Origin: an uncultured Alphaproteobacteria bacterium
GTDB lineage: Bacteria > Pseudomonadota > Alphaproteobacteria > HIMB59 > GCA-002718135
Assembly: GCA_902530685.1 (NCBI GenBank)
Contig: CACAAZ010000004.1
Coordinates: 1 to 62,569, forward strand
Reading direction: 5' to 3'
Length of the DNA: 62,569 nt
The notes under the pieces were generated by a model. It worked only from the letters and a program-made list of their open reading frames with translations, did no database searches and had not been told where the DNA came from. The position numbers and the translations under genes were made by a program. Positions 1-62,569 of the stretch are shown one piece after another; the first letter of the stretch is position 1; the number at the start of each line of letters is the position of its first letter.

Positions 1-963
1 ATCTTCGTGTGAATAAAATCCTCCATATTTACTATACCCACTCCCATAAAATGGAGGTATTTTCATATTGTAACCTCTATATGAACCTTCACTTATTAGC
101 TCAGGATATTTTTTTATTTCGACCCTCCAAGCTTCATTATCAGTTAAATGCCAATGAAATCTATTTAATTTAAAGAGTGACATGTAATCTAGAATTCTTT
201 TAATCTCTTCAATTGAATAAAATTGTCTTGCACAATCTAAATGCATTCCTCTCCAAGAATATTTAGGTTTATCGTGAATTTCACAAATAGGTAATTTATA
301 TTTATAGAAATATATAATCTGAATTAGTGTCATTGTTGCATAATACTTTCCACCATAATCATGATATGCAATGTCAATTTTATTTTTGGTAATTTTAATA
401 AAATATTCGTCTTTATTCATTGCAACTTTTTTAAAGACTATTGGAAAACCACCGCTGCTAGAAAAATTAATATTTAGTTTAGATATCAGGTTTTGTGTAT
501 TATTTATAATATCTTCACCATTCATTATTTTAAAATTTGTATTTAAAATCTCAAAATAATTATTTTTTATAAGTAATTTTGTTGGTTGAGGAATAATTGG
601 AATAAATTTTTCAATAACTTTTTGATCATATTTAATCTTTTTTATTTCATTTTCAAAAAAAACTTCTCCAACTTTTAAATTTTGATATTCATCATTTTTA
701 TTAATTAGAAATGCACCTTCAGGTCCACATGATTTATTATACGATCCTATTTTTGTACTCTGTAAATTGATTATTATAATATTATCTTTGATATCTAGCT
801 CATAATATCTTCCAATTTGTTTTAAAATCTTTGCGCCTTCAATAGATTTAATAGAATATACTAATGAAAAACATAATTTGAAATTTCTTCCCAAAATATT
901 TTTACTTAAGTCTAATTTAAGTTGATTTTTTTTGGTAAATGATGGATTGATCTTAAATAACAT
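1..963 (-). CDS. beta-N-acetylhexosaminidase, glycoside hydrolase family 20 (runs off the left edge; not in the ORF track)
   Basis: Manual translation from ATG at 963-961 is in frame with RGMHLDCARQFYS..RILDYMSLFKLNRFHWHLTDNEAWRVEIKKYPEL..GGFYSHED, the GH20 catalytic-domain signature. Confidence 0.9.
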   Translation of the reverse strand, partial: MLFKINPSFTKKNQLKLDLSKNILGRNFKLCFSLVYSIKSIEGAKILKQIGRYYELDIKDNIIIINLQSTKIGSYNKSCGPEGAFLINKNDEYQNLKVGEVFFENEIKKIKYDQKVIEKFIPIIPQPTKLLIKNNYFEILNTNFKIMNGEDIINNTQNLISKLNINFSSSGGFPIVFKKVAMNKDEYFIKITKNKIDIAYHDYGGKYYATMTLIQIIYFYKYKLPICEIHDKPKYSWRGMHLDCARQFYSIEEIKRILDYMSLFKLNRFHWHLTDNEAWRVEIKKYPELISEGSYRGYNMKIPPFYGSGYSKYGGFYSHED

Positions 964-972
964 TTATTTTTT

Positions 973-2040
973 ATGGGATTTGAAACGATATATAACCATA
1001 AACCTCTAGTAAAAGAAAGTGCAAATGCACGTGTAAATTTAATTGGAGAGCATACTGATTATACTGGAGGATACGTGATGCCTACATTACTAGGCTTCGA
1101 AAACACTATTGAACTAGCGAGAAATGATGAAAAAAAATTCATAGTATTTTCCGAACATTTTAATGAGAAAAAAATATTTAATGATTTTACTAAATCTATA
1201 AATAATGATTGGTCTGATTATATAAAGGGATGTTTTTTTGTATTTTTTAACGAATATAAAAATATTAAATTAGAACACTTCAAAATTTGTATTTCATCCA
1301 ATATTCCTTTGGAAAGAGGAATATCCTCATCTTCAGCTTTATGTGTATCTACGTTGAAAGCATTAAATACATACTTTAATACTCAGATAGAAAAAAAACA
1401 TCTTGCAAAATTGGCAAAAAAAGTTGAGCATGATTACATTGGTGTTTCAGGTGGAATTATGGATCAAATGGTTTCTTCTATTGGAATTCATGGTAAAGCC
1501 TTTTTTTTAAATTGTCTCAATCTAGAATATGAACTTATAGATTTTCCATCAGATTGGAAATTTTGCCTTATTGATTCTGAAGTACAAAGAAATTTAAGAA
1601 GTAGTTCATATAATGATCGTTTTAGTCAGTTAAAGTTAGCTGAAAAAGAACTTAATGTTGAATATTTAGGAGGTGTTGAATTAAGTAAGTTTAATTCAGA
1701 TAAAATATCAAGTCCGACAGTTGTAAAACGAGCTAGACATGTTGTAACTGAAAACAATAGAGTTAAAGAGGCTAAAGAATGTTTATTAAAAGATAATATA
1801 TATCAATTTGGTAAATTAATGATTGAGAGTCATAACTCATACTCAAAAGATTTTGAAGCATCTACATATGATGTTGATGAAATTGTAAAAAAATCAATAA
1901 AATGTGGGGCTTTAGGAGCAAGATTAACAGGTGGTGGATTTGGAGGTTTTACTGTGTCTCTAATAGAAAAAAATAAATTTTCAGATTGGTATAAAAAAAT
2001 TAATAAATATTATCCTCAAGAAAAAATATTTGAAGTATAA
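973..2040 (+). CDS. galK: galactokinase (GHMP kinase)
   Basis: RVNLIGEHTDY galactokinase signature, IPLERGISSSSA ATP-binding motif, GARLTGGGFGG. Confidence 0.92.
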   Translation: MGFETIYNHKPLVKESANARVNLIGEHTDYTGGYVMPTLLGFENTIELARNDEKKFIVFSEHFNEKKIFNDFTKSINNDWSDYIKGCFFVFFNEYKNIKLEHFKICISSNIPLERGISSSSALCVSTLKALNTYFNTQIEKKHLAKLAKKVEHDYIGVSGGIMDQMVSSIGIHGKAFFLNCLNLEYELIDFPSDWKFCLIDSEVQRNLRSSSYNDRFSQLKLAEKELNVEYLGGVELSKFNSDKISSPTVVKRARHVVTENNRVKEAKECLLKDNIYQFGKLMIESHNSYSKDFEASTYDVDEIVKKSIKCGALGARLTGGGFGGFTVSLIEKNKFSDWYKKINKYYPQEKIFEV

Positions 2041-2041
2041 A

Positions 2042-3112
2042 TTATTTTAACAACCTTCTTAATTTACCTTCAGTAGAATCATGATCAATATAACATCCTT
2101 GTAAATGTCTAAATCCAGTATTGGGGTCAAATTTTGTTCTTCCGTGCAATGTTCGTAGATTATCAAACATAGCAATCATACCTTGAGACAATCTAAACTT
2201 AATTTTAAATTGATCAGAATTACAAAGTTCATACATACATTTTCTAGCTCTGTAAAAAGTTTTTAATTTATCTTCTTCTAAAAGTGGTACATAATCCAAC
2301 CTTCCACTAAAACTAATTTGCTTAAACTCACCATCATCATTAAGTTCAATAAGTTTGGATTTGTTTTCTAATATAACATCAATATCAGTAAACTTAAAAT
2401 TTACATTTGTCTTAGTCAAAATATCATAAAATTCTTTATTGTTTTTTTTTAAATATTCAGCAACACTAAAACCATCAACTAAACTTGAATCACCACCTAT
2501 TGATTCATTTGCTATACAATGTAAGAGTTGAATACCAGGAACTGGTTTGCGATATGGATTATCAGAATGTGATTTTAATTCTAAAGCTGTATATGCTAAA
2601 TCATTAGGATTAGGTTTTGACACTACATTAAATAACTTTCCCCAATTAGTAGTACGAACTGGACCAATTTTTTCAGCAAAACTTAATACTTCATTTTCTA
2701 TAGCTTGCGTATTTTCTATTATTACATATCCATACTCGTAGAAAGTTTTTAACATTTGGGTAAGGTTATGTGAATTTTCAAAAATTTTATTATCATCAAA
2801 TAATTGTAAAGTGTCGCTTTTATTCCAAATTTTTTTTTTTGGTATAACATCAATGGAATTGATTTCTTGATATAAGTCATCAATATTAATCTTACCTTTA
2901 ATACCATCAGAAAATTTAATACGTAAAAAATTATCGTTAATTGAATAATCATCTATCATTAGATTCTCATCTAGTAATGAAGGCTCATATAATCTTTGAA
3001 GATTATTAGGGTCAATAAATTGATCACCTGATAGTCTTTCTCGTAGCCATAAAGAAGGAAGATCAATTCCTTTTAATAAGCTGTTATTAATTCTTATACT
3101 TTTTAAACTCAT
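2042..3112 (-). CDS. gamma-butyrobetaine hydroxylase-like Fe(II)/2-oxoglutarate dioxygenase (TauD/TfdA superfamily)
   Basis: HSDNPYRKPVPGIQLLHC (HxD), FDNLRTLHGR, RHLQGCYID; N-terminal LWLRER..DPNNLQRL domain as in BBOX-family enzymes. Confidence 0.85.
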   Translation of the reverse strand: MSLKSIRINNSLLKGIDLPSLWLRERLSGDQFIDPNNLQRLYEPSLLDENLMIDDYSINDNFLRIKFSDGIKGKINIDDLYQEINSIDVIPKKKIWNKSDTLQLFDDNKIFENSHNLTQMLKTFYEYGYVIIENTQAIENEVLSFAEKIGPVRTTNWGKLFNVVSKPNPNDLAYTALELKSHSDNPYRKPVPGIQLLHCIANESIGGDSSLVDGFSVAEYLKKNNKEFYDILTKTNVNFKFTDIDVILENKSKLIELNDDGEFKQISFSGRLDYVPLLEEDKLKTFYRARKCMYELCNSDQFKIKFRLSQGMIAMFDNLRTLHGRTKFDPNTGFRHLQGCYIDHDSTEGKLRRLLK

Positions 3113-3181
3113 AAATAAATTATATATCTATTTAAGAAAAAGTTAATTTATAAAAATAATAAAATTTATTAAAATTGTTAA

Positions 3182-4507
3182 TTAACAATCAAGAGTATTT
3201 ATTTTTTCCCAATCTGTAATACCCTTTATATTACTGATCTTTGACGATTTAAAAAGATCAATTTCTTTTTTTCTAAGTTTTATATATGATTTAATTGTTT
3301 CTGAAGTAAATGAAGTATTCATCATTTTATTTTTGGATAATTTATTGAGAGCTACTTCTAAATTTCTGGGAAGTTTTTTTGCATTTTTAGCTTTATGAGA
3401 TTCCTCATACATATTTATAAATTCTGGTTTACCAGGATTTATTTTATGATCCATTCCATCTATTCCAGCTGCAATTATTCCAGCTTGCAATAGATATGGG
3501 TTAGCAGAGCCATCCATAAGTCTAAGTTCAAATCTACCAGAATCTGGGATTCTGATCATATGTGTTCTATTGTTCCCTGAATATGTGATAGTATTTGGTG
3601 ACCAAGTTGCTCCACTATCGGTAACTGGCGCATTAATTCTTTTATAACTATTTATCGTTGGATTAAACCAAGCAGACAATGCCTCAGCTGAATTTATTAT
3701 ACCTCCAATAAAGTGGTAACCACTTTTTGATAATCCAAGTTTGTCAGTAGTATCCAGAAATTTATTTTTTCCTTTACTATTCCATAAAGATACATGAGCA
3801 TGGCATCCATTGCCTGTTTTATTTACAAAAGGTTTGGGCATAAATGTTGCCCTCATTCCATTTTTTTCAGCTAATGTTTTAACCATAAATTTAAAAAAAA
3901 CGTGACGATCGGCAGTTGTCAAGCAATCAGAATAATCCCAGTTCATTTCAAATTGACCATTAGCATCTTCGTGATCATTTTGATAAGGACCCCATCCTAG
4001 TTTAATCATACAGTCACATATTTCTTTTATTAAATCATATTTTCTCATCAATGCTGATTGGTCATAACAAGGCTTAAAAGCTATATCTTTTTCATCAACT
4101 ATTGATCTACCGTCTTGAGAAATTAAGAAAAACTCACATTCAACACCAGTTTTTAGAGATAATTTTTTTCTCTTTAAGCGTTCAATTTGATTTTTAAGCA
4201 TAATACGAGGTGAGGAACTTACAGGCTTACCATTCATCCAAAGATCACCAGCTAGCCAGCCAACATCAGGCTGCCATGGTAATTGAATTAAGCTTGATGG
4301 GTCTGGAATAGATACCATATCTGGATCTGCAGGTGTCATATCGAGATAAGTTGCAAATCCTGCAAAACCTGCACCTTCCAACTGCATCTTTTTTATTACC
4401 TGAGATGGCACAAGTTTAGATCTTAATACCCCAAAAAAATCAACATAGCTTATTAAAAAATATTTAATTTTATTTTTTTTTGCAATTTTTGATAAATCAA
4501 TAGCCAT
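3182..4507 (-). CDS. gmaS: type III glutamate-ammonia ligase / gamma-glutamylmethylamide synthetase
   Basis: GlnT/GmaS-specific motifs KYFLISYVDFFGVLRSKLVP, GAGFAGFA, KPCYDQSALMR, YQNDHEDANGQFEMNW, SGATWSPN, GNNRTHMIRIP. Confidence 0.85.
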   Translation of the reverse strand: MAIDLSKIAKKNKIKYFLISYVDFFGVLRSKLVPSQVIKKMQLEGAGFAGFATYLDMTPADPDMVSIPDPSSLIQLPWQPDVGWLAGDLWMNGKPVSSSPRIMLKNQIERLKRKKLSLKTGVECEFFLISQDGRSIVDEKDIAFKPCYDQSALMRKYDLIKEICDCMIKLGWGPYQNDHEDANGQFEMNWDYSDCLTTADRHVFFKFMVKTLAEKNGMRATFMPKPFVNKTGNGCHAHVSLWNSKGKNKFLDTTDKLGLSKSGYHFIGGIINSAEALSAWFNPTINSYKRINAPVTDSGATWSPNTITYSGNNRTHMIRIPDSGRFELRLMDGSANPYLLQAGIIAAGIDGMDHKINPGKPEFINMYEESHKAKNAKKLPRNLEVALNKLSKNKMMNTSFTSETIKSYIKLRKKEIDLFKSSKISNIKGITDWEKINTLDC

Positions 4508-4562
4508 AACTATATTCTTTAATTCAATCTTAATAAATTAAACATTCTGTTTTGCAAATACA

Positions 4563-5399
4563 TTATTCACCTAACAAAGAGTCATCTAGAATTTTAGTAT
4601 CATATGCAGAATATGAATGCCATCCATTAACAGTTTGATCAAAATCAATAACACTACCAGTCATTAAACCTGACTCCTCTGAGCACATGAATGCTAATCC
4701 TCTAGCTACATCTATTGGCTTAGTTAATCTTTTAAATGGCACTTTGCTTTCATCTTTAGCTAGCCAATTTTCCCCTTTATTATGAACTCTAGTTTGAATA
4801 TCATGCTCAGCAGGAGTATCAGTCCAGCCTATATTTAATGCATTAACTCTAATCTGGTGACCAGAAACTGAATTAGCAATATTTTTGGTCATTATTGCTA
4901 ACGCAGCTTTTGATCCACTGTAAGCAACAATAAAAGGCATGCCACTATACATGGCCATAGATAGTACACTTGCAATAGTTCCTTTGTTTTTATCTCTAAT
5001 CATTATTTTAATACTTTCTTGCATCAAAATAAATGGGGCTCTCGCATTAATACTAAAGTTTTTATCAAAATTTTCTATACTTGCACTTAAGATTGTTCCT
5101 CTTTCAGTATAGCCAGCAACATTGACTAAAGTATTAACAGTTCCAAATTCTTTGTCTGTTGATGAAACAATTTTTTTACAATCATCAACATTTGCTAAAT
5201 CAGCTTTTACAAAAAGACATTTAGTTCCATAAGATTCAATTTCTTTTTTAACCTCTAAACCTTTCAGTTCTTGTCTTCCACAAATTGTTATAGCCTTAGC
5301 TCCTCTTGAAGCAAATAATTTTGCTGTCTCTGCTCCACTACCCTGAGTACTACCAGTTACTATAATAACTTTGTTTTTAAATTGATTTTTCTCACTCAT
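4563..5399 (-). CDS. short-chain dehydrogenase/reductase
   Basis: VTGSTQGSG Rossmann motif, YSGSK catalytic motif; 4-nt overlap with iolG. Confidence 0.9.
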   Translation of the reverse strand: MSEKNQFKNKVIIVTGSTQGSGAETAKLFASRGAKAITICGRQELKGLEVKKEIESYGTKCLFVKADLANVDDCKKIVSSTDKEFGTVNTLVNVAGYTERGTILSASIENFDKNFSINARAPFILMQESIKIMIRDKNKGTIASVLSMAMYSGMPFIVAYSGSKAALAIMTKNIANSVSGHQIRVNALNIGWTDTPAEHDIQTRVHNKGENWLAKDESKVPFKRLTKPIDVARGLAFMCSEESGLMTGSVIDFDQTVNGWHSYSAYDTKILDDSLLGE

Positions 5400-6400
5400 T
5401 CAAAATTTATGTCAACTACTTTGCCAGAGTTTAAGCTTTCGTAGGCAGCATTTGCTAATATTAATGCTCTTCTACCATCTTCAAAAGAAACTTTGGGTTC
5501 CGTATTGTTATTAATCATAGCTACAAATTCCTCTAACTGTGTTTTATAAGCTTGCTCATATCTTTCAATAAAAAAGAATTGAACTGGATCTTTAGAGAAA
5601 GTTGATTCTTCAGAAAATCTCTCAACAGATGATTGAGTTTGATTGTTTGAAATTATCATACCCTTACTTCCAAATGCTTCTACCCTTTGATCGTAACCGT
5701 ATACTGCTCTTCTTGAATTATTTATATGAATTAATACACCAGCTTTTGATCTCATTACAAGCATTGCAGTATCATGATCACCCACTTTTTTTGAATCTTC
5801 TGATACAAGTTGTTCACCAAATGCTGAAATTTTTTCAATAGGATCATTTCCAAGAATAAATCTACTTAAATCAAAATCATGAATAGTAGTATCCCTAAAA
5901 AAACCTCCTGCAGCTTTTAAATAATCTATTCCAGGAGGAGCTGGGTCTCTACTTGTTATTATCAACAATTCTAATTTACCAATTTCATTATTTTGTGAAG
6001 CTACTTTTACTTTTGCATGACTGTTATCAAATCTTCTATTAAATCCAATTTGGATTGGAACATTTTTATCTTTTATAAAATTTCTACATTCATCTACTTT
6101 TTCAATATTAAGATCTATAGGTTTTTCGCAAAAAACTGGTTTTTGAGCTTTTACAGCCAATGTTATAAATTCTACGTGAGTTGGAGTTGCTGAAGCTATA
6201 AAAATTGCATCCACATCATTACTATTTATTGCATCTTCAGGCGAAGTTGCTACTTTTGCACCTGTTTGGCCAGCTATTTCCTTTGCGAATTCAAGATTGA
6301 TGTCATAAATGTATTGCACTCTACAATTAGGGTTTGCATCTATCATACTTGCGTGCATTTTACCTATTCTACCAGCGCCCATTAAGGCAATTTTAATCAT
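5396..6400 (-). CDS. iolG: myo-inositol 2-dehydrogenase (Gfo/Idh/MocA)
   Basis: GAGRIG, FCEKP, GFNRRFD, ITSRDPAPP, GGFFRDTTIHDFD, NNSRRAVYGYDQRVE. Confidence 0.85.
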   Translation of the reverse strand: MIKIALMGAGRIGKMHASMIDANPNCRVQYIYDINLEFAKEIAGQTGAKVATSPEDAINSNDVDAIFIASATPTHVEFITLAVKAQKPVFCEKPIDLNIEKVDECRNFIKDKNVPIQIGFNRRFDNSHAKVKVASQNNEIGKLELLIITSRDPAPPGIDYLKAAGGFFRDTTIHDFDLSRFILGNDPIEKISAFGEQLVSEDSKKVGDHDTAMLVMRSKAGVLIHINNSRRAVYGYDQRVEAFGSKGMIISNNQTQSSVERFSEESTFSKDPVQFFFIERYEQAYKTQLEEFVAMINNNTEPKVSFEDGRRALILANAAYESLNSGKVVDINFE

Positions 6401-6438
6401 ATTATTTTTAGAACAGATTTAAAATATAAAATCAATAG

Positions 6439-7647
6439 TTAACTCTTTAATTTTATCCAGGCTCCATTTTTTTTTGATGATTTTTTTGCTGCACTCACAA
6501 AATTTATTCCTGCAATACCATCTTTGATGCCTGGGAAAATATTGTTTTTATTTTTTCGAATACTTTTATCAAGAATTGTGTCTGCAAATTCCGAGTATAT
6601 GTTTGCAAAAGCTTCGAAAAAACCTTCTGGATGACCAGCAGCAACTCTAGATGATTTTAAGGATAAATTAGACACAGCCGCACTTGCCCTTGTAATAATT
6701 TTTGTTGGTCTATTTAGTTCCGTATATTTAAGATTGTTAGGATCATCTTGAAACCATTCTAATGCACCTTTATTTCCATATACTCTTATTTTTAAACCAT
6801 TTTCACCACCAGTAGCAGCAGAAGAAACCCAAATAGAGGCTTTAGCTTTATTTTGCATTCTTAGGATTATAAAAGCATTATCATCTACTGTTAGTTGATC
6901 AGATAAAGTATCAACTTGTGCTAATAATTCTTTTACCTCTAATGATGTTACGAATCTCATAAGGTGATAAGCATGAGTACCAATTTCTTGTAATATCATA
7001 GACTCACCACTAATTTTTTTATCCAATCTCCACTTTAAAACATTTCTTTCTTCATTTTTTTTCAATCCAACTGTATATCCTTGAGGATATTCAACATTTA
7101 TAAGATGTATCTTTCCTATTTTACCATTATCAATTAAATATTTAGCTTCTCTTAACATTGGGTATGCTGAATAATTATGAGTAAGAGCAAAAACCATATT
7201 ATTTTTTTTAATTACTTTTTCAAGCAATAGAGCTTCATTTAACGTAGCTGTCATAGGTTTGTCACAAATCACATGAATTTTTCTATTAAGAAATTCTTTA
7301 GCAATTTTATAATGATAACCTGCTGGAGTCATAATTCCAATAGCTTGAATCCCATCACTTCTTTGTGACTCTTTTTTTGCCATTGTTAAAAAGTCAGCAT
7401 AACAACGGTCTTCACTTATACCTAAAGAAATACCAAATTTTTTTGATTTTGATTTATCTGTTGAAAACACTCCTGCAACTGTTTCAAACTTGTTATCAAA
7501 TCTTGATGCAAGTCTATGAGTATAGCCTATAAACGAATTTGGGCCACCTCCTATAAAACCAATTTTAATTCTTTTGCTACTATTAAGAGTATCACCTCTC
7601 AGTAAATTCAATCGTCCAAATGCTAGTTTTTCTTTTTTCTTTTTCAT
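6439..7647 (-). CDS. Gfo/Idh/MocA family oxidoreductase
   Basis: GFIGGGPNSFIGYTHR, VICDKP, LTHNYSAYPM, EIGTHAYH, AGHPEGFFEAFANIY; ATGA overlap with the upstream SDR supports the start. Confidence 0.88.
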   Translation of the reverse strand: MKKKKEKLAFGRLNLLRGDTLNSSKRIKIGFIGGGPNSFIGYTHRLASRFDNKFETVAGVFSTDKSKSKKFGISLGISEDRCYADFLTMAKKESQRSDGIQAIGIMTPAGYHYKIAKEFLNRKIHVICDKPMTATLNEALLLEKVIKKNNMVFALTHNYSAYPMLREAKYLIDNGKIGKIHLINVEYPQGYTVGLKKNEERNVLKWRLDKKISGESMILQEIGTHAYHLMRFVTSLEVKELLAQVDTLSDQLTVDDNAFIILRMQNKAKASIWVSSAATGGENGLKIRVYGNKGALEWFQDDPNNLKYTELNRPTKIITRASAAVSNLSLKSSRVAAGHPEGFFEAFANIYSEFADTILDKSIRKNKNNIFPGIKDGIAGINFVSAAKKSSKKNGAWIKLKS

Positions 7648-8417
7648 TGATTCACATCACCTCCATCAACAACATAACTTTGTGCTGAACATCCTGAGCT
7701 TTGATCAGATGCAAAAAATAGAACTACCTTAGCAATATCTTCTGGCGTTAACATTCTCTTAATAGATTGTCTTTTAAGATTATCCTCAATAATTTCAGGT
7801 GTAAGCCATAATTTTTTTTGTCTTTCTGTTGCAATCCAACCTGGCACAATACAATTAACTCGTACGTTATGCTCACCTAAATCTTTTGCCAAAGATCTTG
7901 TTAAGCCCATTATTGCTGATTTCGCAGTTGTATAAGCTGGCATACCGCCAATTCCTTTCATCCAAGAGTAACTGCCAATGTTAACTATAGAACCATTACC
8001 TAATTCAGACATATCTTTGTATACTGACTGACTAGCAAAAAAGAAATGTCTTAAGTTAACATTCATTCTATCATCCCAGAATTCAGGAGTAACTTCATCG
8101 ATTGTATGTCTTTGATCATTTGCTGCATTGTTTACTAAAACTGAAATTTTTCCTAGATTACTTTTAATATTAGAAATGGATTTTTTTAATTGATCAATAT
8201 TTTTTAAATCACATTTTTCAAAAACAGCTTCATATTTATATTCTTTAAAATCTTTAATTAGTTTTAATGCTCCTTCTTCATCAATATCTAAGAAAGCTAC
8301 TTTTGATCCTTGTTCCAAGAATTTTTTAACTATTGTATGACCAATGCCTGTAGAACCTCCACTTATTAAAACAACTTTGTCTTCTAAGGATGGATATTTT
8401 ACAATTTCTGAATTCAT
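7644..8417 (-). CDS. SDR aldose dehydrogenase, D-xylose dehydrogenase XylB-like
   Basis: YPSLEDKVVLISGGSTGIG, VLVNNAANDQRH, WDDRMNVNLRHFFF, YTTAK, TERQKKLWLTPE resemble the Caulobacter XylB family; substrate uncertain. Confidence 0.8.
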   Translation of the reverse strand: MNSEIVKYPSLEDKVVLISGGSTGIGHTIVKKFLEQGSKVAFLDIDEEGALKLIKDFKEYKYEAVFEKCDLKNIDQLKKSISNIKSNLGKISVLVNNAANDQRHTIDEVTPEFWDDRMNVNLRHFFFASQSVYKDMSELGNGSIVNIGSYSWMKGIGGMPAYTTAKSAIMGLTRSLAKDLGEHNVRVNCIVPGWIATERQKKLWLTPEIIEDNLKRQSIKRMLTPEDIAKVVLFFASDQSSGCSAQSYVVDGGDVNQ

Positions 8418-8459
8418 TTTTTAATGATAATTTAAATTCTTTATGCTACTTTAATCACA

Positions 8460-9959
8460 ATGTTCAACATAATCAAATTAAATGAAAAAGATAATGTAGG
8501 TGTTGCACCTATGGATATTCCAGAAGATAAGAAAATAACAGAAAATTGTAAAACAACTGAAAGAATTCCATTTGGCCATAAAGTAAGTTTGAAAGATATT
8601 GGAAAAGGTAATTTCATATTTAAGTATGGTCAAATAATTGGCACTGCCTCAAGAGATATAAAAAGGGGGGAACATGTTCATTCCCACAATCTTGTTTTTT
8701 CTGAATTTGAACGTGAATTTGAATTAAAAAGTAATGAAAATATCAAAAGAGTTAATGATCAATATTTTTTTGATGGTTTTGTTAGAGCGAATAAACAAGT
8801 TGGCACCAGAAATTACATTGGTTTAATTAGTACAGTAAATTGTTCAGCAACAGTTGTTAACAAAATTGCTCAAAAAATAAATAATTATCTAAAAGATAAA
8901 AACTTCGAAAATGTTGATGGGGCTGTAGCTCTAAAACATTCATCTGGTTGTGGAACAAATACGTCAGGTTATGGAATGAATTTGTTTCATAGGACAATTG
9001 AAGGTTTTAAAAAACATCCAAATTTTGGTAAAGTTTATGTTGTTGGTTTGGGTTGTGAATGTGCACAACTCTCAATGTTTCAAAATGAAATTAATAAAGT
9101 AAATACACAGTATTTTAATATTCAAGATGAGGGAGGAAGTTCTCAGATTATAGAAATGATATCAAATAAAATAATTGATCAACTTGATGAACTAAATATG
9201 TTTAAAAGAGAAAAGGTACCAATATCAAATTTAACAGTTGCTCTTCAATGCGGAGGATCGGATGGTTACTCTGGAGTAACAGCAAATCCAGCCTTAGGAT
9301 ATGCATCAGACTTGATTGTTAAAAATGGTGGCTCAACTATACTTGCTGAGACTCCTGAAATTTATGGAGCTGAGCATTTATTAATTGAAAGGGCTATAGA
9401 TAAAAAAATTGTTGAAAAATTACAAAAACAAATATCTTGGTGGCAAAATTATACAAATATGAATGGAGCCACACTTGATGGCAATCCCTCTCCAGGAAAT
9501 AAAAAGGGCGGTCTAACAACAATTTTAGAAAAATCTTTAGGCGCCGTAGCAAAAGGTGGAAATGCTGTAATGTCCGATGTTCTTGATTATGCAGAGACTT
9601 TAACAAAAAGTGGATTTAACTTTATGAATTCACCTGGGTATGATCCAGTTTCAGTAACTGGTCAAGTCGCATCTGGTGCAAATGTAATTTGTTTCACTAC
9701 TGGCAGAGGCTCATGTTTTGGCTTTAAACCATCACCAAGTATAAAAATTGCTACTAATACAAATATGTATAATAAAATGAAAGAAGATATGGATATTAAT
9801 GCTGGTTCAATAATGGATGGAGAGAAGAATTTAGAAGAAACAGGACTAGAAATATTCAATGAAATTATTGAAGTTGCTTCAGGAAAGAAATCTAAAAGTG
9901 AAATTAATGGATATGGAGACGATGAATTTAATCCTTGGATAGTTGGAGCTACACTTTAA
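8460..9959 (+). CDS. UxaA/GarD-family sugar-acid dehydratase with N-terminal SAF domain (altronate dehydratase-like)
   Basis: IPFGHKV..KYGQIIG..GEHVHSHN, GTRNYI, GLGCE, LQCGGSDGYSGVTANPALG, NPSPGNKKGGLTTILEKSLGA, FTTGRGS. Confidence 0.9.
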   Translation: MFNIIKLNEKDNVGVAPMDIPEDKKITENCKTTERIPFGHKVSLKDIGKGNFIFKYGQIIGTASRDIKRGEHVHSHNLVFSEFEREFELKSNENIKRVNDQYFFDGFVRANKQVGTRNYIGLISTVNCSATVVNKIAQKINNYLKDKNFENVDGAVALKHSSGCGTNTSGYGMNLFHRTIEGFKKHPNFGKVYVVGLGCECAQLSMFQNEINKVNTQYFNIQDEGGSSQIIEMISNKIIDQLDELNMFKREKVPISNLTVALQCGGSDGYSGVTANPALGYASDLIVKNGGSTILAETPEIYGAEHLLIERAIDKKIVEKLQKQISWWQNYTNMNGATLDGNPSPGNKKGGLTTILEKSLGAVAKGGNAVMSDVLDYAETLTKSGFNFMNSPGYDPVSVTGQVASGANVICFTTGRGSCFGFKPSPSIKIATNTNMYNKMKEDMDINAGSIMDGEKNLEETGLEIFNEIIEVASGKKSKSEINGYGDDEFNPWIVGATL

Positions 9960-9968
9960 TTTTTAATT

Positions 9969-11027
9969 CTAAGTTGGTAATGGACATCTATTATCTAAAA
10001 GTTTTTTTGAAGTCAGATATTCCCAGAAATCTTTAGAAATAGGATCTTTATATAGATTTACATTTTCTTTTACTTGATCAGTGTTAGTCATACCTAATAT
10101 ACATGTCGATACTATTTTATTAGCGTAAGGAAATTGAATTGCTGCATGTCTTAATGATATATTAAATTTTTTACATGCATCTTGTAAAGCATATGCTTTT
10201 TCTAGCCAATAATCAGCACTTTCATAATCCTTTGGTATTCTTACTAGACTTGTTGCTAAATTTTCTTCCCAATTTTTGTCTAGTTTTGAGTAGTCAAAAT
10301 AGGAATTAGGACTTGGTTCATTTAATATTCCACTATTAAAGACTCCTCCTAGAATTAATGTAATTTTTTTTTCATCACAAATTGGAATTAATCTTTCAAT
10401 ACTTGTCTGATCAATTAAAGTGTATCTTCCTGCTAATAAAAAACAATCAAAGCAATCTAATTGAGCTAATTCAATCAACATTTCATTTTGATTTAAACCA
10501 CAACCAATTGCTTTAATGACCTTTTCTTCTCTTAATTTAATCATTGCTTTGATTGCACCTCTTTTTGCATGATACAAAGCATCAGGGCTATTATCAGGAT
10601 CATGCAAATGAAGAATATCAACTCGATCAAGTTTCAGCCTATTTAAACTATCTTCAAAAGAACGCATTGTTGCATCATATGAGAAATCGAATTTAGAGTC
10701 TTTATTCAAGGGTTGGCCTTTAAATTTTTCTGCAGCTTTAGAATTTTCTGTCTCAATAATTAACCTTCCAACTTTTGTTGATATTACAAATTCATCTCTA
10801 TTTTGCTTACTTAAAAATTCACCTACTCTAATTTCTGACATTCCTGATCCATATAATGGAGCTGTGTCAAAATAACGAATTCCTTCTTCCCAAGCTTTTT
10901 TAAGTGTATCAAAAGCAATTTCATCGCTAACTGCAACTGGCCAACCTCCTAGTGGAGCACATCCCATACCAAGCTCAGTAATTGCTAAATCTGTATCACC
11001 AATTTTTCTCTTTGCAATACTTGTCAT
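9969..11027 (-). CDS. aldo/keto reductase (D-threo-aldose/L-fucose 1-dehydrogenase-like)
   Basis: LGMGCAPLG, YFDTAPLYGSGMSE, STKVGR, FDFSYDA, LHLHDPD, LLAGRYTL, GGVFNSGIL. Confidence 0.88.
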   Translation of the reverse strand: MTSIAKRKIGDTDLAITELGMGCAPLGGWPVAVSDEIAFDTLKKAWEEGIRYFDTAPLYGSGMSEIRVGEFLSKQNRDEFVISTKVGRLIIETENSKAAEKFKGQPLNKDSKFDFSYDATMRSFEDSLNRLKLDRVDILHLHDPDNSPDALYHAKRGAIKAMIKLREEKVIKAIGCGLNQNEMLIELAQLDCFDCFLLAGRYTLIDQTSIERLIPICDEKKITLILGGVFNSGILNEPSPNSYFDYSKLDKNWEENLATSLVRIPKDYESADYWLEKAYALQDACKKFNISLRHAAIQFPYANKIVSTCILGMTNTDQVKENVNLYKDPISKDFWEYLTSKKLLDNRCPLPT

Positions 11028-11035
11028 TTTAATTA

Positions 11036-12190
11036 TTACAAATTACCATTAAAAGAATCTTGATACAATTTTAAAAAATCTTCTTGAGATAATTTTTTTG
11101 GATTTGTAGCAGTTGATGGATCTGCCAAAGCCATTTTACTCATTAATTCAAATTTTTCATCATTATCTATAATTTCTTTTAAAGTATGTGGTATATTAAG
11201 ATTTTTTCTTATTTCTAAAATCCAATCTAAAAAATTTTCAAATGAATTATTTTTAAAATTTAAATAGGATGATAAATCTTTAATTTTTATTTCAATTGTG
11301 TCTTTATTTTTATTTAAAACATATGGCATAAAAACAGCATTTGTTAAACCATGATGAGTATCATAAATAGCACCTACAGGATGACTTAGTGAATGTATTG
11401 CACCAAGGCCTTTTTGAAAAGCTATTGAACCCATAGAAGAGCTTGTTAACATATTTGCTCGTGCATTTATGTTGTTACCATTATTATAAGCATCTAAAAG
11501 GTTATCTTTTATTAATTTTATACCTTCTAATGCTATACCTTGAGAATAAGGATGAAATTTTGGAGAGCAATATGCTTCAATACAGTGAGCTAAAGCATCC
11601 ATTCCTGTAAATGCGGTTAGGTTTTTGGGAAGAGGTATTGTTAAAATTGGATCTAAAATTACAGTAGAAGGAAGCATTTTGGGATGAAAAATAATTTTTT
11701 TTTCTTTTGTAACCTCATTAGTAAATACTGAGGCTCTACCTGTTTCAGATCCAGTACCAGCTGTTGTAGGAATTGCAATTATTGGAAAAATAACATCAGC
11801 ATTTGCCCTTGTCCACCAATCATCTATATCTTCAAAATCCCATAATGGTCTTTTTTGTTTAGCCATAAATGCTATACCTTTACCTACATCCATTCCAGAA
11901 CCACCCCCAACTGCTATAACCCCATCATTATTGTTTAAATTAAATTGGTTGACACCATCTCTTACATTTTTTTCAGTAGGATTAGATTGAACATCGCTAT
12001 AGATAATTGCTTTATTCGATAATGAACCCTGTATTTTTTCTATAATATTTGTTTTTAATATACCTGGATCAGTAACGATTAAAGGATTAGAAATATTAAG
12101 TTTATTGCATGCTTTTTGAATTTCTTTAACTCTATTTTCTCCAAACAATATATTTGATGGATAGCTCCAATTACAACTTTCAATATTCAA
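11036..12190 (-). CDS. iron-containing alcohol dehydrogenase
   Basis: AVGGGSGMDVGK, IPTTAGTGSE, GMDALAHCIE, GAIHSLSH, HHG. Confidence 0.92.
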   Translation of the reverse strand: MNIESCNWSYPSNILFGENRVKEIQKACNKLNISNPLIVTDPGILKTNIIEKIQGSLSNKAIIYSDVQSNPTEKNVRDGVNQFNLNNNDGVIAVGGGSGMDVGKGIAFMAKQKRPLWDFEDIDDWWTRANADVIFPIIAIPTTAGTGSETGRASVFTNEVTKEKKIIFHPKMLPSTVILDPILTIPLPKNLTAFTGMDALAHCIEAYCSPKFHPYSQGIALEGIKLIKDNLLDAYNNGNNINARANMLTSSSMGSIAFQKGLGAIHSLSHPVGAIYDTHHGLTNAVFMPYVLNKNKDTIEIKIKDLSSYLNFKNNSFENFLDWILEIRKNLNIPHTLKEIIDNDEKFELMSKMALADPSTATNPKKLSQEDFLKLYQDSFNGNL

Positions 12191-13563
12191 TTAATTGTCC
12201 TCAAGTGATAGCTCTTGGCTCTTGTTAGATAATCAAATCCAAGAACTGAAAGAGTAACTCCAATTCCTGTATCTTTTACTCCAGTCCAGGCTAATCCTGG
12301 ATCTAAATAATCACAACGATTCATAAAAAAAGTTCCTGTCTCAACTTTAGAACCTATATCTTTTGCAATTTCATTATCTGAAGTCCAAATACTAGCTGTT
12401 AATCCATAATCACTATCATTCATAAGCTGAACTGCTTCATTTTCATTTTGTACTTTCATTATACCTACTGTTGGACCAAATGTTTCTTCTTTCATAAATT
12501 TCATTGAATGATCAACATTTATAAGAGCAGATGGGCTAACATAACAATTTTTATTGTTATCTGACTCAAAGTATTTACTAATTATATTTTTAGCTCCTTT
12601 ATTGATAGCCTCTAATACTTGCAATCTAATATTTTTTGCTGCTTTCAATCTTACAACAGGTCCAAGATTTGTTGTTTGTTCTAAAGGATTTCCTAAATTA
12701 TAATTTTCAGTAAACGATTTAAATCCATCAACAAACTTATTATAAATTTTTTCATCAACATATATTCTTTCAATACCACAACATGATTGACCAGAATTAA
12801 AATATGAACCATCAACTAAATTTTCAATTGCGTGTTCTAAATTACAATCATATCTTACATAAGCAGGATCCTTACCACCAAGCTCCAGACCTGCGCCTAT
12901 AAATCTTGTTCCAATAGATTTTTTAACTTCTTTACCTCCGCTAACTGATCCAGTAAATAAAACATGATCAATTCTACTATCTGCAATTATTTTTGAAGTT
13001 GATGCGTGATCTAAATGAAGATACTGAAATACGTTTTTCGGTAAAACTGATTTTTCTGCTGCTTCAAATAATTGTTCAGCACAAAGTGGAGTTTGTGATG
13101 AATGTTTAAGAATAACTGTGTTACCCGCTAACAGACTTGGGACGATAGAGTTCACAGAGGTATTTAGAGGATAATTCCAAGGAGCAATTACAAATATTGT
13201 TCCAAGTGGTTCCTTCTCAATAAAATTATCAAATTCATTATTTTTTTTTGAAATTAAAGGAAGTAATGCCCTTTCACAATTTTCTATCATATATTTTGCC
13301 CTTTCTTCAAAACCTTTCATTTCTCCAGGGCATTGAGTAATAGGTCTTCCAATTTGTTTACATAACATTTCTACAATTTCATTATTTGATAAAAAATATT
13401 CAACAAAATTTAAGACTGCCTCTTTTCTAATTTTTAAAGGAGTATTTCTCCACAATCGAAATGCTGTTTTTGCGTTTTCTAGAGTAGTTTCGATTTCATT
13501 ATCAGAAGAATAATTTCTTTCTACTAAAATTGAGTTGTCGATTGGAGTAATTGTTTTAAGCAT
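12187..13563 (-). CDS. NAD(P)-dependent aldehyde dehydrogenase
   Basis: APWNYP, FTGS, LELGGKDP, FNSGQSCC, EETFGP. Confidence 0.92.
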   Translation of the reverse strand: MLKTITPIDNSILVERNYSSDNEIETTLENAKTAFRLWRNTPLKIRKEAVLNFVEYFLSNNEIVEMLCKQIGRPITQCPGEMKGFEERAKYMIENCERALLPLISKKNNEFDNFIEKEPLGTIFVIAPWNYPLNTSVNSIVPSLLAGNTVILKHSSQTPLCAEQLFEAAEKSVLPKNVFQYLHLDHASTSKIIADSRIDHVLFTGSVSGGKEVKKSIGTRFIGAGLELGGKDPAYVRYDCNLEHAIENLVDGSYFNSGQSCCGIERIYVDEKIYNKFVDGFKSFTENYNLGNPLEQTTNLGPVVRLKAAKNIRLQVLEAINKGAKNIISKYFESDNNKNCYVSPSALINVDHSMKFMKEETFGPTVGIMKVQNENEAVQLMNDSDYGLTASIWTSDNEIAKDIGSKVETGTFFMNRCDYLDPGLAWTGVKDTGIGVTLSVLGFDYLTRAKSYHLRTIN

Positions 13564-13633
13564 TTGTTTAGATTTAGATATTTTAATAAATTAAATCAAT
13601 TAATTTTTTTAAATTTACATATATATATTAACT

Positions 13634-14386
13634 ATGAAATTAACTTTTAAAGGAAAGACTGCTCTTGTTACTGGCGGATCAGGTGGTATTGGTTTATCTA
13701 TTGTCCAGAAATTAATTAAGAATCACATAAAAGTTATTGTTATTGATAAAGCTAATGCTAACAAAAAATTTTCAAAAAATAAATATATAGAATTTATTAA
13801 ATTGGATTTATCTGAAGATGAAGATTTAAAAAATAATCTAGAGTATATTAAAAGTAAATATAAAAAAATTGACTATTTGATTAATGCTGCTGGAGTTTTG
13901 TGGTTTAATAATGATGTCAGCTTAGAAAAAATATCTTTAAATATATGGGATAAAGTGATGGATATAAACCTTCGGTCAATTGTAGTTATATCTCAAACAA
14001 TATTACCTCTTATGAAAAAAAATAAATTTGGATCTATAGTAAATATTTCATCAATTGATGCATTATCTGGAGATGATAAACCTCAGGATGCATATGGTAC
14101 ATCAAAAGCTGCTCTTCTAAGACTTTCAAAATCTGTTTCTATTCAGTATGCAAAATATAAAATTAGATCAAACTCTATATTGCCTGGACCAATTGATACT
14201 CCTATGCAAAAAAGATGGAAAATAAATCCTGTTGCGAAAAAAAATTTATCAAAGAATATTCCGCTTCAAAGAATCGGTTTGCCTAAAGACATAGCTAATG
14301 CATCTCTTTTCTTACTTTCAGATCAAAGTGAATTTATAACGGGAGCAGAACTTATTGTTGATGGTGGTCTTAGAGCAAAACCCTGA
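13634..14386 (+). CDS. short-chain dehydrogenase/reductase
   Basis: VTGGSGGIG, INAAG, YGTSK, ITGAELIVDGG. Confidence 0.9.
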   Translation: MKLTFKGKTALVTGGSGGIGLSIVQKLIKNHIKVIVIDKANANKKFSKNKYIEFIKLDLSEDEDLKNNLEYIKSKYKKIDYLINAAGVLWFNNDVSLEKISLNIWDKVMDINLRSIVVISQTILPLMKKNKFGSIVNISSIDALSGDDKPQDAYGTSKAALLRLSKSVSIQYAKYKIRSNSILPGPIDTPMQKRWKINPVAKKNLSKNIPLQRIGLPKDIANASLFLLSDQSEFITGAELIVDGGLRAKP

Positions 14387-14388
14387 AT

Positions 14389-15747
14389 TTATCCTCTTTC
14401 AAAATATCTACGAAGCTGCCAATCATTTACGGAAGAGTCATATTCTTTTTGTTCCCACTCAGCTGCATGAATATAATGCTCTATAACATCTGCATCTAAA
14501 ATATTTTTTAAAAGTTTTGATTTTTTTGCAATTTCAATCGCTTCACTTAATGTTTTAGGAATTTCTCTAACTTTTTTTTGATAAATGTTTCCACTATAAG
14601 GTTCTTCTAATTTTAATTTTTTTTCTATTCCATATAAACCTGCAGCAACAAGTGCTGCAAAAGATAAATATGGATTTACATCAGCCCCAGGCACCCTACA
14701 TTCTATTCTTATTGAAGATCCATGACCGGCTAGTCTAAAACCCGCTGTTCTATTGTCTATACCCCAAACTGATTTAGTAGGTGCGAAAGAACCATCTTGA
14801 AATCGCTTATAAGAATTAATGTTTGGAGCTAGAAAAATAGAGATATCAGATAAAAATTTTATTTGACCTGCCACGTAACTTTTAAAAATATTAGACATTC
14901 CATATTTATCCTTCGAATTATAAAAAACATTTTTTTTAGTTTTTTTATCAAATAAAGAATTATGTATATGGCATGAACTGCCGCCAACTTCTTCCTTATA
15001 TTTAGCCATAAATGTTATCGCTTTATTATGTTTAAAAGCAATTTCTTTAGCAGCATTTTTGATAAGTACGTGATTATCAGCCATACTCAGAGCATTTGTA
15101 AAAACCACATTTATTTCTTCTTGCCCTGGAGCTGCCTCTCCTTTGGAGCATTCGACATAAATTCCTGATTTAAGTAGAGAATTTCTAAGCTCTCGTAAAA
15201 CATCTTCCTCTTTGGTGGTTTGAAAAATCATATAATCTTGAATATACCAAGATGACTCTTGAAAATTAGAGTATTTATTTTTGTGGATATCATCGTATGT
15301 TTGATTAAATAAAAAAAACTCTAGCTCCGAACCAATCATTGGTTCAAAGCCCATTTTATTTGCTTTAGAAACAACATTTCTTAATATTTGTCTTGTGGAA
15401 TGCATTAATGGTTTTTTTCCATCATGATCCAAACAATCACATAATACAATTGCAGTTTTTTCTAACCAATGAGCAATTTTAAGAGTACTTAGATCTGGAA
15501 TTACAGTCATATCACCATAACCAGTTTCCCATGATGATGATTTATAACCAGGGACAGTAAACATATCCATATCCACAGTATATAAATAATCACACATATG
15601 AGTTTCTTTGTAAACGTAATCAATAAATGCTTTCCCAGTTACTCTTTTTCCATTTAATCGACCTTGCATATCAGATACACACACAAGTACTGTGTCTATT
15701 TCATGATTGCTAATTGCTTTTTTAAGTTGACTAAAAGTTATACTCAT
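14389..15747 (-). CDS. glutamine-synthetase-like gamma-glutamyl-amine ligase (PuuA/IpuC/ethanolamine gamma-glutamylase type)
   Basis: DMQGRLNGKR, SWETGYGD, ELEFFLF, KGEAAPGQEEIN, SSCHIH, NSYKRF, WGIDNRTAGFR, RIECRVPGADVNPY, C-terminal RRYFERG. Confidence 0.85.
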   Translation of the reverse strand: MSITFSQLKKAISNHEIDTVLVCVSDMQGRLNGKRVTGKAFIDYVYKETHMCDYLYTVDMDMFTVPGYKSSSWETGYGDMTVIPDLSTLKIAHWLEKTAIVLCDCLDHDGKKPLMHSTRQILRNVVSKANKMGFEPMIGSELEFFLFNQTYDDIHKNKYSNFQESSWYIQDYMIFQTTKEEDVLRELRNSLLKSGIYVECSKGEAAPGQEEINVVFTNALSMADNHVLIKNAAKEIAFKHNKAITFMAKYKEEVGGSSCHIHNSLFDKKTKKNVFYNSKDKYGMSNIFKSYVAGQIKFLSDISIFLAPNINSYKRFQDGSFAPTKSVWGIDNRTAGFRLAGHGSSIRIECRVPGADVNPYLSFAALVAAGLYGIEKKLKLEEPYSGNIYQKKVREIPKTLSEAIEIAKKSKLLKNILDADVIEHYIHAAEWEQKEYDSSVNDWQLRRYFERG

Positions 15748-15759
15748 TGTTTTAAGTTT

Positions 15760-15787
15760 TAATCCAGCACTTATGAGTGCTGGATTA
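15760..15787 (-). terminator. stem-loop after the TRAP SBP gene (mRNA stabiliser or weak terminator)
   Basis: Perfect 12-bp inverted repeat TAATCCAGCACT-tatg-AGTGCTGGATTA; no U-tract on the coding (-) strand. Confidence 0.65.
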
Positions 15788-15800
15788 TTAAATTAATTTT

Positions 15801-16871
15801 TTATCTGTATGGATAACCTGCTTTATCCATTGTTGCAGCATATAACTTAAATGCATCAACAACTTTACCACTACGTGGACTAGAGCTTGCTACATCATCC
15901 CAGAATTTTTCAGCATCTTTTACAACGCCAGACCATTCATTAGCAGGAAGACTTGTTAATTCCATCTTTTTACCATTTACTCGCAAGTCAGCTTCTCCAC
16001 CCCAATACCATACTTGTCTATAGTAGTGAGATTGATCGATTGACATTTTAAATAGTTCTTGAAGTTTTGGTGATAATTTTTCCCAGCTCTTTGAGTTAGC
16101 AAAATAAGAACCAAACCATGCACCAGTTACAGAATTTGTAAGTGCATAATTACAAATATCAGCCCACCCAACTTCATAAGCTTCAGTAAATCCACACCAA
16201 CAGACGCCATCTAGCTCACCTGTTTGCATAGCAACTTCTACATCATCCCAAGGTACTATTACAGGGATAAGTCCATATTGTGCTAAGAAACGACCAGCAG
16301 TAGGAACTCCAAATACTCTTAGTCCTTTCATGTCTGCTAATGATTCTATTTTTTTGTTAACTGTGAATAAATGACATGGATCCCAAGCACTTGTGCTAAG
16401 CCAAGTTACATTCTTAACTTCACCATATGCTTCTGCCCAAATTTCATCTAAACCATAATATTTAAACATTGCTGGAACATCTAAACTATATCTTGTTGCA
16501 AAAGGAAAATAACCTCCAAAGACAGATATATCTACGGGAGACCCCATAGTTGCATCATCACTTTGAACTGCATCAATAGTACCAGCTTGCATTGCTCTAA
16601 ATAATTCATCGGTAGGAACTAGTTGATCTGCATAGTATAGTTCAATTTCCATTTCTCCATGGGCAGCTTTATTAAAAGCTTCAATTTGAGGAAGTACAAC
16701 GTGTGCACCTAAGGGAGCACCAGAATAAGTTTGTAATCTCCATTTAATTGGGTTTGTAGCTGCATAACCATAGGGTGCTGCTAGAGTAGAAGCTCCTAAT
16801 GCACCAGCAGAAACCAAACCAGCTTTTTTTAAAAACTCACGTCTTTTAGTAAGATTTTTTTTATTATTCAT
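15801..16871 (-). CDS. TRAP transporter solute-binding protein (DctP) with Tat signal
   Basis: Twin-arginine leader KRREFLKKAG, WRLQTY, GEMEIELYYADQLVP, MQTGELDG; strong AAGGAGG SD upstream. Confidence 0.9.
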   Translation of the reverse strand: MNNKKNLTKRREFLKKAGLVSAGALGASTLAAPYGYAATNPIKWRLQTYSGAPLGAHVVLPQIEAFNKAAHGEMEIELYYADQLVPTDELFRAMQAGTIDAVQSDDATMGSPVDISVFGGYFPFATRYSLDVPAMFKYYGLDEIWAEAYGEVKNVTWLSTSAWDPCHLFTVNKKIESLADMKGLRVFGVPTAGRFLAQYGLIPVIVPWDDVEVAMQTGELDGVCWCGFTEAYEVGWADICNYALTNSVTGAWFGSYFANSKSWEKLSPKLQELFKMSIDQSHYYRQVWYWGGEADLRVNGKKMELTSLPANEWSGVVKDAEKFWDDVASSSPRSGKVVDAFKLYAATMDKAGYPYR

Positions 16872-16971
16872 TTAACCTCCTTTCAAAAGTAAATAAGAAT
16901 AAATAATAGATTATTTAAATATGTTAAAAATTATAAATCAAGAAATTTTGCTCAGTTTTTTAATTATCTAG

Positions 16972-18309
16972 CTATCTACTAGAAACATAATCTGGCAGCC
17001 AGGTGGCAATTTCTGGGAATATCATAACTATTGCTAGTCCTAGACACATAACCAATACAAAGGGGATAATTGATCTGTAAATATCAATTAAATCTATTTC
17101 CTTTGGAGCCATTGCTCTCATTAAAAACAAATTGTATCCAAAAGGTGGGGTCATATAAGCTATTTGACATGTAATGGTGTATAGGACACCATACCAAATG
17201 GGGTTAAAACCAAGAGCAATAATTAAAGGCACATATAATGGAGCTACGATAACAAGCATTGCAGTATCATCTAAGAACATTCCCATTAAAATATAAGAAA
17301 GCTGCATCATAATTAAAACACCCCAAGGACTAAGATTCCATCTTTCAATGAATAATGTTTCAATAGCTCTTACTGCACCTATGCCATCAAAAACAGCACC
17401 AAAACTAAGAGCTGCCAAAATAATCCACATAAACATACAAGAAACTCCTAGGGTTTTTTTCAAAGTATTTTCAATAACATTCCACTGAAGTTTGCCTTTT
17501 AATAAAGCTGCTAAAGTGGCACCTAAAGCACCTACCGCAGAACATTCTACTAAACTAGCAATCCCCATTAAAAAAAGTCCAGTCATTGAAAAGAAAATTG
17601 CAAATGGAATTAAACCTGCTTGTAAAAGTTTAAATTTTTCTGATTTAGAAATTTGCCTTTCATGCTTTGGTAGTGCAGGACCAAGTTCAGGTTGAAGCCT
17701 ACATCTTATGTAAATATACAAGATAAATAATGTTGCCATCATAATACCTGGAATTATTCCTGCTAACCATAATTTACTTACTGGTTGCCTAGCAATCATT
17801 CCATAAAGTACAAGAACAACACTTGGTGGAACTAAAATACCAAGTGAACTACCTGCTTGAACTACACCAGTGATCATTCTTTTATCATAACCAAGTTTTA
17901 ACATTGCTGGAAGTGCTATAGTTGCACCTATTGCCATTCCTGCAACACTTAAACCATTCATCGCAGAGATTGCAACCATCATACCCATTGTGCCAATTGC
18001 TAAACCACCTTTAATTCCTCCAAAATAAACATGAAACATTTTATACAGGTCATCAGCAATTCCAGATTCTGAAATCATATAACCCATATAAATAAATAGT
18101 GGTAAGGTAAGCATTGGATACCATTTGAAAAGTTTCCAAGCAGCAGTATATGGCATTTCTACAGAACCGTCTCCCCATACAAGTAAAGCAGCCATTGCTG
18201 CAACAAATCCTATAGCGCCAAATACTCTTTGCCCAGTAAGCAACATAAGCAACATTGTTGCAAACATTGTTATTGCTATTGTTTCATAACTCACAAAATC
18301 AGCAATCAT
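16972..18309 (-). CDS. TRAP transporter large permease (DctM)
   Basis: Highly hydrophobic; LPLFIYMG, SLGILVPPSVVLVLYG, YMTPPFGYNLF; ATG at 18309 overlaps the dctQ TGA (the ORF track starts at TTG 18312). Confidence 0.92.
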   Translation of the reverse strand: MIADFVSYETIAITMFATMLLMLLTGQRVFGAIGFVAAMAALLVWGDGSVEMPYTAAWKLFKWYPMLTLPLFIYMGYMISESGIADDLYKMFHVYFGGIKGGLAIGTMGMMVAISAMNGLSVAGMAIGATIALPAMLKLGYDKRMITGVVQAGSSLGILVPPSVVLVLYGMIARQPVSKLWLAGIIPGIMMATLFILYIYIRCRLQPELGPALPKHERQISKSEKFKLLQAGLIPFAIFFSMTGLFLMGIASLVECSAVGALGATLAALLKGKLQWNVIENTLKKTLGVSCMFMWIILAALSFGAVFDGIGAVRAIETLFIERWNLSPWGVLIMMQLSYILMGMFLDDTAMLVIVAPLYVPLIIALGFNPIWYGVLYTITCQIAYMTPPFGYNLFLMRAMAPKEIDLIDIYRSIIPFVLVMCLGLAIVMIFPEIATWLPDYVSSR

Positions 18310-18818
18310 CAAATTTCTCTATCTAGTACTTTTGCAATATCTTTAAAAAAAATTGCAATAGATTGAAGCAACATTAATAAAATACCAAAAGTCATAATTG
18401 ATTTGATTGGCCAAACATATGGTGCCCAAGCTGTAAATAATCTTTGATTTGTTTCTAAGGTATAAGTTAAACTGGAAATTGAACCTATAAGTAAAACTAC
18501 TAAATAAAATATTAGGAACACACTTGTTAGTGAGTCAAGTAGAGCTTTTGTTTTATCTTTTAGTTTACTATAAATTAAATCCATACGAACGTGATCATCT
18601 GTTAGCATTGAATAACCACCACCTAAGAGATAATATCCAGTCATTACAAATTGTGCCATTTCAATAATCCAAATTAATGGTATGTTAATAATGTTTCTTG
18701 TAACAAAAGATAAAATTAGAATGAACATCATAACAAAAACTAAATACATTGTTGCTCTTCCAGTTTTTAGACTAATATAGTCAATGGTATTTACATAGTA
18801 TTTTATTATGCTTGGCAT
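18309..18818 (-). CDS. TRAP transporter small permease (DctQ)
   Basis: Four TM segments, HVRMDLIY motif. Confidence 0.9.
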   Translation of the reverse strand: MPSIIKYYVNTIDYISLKTGRATMYLVFVMMFILILSFVTRNIINIPLIWIIEMAQFVMTGYYLLGGGYSMLTDDHVRMDLIYSKLKDKTKALLDSLTSVFLIFYLVVLLIGSISSLTYTLETNQRLFTAWAPYVWPIKSIMTFGILLMLLQSIAIFFKDIAKVLDREI

Positions 18819-18878
18819 TTGTTAAATATGTTACTATAGATAATTACATAATAAAGAAAGAATTTCAAAGAGAGAAAT

Positions 18879-20312
18879 ATGGAACAATATAAAAATTTTA
18901 TAGATGGTAAGTGGATAGAGAGTGAGTCAAAAGAAACAATCAAGGTTGATGATCCAGCTAACGGCAAGATTATTGGCGAAATAAGTTGTGCAAAAAAAAC
19001 TGAAGTTGATCTTGCTGTTGATGCAGCGCGACGATCTTTTGAAAGTCGAGTGCTTGTTGACATGCCTTTGTTAGCTAGAGCAAAACTTATGAGGAGAATT
19101 GCAGATGAAACTAGAAAAATTGCTAAAGAAGGTGGTGAGCTTCTTTGTTATGAAAATGGTAAAACTTTAGGAGCAGCAGTGAAAGAATTTACTGATGTTG
19201 CGGATATGTTTGACTATTATGCCGGTCTTACTGATAAGCTTGAAGGTAAAACTATTCCAGTTTCAACTAATGTTTTTGATTATACAGTATTAGAGCCTTT
19301 TGGTGTTTCAGCTCATATTGTTCCATGGAATTATCCATTATCTATGATTGGACGATCATTATCATGCTCATTCGCTACTGGTAACTCAACTATAATAAAA
19401 ACAGCAGAATTAACCCCTTTATCAGCAACAGTTTTTGCAAAGGCATTAACAAATGCTGAAGTGCCTAATGGATTAATTAATATAATATGTGGTTATGGAA
19501 ACGAAGCTGGATCATATTTAGTATCCCATGAGGATGTTAATCATGTCGTGTTTACTGGTTCTGTTGCTACAGGCAAAAAAATTCTACACTCATGTGCCGA
19601 TAAAGCAATTCCCGCTGTGGTTGAACTTGGAGGTAAGTCAGCAGGGATAGTATATCCAGATGCAAACATAGATGACATTCTTTATAGTGCAAGGCATGGA
19701 ATTTTTGGAGTTGCTGGTCAAATATGTACTGCTATGTCCAGACTTGTTGTCCATAAATCAATTAAAGACGAAGTTGTAGATAAACTAGTTGATTTAAGTA
19801 AGTCACTAAAAATTGGCCCAGGTATTGAAAAAGACACTGATCTTACTCCTGTAATATCTGAAAACCAACTTCAAAAGGTTGAAGGTTATGCGCGATCAGG
19901 AATTCAAGAAGGAGCAGAAGCTGCTCATGGCGGTAAAAGAATTGATCGTGATGGTTATTTTATGGAGCCAACAATATTAAATAAAGTAAAACAAGACATG
20001 ACAGTTGCGAGAGAGGAGATATTTGGACCAGTATTATCAATTCTTGAATATGAAGACCAAGATGAAGCAATAAAGATTGCCAATGATACAGATTATGGTT
20101 TGGGAGCCGGTGTTTTTACTAAAGATTTGAAAAAAGCTTCGTGGACAGCTAGCAAGTTAGAGGCAGGCCAAGTATATGTTAATAAATGGTTTACTGGAAA
20201 CCATGCTACTCCTTTTGGAGGGTACAAACAATCTGGCTATAGTAGAGAAAAAGGTATTGATGGATTAAAATCATATCTTCAAGTTAAAAACGTTGGAATA
20301 AGTCTATCTTAA
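18879..20312 (+). CDS. NAD(P)-dependent aldehyde dehydrogenase
   Basis: NFIDGKW, VPWNYP, FTGSVATG, ELGGKS, AGQICTA, EEIFGPV, PFGGYKQSG. Confidence 0.93.
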   Translation: MEQYKNFIDGKWIESESKETIKVDDPANGKIIGEISCAKKTEVDLAVDAARRSFESRVLVDMPLLARAKLMRRIADETRKIAKEGGELLCYENGKTLGAAVKEFTDVADMFDYYAGLTDKLEGKTIPVSTNVFDYTVLEPFGVSAHIVPWNYPLSMIGRSLSCSFATGNSTIIKTAELTPLSATVFAKALTNAEVPNGLINIICGYGNEAGSYLVSHEDVNHVVFTGSVATGKKILHSCADKAIPAVVELGGKSAGIVYPDANIDDILYSARHGIFGVAGQICTAMSRLVVHKSIKDEVVDKLVDLSKSLKIGPGIEKDTDLTPVISENQLQKVEGYARSGIQEGAEAAHGGKRIDRDGYFMEPTILNKVKQDMTVAREEIFGPVLSILEYEDQDEAIKIANDTDYGLGAGVFTKDLKKASWTASKLEAGQVYVNKWFTGNHATPFGGYKQSGYSREKGIDGLKSYLQVKNVGISLS

Positions 20313-21538
20313 AATCTATTTGGTGAGTAAGCTTCAATGTTAATATTAGGAGTCTTATCATTTGATATTGTACTTACTATTTTTCCCGTTATTGCACCTA
20401 GAGTCCAACCTATGTGTTGATGACCGAAAGCATAGATAATATTTTTATTTTTAGATGACGCACCAATAATAGGTAAAGAATCCGGCAGTGTTGGTCTTCT
20501 ACCCATCCATGTTGATTTTATTTCTCCTAGTTGGGGTAAGACTTTTCTGGATTGCCGTTCAATCATTTTAATTCTTTTTAAATTAGGTTTCTTATTTATA
20601 CTTGCTATTTCTACTGTGCCTGCTGCTCTTACTCCATTATGAATTTGAATTAGGTAAAAACCTGACTCGGACCATGCAACAGGTCTTTTAATTAGTTTTT
20701 CATTAGTATTAAAAAGGATATGATATCCTCTCTCTGTATCAAGAGGGAAGTTTTCTCCAAGCATATTAGCAATTTGATTAGACCAAGCTCCTGCACAGAT
20801 AATAATTTTATCAAAATTAATTTTTTTGTTTTCTAAAGATAAATGTATACTATTTTCTTTCTGAATAAGATTAGTTACATTTTGCTTTATGTAGATGCCA
20901 CCTAATTCTAGAAACTTATCAAAAATTTTTATGCTTATTGCTAAAGGATTTGTTGTATGTCTTGATCCAGTAAATAATTGACCTGCATAATAAACATCGG
21001 CAATATTTGGCTCTAATTCTTTAACTTCCTCTTTGCTTAAATTTCTTACCTTAACTCTATTTTTTTTTCTAATGATATTGGCATATTCGTAATCGTGTAA
21101 CGATTTTTTGGTATCAAATAAATATAGATTTTCTTCATGGCTAATATACTCTTGAACATTTACTTCTTTAAATATTTCGTCATAAGATATGTGAGAATGT
21201 TTTAATAAGTTTGTGAGTGAACTAGCTATTTCATCAACTTTTTCTTGTTTACAATTTTTTAAGAAACTTAATGCCCAGGGTAAATTTTTAAGAATATAAA
21301 AAAAATCTACTGTCAGAGGCCCATCTTTTTTTAGAAGCATTTTAGGCACATCCCAAATTAATCCAGGATAGTTCACAGGTACATTAGCATAATCAGCAAA
21401 ACTACATGCATGACCAAAGCTTGTCATCGTGCCAGGGTCTTCTCTATCAATAAGAGTTACATTAAATCCAGATTTTTTTAAAAAATAAGCACTACAAATT
21501 CCAACAATTCCTGCACCAACAACAGCAATACTTTTCAC
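20309..21538 (-). CDS. DadA-family FAD-dependent D-amino-acid dehydrogenase/oxidase
   Basis: VVGAGIVG, TSFGHA, AGAWS, PLDTERGYH, WMGRRPTLPDSLPIIG, AFGHQHIGWTLG; GTG start 4 nt after the potC stop. Confidence 0.88.
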   Translation of the reverse strand: MKSIAVVGAGIVGICSAYFLKKSGFNVTLIDREDPGTMTSFGHACSFADYANVPVNYPGLIWDVPKMLLKKDGPLTVDFFYILKNLPWALSFLKNCKQEKVDEIASSLTNLLKHSHISYDEIFKEVNVQEYISHEENLYLFDTKKSLHDYEYANIIRKKNRVKVRNLSKEEVKELEPNIADVYYAGQLFTGSRHTTNPLAISIKIFDKFLELGGIYIKQNVTNLIQKENSIHLSLENKKINFDKIIICAGAWSNQIANMLGENFPLDTERGYHILFNTNEKLIKRPVAWSESGFYLIQIHNGVRAAGTVEIASINKKPNLKRIKMIERQSRKVLPQLGEIKSTWMGRRPTLPDSLPIIGASSKNKNIIYAFGHQHIGWTLGAITGKIVSTISNDKTPNINIEAYSPNRF

Positions 21539-21542
21539 AAAT

Positions 21543-22439
21543 TTATCGAGATTTAATACCTCGAAGTCTCTCAGATCTTCTTCTCAATAGCTCAACAGTT
21601 GTCAATAAAATAATGGAAAGTACGACTAAACAAGTTGCCATACATAAGATGACGGGGCTAATTTCTTGACGTATTCCAGCCCACATTTGTTTTGGTATTG
21701 TAAGCTGATCGATACTTGCCATAAACATTACAATTACAACTTCATCAAATGAAGTAATAAAGGCAAATAAAGCACCAGATATAATTCCTGGTAAAATTAA
21801 TGGCATAATAACTTTAAAAAATGTTCTTAATGGTTTTGCGCCTAAGCTTTGAGAGGCTTTAACCATATTCATATCAAAACCAACTAATGTTGCTGTTACT
21901 GTGATTACAACAAAAGGTGTGGCAAGTGCAACATGGGCCAAAATTACACCAGTAAACGTATAAACAAGATTTATTCTAGCATAAAAAAAGAACATTCCAG
22001 CTGCAGTTATGATTAGAGGGACAATCATAGGTGAAATAAGGATCGACATTATCAAAGCTTTATAAGGCATGTGAGGTCTACTTAATCCAAGAGCTGCCAT
22101 TGTTCCTAGTCCTGTTGCAATAGCAGTGGCTATTATTCCTATATAGAAACTATTTACTGTTCCTACCATCCATTTTGTTGAACAAGGTACAGTAGTTGAA
22201 ACAACATCAGCACTGCAATCACCAATCATATTTCTATACCATCTCGTCGACCAAGCTTCTGGTTCAGGTGGCCATGCTAACATACCTTCTGTAAATACCA
22301 TGAATGGTGAAACACTAAATGATATAGGAACAATAGCAAAGAGTGGAGCTACTAAGAAAAAAAATACGAAAGCACAAAAAAATAAATACGCATAATAGTA
22401 TGTTCTTTGTATTGGTGTTGCGTAACTTGGAAGTGCCAT
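21543..22439 (-). CDS. potC: PotC-like ABC transporter permease
   Basis: ISPMIVPLII, ASQSLGA EAA-loop variant, FITSFDEVV. Confidence 0.85.
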   Translation of the reverse strand: MALPSYATPIQRTYYYAYLFFCAFVFFFLVAPLFAIVPISFSVSPFMVFTEGMLAWPPEPEAWSTRWYRNMIGDCSADVVSTTVPCSTKWMVGTVNSFYIGIIATAIATGLGTMAALGLSRPHMPYKALIMSILISPMIVPLIITAAGMFFFYARINLVYTFTGVILAHVALATPFVVITVTATLVGFDMNMVKASQSLGAKPLRTFFKVIMPLILPGIISGALFAFITSFDEVVIVMFMASIDQLTIPKQMWAGIRQEISPVILCMATCLVVLSIILLTTVELLRRRSERLRGIKSR

Positions 22440-22441
22440 TT

Positions 22442-23707
22442 TTATCCTAGTTTAATATTATCTATACCTACTATTTTATTATATAACCAATAAAAAATAA
22501 GCATGAAACCTAAAAGTATTGCTCCAAGTGCAGCTGTTAAGCCCCAATTAAGAGTTGTCTTTAGATGATATGCAATCCAACTGCCTATCAACTTACCATC
22601 TTTTCCTCCTACTAGCTCAGGAGTAATAAAATAACCTATAGCTAAAACAAAAACGAGCAGTCCCCCTGCACTCATTCCAGGAATAGTTTGAGGTAAATAA
22701 ACTTTCCAAAATGCCATTGCTGGTTTAGCCCCTAAATTTTGAGCAGCTCTCATGTGACTTTTAGGAATGACTCTCATAACACTGTATAAAGGCAATATCA
22801 TAAAAGGTAACAATATCTGTGTCATAGCGATTAGAGTACCTGTTTCATTATAAACCATTGAAAGCCTTCCTTCCTCACTAATAATACCTAACCAAACCAA
22901 AACTCCATTTATGACTCCATTCTGTTGGAGCATTACGATCCAAGCAGTTGTTCTAACTAAAAGTGATGTCCAGAAAGGAAGTAAAACAAAGATCATTAGT
23001 AGGTTGCTATACCTTAGAGGTAGATTTGCGAGGAGATGAGCAACTGGAAAACCTAAAATTAAACAAAAAGCTGTAACATAAACACTTACTTTTAAAGTTT
23101 TAATCCAAGTCTGTACGTAAACTCTTCTATTTTCTTCTTGCTGTACAACGTTAAGATTTTCATCAAATGTTCTATCAATAGCATTCCAATAATATATTGA
23201 TGTTGTATTATTAATCATTTGACCCATTGCATACCAATATGTTGGGTCTGCCCATTTTTCATTAGTTTCGATTAAAAACTCTTTGTAGTTATCTGGAAGC
23301 TCATCTTTTTTTACAGCTTTCTTAATTGCTCTTGATGTTTTTTTTATCAAACTTTTCCAACCAGATTTAGAGTAGTTCATTCTAGTTAATGCTCTACCAA
23401 CCTTAACTTTATCGCCAGATGCAAGTTCTTGAAACAAGGCTTTATAGACTTCCTCAGGTGGTAACTCGTCTTTTGATTTGTCCCATTTTCTATATTCCTC
23501 GAATGTTTTTGGGAATACTGTGTTTATCTGGCTATCATCCACACTACGAAGAAGCATATCTCCAATAGGCATGACAAAAGTTACAATTATAAAAAGCAAA
23601 AGGGGAAATACTAATAAGAATGCTCTTATTTTATTTCTTCGCTCAGCTTTTTTTAAACTTTGCTTTAGCGGTACTCCATCAGTAGTTAATAGTTCTGCTG
23701 TAGAAAT
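22442..23707 (-). CDS. potB: PotB-like ABC transporter permease; probable non-canonical ATT start at 23707 (the ORF track starts at TTG 23599)
   Basis: LLPFWTSLLVRTTAW, LPFMILPLYSVM, AAQNLGA; the frame is open for 36 more codons up to ATT, which is preceded by AGGAGG-TTTT. Confidence 0.85.
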   Translation of the reverse strand: MSTAELLTTDGVPLKQSLKKAERRNKIRAFLLVFPLLLFIIVTFVMPIGDMLLRSVDDSQINTVFPKTFEEYRKWDKSKDELPPEEVYKALFQELASGDKVKVGRALTRMNYSKSGWKSLIKKTSRAIKKAVKKDELPDNYKEFLIETNEKWADPTYWYAMGQMINNTTSIYYWNAIDRTFDENLNVVQQEENRRVYVQTWIKTLKVSVYVTAFCLILGFPVAHLLANLPLRYSNLLMIFVLLPFWTSLLVRTTAWIVMLQQNGVINGVLVWLGIISEEGRLSMVYNETGTLIAMTQILLPFMILPLYSVMRVIPKSHMRAAQNLGAKPAMAFWKVYLPQTIPGMSAGGLLVFVLAIGYFITPELVGGKDGKLIGSWIAYHLKTTLNWGLTAALGAILLGFMLIFYWLYNKIVGIDNIKLG

Positions 23708-23717
23708 AAAACCTCCT

Positions 23718-23750
23718 AAAATAAAAAGGCGAGATAAATCTCGCCTTTAA
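23718..23750 (-). terminator. intrinsic terminator/attenuator between potD and potB
   Basis: (-) strand AAAGGCGAGA-TTTA-TCTCGCCTTT followed by TTATTTT. Confidence 0.8.
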
Positions 23751-23779
23751 ATTAAATTATTGTTTTTAATTTATCAAGC

Positions 23780-24883
23780 TTAGTTACCCATCCAAGCTGA
23801 ATAACGTTCATTAATTTCTGCACCGTAGTCTGACCACCATTGTGGATCACTCACGATTGAAACTTTTAAACGCTCTGGCGTGTTAGGCATATGAGGCATA
23901 ATATCTACACCGCCAGGACCCCAAGGCTCATTTGCTTCGATAATTGGAATACCTGATGCTCTCATAGGTCCATAAGTAATGTATTTAGCTTGTTCAGCTT
24001 GTGCTTCAGGAGTTGAAGCATGGAACATAAAGTCAATTGCTGCATCTCTATTAGGAGCTCCAGACATTAGACATAAATATTCTTGGTCTAGTACTTGACC
24101 TTCCCAAATATATTCAAAGTTTGCACCTTCTGCTAAGTTAGCTGCACCTACACGACCGTTATACGCAATAGACATAATAACCTCTCCACTTTTAACAAGT
24201 TCAAGTGGTTGTGCACCTGCTGACCAGAATACAACATCATCTTTAATTGTATCTAGTTTTGCAAAGGCTCTATCAATCGCACCTGTTTGATTAGCTAAAA
24301 CTGTTGGTACTGCGCTTGGCTTTACACCATCTGCTACCATCGCTTTTTCAATTATACCAGTCGCCCACGTATGGACACCTCTTTTACCTGGGAATTTTTC
24401 CACATCAAAGAAGTCAGCAATTGTTGATGGTTTTTCACCTGGGAATGCATCTGGATCAAAGAACACAACATAAGTCCAGAAAATTTGCGGAACACAACAA
24501 TCCCAACCTGAGTGATACTCAAGTCCGTTGTTTTCCATATCTTCTGCCATTGACTCACCGTCAGGACCCGGAGCAGCACCTGCTGCAATTTCTGCTGAAA
24601 TGTCTTCGAAAAGACCTTCATCACAACCTGTGATTGCATCAGACGGTAATGCATCAACTAGATCCCAAGTTACACTTCCACTTTCTACTTGAGCTCTTAC
24701 TTCACCTAAACCTCCGTTGTAGTTTTCAAAGACAATTGAGCTAGGATCAGAATATGTATTAGCATAAGCTTTTTGTTGACTTTCTGTATAAGCACCACCC
24801 CATGATGCAACCGTTACAGCGCTAGCTGCAAAAGGAGCAAAGACAAGTGACACAAATAAGAAGGCTTTTAAAAATTTAGACAT
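23780..24883 (-). CDS. potD: PotD-like ABC solute-binding protein (polyamine or osmolyte)
   Basis: Signal peptide, VTVASWGGAYTESQ, VTWDLVD, DFFDVEKFPGKRG, AYNGRV; AGGAGG SD. Confidence 0.85.
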   Translation of the reverse strand: MSKFLKAFLFVSLVFAPFAASAVTVASWGGAYTESQQKAYANTYSDPSSIVFENYNGGLGEVRAQVESGSVTWDLVDALPSDAITGCDEGLFEDISAEIAAGAAPGPDGESMAEDMENNGLEYHSGWDCCVPQIFWTYVVFFDPDAFPGEKPSTIADFFDVEKFPGKRGVHTWATGIIEKAMVADGVKPSAVPTVLANQTGAIDRAFAKLDTIKDDVVFWSAGAQPLELVKSGEVIMSIAYNGRVGAANLAEGANFEYIWEGQVLDQEYLCLMSGAPNRDAAIDFMFHASTPEAQAEQAKYITYGPMRASGIPIIEANEPWGPGGVDIMPHMPNTPERLKVSIVSDPQWWSDYGAEINERYSAWMGN

Positions 24884-25010
24884 ATATATCCTCCTATTTT
24901 TAATTAATTAATCTTAAGATTATGTCCGTAATATTTATTGTAATAACATGTTGAAACTTGAAAAAAAAGGGCAAATAACGATAAATTTCTGTAAATTGGT
25001 GTTTGTTTAA

Positions 25011-26096
25011 CTAAATATCCAAAGCTCTTACATCATCAGGATTCCAGCTTAAATTAAGCTTATCTCCCTCTTTGTGACTGAAGCTTCCTTCATTTGGAAC
25101 CTTAACAATAAATTCATTATTTCCACACACATCAAGTCTTGCTCTAATATGATCACCTAAGTAAATTAATTCTTCGATTGTTCCTGAAAAATTGTTTGCT
25201 TCTGATTTTGTGCTATCTATAATAACTCGCTCTGGTCTAATTGAAAGCTGAGTTTTATCTCCAACATTATCAACATTAATCTTCAAAGCTTTAACTGAAC
25301 CATACCCTGATTCTAGATCAACGGTACAAACATTTCCATTAATTTCTTTTACAACTCCATTGAGAGTATTATTTTCTCCAATAAACTTTGCAACAAAAGA
25401 ATTTTCTGGTTTTTCATATAAAATATCTGGTGTAGATAATTGTTGGACAACGCCATCATTAAAAACTGCAATTCTATTAGACATTGTTAATGCTTCACTT
25501 TGATCATGTGTCACATAAACAACAGTTATGCCAATTCTATCGTGAATGTGTTTTATTTCATATTGCATTTGCTCTCTTAGATTTTTATCTAATGCTCCAA
25601 GAGGCTCATCCATTAAAACCAGTCTGGGCTCAAAGACCAATGCTCTAGCTAAGGCTACTCGTTGCTGTTGTCCACCAGATAATTGTGCGGGGAAACGAGT
25701 TCCAAAATTACCTAACTCTACCATATCAAGTGCTTTTTGAACTTTCTCCTTTGTTTCAGATTTAGATATTTTTCGAACTTCAAGAGGAAAGGCTAAATTT
25801 TCTTGAACTGTCATATGTGGAAATAATGCATAATTTTGAAATACCATGCCTATTTCTCTTTCATAGGGAGGTATTTTACTTATTGGCATTGAATCTAAAT
25901 AAATTTCACCATTAGTTGGTGTTTCAAAACCAGCTAACATCATTAATGTTGTAGTTTTGCCAGAACCTGATGGGCCAAGCATAGTTACAAATTCACCCTT
26001 CGCAATATCTAAGTTTAAATTTTTAACAACTAATACCTCGCCATCATAACTCTTATCTATTTTTTTAAATTGAACGAAACTATTATCTTGCTTCAT
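25011..26096 (-). CDS. potA: PotA-like ABC transporter ATP-binding protein
   Basis: GPSGSGKTT, VFQNYALFPHM, LSGGQQQRVALARA, LMDEPLGALDKNLRE, C-terminal TOBE region. Confidence 0.9.
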   Translation of the reverse strand: MKQDNSFVQFKKIDKSYDGEVLVVKNLNLDIAKGEFVTMLGPSGSGKTTTLMMLAGFETPTNGEIYLDSMPISKIPPYEREIGMVFQNYALFPHMTVQENLAFPLEVRKISKSETKEKVQKALDMVELGNFGTRFPAQLSGGQQQRVALARALVFEPRLVLMDEPLGALDKNLREQMQYEIKHIHDRIGITVVYVTHDQSEALTMSNRIAVFNDGVVQQLSTPDILYEKPENSFVAKFIGENNTLNGVVKEINGNVCTVDLESGYGSVKALKINVDNVGDKTQLSIRPERVIIDSTKSEANNFSGTIEELIYLGDHIRARLDVCGNNEFIVKVPNEGSFSHKEGDKLNLSWNPDDVRALDI

Positions 26097-26166
26097 AACC
26101 TAGTATTTGTAAAGACACTTGAATAAAGGTCCAAAAACAAATAGTCAAAAGTTAATTTAATATAAT

Positions 26167-27045
26167 ATGTACTTTTTTGGTGTTTTATTAGCTTTAGCAG
26201 CAGGTATTTTTTTTGGAATTATAGGTCCGATGACAAAATTTTCATATAATGCTGGAGCAACTGTTGAACAAGCAATTTTTTTTCGATTTATAATAGCATC
26301 TTTAATAGTTTTGCCACTTGTCCCTTTTCAAAAAAACCTAATTAGGAATTATTACAAAAATTTTAAAAATTTTATTATTATTTCAATTGGTTCAATTCTA
26401 CTTACATCCGGTTTGCTTATTTCTTTTACCTTAATAGATGTAAGCTTAGCAGTATTAATTTTCTGCTTATATCCAGTCTATGTTTTATTATTTTCAATAT
26501 TTATTGATAAAGAGAAAATTAGACTAGTAATTAAACTTCTTTTTTTAACAACATTTATAGGTTTAATTTTTGTTTTAGGACCATCACTAAATATTCCTAA
26601 TATATATGGTATTTTATGTGCGTTTATTGCATCATTAGGATCTGCAACGATGATAATTACAAATCAAAAAATATCTAAAAAAAAAATACCTCCTATACAA
26701 ATAAATATTTTTGTAAATTTTATTAATTGTATTTTTTTTTATTTAATTTTAAGCTTATTTTTTTCTTTAACAGTTTTCGTAAAACTAAATATATTCATTC
26801 TCATATTATTACCTTCTATAAGTTATAGTATTGCACTTTTAAGTCAATTTTTTGCTATTCCAAAAATAGGTCAATCTAATACCGCATTATTTTTATACTT
26901 AGAACCTGTTGTAGGCGTGCTAGGTGCATATTATCTATTAAGGGAAAAACTTGAATTGTATCAAATTATTGGAGCTTTAGTGGTAATTATAAGTCTTTTG
27001 TTAGCTTCTATTATTAACAATAAAATTAAAAATGTAGTTTCATAA
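26167..27045 (+). CDS. DMT/EamA family transporter
   Basis: About 10 hydrophobic segments in two repeats; LYLEPVVGV..LLREKL motif. Confidence 0.85.
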   Translation: MYFFGVLLALAAGIFFGIIGPMTKFSYNAGATVEQAIFFRFIIASLIVLPLVPFQKNLIRNYYKNFKNFIIISIGSILLTSGLLISFTLIDVSLAVLIFCLYPVYVLLFSIFIDKEKIRLVIKLLFLTTFIGLIFVLGPSLNIPNIYGILCAFIASLGSATMIITNQKISKKKIPPIQINIFVNFINCIFFYLILSLFFSLTVFVKLNIFILILLPSISYSIALLSQFFAIPKIGQSNTALFLYLEPVVGVLGAYYLLREKLELYQIIGALVVIISLLLASIINNKIKNVVS

Positions 27046-28012
27046 ATTTCAACCAGTTATGTCCTAGAATTTTATAAATAGTTTTTTCACTAATTGAATT
27101 TTTTTGCAAAATATAGAATAAATTTTTTAAATCACTTGGTTGTTTAAACCAACTAGGGAGCTCTGGCCATTTTGGATTTTTATCTTTTGATTCCCCATAG
27201 TCAATTTTTTTTGTCCATTTACCATTTCTCATCCACATTACTATGTCATCAGGCCAGTTAAGACACAAGTCTGAGCCGATGCCAATATTGTCTTCTCCAA
27301 TAATGTTAATTAATTTTTTTATCATTTCACAAAAATCTTCAGGCTCACATTTACCATGATCTTTTAAGTGATAAGGATAAAGACTTAATCCAATAAAACC
27401 ATCTTTGCTAGCAAGCTTTTTTAGTATATCGTTATCTATATTTCTAATTGATTTATGAAAAAAAGATGGATTAGCGTGAGATATTGCAACTGGTTTTTCC
27501 GAAATCTCAATAGTATCTAAACAAGTTTTTTTTCCTGCGTGACTTAAATCAATAATCATTCCTAATCTGTTCATTTCTTCAATAACAGCACATCCAAATC
27601 TAGATACTCCAGAGTCTTTTGGCTCAAAACAACCTCCACCTAATGGCGTTTGATTGTTATAAGTAAGCTGCATGAAGCGTAAGCCTTCTAAAAAAAACTT
27701 TTCAACTAAAAAAATATCATTTGCAATAGGTGCAGAGTTTTGGAAACCAAAAATAATTGCAACTTTATTATTTTTTTTTGCATGTAAAATATCTTCTGTA
27801 GTTTTCGCGTGTGCAATAATGTCATGATGCTTTTTAAAAAGATGGTGCCAATAATTTATTTTTTCGAAAGACTCTTCAGTATTTTCCCAATACACTAATG
27901 TCGCATGGATTGCGGTTAATCCAGCTTGGTGGGCATTTTCAAATAATTCCCTATTCCAGTTACAATATTCTAAACCATCAATTAAAAGTATATCTTCAGT
28001 TATTTTTGACAT
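27026..28012 (-). CDS. membrane (renal) dipeptidase family, peptidase M19 / amidohydrolase superfamily
   Basis: LIDGLEYCNW, IFGFQN, MQLTYNNQ, MNRLGMIIDLSH, PVAISHANP, IGIGSD. Confidence 0.88.
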   Translation of the reverse strand: MSKITEDILLIDGLEYCNWNRELFENAHQAGLTAIHATLVYWENTEESFEKINYWHHLFKKHHDIIAHAKTTEDILHAKKNNKVAIIFGFQNSAPIANDIFLVEKFFLEGLRFMQLTYNNQTPLGGGCFEPKDSGVSRFGCAVIEEMNRLGMIIDLSHAGKKTCLDTIEISEKPVAISHANPSFFHKSIRNIDNDILKKLASKDGFIGLSLYPYHLKDHGKCEPEDFCEMIKKLINIIGEDNIGIGSDLCLNWPDDIVMWMRNGKWTKKIDYGESKDKNPKWPELPSWFKQPSDLKNLFYILQKNSISEKTIYKILGHNWLKFMKLHF

Positions 28013-28066
28013 AGATTAATACTTCTATTAATGAAAAAAATAAAATTAACTATAGATATTTAATAA

Positions 28067-29731
28067 ATGTTTCAAAAAGTAAGAGAAAACAGTAACTACA
28101 TGAAACTATCAAGAATGGGTTCGCGATATCCCTCTCGCCTTAGTTTTTCTAGAAGTATGTTAAGAAGATTAATCAACGATAGCTGGGAAATACATAAGTC
28201 AAAATTTGATTTAGATAAAGATGGTTACGGTACAGTTGTTTATGAAATTATTATTAATAAACAAACTTACTCACTTGTATGTTTCTCTACTTTTCTAGAT
28301 GATAAAGATAGAAGCGATAGAGTTATCGCTAGTAAATGGGATACAGCCTATACATTACACATAGGTAAATTATCTAATGAAGATCTTAATAGATTAAAAA
28401 GAACAATACCACTCCAAGAATCAGGTCGAAATTCTCCAAATGAATTAATTCTTAGCAGAGCAAATAAAAGTGTAAGATTGTTTCAGTATGTTGTAGATTG
28501 TCTATCAAATGGTAATCAACCAGATATTTACGAAATAAATAAAGTTGGCTATTTATTAAGAACTACTGCTGTTTATGGAAGTGGTAAATTTGGGTTATCA
28601 GATTTTACTAATACTAAAAATACAACTGTTTTTAATCAGCCATTTAGGGCAGAAATGTTATCAGTTTATTTAATTAGAGAATTCAGTATTGAATTAGTTG
28701 AACACGTTGCTAGGAAAATTGATCCAAAAAAAGCAGTAAAGTTAGACAGAAAAATTAAACAACATTTAGGTATTGGTAATTCAACAGGTTTAGGAATGGC
28801 ACCCTTTATCATCAAACATCCAAAGTTAATTAATAAATGGATGAATCAGTATATAAAGACATTACAGGAAATTTCTGAAATTAAATTAGATAATGTAGTG
28901 TTTGAAAAATATAAAAAACTTTTAGACAAAGCTCTTAATTATCTTGAAGAAGTTAACACAAATGATCAATTCCAAATAAATAAAAATAAAATAACCATTG
29001 AAGATTTAAAAAAATATATTTTCTATATTAATGACTTAGATCTTTCTAAAAGATTTAGATGGTTAGATATTTTAGACTATTGTGATTCGAATTTTAATGA
29101 TGATACTCAAGAAATTGCTAGAGTACAACTAATTGAATTGTATCCTCAAATATCAGAAGAATTAGCAGAGGATATGGCAGATGAAGAGATAATGGATATT
29201 GACGGAAATCAATCTATTGGAGATTTGAAAAAAATAATTAATGATAAATATTCTTGGATAAAAAATATCGATTTTAAAAATAAAGATAGCAATTACTTAT
29301 TTTGGTATGTTTCAGCAGCAAAATTAGAACCTAGACTAGGTGAAAGATATAATGAACAAGGAAGTGAATTGGAGCAAAAACTTGGAATTGCAAAAATGGT
29401 CAGTGATTTATTTAAAAAAATAAAAAATGTAGATGGAAATCAATTAATATGTGAATTTTTATTAATGTATCCAGAATACAGAGGAATTGTTAAGAGAATT
29501 CAATCTTTAAAGAATTATCCTTATTCAGAAGTTCAAGATAATGTTCTCGATAAAAAAACAATACCAATTGATATGTTAAGATTTAAATTATCTTTTTTTG
29601 GTGCTAATCGCTATGATCCTAAGTCGGATAGATGGTTAAGAGTAAGTTTTTTTTCTGGAGCTCCTTATTTATCAGACCTAAATAATAAAAATGTTGATGA
29701 ATGGGGTTTTGCTACAATGAATTCATATTAA
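28067..29731 (+). CDS. hypothetical protein (554 aa), function unknown
   Basis: Long ORF with enzyme-like blocks RLSFSRSMLRR, RSDRVIA, RANKSVRLF, GYLLRTTAVYGSGKFG, LGIGNSTGLGMAPF, FWYVSAAKLEPRLGER, KLSFFGA..DPKSDRW; no motif of known function recognised. Confidence 0.85.
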   Translation: MFQKVRENSNYMKLSRMGSRYPSRLSFSRSMLRRLINDSWEIHKSKFDLDKDGYGTVVYEIIINKQTYSLVCFSTFLDDKDRSDRVIASKWDTAYTLHIGKLSNEDLNRLKRTIPLQESGRNSPNELILSRANKSVRLFQYVVDCLSNGNQPDIYEINKVGYLLRTTAVYGSGKFGLSDFTNTKNTTVFNQPFRAEMLSVYLIREFSIELVEHVARKIDPKKAVKLDRKIKQHLGIGNSTGLGMAPFIIKHPKLINKWMNQYIKTLQEISEIKLDNVVFEKYKKLLDKALNYLEEVNTNDQFQINKNKITIEDLKKYIFYINDLDLSKRFRWLDILDYCDSNFNDDTQEIARVQLIELYPQISEELAEDMADEEIMDIDGNQSIGDLKKIINDKYSWIKNIDFKNKDSNYLFWYVSAAKLEPRLGERYNEQGSELEQKLGIAKMVSDLFKKIKNVDGNQLICEFLLMYPEYRGIVKRIQSLKNYPYSEVQDNVLDKKTIPIDMLRFKLSFFGANRYDPKSDRWLRVSFFSGAPYLSDLNNKNVDEWGFATMNSY

Positions 29732-29736
29732 AATCA

Positions 29737-30417
29737 GTGAGTTATTCTTACTATGAAGTCTACACCAATACACAACGAGCTTTTTCTGGATTAGGGTTCA
29801 CTTATGGATCAGATGAAGATGCTGCATTTATTACAACCTGGCTTGAAGTATTTGGTTTGGATGGGATCAAATTATTAACATTAAAAATTGAAGAGTTAGA
29901 TAACAATTTTAATCCTAGCATAGATCCATCAAAAATAAATGATGAGTTTGATTGTAAAAATAAATCTTTTTTGGTGATAGGACCAGGTTTAATTGATTAT
30001 TTAATATCAAAAATAGATAAAAGGGATGATTTAAAATTAACTTTTAAAAATTGTAATGACCCTATATTCCTTTTACCTTTACTTTACAAGTATGCCAAAA
30101 AAAATATCTATTCACAGTTTTTGTTAGATAAAAAAATTGATGCACAAATAACAAATAAAAATATTAGTATTAATAGAGATATTATCTCTACAAATTATCA
30201 AAGGAATTTTGATCTTTTACTCACAAAGAAAATTTTAAATGAACAAAGGTTAGATGTTAATATTCCATCATCAAATATTAATAATATGCTCTCTAAGGGT
30301 ATTAATCCTGATGAAAAATCTTGGAATCAAATATCTAAGATAGCTTTTAGAACTTTTGTTCCAGAGTCAGAGGAATCTAGAGCAAAAGGTGCTGGAGGTG
30401 GTGATGCAAACGATTAA
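29737..30417 (+). CDS. DUF3726-like protein
   Basis: N-terminal SYYEV..TQRAFSGLG..G.DEDAA...WLE..GLDG and C-terminal RTFVPESEESRAKGAGGGDAND match DUF3726 as I recall it; GTG at 29737 is the likelier start than ATG 29701. Confidence 0.7.
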   Translation: MSYSYYEVYTNTQRAFSGLGFTYGSDEDAAFITTWLEVFGLDGIKLLTLKIEELDNNFNPSIDPSKINDEFDCKNKSFLVIGPGLIDYLISKIDKRDDLKLTFKNCNDPIFLLPLLYKYAKKNIYSQFLLDKKIDAQITNKNISINRDIISTNYQRNFDLLLTKKILNEQRLDVNIPSSNINNMLSKGINPDEKSWNQISKIAFRTFVPESEESRAKGAGGGDAND

Positions 30418-31589
30418 TTTACGATATGTAAATCTCTTGGAACATTTGTAAGTAATTCAAAGCCATTTTCAGTTACCCTCACAGACTCACTTAGCTCAAG
30501 TCCCCATGTATCCATCCACATTCCACACATGAGGTGGTATGTTACGTTAGGATACAATAATGTTTTCTCATTTTTTCGAATACTTAGTGTGTGCTCTCCC
30601 CAATCTGGCGGATAGCCAAGACCAATTGAATAGCCAGCTCTTGATTCTTTTTCCAATCCATATTTTTCTAATACTGACCAAAAAGCAACTGCTACATTAT
30701 GACAACTATTACCTGGTTTAGTTTGTTCCAAGGCTCTCTCAATACCTTCATTAGTTATTTTTAATGTATCTGATATTTTTGGATCAGGCTTTCCTATGTA
30801 AACTGTTCTTGATAAGGCACAATGATAACGATGTTTTACACCTCCTAGTTCAATTATAGTGCCTTCATTATTTTCAAATTTTTTTTCACTTGGCGTTAAA
30901 TGTGATGCAGAGGCTGATCTTCCACTTGCGAGTATAAGTCCCAAACCAGCATATTCTCCACCCATTTTTGTTTCATCATTTCCGGCAATAAGGGTATTAT
31001 GAATTTTTCCAGCGACAGTACTTTGTTTTACTCCTTCTTTGATAGAATCAAAAGCAGTTTGCATTCCAGCTCTAACAAGAACTCCTGCATCCTTCATATA
31101 TTTAATCTCACTTTCCGACTTAATGTATCTTACCCAGTTGATAAGAAGATGAGCATTAATAAATTTAGCATCTGTTAAATTATTTTTTAATCTGCTATGA
31201 TTTTCAGCAGTATAATAATAACTATCCATTTCTACACCGATGCGGTTGGATGACCATTTTTTATCTTTAATTAATTGAACTACATAATCATAAGGGTGTA
31301 ATGGCGGAGATTGTATAAGATTTTCAGGATAACCATAAATATTTTCATCATATAAAAAAGTAGTTATTCTTGCCCCATTTGAATCTTGTTTTCTTCCAAA
31401 CCAATAAGGCTGGTCCTCGTCAATTGATATGATTATACCTTGTGGTACATAAAATGACCAACCATCATAGCCAGTTAGGTAATTCATATTTGATGGATCA
31501 GTACTAATTAAAATATCTATACCTTTTTTAGACATTGATTCTTTAACTTTTTTAATTCTAAGATTGTATTCTTCTTTTGAAAAAATCAT
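30414..31589 (-). CDS. doeA: ectoine hydrolase DoeA/EutD (M24 pita-bread fold)
   Basis: FSKEEY..R, DPSNMNYLTGYDGWSFY, WFGRKQDSNGA, RYHCALSRT, SRAGYSIGLGYPPDWGEHTLS, GMWMDTWGLE. Confidence 0.85.
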   Translation of the reverse strand: MIFSKEEYNLRIKKVKESMSKKGIDILISTDPSNMNYLTGYDGWSFYVPQGIIISIDEDQPYWFGRKQDSNGARITTFLYDENIYGYPENLIQSPPLHPYDYVVQLIKDKKWSSNRIGVEMDSYYYTAENHSRLKNNLTDAKFINAHLLINWVRYIKSESEIKYMKDAGVLVRAGMQTAFDSIKEGVKQSTVAGKIHNTLIAGNDETKMGGEYAGLGLILASGRSASASHLTPSEKKFENNEGTIIELGGVKHRYHCALSRTVYIGKPDPKISDTLKITNEGIERALEQTKPGNSCHNVAVAFWSVLEKYGLEKESRAGYSIGLGYPPDWGEHTLSIRKNEKTLLYPNVTYHLMCGMWMDTWGLELSESVRVTENGFELLTNVPRDLHIVN

Positions 31590-31604
31590 TGTTTCCCGTT
31601 TTAA

Positions 31605-32171
31605 TTATCTTTCTGATATTTCGTATCCAAATTGGTATGCTGTTTCAAGTAGGATCTCCCAAGTTGAAAGTGCAAAACCTCTAGGTATAAATAGTTGAAA
31701 ATTATTTTTAGAAAATTTTAATAACTTTATATTTACATGATGAATAGCAGAACTAGCAGAAGAATTTGCTTTGAATACTGACTCTCTTAGATCAATAGGT
31801 AAAAATCTGTTTAAAAGTAATGTGGTATTTTCTCCAGTTATATTAATTGATGTATATGCATGTGATAAATCTAAATTAGTTCCTAAATGATCTGGAAGAT
31901 CTAAATTATTTTTTAATATCCACCATTTTAGTGGCTCTATTCTCCAAATCGAATTTTCATCATTTAATATTCCCTCATTGAAGTGTGGAACTTTCTCAAT
32001 GTTTAGTTTTTCTTTTATATATGTTTCTGATTGAAATAAAGTATCTGGCCAACAAGCTATCTGCTTAAGATTGAGGTTTGTAGTTTCCTTAAATTTTATG
32101 GTTACATTATTATTAATAGGAAAGCTACCTGGTTTATATGAAGTATCTAACGATGAGGATCTATCAACCAT
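31605..32171 (-). CDS. soxG: sarcosine oxidase subunit gamma
   Basis: DLSHAYTSINITG, PIDLRESVF, IPRGFALSTWEIL; ATG 32171 overlaps the soxA stop. Confidence 0.8.
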   Translation of the reverse strand: MVDRSSSLDTSYKPGSFPINNNVTIKFKETTNLNLKQIACWPDTLFQSETYIKEKLNIEKVPHFNEGILNDENSIWRIEPLKWWILKNNLDLPDHLGTNLDLSHAYTSINITGENTTLLLNRFLPIDLRESVFKANSSASSAIHHVNIKLLKFSKNNFQLFIPRGFALSTWEILLETAYQFGYEISER

Positions 32172-35130
32172 GCATTCTCTCACCTTTTGGATCAAGCATG
32201 TGAGAAGATACTACTTGAATTTCAATTTGTTTGTTTCTAATCGGATCACTGCCAATTACATTAATATTTTTCCATTCTTCAACACCACCCTTTATAAATC
32301 CTAAGCCAATCCAATGTCCTAATTCGGGTGAATGAGTAACTGAAGTAATTCTACCAACACCGAAACCTTTTATATTATTTTTTTCACAAATTATTGTTCC
32401 GGAAGCAAAAGTATCATTCTTATTAACAGGAAAAAAACCCACTAGCTTTTCTCTATCTGAAGCACTTAAAACTCCTCTTTTTCTCAATGCGCTACCGATG
32501 TACGATTTCTTATCTGATGCCATTTTTCCTAAACCCACATCATCAATAGTTGTTCGACCATCAAGTTCAGCACCTGTTACATGTCCTTTTTCAATTCTAA
32601 GTGCACCTAGAGCTTCAACACCATATAAACACCCATCAAATTGTTTTGCGGATTTCCATAAAATATCCATCATTATATTTGCATAATCTGCTTGAATATA
32701 AATTTCAAATCCGAGCTCACCAGAAAAACTTATTCTAGCAATTCTACATGGAATTCCTCCCTTAAGTGTAGCTGAGATAAAACACATGAATGGTAAATTT
32801 TCATTAGATATCGTAGAAGGATCTTCTAAACATTGGCTTAAAACATCTCTTGTCTTTGGGCCAGAAATAGCTGCTACACCCCACTGCTCAGAAACACTTG
32901 TCACATTGACTTTTAAATCAGTCCATCGTACTTGAAGTAATTCTTCTAACCATGACATTACTTTTCCTGCCTGGGATGTTGAAGTTGTCATAAAATATTC
33001 ATTATCTGACAACCGCCAACAAGTACCATCATCTAAAACTATACCATCATCACGTAACATAATTCCATATCTCGTTTTATTTATTGGAAGTTTAGCAAAA
33101 GCATTAGTGTAAATTCTATTAATAAATTCTGTTGAGTCAGGTCCTTGAATAGCTATTTTACCTAATGAACTAACATCACATATACCTACTGTTTTTCTAA
33201 CTGTTGCAGCTTCTCTGATGTATGCCTCATCTATGGTCTCATTGCTTTTAGGAAAATACCATGGTCTATCATATAAACCAGCATCAATCATTGTTGCTCC
33301 ATTTTCCAAATTCCATGCATGCATTGGAGTAGTTCTAAGAGGCATGAAGTGTTTTCCAACACTCCTACCGGCTAATGCACCAATAGAAACAGGAGTAAAG
33401 GGTGGACGAAAAGTTGTAGTACCTACCTCTGGAATTTCTTTTCCAAGCAAATCTGCCATTAAAGATAAACCTATTATATTACCCATCTTACCTTGATCAT
33501 TTGCCATGCCTAAAGTTGTATAACGTTTTAAATGTTCAACTGATATAAATCCTTCTCTATGTGCTAAGCGTACATCATCACAGATTACATCATGTTGAAA
33601 ATCTACGAAACTTTTTGAGCGAGTTTTTTTTGATTTAACTTCATATAAAGGTTCGATTGGATTCATCCAGCCACCTTGTTTTGGAAAAAAATAATCTGTT
33701 TTTGATATTCCAAGTTTATTAATTGCATCTAAAGTACCTGCAATTCCTGAGTCAATACAATCACCTTTACCCCATATCCCTCTAGCAGAACCTATAACTG
33801 TAATATTTTCTTTGGGTTCTCCAGGTACAAAACATAAATTTTCTGTGTCCCAAACTGGACGCACTCCTCGATGAGATAATAGATGGACTGCAGGTGACCA
33901 TCCACCTGACATTAAGACCTGATCACATGTAATTGTATCTATTTTATTGTATTTTGAATTTATCGAGTTGGCGATATCTAAACTATTTATTTTTTTAGAA
34001 CCATTAATGTTATATGGAACAACACCATTTATTACTTCAAAATTATTTTTGTTTAAATCTATATTTGTTTCTTTGCGATTATCTAAAACTATTACATTTG
34101 CTCCAGCTTTTGCTAATATTTCTGCTGTTGAATATACTGAATCATTGTTAGTTGTAATTACAATTTTTTTCCCAGTTAATACACCATATCTATTTAAATA
34201 ATGTTTAGATGCGTTTACAGTCATTGAACCAGGGACATCATTATTATTAAATGCGATATGTCTTTCAAAAGAACCTGATCCGATTAAAACATGTTTAGCT
34301 CTAACAATCCAAAATCTCTGCTTTGGCAATCTTCTATCTGAGAGGGTAACGTTTTCTTCAACTCTTTCTACCAAACCTAACACACAATTATCGTACAAAC
34401 CAAATGCGGTTGTTCTTTTCATAACTCTTACACCAAGACTTTTTAGTTCTTTGAAAGCTTCGTCAGAATTAAATTCACTCTCAGATAATTGATCGCCTCC
34501 TATCATATTGTCCTGTTCAACAAGTATGACATCAAGTTTTCTATCAGCAGCTTCTTTAGCAGCAGCGATACCTGCAGGACCAGAACCGACTATAAGTATA
34601 TCACAGTGATCATTTGCATGTTCATACACATCTGGATCAGGTAAACGAGAACTTCTTCCCATACCAGCAGCTTTCCTAATGAATTTTTCAAAAAACATCC
34701 AAACAGATGTACCAGATCCCCACTCAAAAGGTGGAATTCCCATGAAAGTCTTGTAATAAAAACCTGCAGGAACAAATCGACTTAATAAGTTATTAATAGA
34801 AGCGAGATCAAAATTTACACTTGGGAATGCATTTTGGCCAGAAGCAATTAAACCTTCGTATAATTCTTGAGAAGTAACTCGAACATTTGGTTCTTTTCTA
34901 TCCCCAGTACCAATGGTTACCAATCCACCAGACTCCTCCACTCCACATGACATTATACCTCTAGGTCGATGATATTTAAAACTTCTTCCTACTACTCTAA
35001 TGTCATTAGCTAATAGAGCTGAAGCAAGAGAGTCACCTTGATAGCCAAAATAATTTTTATTTTCCCAACTAAATTTCAATTGTTTTTGACGATTAATTTT
35101 ACCAAAATTTTCTATTCTTCTTGAGCTCAT
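32164..35130 (-). CDS. soxA: heterotetrameric sarcosine oxidase / N-methylglutamate dehydrogenase subunit alpha
   Basis: GDSLASALLAN, GRSFKYHRPRGI, AGFYYKTFM, EHLKRYTTLGMANDQGK, TTFRPPFTP, GcvT-like C-terminal domain. Confidence 0.93.
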   Translation of the reverse strand: MSSRRIENFGKINRQKQLKFSWENKNYFGYQGDSLASALLANDIRVVGRSFKYHRPRGIMSCGVEESGGLVTIGTGDRKEPNVRVTSQELYEGLIASGQNAFPSVNFDLASINNLLSRFVPAGFYYKTFMGIPPFEWGSGTSVWMFFEKFIRKAAGMGRSSRLPDPDVYEHANDHCDILIVGSGPAGIAAAKEAADRKLDVILVEQDNMIGGDQLSESEFNSDEAFKELKSLGVRVMKRTTAFGLYDNCVLGLVERVEENVTLSDRRLPKQRFWIVRAKHVLIGSGSFERHIAFNNNDVPGSMTVNASKHYLNRYGVLTGKKIVITTNNDSVYSTAEILAKAGANVIVLDNRKETNIDLNKNNFEVINGVVPYNINGSKKINSLDIANSINSKYNKIDTITCDQVLMSGGWSPAVHLLSHRGVRPVWDTENLCFVPGEPKENITVIGSARGIWGKGDCIDSGIAGTLDAINKLGISKTDYFFPKQGGWMNPIEPLYEVKSKKTRSKSFVDFQHDVICDDVRLAHREGFISVEHLKRYTTLGMANDQGKMGNIIGLSLMADLLGKEIPEVGTTTFRPPFTPVSIGALAGRSVGKHFMPLRTTPMHAWNLENGATMIDAGLYDRPWYFPKSNETIDEAYIREAATVRKTVGICDVSSLGKIAIQGPDSTEFINRIYTNAFAKLPINKTRYGIMLRDDGIVLDDGTCWRLSDNEYFMTTSTSQAGKVMSWLEELLQVRWTDLKVNVTSVSEQWGVAAISGPKTRDVLSQCLEDPSTISNENLPFMCFISATLKGGIPCRIARISFSGELGFEIYIQADYANIMMDILWKSAKQFDGCLYGVEALGALRIEKGHVTGAELDGRTTIDDVGLGKMASDKKSYIGSALRKRGVLSASDREKLVGFFPVNKNDTFASGTIICEKNNIKGFGVGRITSVTHSPELGHWIGLGFIKGGVEEWKNINVIGSDPIRNKQIEIQVVSSHMLDPKGERMHG

Positions 35131-35132
35131 AA

Positions 35133-35411
35133 CTATTTTTCAAATACTTTTTGAAGTTGTGTGTGGCAAGGTTTAACACTCTTAATTTCATGAGTTATTG
35201 TTGAACGCTCGACTTCTAACCACATTCTACAACCATTTGAGTGTTGCCAAGTTTCTCTTTGAATGCCTTTGATATTTTCTCTAAAAAAGACTGCTTCAAC
35301 CCAATCTTTTTCTGGTGCATCTAAACTTGGATAAACTATTGATGCGTCACTTCCATAACTAAACTCGCTATGATCTCTATCTCCACAATAAGGGCATTTT
35401 ATTATTATCAT
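35133..35411 (-). CDS. soxD: sarcosine oxidase subunit delta
   Basis: CPYCG..EF and WQHSNGCRMW zinc-binding motifs. Confidence 0.92.
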   Translation of the reverse strand: MIIIKCPYCGDRDHSEFSYGSDASIVYPSLDAPEKDWVEAVFFRENIKGIQRETWQHSNGCRMWLEVERSTITHEIKSVKPCHTQLQKVFEK

Positions 35412-35414
35412 AAT

Positions 35415-36683
35415 TTAACCATGCATTTTTGGATCAGGGCCACTACCACTCTCATCAATATTAATACCTTTTTCAAATCTCTCTAAATTATGATTGGCAA
35501 TTACTTTATGAGGTCTTTCATTTGCTATTAAGTCAGCAAAATACCAGCCAGAAGCTGGACTTGCTTTAAAACCACCATAATTCCAACCTGCGTTTAAGTA
35601 CAAGTTTTCAACTGGTGTTTTGCACATAAAAAAAGATCCATCCATACTCATGTCCATCACTCCAGCCCAATGTCTTAACAATCTTAGTTTTCCAAGACAC
35701 GGCATTATTGCCATTGCACCCTCACCATTTTCTTTTACAGTTGGCAAGTTTCCCCTTTGAGCATAAGACTTGTACCAATCTAGCTCACCTCCAAATACCA
35801 TGCTTCCTTTATTTGTTTGAGAAATATAGAAATGTGCGGCACCAGCAGGAGCGTATATTAATACACAATCCAAAAGAGGTTTAACAGCCTCTGTAACAAA
35901 CGCCTGTAACTTATGAGACTCTATCGGTAAATTACCTAACTCTGCCATTTGCCATAAGACAGATGTATGACCAGCAACAGCAAATCCAATTTTTTTGCCT
36001 TTTATATCTCCCCTAGTAGTTTGCAAACTTTCTATTGATCCATTCTTACGTGTCACTCCAGTAACTTCACAATTCTGTAATATATCTACACCAAGTGAGT
36101 CAGCTGCCCTTGCATATCCCCATACAGCAGAGTCGTGCCTTGCATTACCAGCACGAGGTTGAACAATTGCTCCTAAAATTGGGAAACGGCCATTATCATA
36201 ATTAAGGTGAGGTATTTTATTTTTTAGTTTATTTAAATCCCACAACTCACCATCTGAACCAGTAAGTCTCATAGTGTTGTAACGTCTTGCAAAAGAATCA
36301 AGAGCACCTGGGTTGTTAATTAAAAGCACATGAGATCGCTGACTAAACATAACATTGTAATTCAAATCATGGCTTAAGTTTTCCCATAATCTTAATGTAT
36401 GTTCATAAAATTCTCTATTACCCGGCATCATATAATTTGATCGTACAATTGTTGTGTTACGCCCTGCATTACCACCACCAATCCAACCCTTTTCTAAAAC
36501 TGCAACATTATGCATGTTATGATTTTTGGCTAGGTAGTAAGCGGTAGCTAGTCCATGTAATCCTCCCCCCACAATAACTGCATCGTAAGATGCTTTTGGT
36601 TCTGGATCACGCCATTGTCTACTCCAACCTGAATTACCATTAAAGCCATTTTTAATTACATTCCAAGCATTGAATCTAGTCAT
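35415..36683 (-). CDS. soxB: sarcosine oxidase subunit beta
   Basis: WRDPEPKASYD, GGGLHGLATAYYLAK, GRNTTIVRSNY, ARHDSAVWGYARAA, PIESHKLQA. Confidence 0.93.
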   Translation of the reverse strand: MTRFNAWNVIKNGFNGNSGWSRQWRDPEPKASYDAVIVGGGLHGLATAYYLAKNHNMHNVAVLEKGWIGGGNAGRNTTIVRSNYMMPGNREFYEHTLRLWENLSHDLNYNVMFSQRSHVLLINNPGALDSFARRYNTMRLTGSDGELWDLNKLKNKIPHLNYDNGRFPILGAIVQPRAGNARHDSAVWGYARAADSLGVDILQNCEVTGVTRKNGSIESLQTTRGDIKGKKIGFAVAGHTSVLWQMAELGNLPIESHKLQAFVTEAVKPLLDCVLIYAPAGAAHFYISQTNKGSMVFGGELDWYKSYAQRGNLPTVKENGEGAMAIMPCLGKLRLLRHWAGVMDMSMDGSFFMCKTPVENLYLNAGWNYGGFKASPASGWYFADLIANERPHKVIANHNLERFEKGINIDESGSGPDPKMHG

Positions 36684-36792
36684 AAGATATTCGTATATTT
36701 AATCTATTTTTTGTTCAATATATTTTTTTTCATTAAATTGAACATGCAGTCGCATGCTTTATAGCCTTAATTTAAGACCAAAAATAAAGCAT

Positions 36793-37815
36793 TTAACTAC
36801 TTGGCCATGTATCATTTAATTTATACCCTTCTGGGAAAGGATCATCTTTAGAAATATATAGTTTTTGCTCTCCTGTAATAAAAGCAGACCCTTTTATTGA
36901 TGGAATGATCATATGTTTATTTTCTTTTGTATATTCCTTCAAAATAAAAGTTTCAAATGAAGACCCTATTATTGATCTTGATATAAATTTCTCATTAAGT
37001 TGTATTTCATTTTTAGCATACATAAGTGCTAATCGTGCAGAAGTACCAGTTCCACAAGGTGAGCGATCCAACTTACCAGGTCTGATACAAACAGTATTCC
37101 AACCCTCTTTTTGATTAAAATCATTAGATTTTATTGGCTCAATAAACTGACAAAAAGAAATATAATTTAGACTTGGAAGTGTGGGATGATTAAATCCTAA
37201 GCTAATGTTCGCTTCTCTAACAATTTCTTTTGAAATTTTTACAAATTTATCAGCATTGTTACTTTCTATAGTTAAATTAAAATCACTTGCATTACAAATA
37301 ACAAAACTATCACCTCCAAATACGGTGCTAACAATTATTTCACCATATGAAGGAGTTTTAAGTTTTACTTCAAGTTGATCAACAAAAGATGGCAAGTTTT
37401 GTACTTCAACAAATTTTACTTTATTATTCTTTATAAATGCTTTTATAGGTATAATACCTCCAGGGGCCTCAAGCATAAATTCAGTAATTGGATCCTCCAT
37501 TTTAATAAAACCTTTTTCAAGAAGTACTGTAGCTACACAAATACTATTAGAACCGCTCATAGGTGGATTATCTTCTGGTTCCATAATAATAAATCCAGCT
37601 TTAGCCTTTTCATTATTAGGAGGAACTATTAAATTAAAATGTTTAAAAACACCTCCTCTTGGTTCATTTAACAAAAAATTTCTAAATTTTTTATCATCAA
37701 ATAAAAATTTTGATTGATCAAGAATCGTATCTCCTTTTAAATCAATATTTCCAGCAACAATGACATCGCCTATTTCTCCACAACAATGAGCGTTATAGAT
37801 TTGAATTTCCTGCAT
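36793..37815 (-). CDS. proline racemase superfamily enzyme, Ser/Cys type (hydroxyproline epimerase/dehydratase-like)
   Basis: HCCGEIGDV, LNEPRGG, PPMSGSNSICV (Ser where ProR has MCGH), DRSPCGTGTSAR, DPFPEGY. Confidence 0.88.
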   Translation of the reverse strand: MQEIQIYNAHCCGEIGDVIVAGNIDLKGDTILDQSKFLFDDKKFRNFLLNEPRGGVFKHFNLIVPPNNEKAKAGFIIMEPEDNPPMSGSNSICVATVLLEKGFIKMEDPITEFMLEAPGGIIPIKAFIKNNKVKFVEVQNLPSFVDQLEVKLKTPSYGEIIVSTVFGGDSFVICNASDFNLTIESNNADKFVKISKEIVREANISLGFNHPTLPSLNYISFCQFIEPIKSNDFNQKEGWNTVCIRPGKLDRSPCGTGTSARLALMYAKNEIQLNEKFISRSIIGSSFETFILKEYTKENKHMIIPSIKGSAFITGEQKLYISKDDPFPEGYKLNDTWPSS

Positions 37816-38969
37816 TAATTAATAATTAGATCTTCAATAGCTTTTGAGTGATGTGTGATTTGTTCGTATCCATTTTCGGTTATTATAAAACTATCACCTA
37901 CTTGACCTCTAAAATCTTTTGCACTACTTCCTCCATCTACAGCAAATACCATTCCAGGCTTTAAAACAGTTTTATTGCCAACTACTAGTTGAGGTTCCTC
38001 TAAAAAACTAAATCCTGTACCTCTTCCACACCTAAATGTTGGGTAGGGGTAACCTTCTGCTTGAATAGTATCAGCATAAGCAGCATGCACTTCTTCTGCA
38101 GTAACTCCAGGGCCTAAGACACTAAGTGCAGCTTTTTGTGATTTTACTGCTACTTCAAATGCTTTAATTTGACTTTCATCTTTAATTTCATTAACCCAAA
38201 ACACTCTGTCAAATCCCAATTTAAATCTATGAAAATTTGTAGATCCACAATAACAACAAAAAACAGGTTCTCCTTTTTTAACTAGTTTGGTTGATGCACG
38301 TCGATGAGTATATGGCAGTTCTTTCCCTGATGTAATAACCGGTAGAAAATGAATGTTAGGTGACATATTAGGACTATCTGGATAATGTGCTTTTAATAGC
38401 TCTGCTGCTTTTCTAGTTCCAGCTTGAGATTGGGCTAAAGCAATTTCGTACTGAGGTACATTATCTGCAATTACTGATTTTGCTCCTTCCATCATTGCCA
38501 TAGCGACTTCACCTGCATGTCTTGCTATTTGTAATTCTTCTGAAGATTTAATCATACGTATATCATTTAAAAAAGGTGTGACATTGCCCATTGTTTTACC
38601 TTGTAATAATTCAGATAAATAATGGTTTACTGTTGCATTAATTTTATATTTTTCACAAAATATGTTTTTATATTTATATATAATTGCAGGTAAAAATTCT
38701 TTCCATTCTTTACCAATACCATCATTCCAAGTTTCAATTTTATCAACTGGAGTATTTTCTGGGACTAAAAGAACATCAAGCAAAGGTGTGATTAGAATAC
38801 TTTTATCATCTTTGGGAACTAGAAGAATCGTAGGTCTATTAAAATCCATATGAAGAAAATCATGATAGCCCGTAAAGTAATACAAATTATCATCATCAGT
38901 AATAATAGCTAAATCAATATCGTGTTCATTCATTTTTTCTCTTAATTTATTTAGATTTTTTTCGAACAT
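37815..38969 (-). CDS. M24-fold hydrolase (creatinase/EutD-like), metal ligands degenerate
   Basis: YYFTGY, IRMIKSSEE, YTH, CGRGTG, LKPGMVFAVDG, DSFIITENGYEQIT. Confidence 0.82.
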   Translation of the reverse strand: MFEKNLNKLREKMNEHDIDLAIITDDDNLYYFTGYHDFLHMDFNRPTILLVPKDDKSILITPLLDVLLVPENTPVDKIETWNDGIGKEWKEFLPAIIYKYKNIFCEKYKINATVNHYLSELLQGKTMGNVTPFLNDIRMIKSSEELQIARHAGEVAMAMMEGAKSVIADNVPQYEIALAQSQAGTRKAAELLKAHYPDSPNMSPNIHFLPVITSGKELPYTHRRASTKLVKKGEPVFCCYCGSTNFHRFKLGFDRVFWVNEIKDESQIKAFEVAVKSQKAALSVLGPGVTAEEVHAAYADTIQAEGYPYPTFRCGRGTGFSFLEEPQLVVGNKTVLKPGMVFAVDGGSSAKDFRGQVGDSFIITENGYEQITHHSKAIEDLIIN

Positions 38970-38994
38970 TCTATTTTCTCCATTTAAATAAATA

Positions 38995-40149
38995 TTATTT
39001 TAGTTGCTGTTCAACCAATTCACTCCAATAGGAAGATCCTATCACCAATAGCTCATCGTTAAAATCATAATCTGGAGAATGTAAAGGTTTTGCATGGGAA
39101 CCTTCAGTACCATTCCCCATTAAAACAAAACAGCCAGGTTTTTCTTCTGACATTATTGAGAAGTCTTCAGAAAATAATCGTGGCTCAATATCACCATCAC
39201 AATTTTCATTACCAAGTAGTGAGATTGCAGCATTAGTAGCAGAATCAGCTTGATCTTTTGAGTTAAATGTTACTGGACAGGTAGTTTCATATTTAACACT
39301 ACCATCTACGCCATGTGCACTACAAATGCCCTCAACAATCTGCAACATTTTTGATGCAATAATTTCATTTGTTTTTTTTGATAATGCTCTGGCATCTCCG
39401 GTCATTTTTACATTACCAGGTAAAACATTTTTTTTTCCATCTGTTATAAATTCAGTAATAGAAACTATACCATTGTCGGCTGGGTTTAATTTTCTTGAAA
39501 CAATGGATTGCAAGGCAACTGCTATTTGCGATCCCACAGTTATAGCATCAACACCCATATGAGGTAATGCTGCATGCCCGCCTTTTGCTTTTATATCTAT
39601 TTCAAATAAATTTTCACTGGCAGTTATAACGCCTTTTCTTGTTCCAAAAGTTCCAATTTTCATATTAGGAATATTGTGCATTGCATATACTTCATCAATA
39701 CTAAATTTTTCAAATAAACCTTCATCAATCATTGTTCTTGCACCAAATGTATTTTCCTCATCGGGTTGAAAAATAAAATACACAGTTCCATTAAAGTTTC
39801 CTTTTTCCGACAAATATTTTGCAGCTCCAAGTAACATTGTTGTATGACCATCATGACCACATGCATGCATTCTATTTTCAAATTTAGATTTATAATTAAA
39901 GTTATTTATTTCATGTATTGGAAGCGCGTCCATATCAGCTCTAATACCTATTGATTTAGAACTTTTTCCTTTTTTTAATACTCCAACTACTCCAGTTCTT
40001 GCTATTCCTTGATGAACCTCTATTCCAAATTCTTTAAGGAGCGATGTAACTTTATTTGAAGCATATTCTTCTTCAAAACTTATTTGAGGATGCATATGTA
40101 AATCATGTCGCCACTCAACTAATTGATTATGTAAAGTCTGTGTTTTCAT
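38995..40149 (-). CDS. M20D amidohydrolase (hippurate hydrolase family)
   Basis: WRHDLHMHP, GIRADMDALP, MHACGHDGHT, FQPDEE, GGHAALPH, SEDF, LHSPDYDFND. Confidence 0.92.
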   Translation of the reverse strand: MKTQTLHNQLVEWRHDLHMHPQISFEEEYASNKVTSLLKEFGIEVHQGIARTGVVGVLKKGKSSKSIGIRADMDALPIHEINNFNYKSKFENRMHACGHDGHTTMLLGAAKYLSEKGNFNGTVYFIFQPDEENTFGARTMIDEGLFEKFSIDEVYAMHNIPNMKIGTFGTRKGVITASENLFEIDIKAKGGHAALPHMGVDAITVGSQIAVALQSIVSRKLNPADNGIVSITEFITDGKKNVLPGNVKMTGDARALSKKTNEIIASKMLQIVEGICSAHGVDGSVKYETTCPVTFNSKDQADSATNAAISLLGNENCDGDIEPRLFSEDFSIMSEEKPGCFVLMGNGTEGSHAKPLHSPDYDFNDELLVIGSSYWSELVEQQLK

Positions 40150-40151
40150 TT

Positions 40152-41597
40152 TTAATTAATATTATTAAATTCTTTAATCTTATCATCTAATGAGAGCATT
40201 TGTTTATAATGATGATCCCAAAAATTTTGACTTCTTCTTTTTTCAAAATCATCTAAATTGATTCCTTGTTGCTCCACCCAAGTATAATAACCAAGATTGA
40301 AAATTCTTTCTTTATCTCTTTGATTAAGCTCTAATGTATTATCAGTATTTGCACCTTTTAAGAATTCTCCAAATATTTCACCACACGTAGTTTCATCATA
40401 TATATTTTTAAATTCTTCCTTGGTTTTATTTAATTCTGAAAGATACAAATCTGCTCCATCTGTTGCAACTGTGACAATTGCATCTTCTTTACCTAATTTC
40501 ATATATTTAGCTAATTTAATTGAAGCTAATATATTAGCTATTGCAGAAAAACCGAATTCTGGAAGTCTTTTTACAAAATTATTATCAAAACCTTTTTTTC
40601 TAGTTAAGTATTCTTGACCAATCTCTGTATTAAACATCATATTCAAATTATTAGTTGCACGATCTGTAATACCTACAACAAAGTCTGAATTCATTACATT
40701 ATGAATTAGGGGGACATGTTTGTCACCTATTCCTTGTATATTATGTTCACCATAGCCATTATTAAGCAAAGTTGGGCACTCTAAGGCTTCCACAACGGCT
40801 ATCTTTGCATTTAACTTTTCTTTTAAGTAATCTCCTGCAGCAAGTGTGCCACTTGATCCTGATGCACTAACATAAAATCTTGCTTTTAAGTCTGTATCAC
40901 CTTTTACTTGTAAAAAAGATTTTTCAAACGAAGGACCAGTTACTGAACGGTGAATTGCATAGTTGTAATATTCATCAAACTGGTTGATAATATCATTATT
41001 TGGATCTTTTTTTAGCTCATTACAAGCGTCATAAATTTCTTTGACATTACTCTCAGTGCCTTTAGTTTTAATTATATCATTTTTATCCTCAACCCATTTT
41101 TCTAACCAGTTAAATCTTTCTTGACTCATCCCTTCAGGTAAAATTGCAACACTTTTTAAACCAAGTATTCTAGAAATAGCAACTCCTCCTCTACAATAAT
41201 TTCCAGTTGATGGCCAAACAGCTTTTTGTTTTTCATAATCGAAACTACCGTTAAGAATTCTGGGTAATAAACATCCATAAGCTGCCAAAACTTTATGTGC
41301 TGTTATCATAGGAAATAATCTTCCTATATTAACAATTATCTTTGCTTCAACTCCTGTAAATTCATCTGGTAAAACAATGTGCTCTGGAACATTTGAAAAG
41401 TTCGAGTGATCTCTATTATTAAACCAGTGAACTCTAAATAAATTTTTTGGATCAGCTGCATCTTTATCAATCGATTTTAAATTTGATTTAACATCTTCAT
41501 TTATAATATGTGGATTTTGTAATTCAGAAATTGTTGGAAGCACTATTCCTCTATCCCTAAAGTATCTTGATGTTTTATCTATTATTTGTTCGTTCAT
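40152..41597 (-). CDS. PLP-dependent fold-type II enzyme (cysteine synthase/TrpB-like), function unknown
   Basis: AHKV Schiff-base Lys, WPSTGNYCRGG, SASGSSGT phosphate loop, HNIQGIGDKHVP. Confidence 0.8.
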   Translation of the reverse strand: MNEQIIDKTSRYFRDRGIVLPTISELQNPHIINEDVKSNLKSIDKDAADPKNLFRVHWFNNRDHSNFSNVPEHIVLPDEFTGVEAKIIVNIGRLFPMITAHKVLAAYGCLLPRILNGSFDYEKQKAVWPSTGNYCRGGVAISRILGLKSVAILPEGMSQERFNWLEKWVEDKNDIIKTKGTESNVKEIYDACNELKKDPNNDIINQFDEYYNYAIHRSVTGPSFEKSFLQVKGDTDLKARFYVSASGSSGTLAAGDYLKEKLNAKIAVVEALECPTLLNNGYGEHNIQGIGDKHVPLIHNVMNSDFVVGITDRATNNLNMMFNTEIGQEYLTRKKGFDNNFVKRLPEFGFSAIANILASIKLAKYMKLGKEDAIVTVATDGADLYLSELNKTKEEFKNIYDETTCGEIFGEFLKGANTDNTLELNQRDKERIFNLGYYTWVEQQGINLDDFEKRRSQNFWDHHYKQMLSLDDKIKEFNNIN

Positions 41598-41600
41598 AAT

Positions 41601-42578
41601 TTATAACCTTGTACCTAAATTTTTTTTCATTGCGATATCAAAAGTAAACCTAGCTATAGCAGTATCCTGAACACCTGTGCCAGTTAAATCACATAAAGTG
41701 ATATCCTCTTTATTTTTTCTTCCTAATGCTGGATTTAAAATAACTTCTCCTATTTCATTAAAATTTTCATTTATGGAAATTATATTAGCCTTAATAGCGT
41801 GGTGTAATTCACCTAATACTGCGGTTTGAGACTGACTGTCAGGAATATAGGTATCACATTTTTTTATTATATCAGGATCTATTTCATTTTTTTCTTCAGC
41901 ATCTGAGCCCATGGCGGTTATGTGTAATCCTTTCTTCAACCATGCACTTTTAATTAAAGGTGACTTACTTGGTGTAGTTGTAACAACTATTTCTGATAGT
42001 TTAACTAATTCTTCAATTGAGGAAGATTTTTTTATATCAAGACCTAAATACTGAATTTCTCTTTCAAAATTAATCAGTTTTTCTCTATCTCGTGACCATA
42101 TAAATACTGTACTAATAGGACGAACTAATTTTAATGCTTCAAGTTGTAACTTTGCTTGTAAGCCAGCACCTATGATACCTGCTTTTGTTGAATCTGGGTT
42201 GGATAAATATTTTGCAGCGATTGATCCAGCAATTGCGGTACGAATATCTGTTAAATATCCTTCATCTAATAATATTGATTTAATAACACCTGTCTTAGAG
42301 TCTAATAATATCATCATACCATTGCTTGATGGAATACCAAGTTTAGGATTATCAAAAAAACCTGAAGCTATTTTTATTGCATAACTATCTAATCCTTCAA
42401 TGTAAGCTGCTTTAACATCAGTTTCACCATTATATTTATGAACATCAAGTCGTTGAATAGGCGGCATAATGGTATTTCCATCAGCTAAATTCTTAAAAGC
42501 ATCCTCAATAACGGGAATGAGCTGCTCATTTAGTTGAACACATTTCTTGATATCATCTAATTTTAAGAAAACTGTCAT
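41601..42578 (-). CDS. eutC: ornithine cyclodeaminase/mu-crystallin family, ectoine utilisation EutC
   Basis: GETDVKAAYIEG, IKIASGFFDNPKLG, LLDEGYLTDIRTA, GSDAEEKNE, CDLTGTGVQD. Confidence 0.85.
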   Translation of the reverse strand: MTVFLKLDDIKKCVQLNEQLIPVIEDAFKNLADGNTIMPPIQRLDVHKYNGETDVKAAYIEGLDSYAIKIASGFFDNPKLGIPSSNGMMILLDSKTGVIKSILLDEGYLTDIRTAIAGSIAAKYLSNPDSTKAGIIGAGLQAKLQLEALKLVRPISTVFIWSRDREKLINFEREIQYLGLDIKKSSSIEELVKLSEIVVTTTPSKSPLIKSAWLKKGLHITAMGSDAEEKNEIDPDIIKKCDTYIPDSQSQTAVLGELHHAIKANIISINENFNEIGEVILNPALGRKNKEDITLCDLTGTGVQDTAIARFTFDIAMKKNLGTRL

Positions 42579-43525
42579 AAAATCAATTTTGAAAATAATT
42601 CAGTATCAATATTACCACCACAAATTAAACAAATTATATTTTTACCTAAGTGTTTTGATAGATTGTCTTTTGCTACTATTACACTGGTCGCTGCTGCGCC
42701 CTCTGTTACTAATCTATGTTCGTGAAAATTTAATCGAATTCCTTCAGCTATTTTTTCCTCACTAACTAAAATAAAATCATCAATTGTTTTTTGAGCAATA
42801 TCAAAGGTATATTTATTTTCTAAACCTATACTACCGCCTAAACAATCAGCCAATGTTTCTAGTTCTTCTACATCGACTGGTTTACCATGCTTTAAACTTT
42901 CATACATAGATGGTCCTCTTTCCATAGAAACAGCAATTACTTTAATATCAGGTTTTTGCAATTTTAACGCGAGTGCAATTCCTCCAATTAATCCGCCACC
43001 TGAAGTTGGAATTATTACTGTATCTACTTCAGGAAAATCATTTAACATTTCTATACCGACAGTTCCCTGGCCTGCAATAACATCTTCGTCATCAAATGGA
43101 TGAATAAAAGGAATATTATTTTTATTTGAAATTTCTCTAGCATACATATCTGCTTCATCACTATTTGATCCATAAATTTCAACATTTGCTCCTAATGCTT
43201 CTATGGCTTCTTTTCTGTATTGTGGAACCATTTTTGACATATAAATTGTAGACTTAATACCCAGTTTACTCGAAGCAAAAGCAACACCTTTTCCATGGTT
43301 GCCTGTTGAAACAGCAATTACACCTTTCTGTTTTTCATCATTTGTTAAAGAAAGTAACTTATTTGTTGCACCTCTTAATTTAAATGAACCTGTTTTTTGA
43401 AGAGATTCTAATTTTAATTTAACGGTCCTATTTTGGGATAATAAATCGGATGTCACTAAAGGAGTATGGTTAATGTACGGTGAAATTTTTTTATGAGACT
43501 CTAAAATTCTATCTAATGAAATCAT
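42575..43525 (-). CDS. eutB: threonine-dehydratase-like hydroxyectoine utilisation dehydratase EutB
   Basis: LQKTGSFKLRGA, STGNHG, HPFDDEDVIAGQGT, SGGGL, TLADCLGGSIGLEN (EutB-type). Confidence 0.82.
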   Translation of the reverse strand: MISLDRILESHKKISPYINHTPLVTSDLLSQNRTVKLKLESLQKTGSFKLRGATNKLLSLTNDEKQKGVIAVSTGNHGKGVAFASSKLGIKSTIYMSKMVPQYRKEAIEALGANVEIYGSNSDEADMYAREISNKNNIPFIHPFDDEDVIAGQGTVGIEMLNDFPEVDTVIIPTSGGGLIGGIALALKLQKPDIKVIAVSMERGPSMYESLKHGKPVDVEELETLADCLGGSIGLENKYTFDIAQKTIDDFILVSEEKIAEGIRLNFHEHRLVTEGAAATSVIVAKDNLSKHLGKNIICLICGGNIDTELFSKLIL

Positions 43526-43534
43526 TTTGATATT

Positions 43535-44689
43535 TTATAATATATATAACCCTCTAGATGTTTTAGATAAAACCTCAACACCTTCATTAGTTATAATAAT
43601 ATTATCAATTAATCTTACTCCTATTTTATCTTCATAGCTAAATGCAGGAGGTTCAATTGCTATAACCATGCCTGGCTCAAATACACGCTCAGAAGATCCA
43701 TCGACTATTAAAGGTTCAACCCATGTTGGTGGAAATGCTATTCCCACTGCGTAACCTGTCATATGTAAACGGTACTTCTCCATACCTGCTTTTTCAATTA
43801 TTGATTTTGCTATATTATGTGCTTTTCTTACTTCTTTACCAGGACCCATCTCTTGAATACATGCGTCTCCAGCTTCTTTTATAACATTAAATATTTCTTT
43901 CATTCTTTCACTTGGTTTACCAACACACATATTTCTTCCAATTGTGCAACAATATCTTCTATAGTGAGATCCAAACTGTAAATGCATGAAATCTCCTTCT
44001 TGTAATTTTTTATCTGATGGTTCACCATGTGCAAACATAGATCTATCTCCAGTTAGAAAATTCATAGGACTAGAAGGTATATCTCCACCATTCATAAACA
44101 TTTCATAATGAATAGTGGCTGATATTTCTCTTTCGGATATTCCTGGCTTTATTGTTTTTAATCCAGCATTGAAACTTATATCTGCAATTTCAGAAGCTTT
44201 GCGAACATATTTCAATTCCGTTTCTGATTTTAGCAGTTTTATTTCTCCAACTAGATCTGTTGAAATATGAACAATTGAGTCTCCAAGTATTTCATTAATT
44301 TTGTTGTATTCAAATGGATGAAGGTAATAATAAGGTACTTCAATCCCAATTCTTTTTTTTAAGAGTTTTTTTTCTACCATTAGTTTGTATGTGGCATCAA
44401 TAGGATCTTCAGGTTCTTGTCCACCCCAGCCATATACTTCATCTGCCATGGAATGCTCATTCATCATTTCCACTTCAGATCTTCTAGTCATCATAATAAT
44501 TGGATCAGAATCAATTGGAAAAAGTAAAACTTCAAATTCTTGATATCCTTTTGCAGGAGTACCAATTAAATAATTTATGTTGGTTGGCGATATTACCATT
44601 AAAAGTTCAATATTAAATTTTTTCATCGAACTTCGAGTTTTGTCCCACCTTTCTCTAAATTCTTCTTTAGAAAAAAAATCTTTAGACAT
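43535..44689 (-). CDS. M24-fold hydrolase, EutD-like paralog
   Basis: FSKEEF..R, LKSETE, FAHG, HMTGYAVGIAFPPTW, PGMVIAIEP. Confidence 0.85.
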   Translation of the reverse strand: MSKDFFSKEEFRERWDKTRSSMKKFNIELLMVISPTNINYLIGTPAKGYQEFEVLLFPIDSDPIIMMTRRSEVEMMNEHSMADEVYGWGGQEPEDPIDATYKLMVEKKLLKKRIGIEVPYYYLHPFEYNKINEILGDSIVHISTDLVGEIKLLKSETELKYVRKASEIADISFNAGLKTIKPGISEREISATIHYEMFMNGGDIPSSPMNFLTGDRSMFAHGEPSDKKLQEGDFMHLQFGSHYRRYCCTIGRNMCVGKPSERMKEIFNVIKEAGDACIQEMGPGKEVRKAHNIAKSIIEKAGMEKYRLHMTGYAVGIAFPPTWVEPLIVDGSSERVFEPGMVIAIEPPAFSYEDKIGVRLIDNIIITNEGVEVLSKTSRGLYIL

Positions 44690-44694
44690 GAATA

Positions 44695-45852
44695 TTATGT
44701 CACTATCAAGCTGGTAGGTGTTTTATTGGTTAATACCTCAGCACCATTTTCAGTTAAAATTACTGTATTTGAATAAAAGAAATCTCCCTTACCACTCCAC
44801 ATCAACCAAGAATGAGTATGAAAAACCATACCTACTTTTAAAATTCTTTTACTATTTGGTGCTAGGCCTGTAACCATACTTCCTCCAACCCAGCTTGGAG
44901 GAAAAGCGATGCCAACTAAGTAGCCACAATGATGACGTCTATATTCAGGTAAACCAGCCGCATCAACAACATCTTGCCATGCTTGATATACATCTCCTGT
45001 AGTTGCTCCAGGCTTTATCGCTTTGAGTTGTGCTTCACCCGCCTTATTACTTAAATCTGCCGCAAAATCTGCATCATGAGGTTTTTCACCAATAAAAATA
45101 AGACGTCCCATTGGCGCTTGATATTTTTTATAAGAACCTGCGTGTTCAATATACAGTGCATCACCAGTCTTCATTACATCACCTCTCCAAGTCGTATGTT
45201 CTTCATTAAGACGATCAGTCATTCGAATAAATGGACCAAAGCCTGCGTATTCACTACCAGCTTTGATCATAGCAGAATGCATTTCTGCTGATATGTCTCT
45301 GTCACTTGCCCCATCCTTTGCTGCTTCTATCGCCGCTAAAGCACCTACATCAGCAGCTTCAGCAGCTTTTCTTGTATATTCGATTTCAAGGGGTGATTTT
45401 ACCTGCCTTAATTCATCAACTAATCCTGAACAGTTAGAGCAATTAGCTTTACTTAATTTGTTAGTTACTTCTTCGTAAATAGCTGGTGTTAAAAATAAAG
45501 AATTTTTTTCAATTCCAATATTTAAAGTATCGCATTTTGAGTCTTTAATTGCTTTGAAAATAAAATCTGCAGGATTTTCATAATCTTTAAATCCATAAAA
45601 GTTTGCATTTAAAACATATCTCTCAACAGATACTTGTTCCATTTGTCTACATATCAGAATCATATCTCCTTCTAATGGAACAAAAAGAACATGACATGCA
45701 AAGTAACCCCAATGGTCCAATCCAGTTAAATAATAAATATTTTCAGGAACAGCTACTAAAATAGCATCTAAGTTGTTTTTTTTCATTTCTTGACGAACAG
45801 CAACTAAACGACTTGCTAATTCTTCTTTAGGAAAAGCGTGAGTTATTGGCAT
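44695..45852 (-). CDS. M24-fold hydrolase, EutD-like paralog
   Basis: FPKEE..R, PENIYYLTG, VKSPLEI, EEHTTW, HHCGYLVGIAFPPSW; ATG 45852 has a GAGGAG SD (the ORF track starts at 45867). Confidence 0.85.
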   Translation of the reverse strand: MPITHAFPKEELASRLVAVRQEMKKNNLDAILVAVPENIYYLTGLDHWGYFACHVLFVPLEGDMILICRQMEQVSVERYVLNANFYGFKDYENPADFIFKAIKDSKCDTLNIGIEKNSLFLTPAIYEEVTNKLSKANCSNCSGLVDELRQVKSPLEIEYTRKAAEAADVGALAAIEAAKDGASDRDISAEMHSAMIKAGSEYAGFGPFIRMTDRLNEEHTTWRGDVMKTGDALYIEHAGSYKKYQAPMGRLIFIGEKPHDADFAADLSNKAGEAQLKAIKPGATTGDVYQAWQDVVDAAGLPEYRRHHCGYLVGIAFPPSWVGGSMVTGLAPNSKRILKVGMVFHTHSWLMWSGKGDFFYSNTVILTENGAEVLTNKTPTSLIVT

Positions 45853-45961
45853 ATATTTTCTCCTCAAATATTATATATTTAAATTTTAATTATAGCTTTG
45901 AAAAAAGCAATATTTAATCATATTAATAATGATATTATTTAATTTTTTTTAAAAGGTATTA

Positions 45962-48247
45962 ATGTCAAAAAAATTTATTGCCACTCACTGGGGTACATAC
46001 GTTCAAAAAGGTAAGGGTAATAATCTAAAAATAAATTATTGGACAAAAGATAAAAATCCCACAAAATTTGGATTAGATTTTTTAAATGCAGCACAAGATA
46101 ATTTAAGAATTACTCAGCCTTACATTCGTAAAGGCTGGTTAGAAAAGAATAAAACTAAGAGGGGTCAAGATAAATTTATACCAGTTTCATGGGAAATGGC
46201 ACTTTCTATTGCATCAGATGAATTATTAAAAGTCAAAAAAAAATATGGGAATAAAAGTATTTATGCTGGTTCATACGGTTGGGCAAGTGCTGGAAGGTTT
46301 CATCATGCTAAAAGTCAATTAAATCGTTTTTTTAATTTATTTGGTGGCTTTTCTTTTTCTACTCAAAGCTATTCTTACGCTGCTGCACAAACTCTACTTC
46401 CACATATTATAGGGAAAGATATTTATGGACTTCTTGATGATCATACATCTTGGAATGCTTTATCAAAAAATACTGAATTAATAGTTATGTTTGGAGGAAT
46501 GCCATTAAAAAATTCTCAAGTTTCTGCTGGCGGCGTTGGAACACACACAACAAAAGAGGGTTTGAAAAAATGCATAAAGAATAGAGTAAAGTTTATTAAT
46601 ATTAGTCCTTTAAAAACTGATGCACCATCATTTGTAAGTGCTAAACAAATTTTTATAAGACCAAATACTGATACTGCTTTAATGTTGTCTTTAGCCTATT
46701 TGCTAATAATTAATAATACTTACGATAAAAAATTTATAAGCAAATATACATTTGGATTTGATGAATTTAAAAAATATGTTCTCGGTAATAATAAAAATGA
46801 ACCTTGCACACCAAGATGGGCCTCTAAAATTACTGGAATATCAGAAAAAGGAATTAGCGATCTTTATAAAATTATTATTAGAAAAAAAACATTAATTTCA
46901 ATGTCATGGAGCCTACAAAGAGCTTCACATGGTGAACAACCACTCTGGATGGGTATTACTTTAGCTAGTATGCTTGGTCATATTGGCAGTGCTTCAGGAG
47001 GGTTTGGATTTGGTTATTCTGCAGTTAATAGCACAGGTGATAGCTTTAATAAAATTAAATGGCCAAGTTTACCTCAGTCAAAGAATAAAGTTACATCTTT
47101 TATACCAGTGGCAAGAATAACTGATATGTTAAATAATCCAGGTGGAAAATTTATATACAATGGAAAAAAAAGGAAATATCCAAATATTAAATTAATTTAT
47201 TGGGCTGGAGGTAACCCTTTTCACCATCATCAAGATTTGAATAAGCTTGTAAAAGCTTGGCAAAAACCTGAAACAATTATTGTTAATGAAATTTGGTGGA
47301 ATGCACAAGCTAGACATGCTGACATTATATTTCCAACCTGCACTAGTCTTGAAAAAAATGATATCATGCTAAATCCTAGAGATCCGACTATTATTGCTAG
47401 TCGAAAAGTTATAAAAAATTTTGGTCAATCAAAAAGTGATTTTGAAATTTTTTCATCGTTATCAAAAAAACTTGGATTTGGTAAAAAATTTACTAAAGGT
47501 TATAATGAGAAACAGTGGCTTAATTCATTATGGAATGAAGCAAGAGCCGAAGGCAAAAAAAATAAAATAAATTTACCTTCATTCAAATCATTCTGGAATA
47601 AAGGATTTTTTAAAATTCCTACATTAAACAAGAACAATATTATGTTTGAAGACTTTATAAATGATCCGATTGGGAATAAGCTTAATACATCTTCAGGTAA
47701 AATAGAAATTGTATCAAAGGTAATTAAAAGTTTTAAATTAAAAGACTGTAAAAAACACCCATATTGGTTTGAGCCTTATGAATGGATAGGTAATAAAAAA
47801 AGATTTAATTTACACCTCATATCGAATCAGCCAGAATTCAAATTGCATGGGCAACTAGATAATGCTTTCTTGAGTAAATTGAATAAAATTAAAAACAGAG
47901 AACCATTAATTATTAATCCGATAGATGCAAAAAAAAGAAAACTTAAAAATAATGACTTAGTTGAAGTTTATAATCAAAGAGGAAGGATGTTAGCTGGTAT
48001 TAGAATATCAAATAAAGTAATGGAAGGTGTTGTAGTTGTTTCTACAGGTTCTTGGTTTAGTCCATATAAAAAAGAAAAAATAGAAGCTCATGGTAATCCG
48101 AACGTATTGACTGGGGATATACCTACTTCTTCTTTCAGTCAGGCTCCAACATCAAATACAACTTTAGTCGAAGTCAAAAAAATATCAGAAGACTATAAAA
48201 ATCTAAAAACACTTATTTATGATTTTTCTCATTTAGAATTAAATTAA
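45962..48247 (+). CDS. BisC/TorA/DorA-family molybdopterin S-/N-oxide reductase, no export signal
   Basis: ATHWG, PYIRKGWL, SIYAGSYGWASAGRFHHA, SYS Mo-ligand region, IRPNTDTALM, WSLQRASHGEQ, YWAGGNPFHHHQD, HGNPNVLT. Confidence 0.9.
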   Translation: MSKKFIATHWGTYVQKGKGNNLKINYWTKDKNPTKFGLDFLNAAQDNLRITQPYIRKGWLEKNKTKRGQDKFIPVSWEMALSIASDELLKVKKKYGNKSIYAGSYGWASAGRFHHAKSQLNRFFNLFGGFSFSTQSYSYAAAQTLLPHIIGKDIYGLLDDHTSWNALSKNTELIVMFGGMPLKNSQVSAGGVGTHTTKEGLKKCIKNRVKFINISPLKTDAPSFVSAKQIFIRPNTDTALMLSLAYLLIINNTYDKKFISKYTFGFDEFKKYVLGNNKNEPCTPRWASKITGISEKGISDLYKIIIRKKTLISMSWSLQRASHGEQPLWMGITLASMLGHIGSASGGFGFGYSAVNSTGDSFNKIKWPSLPQSKNKVTSFIPVARITDMLNNPGGKFIYNGKKRKYPNIKLIYWAGGNPFHHHQDLNKLVKAWQKPETIIVNEIWWNAQARHADIIFPTCTSLEKNDIMLNPRDPTIIASRKVIKNFGQSKSDFEIFSSLSKKLGFGKKFTKGYNEKQWLNSLWNEARAEGKKNKINLPSFKSFWNKGFFKIPTLNKNNIMFEDFINDPIGNKLNTSSGKIEIVSKVIKSFKLKDCKKHPYWFEPYEWIGNKKRFNLHLISNQPEFKLHGQLDNAFLSKLNKIKNREPLIINPIDAKKRKLKNNDLVEVYNQRGRMLAGIRISNKVMEGVVVVSTGSWFSPYKKEKIEAHGNPNVLTGDIPTSSFSQAPTSNTTLVEVKKISEDYKNLKTLIYDFSHLELN

Positions 48248-48963
48248 CTAGAAAAATTAAAAAAATTTGAGATAAATTTTTTACCATCATGCTGATCTAA
48301 AAATTTACTTTCATATTTGTTAACATTTTTACTAAAGTATATGTCCCAAAGTTTTTTATTAGATTCAGGATGAAACTGTGAACTATACCAGTTATTACCA
48401 TGATCTATAACAATAGCAGGACTATCATCATGAGTGGCAAGAATACTATTTTTTTGATCATCTGCTGGAATTATATGAAGAGAATTACCAAAATGAAAAA
48501 TTGGGAATTCCGACATATCATAAAATAGTGGATGTGACTTACCTTTTTCAGTTAGTCTTATTTTATATGTTCCAGATAATGTACCTTGTAAACGATTTGT
48601 TAATTCACCGTTTCCAAATTGACTTGATAACATTTGATGTCCTCCACAAATTCCCAATAGTGGTTTTTTTGATTTACGATAAATTGCTAACCAACTACGA
48701 AGTTTGTGTAACCAACTTTTGTCTTCAGTTACTACATGAAAAGTACCGCCGAGAATAACACAATCGATATTCACAGATTCAGGGAGATCTTCGCCTCTAC
48801 AAATATCTACTCCAGATAGATTATATCCGGCTTCTTCTGCTATTGATCTATGCCAATCAACAGCCCAATGTTTTTCTTTACCAGTTTTACATAAACTAAC
48901 ATAATCCTCTGGATCATAATGTTCGCGCTCTCCAAGCATTGAAATAAAGAGTGCATTTTTCAT
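48244..48963 (-). CDS. class I glutamine amidotransferase-like protein (possible gamma-glutamyl hydrolase)
   Basis: LLGICGGHQ nucleophile Cys and QFHPE His-Glu triad; stand-alone. Confidence 0.85.
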   Translation of the reverse strand: MKNALFISMLGEREHYDPEDYVSLCKTGKEKHWAVDWHRSIAEEAGYNLSGVDICRGEDLPESVNIDCVILGGTFHVVTEDKSWLHKLRSWLAIYRKSKKPLLGICGGHQMLSSQFGNGELTNRLQGTLSGTYKIRLTEKGKSHPLFYDMSEFPIFHFGNSLHIIPADDQKNSILATHDDSPAIVIDHGNNWYSSQFHPESNKKLWDIYFSKNVNKYESKFLDQHDGKKFISNFFNFSS

Positions 48964-48997
48964 AATATATTTACTTTTGATTCTTTTAATAGTTTTG

Positions 48998-50167
48998 TTA
49001 GTTTATTCTTTCAATCCATTGATTAAATAACTTGTGTAAACACTCATTAGATTTTTCAAGTTCAGATAAACTAATATATTCATTAGCTTTGTGTGCTTGA
49101 TCTATTGAGCCTGGACCACATACAACAACATCCATATTCATTTGTTGAAATATACCAGCCTCAGTTCCAAACGAAATAACTCCAGTTGAATTTGATTTTA
49201 AAATTTCCAGCATAATTACTCTAGCTTGATTTTCCTCTCTTGGAATAAGCCCTGGTATTTCTCCTATTACTTCAGTTTCAATTTTAGCTTCTAAAAATTT
49301 AGATTTCATTTCAGGAAGAAGTTCCCTCTCACAATATGTTGAAATATTATTTTTTACAAATTGCAAATCTTCATTATTAACAGGTCTCATTTCCCAATCT
49401 ATTGAACATTGTCCAGCAATAACATTATGTGCAACACCTCCTTCAATTTTACCAGCCTGTATCGTTGACCAAGGAGGATCGAAGGGACTATCATTTGGTG
49501 TTCTTTCTTTTAATTCATTTGCTAATTCAAAAAGTTTATTTGTAAACAAAGATCCATACTGAATTGCGGATAGTCCTTTTTCAGGATTTGAAGCATGACC
49601 TTCCTTACCGTGAAAACAAGTGGTATATTCACAGTCACCTTTATGTGCTTCTATTACTTCCATACTTGTTGGCTCACCTATGATTACCATTGCAGGTTTA
49701 AATTTATATTTTTTTAGCTCTTCAGAAAGATGTCTTGCTCCAAAACATCCGATCTCTTCATCATATGTAAAGCTAAAATGAATTGGAAAATTTAATTTTT
49801 TATTTTTTAGAATTTCTGCAGTAGCTAGAGCTGAAGCAATAAATCCTTTCATATCACAACTACCTCTTCCATAAAGAAGCTCATCTTTTTGTGTAAGTTT
49901 AAAAGGATCTGATTTCCAACCTAGTTCTTTAGCAGGAACAACATCTGTATGACCTGACAATACTATCCCGCCATCAATCTCTGGTCCTATTGTTGCAAAA
50001 ATGTTAGCTTGTTTGTTATCTGCAGTAGTCATTACATCTACTTTTCCTCCAATAGATTTAATCTTATCAGATAAGTAATTAATCATTTCTAAATTGCTCT
50101 CTGAAGAAACTGTTGGATATGAAACCAAATCAGCTAATATTGAAACAGTTTTGTCAATTGTTCTCAT
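48998..50167 (-). CDS. argE: acetylornithine deacetylase family (M20A)
   Basis: VLSGHTDVVP, LYGRGSCDMKGF, YDEEIGC, IGEPT, FGTEAG, CGPGSIDQAHKANE. Confidence 0.88.
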   Translation of the reverse strand: MRTIDKTVSILADLVSYPTVSSESNLEMINYLSDKIKSIGGKVDVMTTADNKQANIFATIGPEIDGGIVLSGHTDVVPAKELGWKSDPFKLTQKDELLYGRGSCDMKGFIASALATAEILKNKKLNFPIHFSFTYDEEIGCFGARHLSEELKKYKFKPAMVIIGEPTSMEVIEAHKGDCEYTTCFHGKEGHASNPEKGLSAIQYGSLFTNKLFELANELKERTPNDSPFDPPWSTIQAGKIEGGVAHNVIAGQCSIDWEMRPVNNEDLQFVKNNISTYCERELLPEMKSKFLEAKIETEVIGEIPGLIPREENQARVIMLEILKSNSTGVISFGTEAGIFQQMNMDVVVCGPGSIDQAHKANEYISLSELEKSNECLHKLFNQWIERIN

Positions 50168-50264
50168 TTACAAGTAAAAATCTATACACTAATTTAATTA
50201 ACTGAATATAAGAAAAGCCTTAAACTTATATATTTTTCATTATTTTTTGGAGAAGAAAACTAAA

Positions 50265-50279
50265 ATTGTTGTATACAAT
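50265..50279. promoter_or_regulatory. putative operator ATTGT-N5-ACAAT (EnuR/EhuR-like) upstream of ehuB
   Basis: ATTGTTGTATACAAT inverted repeat, containing the palindrome TTGTATACAA, in the argE/ehuB divergent spacer. Confidence 0.55.
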
Positions 50280-50336
50280 CATAAATTTACCAGTAAAAAT
50301 ATCTCTAACTAAACAATTATTTAGGAGGGAAATGAT

Positions 50337-51167
50337 ATGAGATCATTAATAATTGCAATTACAATTATACTTACATCTTTTTCAATAAATGCTGAGTCAT
50401 TATCTGAAAAAGTTGCAGCAGGTGGAAAACCATCGCTCGGATTTGCTACGGCTGTTCCTTGGGGTTATCCTGGTGAAAATGGTGAGCCATTAGGTTTTGT
50501 TAATAAAATAGCTTTAACAATACTTGAAGAAATGGGAATCAATGAAGTTGATACTTCCGTTAATGAGTGGGCTGGCTTAATTCCTGGTCTTAACGCTGGT
50601 CGTTACGACATAATTACGGGTGGTATGTATATTCTTAAAAGTAGATGCGAGAATATAGATTTCTCTGATCCAATTGGATACTTTGGAGATGCTATGATGG
50701 TTCCTGCTGGAAATCCAAAAGGTATTCATAACTATGAAGATGTTGTAAGAACAGGTGCTACTCTTGTGACTGGTATTGGTTTTAATACAGTTGAAGCAGC
50801 AAAAAAATACGGAGTTCCTGATAGCCAAATGCTACTTGTGGATGGTGAAGTAGGAATTCTAGCAGCTATGCAAGCAGGTAGAGCTGATGTTGCAGTACAT
50901 ACTGTTTTTAGTGTTCAAGAACATGTTGAAATTTCTGATGGAAAATTTGAACAAACTGATGCTACAAAAATGCCCAAAGAAGTAATGAATGTAGTTGGTA
51001 TTGGTTTCAGAAAATCTGATTCAGATTTCAAAGAAGAATTCAACAAAGCACTAGCAAAAACTATTGGTGGTGAAAAATGGATGGCAAGAACTGCAGAGTA
51101 TGGATACACTGCAGCTCAATTACCTCCAGAAGGTTTCACAACTGAATATGCTTGTGCTAATAAATAA
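50337..51167 (+). CDS. ehuB: ectoine/hydroxyectoine ABC transporter solute-binding protein
   Basis: Signal peptide, PWGY, EWAGLIPGLNAGRYDIITGGMYILKSRC, VPAGNPKGIHNYED, GFRKSD; AGGAGG SD. Confidence 0.82.
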   Translation: MRSLIIAITIILTSFSINAESLSEKVAAGGKPSLGFATAVPWGYPGENGEPLGFVNKIALTILEEMGINEVDTSVNEWAGLIPGLNAGRYDIITGGMYILKSRCENIDFSDPIGYFGDAMMVPAGNPKGIHNYEDVVRTGATLVTGIGFNTVEAAKKYGVPDSQMLLVDGEVGILAAMQAGRADVAVHTVFSVQEHVEISDGKFEQTDATKMPKEVMNVVGIGFRKSDSDFKEEFNKALAKTIGGEKWMARTAEYGYTAAQLPPEGFTTEYACANK

Positions 51168-51179
51168 TTAAACTTTCTT

Positions 51180-51216
51180 AACTCAGGTAATATAGATTGC
51201 CTGAGTTTTTGATTTT
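51180..51216 (+). terminator. intrinsic terminator/attenuator between ehuB and ehuC
   Basis: AACTCAGGTAAT-atag-ATTGCCTGAGTT (one G-U pair) followed by TTTGATTTT. Confidence 0.8.
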
Positions 51217-51232
51217 CCAAGGATAACCAATT

Positions 51233-51904
51233 TTGAATTTTTTTAGTTTTGTATTTGAGTACGGCCCTAAATTTACATCTGCCGCAATAATTACTGCTCA
51301 AGTTTTTATTTATTCATCATTACTTGCAGTATTAATTTCACTTATTTTTGGAATAATGAGGTTATCAAAAAATATAATTATTCAATCAATTGCAACTATA
51401 TATATCGAGTTCTATCGTGGAACTTCATTAATCATCCAAATGTTTTGGATATATTATGTACTTCCTTTGTTTGGAGTTCCTTTGCCAGCTTTACTAGCTG
51501 GTGTTTTAGCCTTAGGTATGAATTTTGGTGCTTATGGCGCAGAGGTATTTAGAGCAGGTATTTTAGCAGTACCCAAAGGACAGTGGGAAGGTGCATTAGC
51601 TCTCAATTTTAGTAAAAGTAAAAGAATGCAAAGAATTATTATACCTCAAATATATCCAATAATACTTCCTCCTGCAGCAAACCTTGCAGTAGAATTACTT
51701 AAGGGTACAGCTCTAGTATCTTTAATTACGCTTGTAGATTTAATGTTTGTAGCTAAGCAAATTAATATGATGACTTGGCTTTCCGCCCAGTCATTTGGAT
51801 TAGCGCTTATAATTTATTTTGTTATGGCAAGATTTGTTCTTGTGCCTTTTTTACGATGGTTAGAATTATTGGCAGCAAAAAAAGTTGGTAGAGGAAAAAT
51901 TTAA
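51233..51904 (+). CDS. ehuC: ectoine ABC transporter permease (TTG start)
   Basis: YIEFYRGTSLIIQMFWIYYVLP, GAYGAEV.RAG, GQWE, ELLKGTALVSLIT. Confidence 0.85.
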   Translation: MNFFSFVFEYGPKFTSAAIITAQVFIYSSLLAVLISLIFGIMRLSKNIIIQSIATIYIEFYRGTSLIIQMFWIYYVLPLFGVPLPALLAGVLALGMNFGAYGAEVFRAGILAVPKGQWEGALALNFSKSKRMQRIIIPQIYPIILPPAANLAVELLKGTALVSLITLVDLMFVAKQINMMTWLSAQSFGLALIIYFVMARFVLVPFLRWLELLAAKKVGRGKI

Positions 51905-51906
51905 TT

Positions 51907-52584
51907 ATGTACGTAGAATGGAGATGGGAATGGACATTTGAAATATTACCTCAAATGCTATGGGCTACTCTAAATACTTTTTTGGCAGCTGGAGTTGGGT
52001 ACGCAATAGCAGCAGTTGTTGGTATTATATTAATGTTAGGACAAAGAACACCTTATAAAATAGTAAATATTGTAATAAGAGAAATCGTCGAATTTATTCG
52101 TTCCACACCTCTTCTTGTCCAATTATTTTTTGTTTATTTTGTTGCTCCACAATTTGGAATAATTCTTTCAGCTTGGGTTTCTGCAATGATTACAATTGGG
52201 CTTCATTACGGTACATATCTTTCTGAGGTTTATAGAGGTGCTCTGGAAGGAGTCCAAAGAACTCAGTGGGAAGCATGCAAAGCTCTTAACTTTTCAAGTG
52301 GTTATACTTACCGTAAAATAATACTTCCTCAAGCATTCCCAATTGCTATTCCAGGAATGGGAAATTACCTTGTTGGAATTTTTAAAGATACTCCTTTACT
52401 TGCTACAATAGGAGTTGCAGAACTGTTCTTTACAGCAAATGCCATAGGAGCATATACATATAGATACCTCGAGCCATACACAATGGTAGGTGTCATATTC
52501 TTAGTTATTTCATTACCCACAGCATTTGGTATAAGAAGACTTGAAGCAGCAGTTAATAAAGCACAAGGAAAATTTAATGTATAA
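51907..52584 (+). CDS. ehuD: ectoine ABC transporter permease
   Basis: W.WEWTFEILP, EFIRSTPLLVQL, GLHYGTYLSEVYR, GNYLVGIFKDTP, YRYLEP. Confidence 0.88.
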   Translation: MYVEWRWEWTFEILPQMLWATLNTFLAAGVGYAIAAVVGIILMLGQRTPYKIVNIVIREIVEFIRSTPLLVQLFFVYFVAPQFGIILSAWVSAMITIGLHYGTYLSEVYRGALEGVQRTQWEACKALNFSSGYTYRKIILPQAFPIAIPGMGNYLVGIFKDTPLLATIGVAELFFTANAIGAYTYRYLEPYTMVGVIFLVISLPTAFGIRRLEAAVNKAQGKFNV

Positions 52585-52599
52585 AGGTTTAAAAATAAT

Positions 52600-53394
52600 A
52601 TGAATCAAGATGATAATTCAAGTGACATTTTAGTAAAATTTTCTGAAGTAACAAAACAATATGGAGATTTAGTTGTTTTAGATAAATTAAATCTGGAAAT
52701 AAAAAAAAATGAAATGGTTTCAATTATAGGCCCATCTGGTTCTGGAAAAACAACAGTCTTAAGAGTTTTAATGACATTAGAAAAAATAAATAATGGTGTC
52801 ATTTATTTGGATAATGAACCATTAACGCATATGAATGAAAATGGAAAATTAATAGAAGCTAGTGAAAAATATATCAGGGAAAGAAGATCAAAAATAGGTA
52901 TGGTCTTTCAACAATTTAATTTATTTCCCCATATGACTGCATTGCAAAATTGTATAGAGGCACCTGTGCATGTTTTAGGTCTTAAAAAAGAAGATGCCGA
53001 AGAAAGAGCGCTTGAATTACTAGAACTTGTTGGACTCTCTGATAAAAAAGATGAGCATCCTACTAGATTATCAGGTGGGCAACAGCAACGAGTTGCTATT
53101 GCAAGAGCTTTAGCAATGAGGCCAAAAGTAATGTTATTGGATGAAATTACTTCAGCACTTGACCCTGAAGTTGTTGGAGAAGTATTAAATGTTATTCGTT
53201 CTCTTAATAAAGAACATAACCTTACTATGATTATGGTGACCCATCAGATGGGGTTTGCGAGAGAAATTTCAGATCGTGTTTGTTTTTTTTATGATGGTAA
53301 AATTTTTGAACAAGGCCCTCCAGAGAGATTATTTGGAAATCCTCAAAATGAAAGGACTAAACAATTTCTTCATGCTGTTTTGGATGCAAACTAA
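52600..53394 (+). CDS. ehuA: ectoine ABC transporter ATP-binding protein
   Basis: GPSGSGKTTVLRVLMTLE, LSGGQQQRVAIARALAMRP, DEITSALDPE. Confidence 0.88.
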   Translation: MNQDDNSSDILVKFSEVTKQYGDLVVLDKLNLEIKKNEMVSIIGPSGSGKTTVLRVLMTLEKINNGVIYLDNEPLTHMNENGKLIEASEKYIRERRSKIGMVFQQFNLFPHMTALQNCIEAPVHVLGLKKEDAEERALELLELVGLSDKKDEHPTRLSGGQQQRVAIARALAMRPKVMLLDEITSALDPEVVGEVLNVIRSLNKEHNLTMIMVTHQMGFAREISDRVCFFYDGKIFEQGPPERLFGNPQNERTKQFLHAVLDAN

Positions 53395-53395
53395 T

Positions 53396-54151
53396 TTATA
53401 TTTTAAATAAATTTCCAAACCCATTAATTTTATTTTCTTTAATATTTGATAATTTTAAAGAGTCCCATATCAATGCTTGGTTACTAGAAATAACATTAAT
53501 CTTAAAATCATTTTCTATATCTTCTAGAATATCAACGATTTTTAATGCTGTACAAGATACAAATAAACCATCAATATTTTTAAAGTTAATTTTGGAAATT
53601 TGATCCTTTAAACTCTTTAAACTAACTTGAGCTATTTCAGAGTCGTAATTTAGATTAAAAGAACTAAAGGACTCAATCTCAATATTGAAATTTTTAAGAT
53701 AATTAAAAACGGTTAAATTTACATCCTTAGGATAAGGAGTTAAGACAGCAATTTTTTGAAATTTTAATTTTTTAAAAGCTTTTAAAGCTGCTGTGATAGG
53801 AGTTGTAACTAATGTATTAGGCTTTGATTTACGAATTTGATTTGTTATTTCTTTTTCACCAATTGCAATAGTTCCAGATGTACAACCATATGCAACCACA
53901 TCAATATTTTGACCAGGTAATATTTGATCACAGACTTCAGGTATATAATTAGCCATTTTTAAATAATTTTCATGATTTAAAGGGTTATTGAAAGGTATCC
54001 TATTTACAAATATGTCTATTGGAAGAGAATGACATATTTTCCTGAAATCTTGTTCTATTGTAAAATCTGTTGAAAGAGCAATAAGTCCTATCCTTGGATT
54101 AGTTGTATTTTCCAAAATAGGATATAATATATTTTGATTGAAGTTTTTCAT
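53396..54151 (-). CDS. eutA: Asp/Glu racemase / maleate isomerase family, EutA-like
   Basis: RIGLIALSTDFTIEQDF, AYGCTSG and FVSCTAL (two catalytic Cys), LTPY, SSNQA. Confidence 0.8.
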   Translation of the reverse strand: MKNFNQNILYPILENTTNPRIGLIALSTDFTIEQDFRKICHSLPIDIFVNRIPFNNPLNHENYLKMANYIPEVCDQILPGQNIDVVAYGCTSGTIAIGEKEITNQIRKSKPNTLVTTPITAALKAFKKLKFQKIAVLTPYPKDVNLTVFNYLKNFNIEIESFSSFNLNYDSEIAQVSLKSLKDQISKINFKNIDGLFVSCTALKIVDILEDIENDFKINVISSNQALIWDSLKLSNIKENKINGFGNLFKI

Positions 54152-55254
54152 TACTGATTTGGAAAATAATCTTCACATTCACCTTCGCGGTAGACATCTG
54201 TTGTTGCACAATGGAGACTTCCTCCAAAAGCATAGACATCTCTAAAAGGAACTGGAATAACATCCATACCAAAATTTTCCATTTGTTTAATCATTTTTTC
54301 TTCAGAAGCTTCAACACAAATGGTTTTTGGATTTAGAATCAAAACGTTCATGGATAGCCATATAGATGAGTAGCACATTGGCGGAGGAGTGTTATGGATT
54401 GAAGGTGCCGCCTCGTGTATTTCCCATTTATTATCGTCAAATATTTTTCTTTGTTCATTTGATATTTTTCTGTTTGGGTTCATTATAATAACTCCAGGTT
54501 TTATTGGCGTAAAACATGCATCAATATGAGTAGGTATTAGTTCTCCAGGTAAATTAATCTGATGAATACGATGATTTGGATAATGTCTTCTTAACCAATC
54601 TAAACCTTTTAAATTTGATGTAAAATTGTTGTGATAAAAAAGATCTTTTCCAAAGCGTAAAATTTCTGCTGCATCAAAAAGTGGTTCTTTTTCTGTCAAT
54701 ATCATATCTCTATTTTCAATTTTTTTATATCTTTCTTCTTCAGTTATGCCTTCAGGAAGATAATTAGACTTATAAGATTGATTAGTTAATCTTGGTTTTG
54801 GTGCTGACTCCCATCGCATATTTTTATCTTCTGAATAATATTTTTCAAGTAATGGTCTATACGCAAGATATTCAAACCATCTACATCTATAAGACATGGG
54901 TGCTTCTAGCATTTCATTACCTACTGTTAATATAACATCCCTTGGTGGCATACAACCAAACATACCTTCGTTTGACCAATCTGGAGTATTTATTGTTTGA
55001 CTAAAATCTATTGGAGTTGGTCTATCAACTTTTATATCAAGATTATTCAATATTTTTACGAAATTGTCTAATTGAATATTAGCTTTATCAATTGCATCCT
55101 TTGGTCTTGGCCCATGAGATCCAATCATACCGCTATCTTTACTAATTTTTGGAGCAAGAGCGGGTTCAATTGGTGGGATATTTGAATTTTCTACTCTACC
55201 AACTATTACATGTTTAAGAGAATCCCATTCATTCCACGAATTTACTATTGTCAT
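54151..55254 (-). CDS. amidinotransferase (glycine/inosamine-phosphate amidinotransferase family)
   Basis: VNSWNEWDSLKHVIVGR, PPRD, FDAAE, HIDA, WLSMNVL, GGSLHCAT: Asp-His-Cys triad intact; TAATG overlap with eutA. Confidence 0.9.
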   Translation of the reverse strand: MTIVNSWNEWDSLKHVIVGRVENSNIPPIEPALAPKISKDSGMIGSHGPRPKDAIDKANIQLDNFVKILNNLDIKVDRPTPIDFSQTINTPDWSNEGMFGCMPPRDVILTVGNEMLEAPMSYRCRWFEYLAYRPLLEKYYSEDKNMRWESAPKPRLTNQSYKSNYLPEGITEEERYKKIENRDMILTEKEPLFDAAEILRFGKDLFYHNNFTSNLKGLDWLRRHYPNHRIHQINLPGELIPTHIDACFTPIKPGVIIMNPNRKISNEQRKIFDDNKWEIHEAAPSIHNTPPPMCYSSIWLSMNVLILNPKTICVEASEEKMIKQMENFGMDVIPVPFRDVYAFGGSLHCATTDVYREGECEDYFPNQ

Positions 55255-55295
55255 TATAAGTTCCTTAATTTAAATTAAGTATATATTTATAGAAT

Positions 55296-56747
55296 ATGGA
55301 ATTAAATAATAAATCTCTGTTTAAAGAAAAATGTTATGTCAATGGTAGTTGGGTTGAAAGCCAATCCGGTGATTTTTTAGAAGTAAATAATCCCGCAACA
55401 CAAGAGATCATCGGGAAAGTCCCTAAATTTACAAAAGATGAAACAAAAAAAGTAATAGAAAATGCGAATGATGCTTTTCAAACATGGAAAAACACAACTG
55501 CAAAAGAAAGATCTGTTATTCTTAAAAAATGGGGAGATTTAATTGTTGAAAACGTAGAAGATCTTGCAAAAATTATGACAATAGAACAAGGTAAACCTGT
55601 AGCAGAAGCTAAAGGTGAAATATTAATGGGAGCATCATACATTGAATTTTATGCAGAAGAGGCAAAAAGAGTATATGGCGATATAATACCAGACCCAAGA
55701 CCTGGAAAAAGAATAGTTGTAATTAAACAACCTGTAGGAGTTGTTGGAGCCATAACTCCATGGAATTTCCCCAACTCAATGATAACTAGGAAATGTGCAG
55801 CTGCTTTAGCAGTAGGTTGTACAGCGGTTGTTAAACCAGCAAGTCAAACTCCTTATTCGGCTTTGGCAGTTGCTGAATTAGCACATAGGGCTGGTTTTCC
55901 TAAAGGTGTGTTTAATATTATTACAGGATCTGCAAAAGATATAGGTTTAGAATTAACTAAAAATCCAATGGTTCGAAAAATTTCATTTACAGGTTCGACC
56001 GAAGTTGGCAAAATATTAATGGAACAAAGTGCTTCAACTGTAAAAAAGGTTTCAATGGAATTGGGTGGTCATGCACCTTTCATAGTATTTGATGATGCTG
56101 ATCTGAATGAAGCTGTAACTGGAGCAATGCAAAGTAAGTTTAGAAATAGTGGTCAAACTTGTATTTGTTCAAATCGAATTTTTGTTCATGAGAAAGTTTA
56201 TGATGAATTTTTAGAAAAATTTTCAGCTGAGGTGAAAAAAATTAAAGTTGGAAATGGATTAGATGAAGGCGTTGTGTCAGGTCCACTTATAGATAAATCA
56301 TCTTTAGATAAAGTAATTGATCATGTGCAAGATGCAGTAAATACGGGTGCAAAAATAGCCGTAGGTGGTGACGTTCATTCACTTGGTGGTAATTTTTATC
56401 AACCTACAGTCTTATCACATGTGACAACTAAAGCTAAAATTACATTTGAGGAAACATTTGGTCCAGTTGCACCGTTATATAAATTTTCAAATGATGAAGA
56501 AGTAATAAATTTAGCAAACGATACTCCTTATGGTTTAGCATCCTATTTTTATTCAAGAGATATTAGTAGAGTATGGAAAATTGCTGAAGCTTTGGAATAT
56601 GGTATTGTGTCAATTAATAATGGACTTCCAACAATTGCTGAAATACCGTTTGGGGGAGTAAAAGAATCTGGAATGGGAAGAGAAGGATCAAAGTACGGTT
56701 TAGACGATTATCTAGTTATTAAATACATTTCAATGGGCGGTATTTAA
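55296..56747 (+). CDS. gabD: NAD(P)-dependent succinate-semialdehyde dehydrogenase family (GabD/DoeC-like)
   Basis: EQGKP..EAKGEI, AEEAKRVYGD, ITPWNFP, MELGGHAP, SKFRNSGQTC, EETFGPVAP. Confidence 0.85.
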   Translation: MELNNKSLFKEKCYVNGSWVESQSGDFLEVNNPATQEIIGKVPKFTKDETKKVIENANDAFQTWKNTTAKERSVILKKWGDLIVENVEDLAKIMTIEQGKPVAEAKGEILMGASYIEFYAEEAKRVYGDIIPDPRPGKRIVVIKQPVGVVGAITPWNFPNSMITRKCAAALAVGCTAVVKPASQTPYSALAVAELAHRAGFPKGVFNIITGSAKDIGLELTKNPMVRKISFTGSTEVGKILMEQSASTVKKVSMELGGHAPFIVFDDADLNEAVTGAMQSKFRNSGQTCICSNRIFVHEKVYDEFLEKFSAEVKKIKVGNGLDEGVVSGPLIDKSSLDKVIDHVQDAVNTGAKIAVGGDVHSLGGNFYQPTVLSHVTTKAKITFEETFGPVAPLYKFSNDEEVINLANDTPYGLASYFYSRDISRVWKIAEALEYGIVSINNGLPTIAEIPFGGVKESGMGREGSKYGLDDYLVIKYISMGGI

Positions 56748-57634
56748 GATAGCCAAGCAGCTCCTCTAACTCCGCTTGAATCTCCATGCATATTTTTTAC
56801 GACTTTAGTATGAAGAGTATCAGTAAATACATATTTTTTTAATTCTATATCAATGTTTTCAAATATATATTCGATATTTGACATTCCACCGCCTAAGACA
56901 ATAATATCAGGGTCAAGAATATTACATACCAATGAGAGGCCTCTTGCCAAATGATTTGTATATTGCTTTAGCGCAAATGTACAATCTTCATCAAAGTTTT
57001 TGAAACCATCCAGAATTTGATGTGAATCAAATTCTTTATTGAATCTTAAATTAAATGATGATGCAAAACCTGGTCCTGATACATATGTTTCCATACAACC
57101 ATCTTTCCCACAGTAGCATTTTTTTACAAACTTTTTTTCTTCATCTGACCGATTTGGTAAAGTTACATGACCCCATTCACCACCTATGTGATTCCTACCT
57201 TGAAGAACTTTATGATCTATAACAATTCCACCTCCTGTTCCTGTGCCAATAATTACTCCAAATACAACTTTATGACCCTTTCCAGCACCATCAACTGCTT
57301 CCGATAAAGTAAAACAGTTTGCATCATTTTCTAAATTTACATTTTTTTTTAAAATTTTTTCTAAATCTTTTTTTAGTGGTTTTCCGTTTAGCCAAATGGA
57401 ATTAGCATTTTTAATCAAAGCTGAGTCGGCTGATATTGCTCCAGGCATTCCGATACCTATATTTGCTACATTACCGAATAATTTCTCAAAATTGTTAACA
57501 ATTGATAATATCCCCTTAATTGTTCCATCATAATTTTTTTCAGTTGTTATTCTTTGACGTTTTAATTCTTTACCATGAGCATCGATGATAATACCTTCGG
57601 TTTTGGTACCACCCAAATCAATACCAATTTTCAT
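56744..57634 (-). CDS. ROK family sugar kinase (manno/fructokinase Mak-like)
   Basis: GIDLGGTK, ENDANCFTLSEA.DGAG, GEWGH, CYCGKDGC.E, HGDSSGVRGAAWL. Confidence 0.9.
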   Translation of the reverse strand: MKIGIDLGGTKTEGIIIDAHGKELKRQRITTEKNYDGTIKGILSIVNNFEKLFGNVANIGIGMPGAISADSALIKNANSIWLNGKPLKKDLEKILKKNVNLENDANCFTLSEAVDGAGKGHKVVFGVIIGTGTGGGIVIDHKVLQGRNHIGGEWGHVTLPNRSDEEKKFVKKCYCGKDGCMETYVSGPGFASSFNLRFNKEFDSHQILDGFKNFDEDCTFALKQYTNHLARGLSLVCNILDPDIIVLGGGMSNIEYIFENIDIELKKYVFTDTLHTKVVKNMHGDSSGVRGAAWLS

Positions 57635-57640
57635 TAAAAA

Positions 57641-58207
57641 TTAATTTTTAGTATTTTTTTGCAATGTTGGAATTAAAGTAACAGCTAAAGCTATCTTAAA
57701 TATTTCACTTGGAATAAATGGCATTAAACCAGCTACAATAGCTTTTTCAAAACCAATTATAGATCCAAGGTATAAAATACCTATTGTAAATATAATAATT
57801 GATCCTATTAAAAGTGAAAAGGTTGCTTTAAGATATGTTTTACTAAATCCTAAATTAGCAAAATAACTGATTGTAATTGAAGCTAAAAGCATTCCATAAA
57901 GGTAACCAGCTGTTGGTCCAGTAAGATAAGCAATTCCACCACCTGATGCAAATACAGGCAATCCAACTGCTCCTTCAAATAAATAAAGAGCTACAGTAAT
58001 AAAAGAAAGTCTTACACTGTAAGTCATTCCAATTAAAAAGATAACAAAAGTTTGCATTGTCATTGGTACTGGCCAAAAAGGTACCTGAACTTTTGCAGAG
58101 ATCGCAAGTAACAGTGTTCCAAATAATGCTAAAAAGATACCCAGAACATTAGAATTTATTTTTTTAAAAGTGTCTAATTCATTAATCAAAATTCTTTGTT
58201 TATTCAT
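57641..58207 (-). CDS. bioY: biotin transporter BioY
   Basis: PVPMTMQT, YLFEGAVGLPVFA, GPTAGYLYG. Confidence 0.92.
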   Translation of the reverse strand: MNKQRILINELDTFKKINSNVLGIFLALFGTLLLAISAKVQVPFWPVPMTMQTFVIFLIGMTYSVRLSFITVALYLFEGAVGLPVFASGGGIAYLTGPTAGYLYGMLLASITISYFANLGFSKTYLKATFSLLIGSIIIFTIGILYLGSIIGFEKAIVAGLMPFIPSEIFKIALAVTLIPTLQKNTKN

Positions 58208-58233
58208 TTAAATGTCCTTTACAAATATTGTCA

Positions 58234-59172
58234 TTAAACTAATTTATATTTTGCTTCAAGCTTATCCCAGAAAAGATTTTCTAATTTTTCATTATTTAAT
58301 ATATTTATTTGTTTTATTCCTGTTGGAGATGTCACGTTTATTTCAGTAAGATAATCACCAATTACATCGATTCCAACAAAGAATAGATTTTTTTTCCTAA
58401 ATTCTGGACCCAGTTTATCAATTATTTCTTTATCTCTAAATACTAATTCAGTTTTCCTAGGTGTACCTCCAGCATGAAAATTTGCCTTCACTTCTCCAAC
58501 TTGTGGAACTCTTGAAACAGAACCTACATAATCTCCATCAATAAATATTATTCTTCTATCACCAAGATTAATCTCTTTAATAAATTTTTGGATCATTATT
58601 GGTAAATTGAGATATGGCTTAAGTTTTTCTCTATTAAAACTTTCTTTGGTAAATTTATGTATGCCAATACCTCCATTACCGTACAAGGGCTTTGTGATAA
58701 TAACCTTATGTAAATTAAGGAATTCTTCAATATGATCTAAATCTTTAGATACTATTGTAGGAGCCATAAATTCTTTAAAATTAAAGGTATATAATTTTTC
58801 AGTAGAATTTCTAACAGCAGTAGGATTATTAATCACATAGGTACTATCAGGTAACAGATCCAAAATGTATGTCGATGTGATATAGTTCATATCAAATGGA
58901 GGATCTTGTCTTAGAAAAACAAATATAAAATCAGATAAATTAAGTATTATTTCATTTGAAAGATATTCAAAATATTTTTTTTCATTTAAATATAATTTAA
59001 TAAAATTACCTTTAGCTTTTACGATATTATCATGAATAAATAAATTTTCTGGATTGTAATAAAATATTTTGTAACCTCTTTGCTGAGCTTCATAAGCAAT
59101 TAAAAAAGATGTATCAAATTCATAATCAATTTTCTCAATGGGATCCATTTGAATAGCAATTTTTTTATTCAT
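58234..59172 (-). CDS. gshB: glutathione synthetase
   Basis: IAIQMDP, RQDPPFDMNYI, KPLYGNGG, GDRRI, GDYLTEINVTSPTG. Confidence 0.95.
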   Translation of the reverse strand: MNKKIAIQMDPIEKIDYEFDTSFLIAYEAQQRGYKIFYYNPENLFIHDNIVKAKGNFIKLYLNEKKYFEYLSNEIILNLSDFIFVFLRQDPPFDMNYITSTYILDLLPDSTYVINNPTAVRNSTEKLYTFNFKEFMAPTIVSKDLDHIEEFLNLHKVIITKPLYGNGGIGIHKFTKESFNREKLKPYLNLPIMIQKFIKEINLGDRRIIFIDGDYVGSVSRVPQVGEVKANFHAGGTPRKTELVFRDKEIIDKLGPEFRKKNLFFVGIDVIGDYLTEINVTSPTGIKQINILNNEKLENLFWDKLEAKYKLV

Positions 59173-60512
59173 TAAAAAATATTTTCAGAATAGATATTAC
59201 TTATATCTTTATTCCAAGAATTATTAAATTTATTTATAAGTACATCAGCTGGAGATTGATTATTTGATAAATTTTTTTCAAGATCTTTCAAATAATAAGT
59301 TTCATTGTATTGATTTTTGTTATTCAAAATATTTCTTCTTTCCAATCCTTCTTTAGATATTTCAAATAAACTTTGAGCGACGTTTAATATGGTGCCTTCT
59401 TTAAAACGACAAGAAAGTCCATATTTTGGAGCATTTTTATTTAGATAGTCCCGATCCTCCTGAGACCATCCTTCAACCATTTCATCAATTTTATTCAACG
59501 AATTTTCATCATATAATAAACCTGTCCAAAAAGCAGGCTGTGAACAAATTAAATCCCATGAACATGCATCCATTGACCTTATTTCTAAAAACTGTTTCAA
59601 CCTAACTTGTGGAAATAAAGTAGATAAGTGATCTATCCAATCATTAAGTGAAGGTTCAGTATTTAAATTTATTTCAGTTTTATTTAAAAAAAATTCTCTA
59701 AATGTATATTGTGTCATATCTATATATTTATAATTTCTAACAATAAAATACATTGGAACATCTAATGCATACTCAACATATTTCTCAAAACTAAATCCTT
59801 TTTCAAAAACAAATGGTATTATTCCTGTTCTATCTTTATCAGTATGATGCCAAAAATGTGATCTTAAACTTTTAAATCTAGAAATATTTTTTTTTTCAAA
59901 AGGTGAATTTGCAAATATTGCTGTTGCAATTGCTTCTAAATTTAGCATCAGCCGATATTTTCGTTTCATATCATCTTCAGAATAAAAATCTAAATTTACT
60001 TGATTGGTACAGGTTCTTTTCATCATGTGATGACCTAAGGTTCCAACTTTGGTCATATACTCTTTCATTATATTATACCTCTGTTTGGGCACCCATGAAA
60101 AATCCTCCAAAGTAAGGGAAGGCTCAACACCTAACCCTAATAAAATAAAATTAAATTCTTCTCCAATCTTTTTAAGTTCATTTAAGTGTCTACTGGTTTC
60201 ACTACATGTTTGATGTATGTTGCTTAATTGAGCCCCGGATAGTTCAATTTGCCCACCTGGTTCTAACGTTATGTTTTCACCAAATCGCTCCAAAGCTATA
60301 ATTGTAATATTTTTGTCATCGTATTTGGGTTTCCACCCATCATTTACAAACCTAGTTAGTATATCTTTAATACCATTAGTCTCATTATATGAAAGTTGTG
60401 AAAAATTTTTTTTATTTAATACAAATTTTTCATGCTCTACACCTATTTTTAGATTATTTTTACTTTTCATACCTCGATAAAAGTATTCTATTAAATCTTG
60501 TTTTTTTAACAT
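59172..60512 (-). CDS. gshA: glutamate-cysteine ligase (alphaproteobacterial/plant type)
   Basis: IGVEHEKF, TLEPGGQIELSG, PKQRY.IM, MM.RTCT.QVNLD, FANSPF, HLSTLFPQVRLK..LEIR..D. Confidence 0.93.
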   Translation of the reverse strand: MLKKQDLIEYFYRGMKSKNNLKIGVEHEKFVLNKKNFSQLSYNETNGIKDILTRFVNDGWKPKYDDKNITIIALERFGENITLEPGGQIELSGAQLSNIHQTCSETSRHLNELKKIGEEFNFILLGLGVEPSLTLEDFSWVPKQRYNIMKEYMTKVGTLGHHMMKRTCTNQVNLDFYSEDDMKRKYRLMLNLEAIATAIFANSPFEKKNISRFKSLRSHFWHHTDKDRTGIIPFVFEKGFSFEKYVEYALDVPMYFIVRNYKYIDMTQYTFREFFLNKTEINLNTEPSLNDWIDHLSTLFPQVRLKQFLEIRSMDACSWDLICSQPAFWTGLLYDENSLNKIDEMVEGWSQEDRDYLNKNAPKYGLSCRFKEGTILNVAQSLFEISKEGLERRNILNNKNQYNETYYLKDLEKNLSNNQSPADVLINKFNNSWNKDISNIYSENIF

Positions 60513-60536
60513 AAGGTATATTTAATATAGTCAATA

Positions 60537-61907
60537 TTATATTAAAAATAAGGTTGCTAACCCTAAAAAAGATAGGAATCCGAAAACATCCGTTATTGTA
60601 GTTAATATTACTGCTGAAGCTAATGCTGGATCAATTTTCATTTTTTCTAGAGCAAGAGGTATTATTGTTCCAGCAAAACCTGCTAGTATCAAGTTTAATA
60701 CCATGGCTAAACCTATGATTACACCTAACATAAAATCTTGAAACCAATATATAGAAACTAGTGATATTATTACTGCAAATATTATACCATTTATACCGCC
60801 TATTAATGTTTCTTTGGTAATTATTTTTAGAGCATTACTTGTCGTTAGTTCTTTTACAGCTAGCGCTCTTACTGCAACAGTTAAAGTTTGAGTCCCAGCA
60901 TTTGCGCCCATAGATGCAACTATCGGCATTAAGATTGCTAAAGCAACCACCTTCTCAATAGCTGCTTCAAATAAACCTATAACTATAGAAGCGACAACTG
61001 CTGTCATTAAATTTACAATTAGCCAGGAAATTCTTGATTTTGTTGTATCTACAACAGAATTATAAATATCAGTATGGCCAACACCACCTAGCTTTAAAAT
61101 ATCTTCTTCTCTTTCCTCTTCAATGACATCCACAACATCATCAACAGTAATTGATCCTAATATTTTTTTTTGCTCATCAATTACTGGTGCACTAACTAAT
61201 CCATATTTGCTGAATTGGTATGCAACTTCTTCTTGATCAGTATTGATCTCAATCGCACGCAGTTCTTTATTCTTAAGAGAACTTAGTTTGACATTTCTTT
61301 TTGACCCCATTAATCTTCCTAAAGGAACTACTCCTTCAACTTTTCTATCTTTATCTATTAAATAAATATCATAAAAATCTTCAGGCAATTTTTTTTTGTT
61401 TCCTCTAAGATAATCTATAGCTTGACCAACATTCCACCATTGATCTATTGATACAAATTTTCTTTGCATCAATCTACCTGCGGAGTCTTCAGGATAATTT
61501 AATCCTTGTTCAATTAAGTTTCTTTCTTCTTCTTCTAAATTCTCTAAAAAGGTATTTTGATCTTCTTTTTCTAAATCTTCAACTAAATCAACTGCATCAT
61601 CAATATCTAGTTGTTTAGCATTGCTGGCCAACTGCTTAATATCAAGTGTTTCAACTATTTCATCTCTAAGACTATCATTTAAATATGTTAATATTTCTGG
61701 ATCAAATCTATCTCTGATAATATTTAATAGACTTAATCTTAGAACAGGATCAAGATTTTGCAGTAATTCTGCAATATCTGCATTATGAATATCATCTAAA
61801 TATTTAAAAATTTTATTATTTTGATAATTTTCTAAATAACTAGTGACTAATTCAACCGAATCAATCACAGAAAATTTGTTTTTTGTTATATCTAATTTAT
61901 TTTCCAT
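60537..61907 (-). CDS. mgtE: magnesium transporter MgtE
   Basis: MgtE N-domain, YPEDSAGRLM, CBS pair, MPIVASMGANAGTQ, DPALAS, TTITDVFGF; true start is ATG 61907 (the ORF-track extension runs into the tRNA). Confidence 0.94.
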   Translation of the reverse strand: MENKLDITKNKFSVIDSVELVTSYLENYQNNKIFKYLDDIHNADIAELLQNLDPVLRLSLLNIIRDRFDPEILTYLNDSLRDEIVETLDIKQLASNAKQLDIDDAVDLVEDLEKEDQNTFLENLEEEERNLIEQGLNYPEDSAGRLMQRKFVSIDQWWNVGQAIDYLRGNKKKLPEDFYDIYLIDKDRKVEGVVPLGRLMGSKRNVKLSSLKNKELRAIEINTDQEEVAYQFSKYGLVSAPVIDEQKKILGSITVDDVVDVIEEEREEDILKLGGVGHTDIYNSVVDTTKSRISWLIVNLMTAVVASIVIGLFEAAIEKVVALAILMPIVASMGANAGTQTLTVAVRALAVKELTTSNALKIITKETLIGGINGIIFAVIISLVSIYWFQDFMLGVIIGLAMVLNLILAGFAGTIIPLALEKMKIDPALASAVILTTITDVFGFLSFLGLATLFLI

Positions 61908-61915
61908 AATTAATG

Positions 61916-62002
61916 TGGTGCGGCTGAGAAGACTTGAACTTCCACAGGATAAATCCCACAGCGACCTCAACGCTGCGCGTATACCAATTCCGCCACAGCC
62001 GC
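61916..62002 (-). tRNA. tRNA-Leu (anticodon GAG) with encoded CCA
   Basis: GCGGCTG acceptor stem pairs with CAGCCGC-ACCA; D-loop GGAATTGGTA; anticodon arm CAGCG-TTGAGGT-CGCTG; long variable arm; T-loop GTTCAAGT. Confidence 0.96.
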
Positions 62003-62051
62003 ATATTTACTAGAATTAAATATCAGATAGGATATTAAGTATCAACAGAAC

Positions 62052-62569
62052 ATGATTAAAAATAATTTGCATGATATCGAAATAAAAATATCAGATGATT
62101 TAATCGATTATGAAGAAAGCTTAAATTTAATGCAATCTAGAATAAAGAAAATCAAAGATAGCGAATCTAGTGAGCTAATATGGTTTCTTGAACATGATCA
62201 TATTTATACCCAAGGTACAAGTGCTGAGAGTAATGAAATAGTTAAAAAAAATAATATTTTAATTTTAAAATCAAATAGAGGTGGAAAAACTACTTATCAT
62301 GGCCCAGGTCAAAGAGTTATTTATTTTCTCATTGATTTGAATAAAAAGAAAAAAGATATTCGTAGATTTATTAGTGTTCTTGAAAATTCTGTAATTTATT
62401 TATTAAGTCTTTATGGTGTAAAAGCGAGATCATTTAAAGACAGGGTTGGTATTTGGGTAACAGAAACAGAAAATATAAAATTAAAAAAAGAAATGAAAAT
62501 TGGAGCAATTGGGTTAAGAATATCAAAATGGATAACTTATCATGGATTAAGTGTAAATATTAATCCAGA
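62052..62569 (+). CDS. lipB: lipoyl(octanoyl) transferase (runs off the right edge; not in the ORF track)
   Basis: Manual translation: IWFLEHDHIYTQGTSA, NRGGKTTYHGPGQRV, RVGIWV, KIGAIGLRISKWITYHG. Confidence 0.93.
   Translation, partial: MIKNNLHDIEIKISDDLIDYEESLNLMQSRIKKIKDSESSELIWFLEHDHIYTQGTSAESNEIVKKNNILILKSNRGGKTTYHGPGQRVIYFLIDLNKKKKDIRRFISVLENSVIYLLSLYGVKARSFKDRVGIWVTETENIKLKKEMKIGAIGLRISKWITYHGLSVNINP

Follow-up and report, generated by a model that had tools for sequence, protein, structure and literature searches.

An AGAT-family amidinotransferase gene adjoining a eutA-like gene in a putative osmolyte-breakdown array of marine alphaproteobacteria

The locus

The window considered here is a stretch of 62,569 nucleotides from an uncultured alphaproteobacterium, about 97% coding and 31% GC. 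Its minus strand encodes an AGAT-family amidinotransferase (AMT; positions 54151-55254; 367 residues, full-length) followed by a EutA-like protein (53396-54151; 251 residues). The AMT stop codon overlaps the eutA start codon in the sequence TAATG (54149-54153, minus strand; c-a-t-t-a on the plus strand), where TAA and ATG share base 54151. Both reading frames and the overlap are as described in the original prediction, which also listed an intact Asp-His-Cys triad. By itself, such an overlap is not unusual in this window: of 35 neighbouring gene pairs on one strand, 10 overlap and 19 are no more than 10 nt apart. Upstream, the sequence AAGGAA precedes the AMT ATG in a 41-bp intergenic region (55255-55295) shared with a divergent succinate-semialdehyde dehydrogenase gene (SSADH; 55296-56747, plus strand; TIGR01780, 724.6 bits against a cut-off of 646). 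No Rfam family was found in these 41 bp, and a riboswitch or other RNA was rejected: the whole window yields one tRNA only.

Assignment of AMT to its family rests on a PDB sequence search, because Pfam and NCBIfam gave no match at E<=1e-3; at E<=10, Pfam returned two weak matches, PAD_porph (0.0015) and ADI (0.093). Human AGAT (1jdw) aligns with residues 4-364 of 367 (E 2e-75), followed by SxtG (9.7e-66), HsvA (1.5e-58), and StrB1 (2.3e-54). The predicted triad aligns as claimed: Asp195 (FDAAE, residues 193-197), His243 (HIDA, residues 243-246), and Cys349 (LHC) match human Asp254, His303, and Cys407, named as the amidinotransferase catalytic triad in an excerpt of PMC3684758. The motifs PRD, HID, NPNR, and YSS, equivalent to AGAT residues Asp170, Asp305, Arg322, and Ser354/355, are conserved as well; these and the triad are kept in 29 of 29 alignment rows of the window's subclade. 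We take Asp170 and Asp305 to be the guanidinium-binding residues, holding the two terminal guanidinium nitrogens, and Arg322 and Ser355 to form the carboxylate site. AMT is a genuine AGAT relative and an active-looking amidinotransferase. The window's genome and five relatives carry one copy each; a second 367-residue ORF in the window (23780-24883), tried as a paralogue, encodes an unrelated binding protein.

The vertebrate enzyme AGAT/GATM (PDB 1JDW/1JDX), which serves creatine synthesis, shares full-length homology, triad, and binding residues with AMT, a bacterial, cytosolic-type protein without a mitochondrial leader, encoded in what is probably a catabolic operon. The two differ in the lid, or 300-flap: D-P-N-P-M (Asn300, Met302) in Arg:Gly-type AGAT, E-L-I-P-T in AMT (residues 238-242). 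The cyanobacterial enzyme of cylindrospermopsin synthesis, CyrA/AoaA, has DIFPS; compared by the lid residues given in excerpts of PMC4887976 and PMC3684758, it resembles AMT at two lid positions, 300 being hydrophobic in both and 302 a small hydroxyl residue. Since ELIPT is closer to the lid of CyrA, itself a strict Arg:Gly enzyme, than to that of AGAT, it neither shows nor excludes an Arg:Gly reaction.

The EutA-like protein belongs to the Asp/Glu-racemase, arylmalonate-decarboxylase, and maleate-isomerase superfamily and contains two Cys motifs, GCTSG and SCTAL. Its score against TIGR02990 (204.9 bits) lies under the cut-off of 318, yet this is still the best family match; it passes Pfam Amdase (7.5e-18; 65.5 against 25.9), and in the PDB it comes closest to arylmalonate decarboxylase and maleate isomerase (E 4e-9 to 1.5e-8).

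Convergent with eutA lie genes for an EhuB-, EhuC-, EhuD-, and EhuA-like ABC importer (50337-53394, plus strand), of which EhuA, C, and D exceed their NCBIfam cut-offs and EhuB does not (162.6 against 190.9). They are part of a block of about 9.9 kb (43535-53394) that parts EutA from EutB in this window only, and that also encodes two DoeA_2-like M24 proteins, a bisC/TorA-family molybdenum oxidoreductase, a class-I GATase-like protein, and an ArgE-type deacetylase. Beyond the block, on the minus strand, follow genes for a EutB-like dehydratase (42575-43525; 374 against a cut-off of 413) and a EutC-like cyclodeaminase or imine reductase (41601-42578), which falls short of the EutC model (417 against 471.65) and passes the NCBIfam cyclodeaminase cut-off (448.8 against 408). 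In relatives, EutB and EutC come directly after EutA. The remaining conserved array (30414-41597, minus strand) comprises genes for a CysK-fold PLP enzyme of 481 residues (40152-41597); an M20 amidohydrolase (38995-40149); an M24 protein without the usual metal ligands (37815-38969); a proline-racemase-family protein (36793-37815; 434 bits against the trans-3-hydroxy-L-proline dehydratase model, cut-off 550); a soxB/A/G-like oxidase (31605-36683); and a EutD-like hydrolase (30414-31589; 460.7 against a cut-off of 613).

The canonical ectoine cluster (ehuABCD-eutABCDE-ssd-atf) offers an obvious comparison. The window has EhuABCD- and EutA/B/C/D-like genes with an ssd-type SSADH, and the eutABC order, typical of Alphaproteobacteria, is present. 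However, none of EutA, B, C, D, and EhuB reaches its equivalog cut-off, and the set is incomplete: a scan of 53 of the window's 55 ORFs yielded neither a EutE-family deacetylase nor an aminotransferase (atf), and no regulator was seen in the window. (Class-III aminotransferases number three to six per genome, away from the AMT locus.) Additions to the canonical set are the amidinotransferase, the CysK-fold enzyme, the M20/M24 pair, the proline-racemase-like protein, and the sox genes.

Conservation of the linkage

Linkage was surveyed in 73 genomes of the window's family, each at least 70% complete, and in 49 genomes of its sister family. AMT is present in 62 of the 73 and in none of the 49. 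A EutA orthologue accompanies it in 61 of 62 carriers and is found in none of the 11 non-carriers. With the window included, EutA is the next gene after AMT, in the same orientation, in 61 of 63 carriers, and the same spacing recurs in 59 of the 61 genomes with an adjacent pair. Five genera (g1, g2, g6, g7, and g8) display a one-strand array, AMT-EutA-EutB-EutC-PLP enzyme-M20-M24-proline-racemase-like-soxB, with SSADH divergent; it is complete even where AMT identity has fallen to 63%. In genus g3, AMT is followed by a EutD-like gene and DmdA, and EutA is on another contig. The AMT-EutA linkage holds in six of the seven AMT-bearing genera, and the gene 3' of AMT is always of eut type, either EutA or EutD-like. 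SSADH is divergent from AMT in all seven genera examined, and the backbone MgtE-BioY-ROK-SSADH adjoins AMT in all seven. Because gene order is conserved family-wide, backbone genes included, the kept AMT-EutA adjacency is in part inheritance.

The importer genes behave differently. None of 29 close loci has the window's EutA/EhuA arrangement, and four of the 29 have a different Ehu-like set after EutC; the ehu linkage varies and is not conserved. Of the eutA/ehu synteny that the original prediction suggested checking, the eutA half stands and the ehu half does not. No publication on the AMT-EutA array was found.

More distant relatives place AMT elsewhere. Among 120 distinct AMT loci, creatinase lies directly upstream in 24, a DMT transporter is present in 46, and a threonine-aldolase-like gene lies downstream in 21. 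The uncharacterised Pelagibacteraceae operons MobA-MoeA-DMT-creatinase-AMT-aldolase encode an AMT 62-65% identical to the window's, with the same triad and binding residues and likewise in catabolic context; they differ in the lid (DPYPI) and in having no adjacent EutA or SSADH. (An adjacent EutA is missing from Pelagibacteraceae AMT loci, in 50 of the 51 more distant loci.) The creatinase of these operons is convincing (E 5e-159 to PDB 1CHM), whereas the window's clade has no true creatinase: a creatinase partner was rejected there, the best M24 match being 31% identical. Eight Pelagibacteraceae loci have a Lys/Arg/Orn-type binding protein near AMT, and many have GshB/GCS2 within about 5 kb. 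Other orders include AsnC-AMT-AMT-creatininase (locus L084) and, in Desulfobacterales, OTC-like-AMT (L082) and AMT-carbamate kinase (L150); LAO-type, TRAP, or other ABC importers are near AMT in further loci. The Desulfobacterales proteins belong to the same enzyme family, but OTC-like and carbamate-kinase genes are absent from the window, and the energy-yielding reading of such loci applies to anaerobes. Racemase coupling in another lineage was also considered and rejected: an Asp-racemase-type gene follows AMT at L109, a single case whose kinship to EutA is at superfamily level only (BLASTP E 0.007).

Every AMT-family context seen is one of uptake or catabolism, never of PKS/NRPS, and for that reason a catabolic reading is to be preferred to a biosynthetic one.

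Salvage and its alternatives

Family membership, catalytic and binding residues, gene order, and the catabolic contexts of relatives are matters of observation. They make it about an even bet that AMT is an active-looking AGAT-family enzyme of nutrient catabolism or salvage, encoded by the first gene of an operon-like osmolyte-breakdown array. The array, kept by a family of streamlined marine alphaproteobacteria, would serve to break down nitrogen-rich osmolyte-type compounds. In the window, a 9.9-kb insertion with an Ehu-type importer would have cut the array, leaving AMT and EutA as a two-gene unit. Cys349 would strip a guanidino donor of its amidino group and hand the group to an amino acceptor, for which ornithine (yielding arginine) and glycine are the most plausible candidates; what is left of the donor would go to the Eut-like enzymes and SSADH. 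Which way the group moves, what donates it, what accepts it, and whether a product is passed on chemically to EutA are inferences. The OTC-like and carbamate-kinase neighbours in anaerobes lend indirect support to transfer onto ornithine. Several observations count against this salvage reading: AMT is separable from EutA, in g3 and in Pelagibacteraceae; gene order is conserved family-wide and overlaps are common; the window's subclade is strongly diverged; and no aminotransferase of the canonical ectoine route turned up among the window's ORFs scanned.

Alternatively, AMT might be a stand-alone arginine/guanidinoacetate (or creatine-type) transamidinase supplying arginine and glycine, with EutA adjacent through tight packing at a conserved backbone site rather than through a common pathway. 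The same backbone in seven genera with a downstream partner that varies between EutA and EutD-like, the frequency of overlaps in the window, the GshB/GCS2 genes of Pelagibacteraceae, the pairing of Pelagibacter orthologues with creatinase and aldolase instead of EutA, and a lid resembling that of CyrA (strict for Arg:Gly; PMC4887976) all fit. Yet the downstream neighbour is always of eut type, 59 of 61 genomes, from six genera, preserve the AMT-EutA junction, and the two genes come and go as a pair; we regard this account as possible but improbable. An arginine (or hydroxy-arginine) funnel seems a good deal less probable. Here AMT would yield ornithine or hydroxy-ornithine, which the EutB-like dehydratase and a EutC-like cyclodeaminase or pyrroline-2-carboxylate-reductase-type enzyme would convert to proline. 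The scores of the EutC-like protein (above the cyclodeaminase cut-off, below that for EutC), the proline-racemase-family protein and prolidase/creatinase-fold M24 protein in the array, and the Lys/Arg/Orn-type binding proteins of Pelagibacteraceae point that way. However, an arginase-family gene in five of five genomes checked means that no arginase substitute is needed, and a role for AMT as such a substitute was rejected; moreover, the funnel leaves the amidino acceptor, the fate of its product, and the role of EutA unexplained.

The original prediction had inferred that the enzyme is catabolic, either moving an amidino group onto ornithine or acting as an amidine hydrolase paired with EutA. 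Its catabolic part gains from the uptake and catabolic contexts of relatives, and its pairing loses from the fact that EutA is not the only possible partner. A hydrolase, whether releasing urea or opening the cyclic amidine of ectoine-type compounds, has some appeal in that the superfamily includes hydrolases (compare the weak PAD_porph and ADI matches) and that the array otherwise resembles ectoine/hydroxyectoine clusters. It is nonetheless very unlikely. In sequence, AMT lies much nearer to transferases (AGAT, E 2e-75) than to hydrolases of any kind; creatinase- and EutD-type M24 hydrolases are already present; and the retention of both presumed guanidinium-binding Asp residues, which suits guanidine better than a methyl-amidine, and of the presumed carboxylate-site Arg disfavours an amidine hydrolase. 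Hydrolytic release of urea would also waste nitrogen, as urease was found in only one of five related genomes. Equally remote is a biosynthetic role, in which arginine would be turned into guanidinoacetate or some other guanidino solute or metabolite. The characterised bacterial relatives StrB1, SxtG, CyrA/AoaA, AmtA, and HsvA are, as far as is known, all biosynthetic, and CyrA sits in a toxin PKS/NRPS cluster; but the neighbours of AMT, in the window and in relatives, are importers and hydrolases, and 53 of the window's 55 non-nested ORFs (all but the two truncated at its ends) include no PKS, NRPS, methyltransferase, or further tailoring gene, which upholds the earlier statement that PKS/NRPS genes are not nearby.

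The position of AMT in the array points to a putative role in amidino-group salvage from dissolved guanidino compounds. To our knowledge, amidinotransferases of bacteria have been described only at the start of toxin and antibiotic pathways; here, by contrast, abundant marine bacteria with streamlined genomes retain an intact AMT as a constant member of a catabolic array. The presence of AMT also marks the eut-like array as other than a plain ectoine pathway. If AMT salvages amidino groups, it would provide an added, ATP-free route to arginine, a candidate for the unexplained creatine-sarcosine link of seawater isotope tracing, and, for the marine nitrogen cycle, a further way in which guanidino compounds are consumed. 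A broader and rather speculative proposal, which we think improbable, is that the AMT family as a whole serves the most abundant heterotrophs of the ocean as an overlooked means of salvaging amidino groups. Dissolved compounds such as guanidinoacetate, creatine, guanidinobutyrate, and taurocyamine would react with ornithine to give arginine without ATP, so that glycine, sarcosine, or GABA became available for breakdown. In the opposite direction, and with sarcosine accepting the group, the Pelagibacter form linked to creatinase could be the "unidentified enzyme" that, in an excerpt of Boysen et al. 2022 (PMC9321204), is invoked for conversion of sarcosine to creatine in seawater; the window's subclade, with its changed lid, would have moved to another donor tied to the Eut-like enzymes.

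Divergence, recombination, and transcripts

The window's subclade has a long stem branch (0.85 changes per site) and 18 fixed differences, several of them next to catalytic motifs; conclusions drawn from AMT relatives may therefore not carry over to this subclade. Its ELIPT is a derived, CyrA-like lid. A tie between the lid change and the EutA context was rejected: the full array occurs with DLIPT, DMYPI, and DPFPT, and an AMT-EutA-EutD-like form with DPYPI.

Compared with its closest relative, AMT is a mosaic: the 5' portion of about 700 nt is 92-97% identical, the 3' portion of about 400 nt 78-87%. A recombination breakpoint at the gene junction was rejected, as identity to L002 falls within AMT, near 54556; the tract that recombined in the window comprises the last third of AMT along with EutA, which speaks for their linkage. 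In four seawater RNA runs, contigs match stretches of AMT and of SSADH, with EutA and the junction outside their coverage, and metatranscriptome contigs from two runs match AMT exactly over 151 nt.

The amidinotransferase and its EutA-like neighbour

The amidinotransferase gene (AMT; window 54151-55254, minus strand) encodes 367 residues, and the EutA-like gene downstream (53396-54151, minus strand) encodes 251. AMT has no Pfam or NCBIfam match at E ≤ 1e-3; weak matches at E ≤ 10 are PAD_porph (0.0015) and ADI (0.093). Among solved structures searched, the whole-length match is human L-arginine:glycine amidinotransferase (AGAT; 1jdw, E 2e-75, query 4-364), and SxtG, HsvA, and StrB1 match as well. 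The Asp-His-Cys triad of the original prediction is intact: the counterparts of Asp254, His303, and Cys407 of the human enzyme lie in FDAAE, HIDA, and LHC. Equivalents of Asp170, Asp305, Arg322, and Ser354/355 also are retained. The best family for EutA is TIGR02990, below its cut-off (204.9 against 318); Pfam Amdase matches at 7.5e-18, and of the solved structures, arylmalonate decarboxylase and maleate isomerase come closest. The window's genome carries, at another site (G000:C23:347-1033), a second EutA-like paralogue (30% identity), which is found also in some relatives that lack AMT.

The predicted stop-start overlap likewise is confirmed: at 54149-54153 the coding strand has TAATG (cat-ta on the plus strand), with base 54151 common to both codons. 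By itself this overlap is not special: the window has 35 pairs of same-strand neighbours, of which 10 overlap and 19 are no more than 10 nt apart (about 97% of the window is coding, and its GC content is 31%). The AMT-EutA junction, however, is conserved.

A protein search yielded 2826 AMT relatives at E ≤ 0.001 from 3974 candidates. Their source names are "glycine amidinotransferase" or "serine/threonine protein kinase", the latter evidently wrong. The window's order comprises two families (123 genomes, each at least 70% complete). AMT is present in 62 of the 73 genomes, and seven of the eight genera, of the window's own family; the sister family (49 genomes) has none. A EutA orthologue (54% identity or more) accompanies AMT in 61 of 62 carriers and is found in none of the 11 non-carriers, four of which have just a 26-30% paralogue; because the carriers are kin, these counts describe conservation and constitute no statistical test. 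With coordinates from both searches, EutA follows AMT immediately and in the same orientation in 61 of 63 carriers including the window, and 59 of those 61 have overlap-type spacing. EutA is broken in two carriers; it lies on a separate contig in one genome (G071), and in another (G034) AMT is truncated and EutA has no match.

A conserved array with a probable insertion

Regions from five further genera, with AMT identity down to 63%, conserve a one-strand array: divergent succinate-semialdehyde dehydrogenase (SSADH), AMT, EutA, EutB, EutC, a 480-residue CysK-fold PLP enzyme, M20 amidohydrolase, M24, a proline-racemase-family gene, and soxB. Two genera deviate: in one the order is AMT-EutA-EutD-like-DmdA; in the other it is AMT-EutD-like-DmdA, and a separate contig bears EutA-EutB-EutC-PLP. 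In the genera examined, AMT always has SSADH upstream and a eut-type gene downstream. Genomes of the window's clade carry one AMT each. The array resembles described ectoine/hydroxyectoine clusters (PMC5924519; bioRxiv 10.64898/2026.03.05.709796). Every Eut-like member scores below its equivalog cut-off, and EutE and the aminotransferase are missing.

In the window, about 9.9 kb separates EutA from EutB, holding two DoeA_2-like M24 genes, a bisC/TorA-family molybdoenzyme, a GATase-like gene, an ArgE-type deacetylase, and the EhuBCDA importer. Deeper genera have EutA and EutB contiguous, so an insertion is the simplest account of the block. EutA directly follows AMT in 26 of the 29 closest loci (of the other three, one has EutA in fragments, one stops at a contig end, and one lacks EutA) and EutB-EutC comes next in 25. 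None of the 29 has the window's EutA/EhuA arrangement, and four have MoOx-EhuA-B-C(-D) after EutC. Thus, of the two linkages originally marked for checking, that to eutA stands, whereas that to ehu recurs without being fixed.

Compared with its closest relative (L002), the window shows 92-100% nucleotide identity across ROK, SSADH, and the initial two thirds of AMT, then 78-87% in the last third and 64-76% in EutA. By the drop within AMT (from 92-97% to 78-87% at 54156-54556), the gene is a recombination mosaic; the incoming tract brought EutA along with the 3' end of AMT.

The window's Ehu-like importer (50337-53394, plus strand) shares 65-90% identity (EhuA 90%) with an importer that two Pelagibacteraceae genomes, from another order, carry about 4.5 kb from AMT (L070:13647-16700; L079); this likeness could reflect transfer between lineages. 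An M24 protein (37815-38969, minus strand) is 39-40% identical to the AMT-adjacent M24 gene of a Desulfosarcinaceae MAG (L041). Aligned with Pyrococcus prolidase, the window protein has C, G, R, D, and D at the five metal-ligand positions; probably it has no metal centre, as in creatinase.

Lid divergence and contexts in other lineages

In the lid, or "300-flap", human AGAT has DPNPM, AmtA has DMHPM, and CyrA has DIFPS, with specificity governed by positions 300 and 302 (PMC4887976; PMC3684758). The window lid is ELIPT, and [DE]LIPT occurs in genera g1, g2, and g6; other genera of the family have DMYPI (g7), DPFPT (g8), or DPYPI (g3 and g5), the last shared with most Pelagibacteraceae, Desulfobacterales, Hyphomicrobiales, and Eggerthellaceae. 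Lid type does not track gene context. A quick maximum-likelihood tree unites the [DE]LIPT group in a single clade (SH-aLRT 100; stem 0.85 changes per site), with 18 positions fixed differently from the rest. Several of these adjoin catalytic motifs, where other bacteria have the human residue: examples are T247C after His243-Asp245, L293M before Ser296-Ser297, and, around the lid, F235L and P239L. These differences make a substrate change in this subclade possible.

Among 120 distinct AMT loci, creatinase is directly upstream in 24, a DMT transporter is present at 46, and a threonine-aldolase-like gene is downstream in 21. The creatinase (E 5e-159 to Pseudomonas creatinase 1CHM) marks Pelagibacteraceae loci, where MobA-MoeA precedes the operon. 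L078:3947-10155 and 23 other distinct Pelagibacteraceae loci read MobA-MoeA-DMT transporter-creatinase-AMT-threonine-aldolase-like; glycine, or a precursor of it, could be the product of each of the last three enzymes. In other contexts, AMT relatives lie near a flavin monooxygenase and a Lys/Arg/Orn-type ABC importer, or near TRAP and other ABC importers. An Anaerolineae MAG has AsnC-AMT-AMT-creatininase (TIGR04448, 313.8 over 235). In Desulfosarcinaceae an OTC/ATC-fold ("OTC-like") carbamoyltransferase precedes AMT, its best NCBIfam model being aspartate carbamoyltransferase (TIGR00670, 246.7 over 236.95), and in another Desulfobacterales MAG carbamate kinase follows (TIGR00746, 375.4 over 358.25). 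An Anaerolineaceae MAG has three tandem, very divergent paralogues (L031:7992-11609); none has an Arg322 equivalent and each has Trp ahead of the catalytic His, so they probably act on different substrates.

Proposed catabolic role and expression

These contexts favour the catabolic role first proposed over a biosynthetic one: AMT would be a catabolic or salvage transamidinase in a modular breakdown system for nitrogen-rich osmolytes. No biosynthetic cluster was seen around AMT relatives in the contexts examined, and the predicted absence of PKS/NRPS genes holds for the 53 of 55 non-nested window ORFs scanned. The neighbours seen in anaerobes, a carbamoyltransferase and a carbamate kinase, are consistent with transfer of the amidino group onto ornithine, which would spare nitrogen where urease is absent; in the window's clade, urease occurs in one of five genomes and an arginase-family gene in all five. 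Transfer to or from glycine or sarcosine fits the Pelagibacter creatinase and aldolase neighbours. A true creatinase was not found in the clade's genomes (best 31%); creatinase is listed as a core gene of SAR11 subgroup 1a (PMC3686209). Another paper reports seawater creatine labelled from sarcosine and invokes an unidentified enzyme (PMC9321204). A sarcosine-accepting amidinotransferase, if real, would explain that labelling.

Seawater RNA libraries contain contigs with exact matches to AMT in two runs; no contig from these libraries covers EutA or the AMT-EutA junction. Searches of open-licence PMC papers and bioRxiv preprints yielded no prior publication on the array and nothing evidently relevant on amidinotransferase with ectoine. 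One SAR11-related paper treats GATM only as a taurine-to-taurocyamine marker.

Two glutamine-synthetase-fold genes (3182-4507 and 14389-15747, minus strand), among dehydrogenases and a TRAP transporter, possibly encode gamma-glutamylating enzymes for amine catabolism. The called MgtE ORF (60537-61970, TTG start) probably begins further in, since a tRNA (61919-62002, minus strand; Rfam 52.7 bits) overlaps its first codons.
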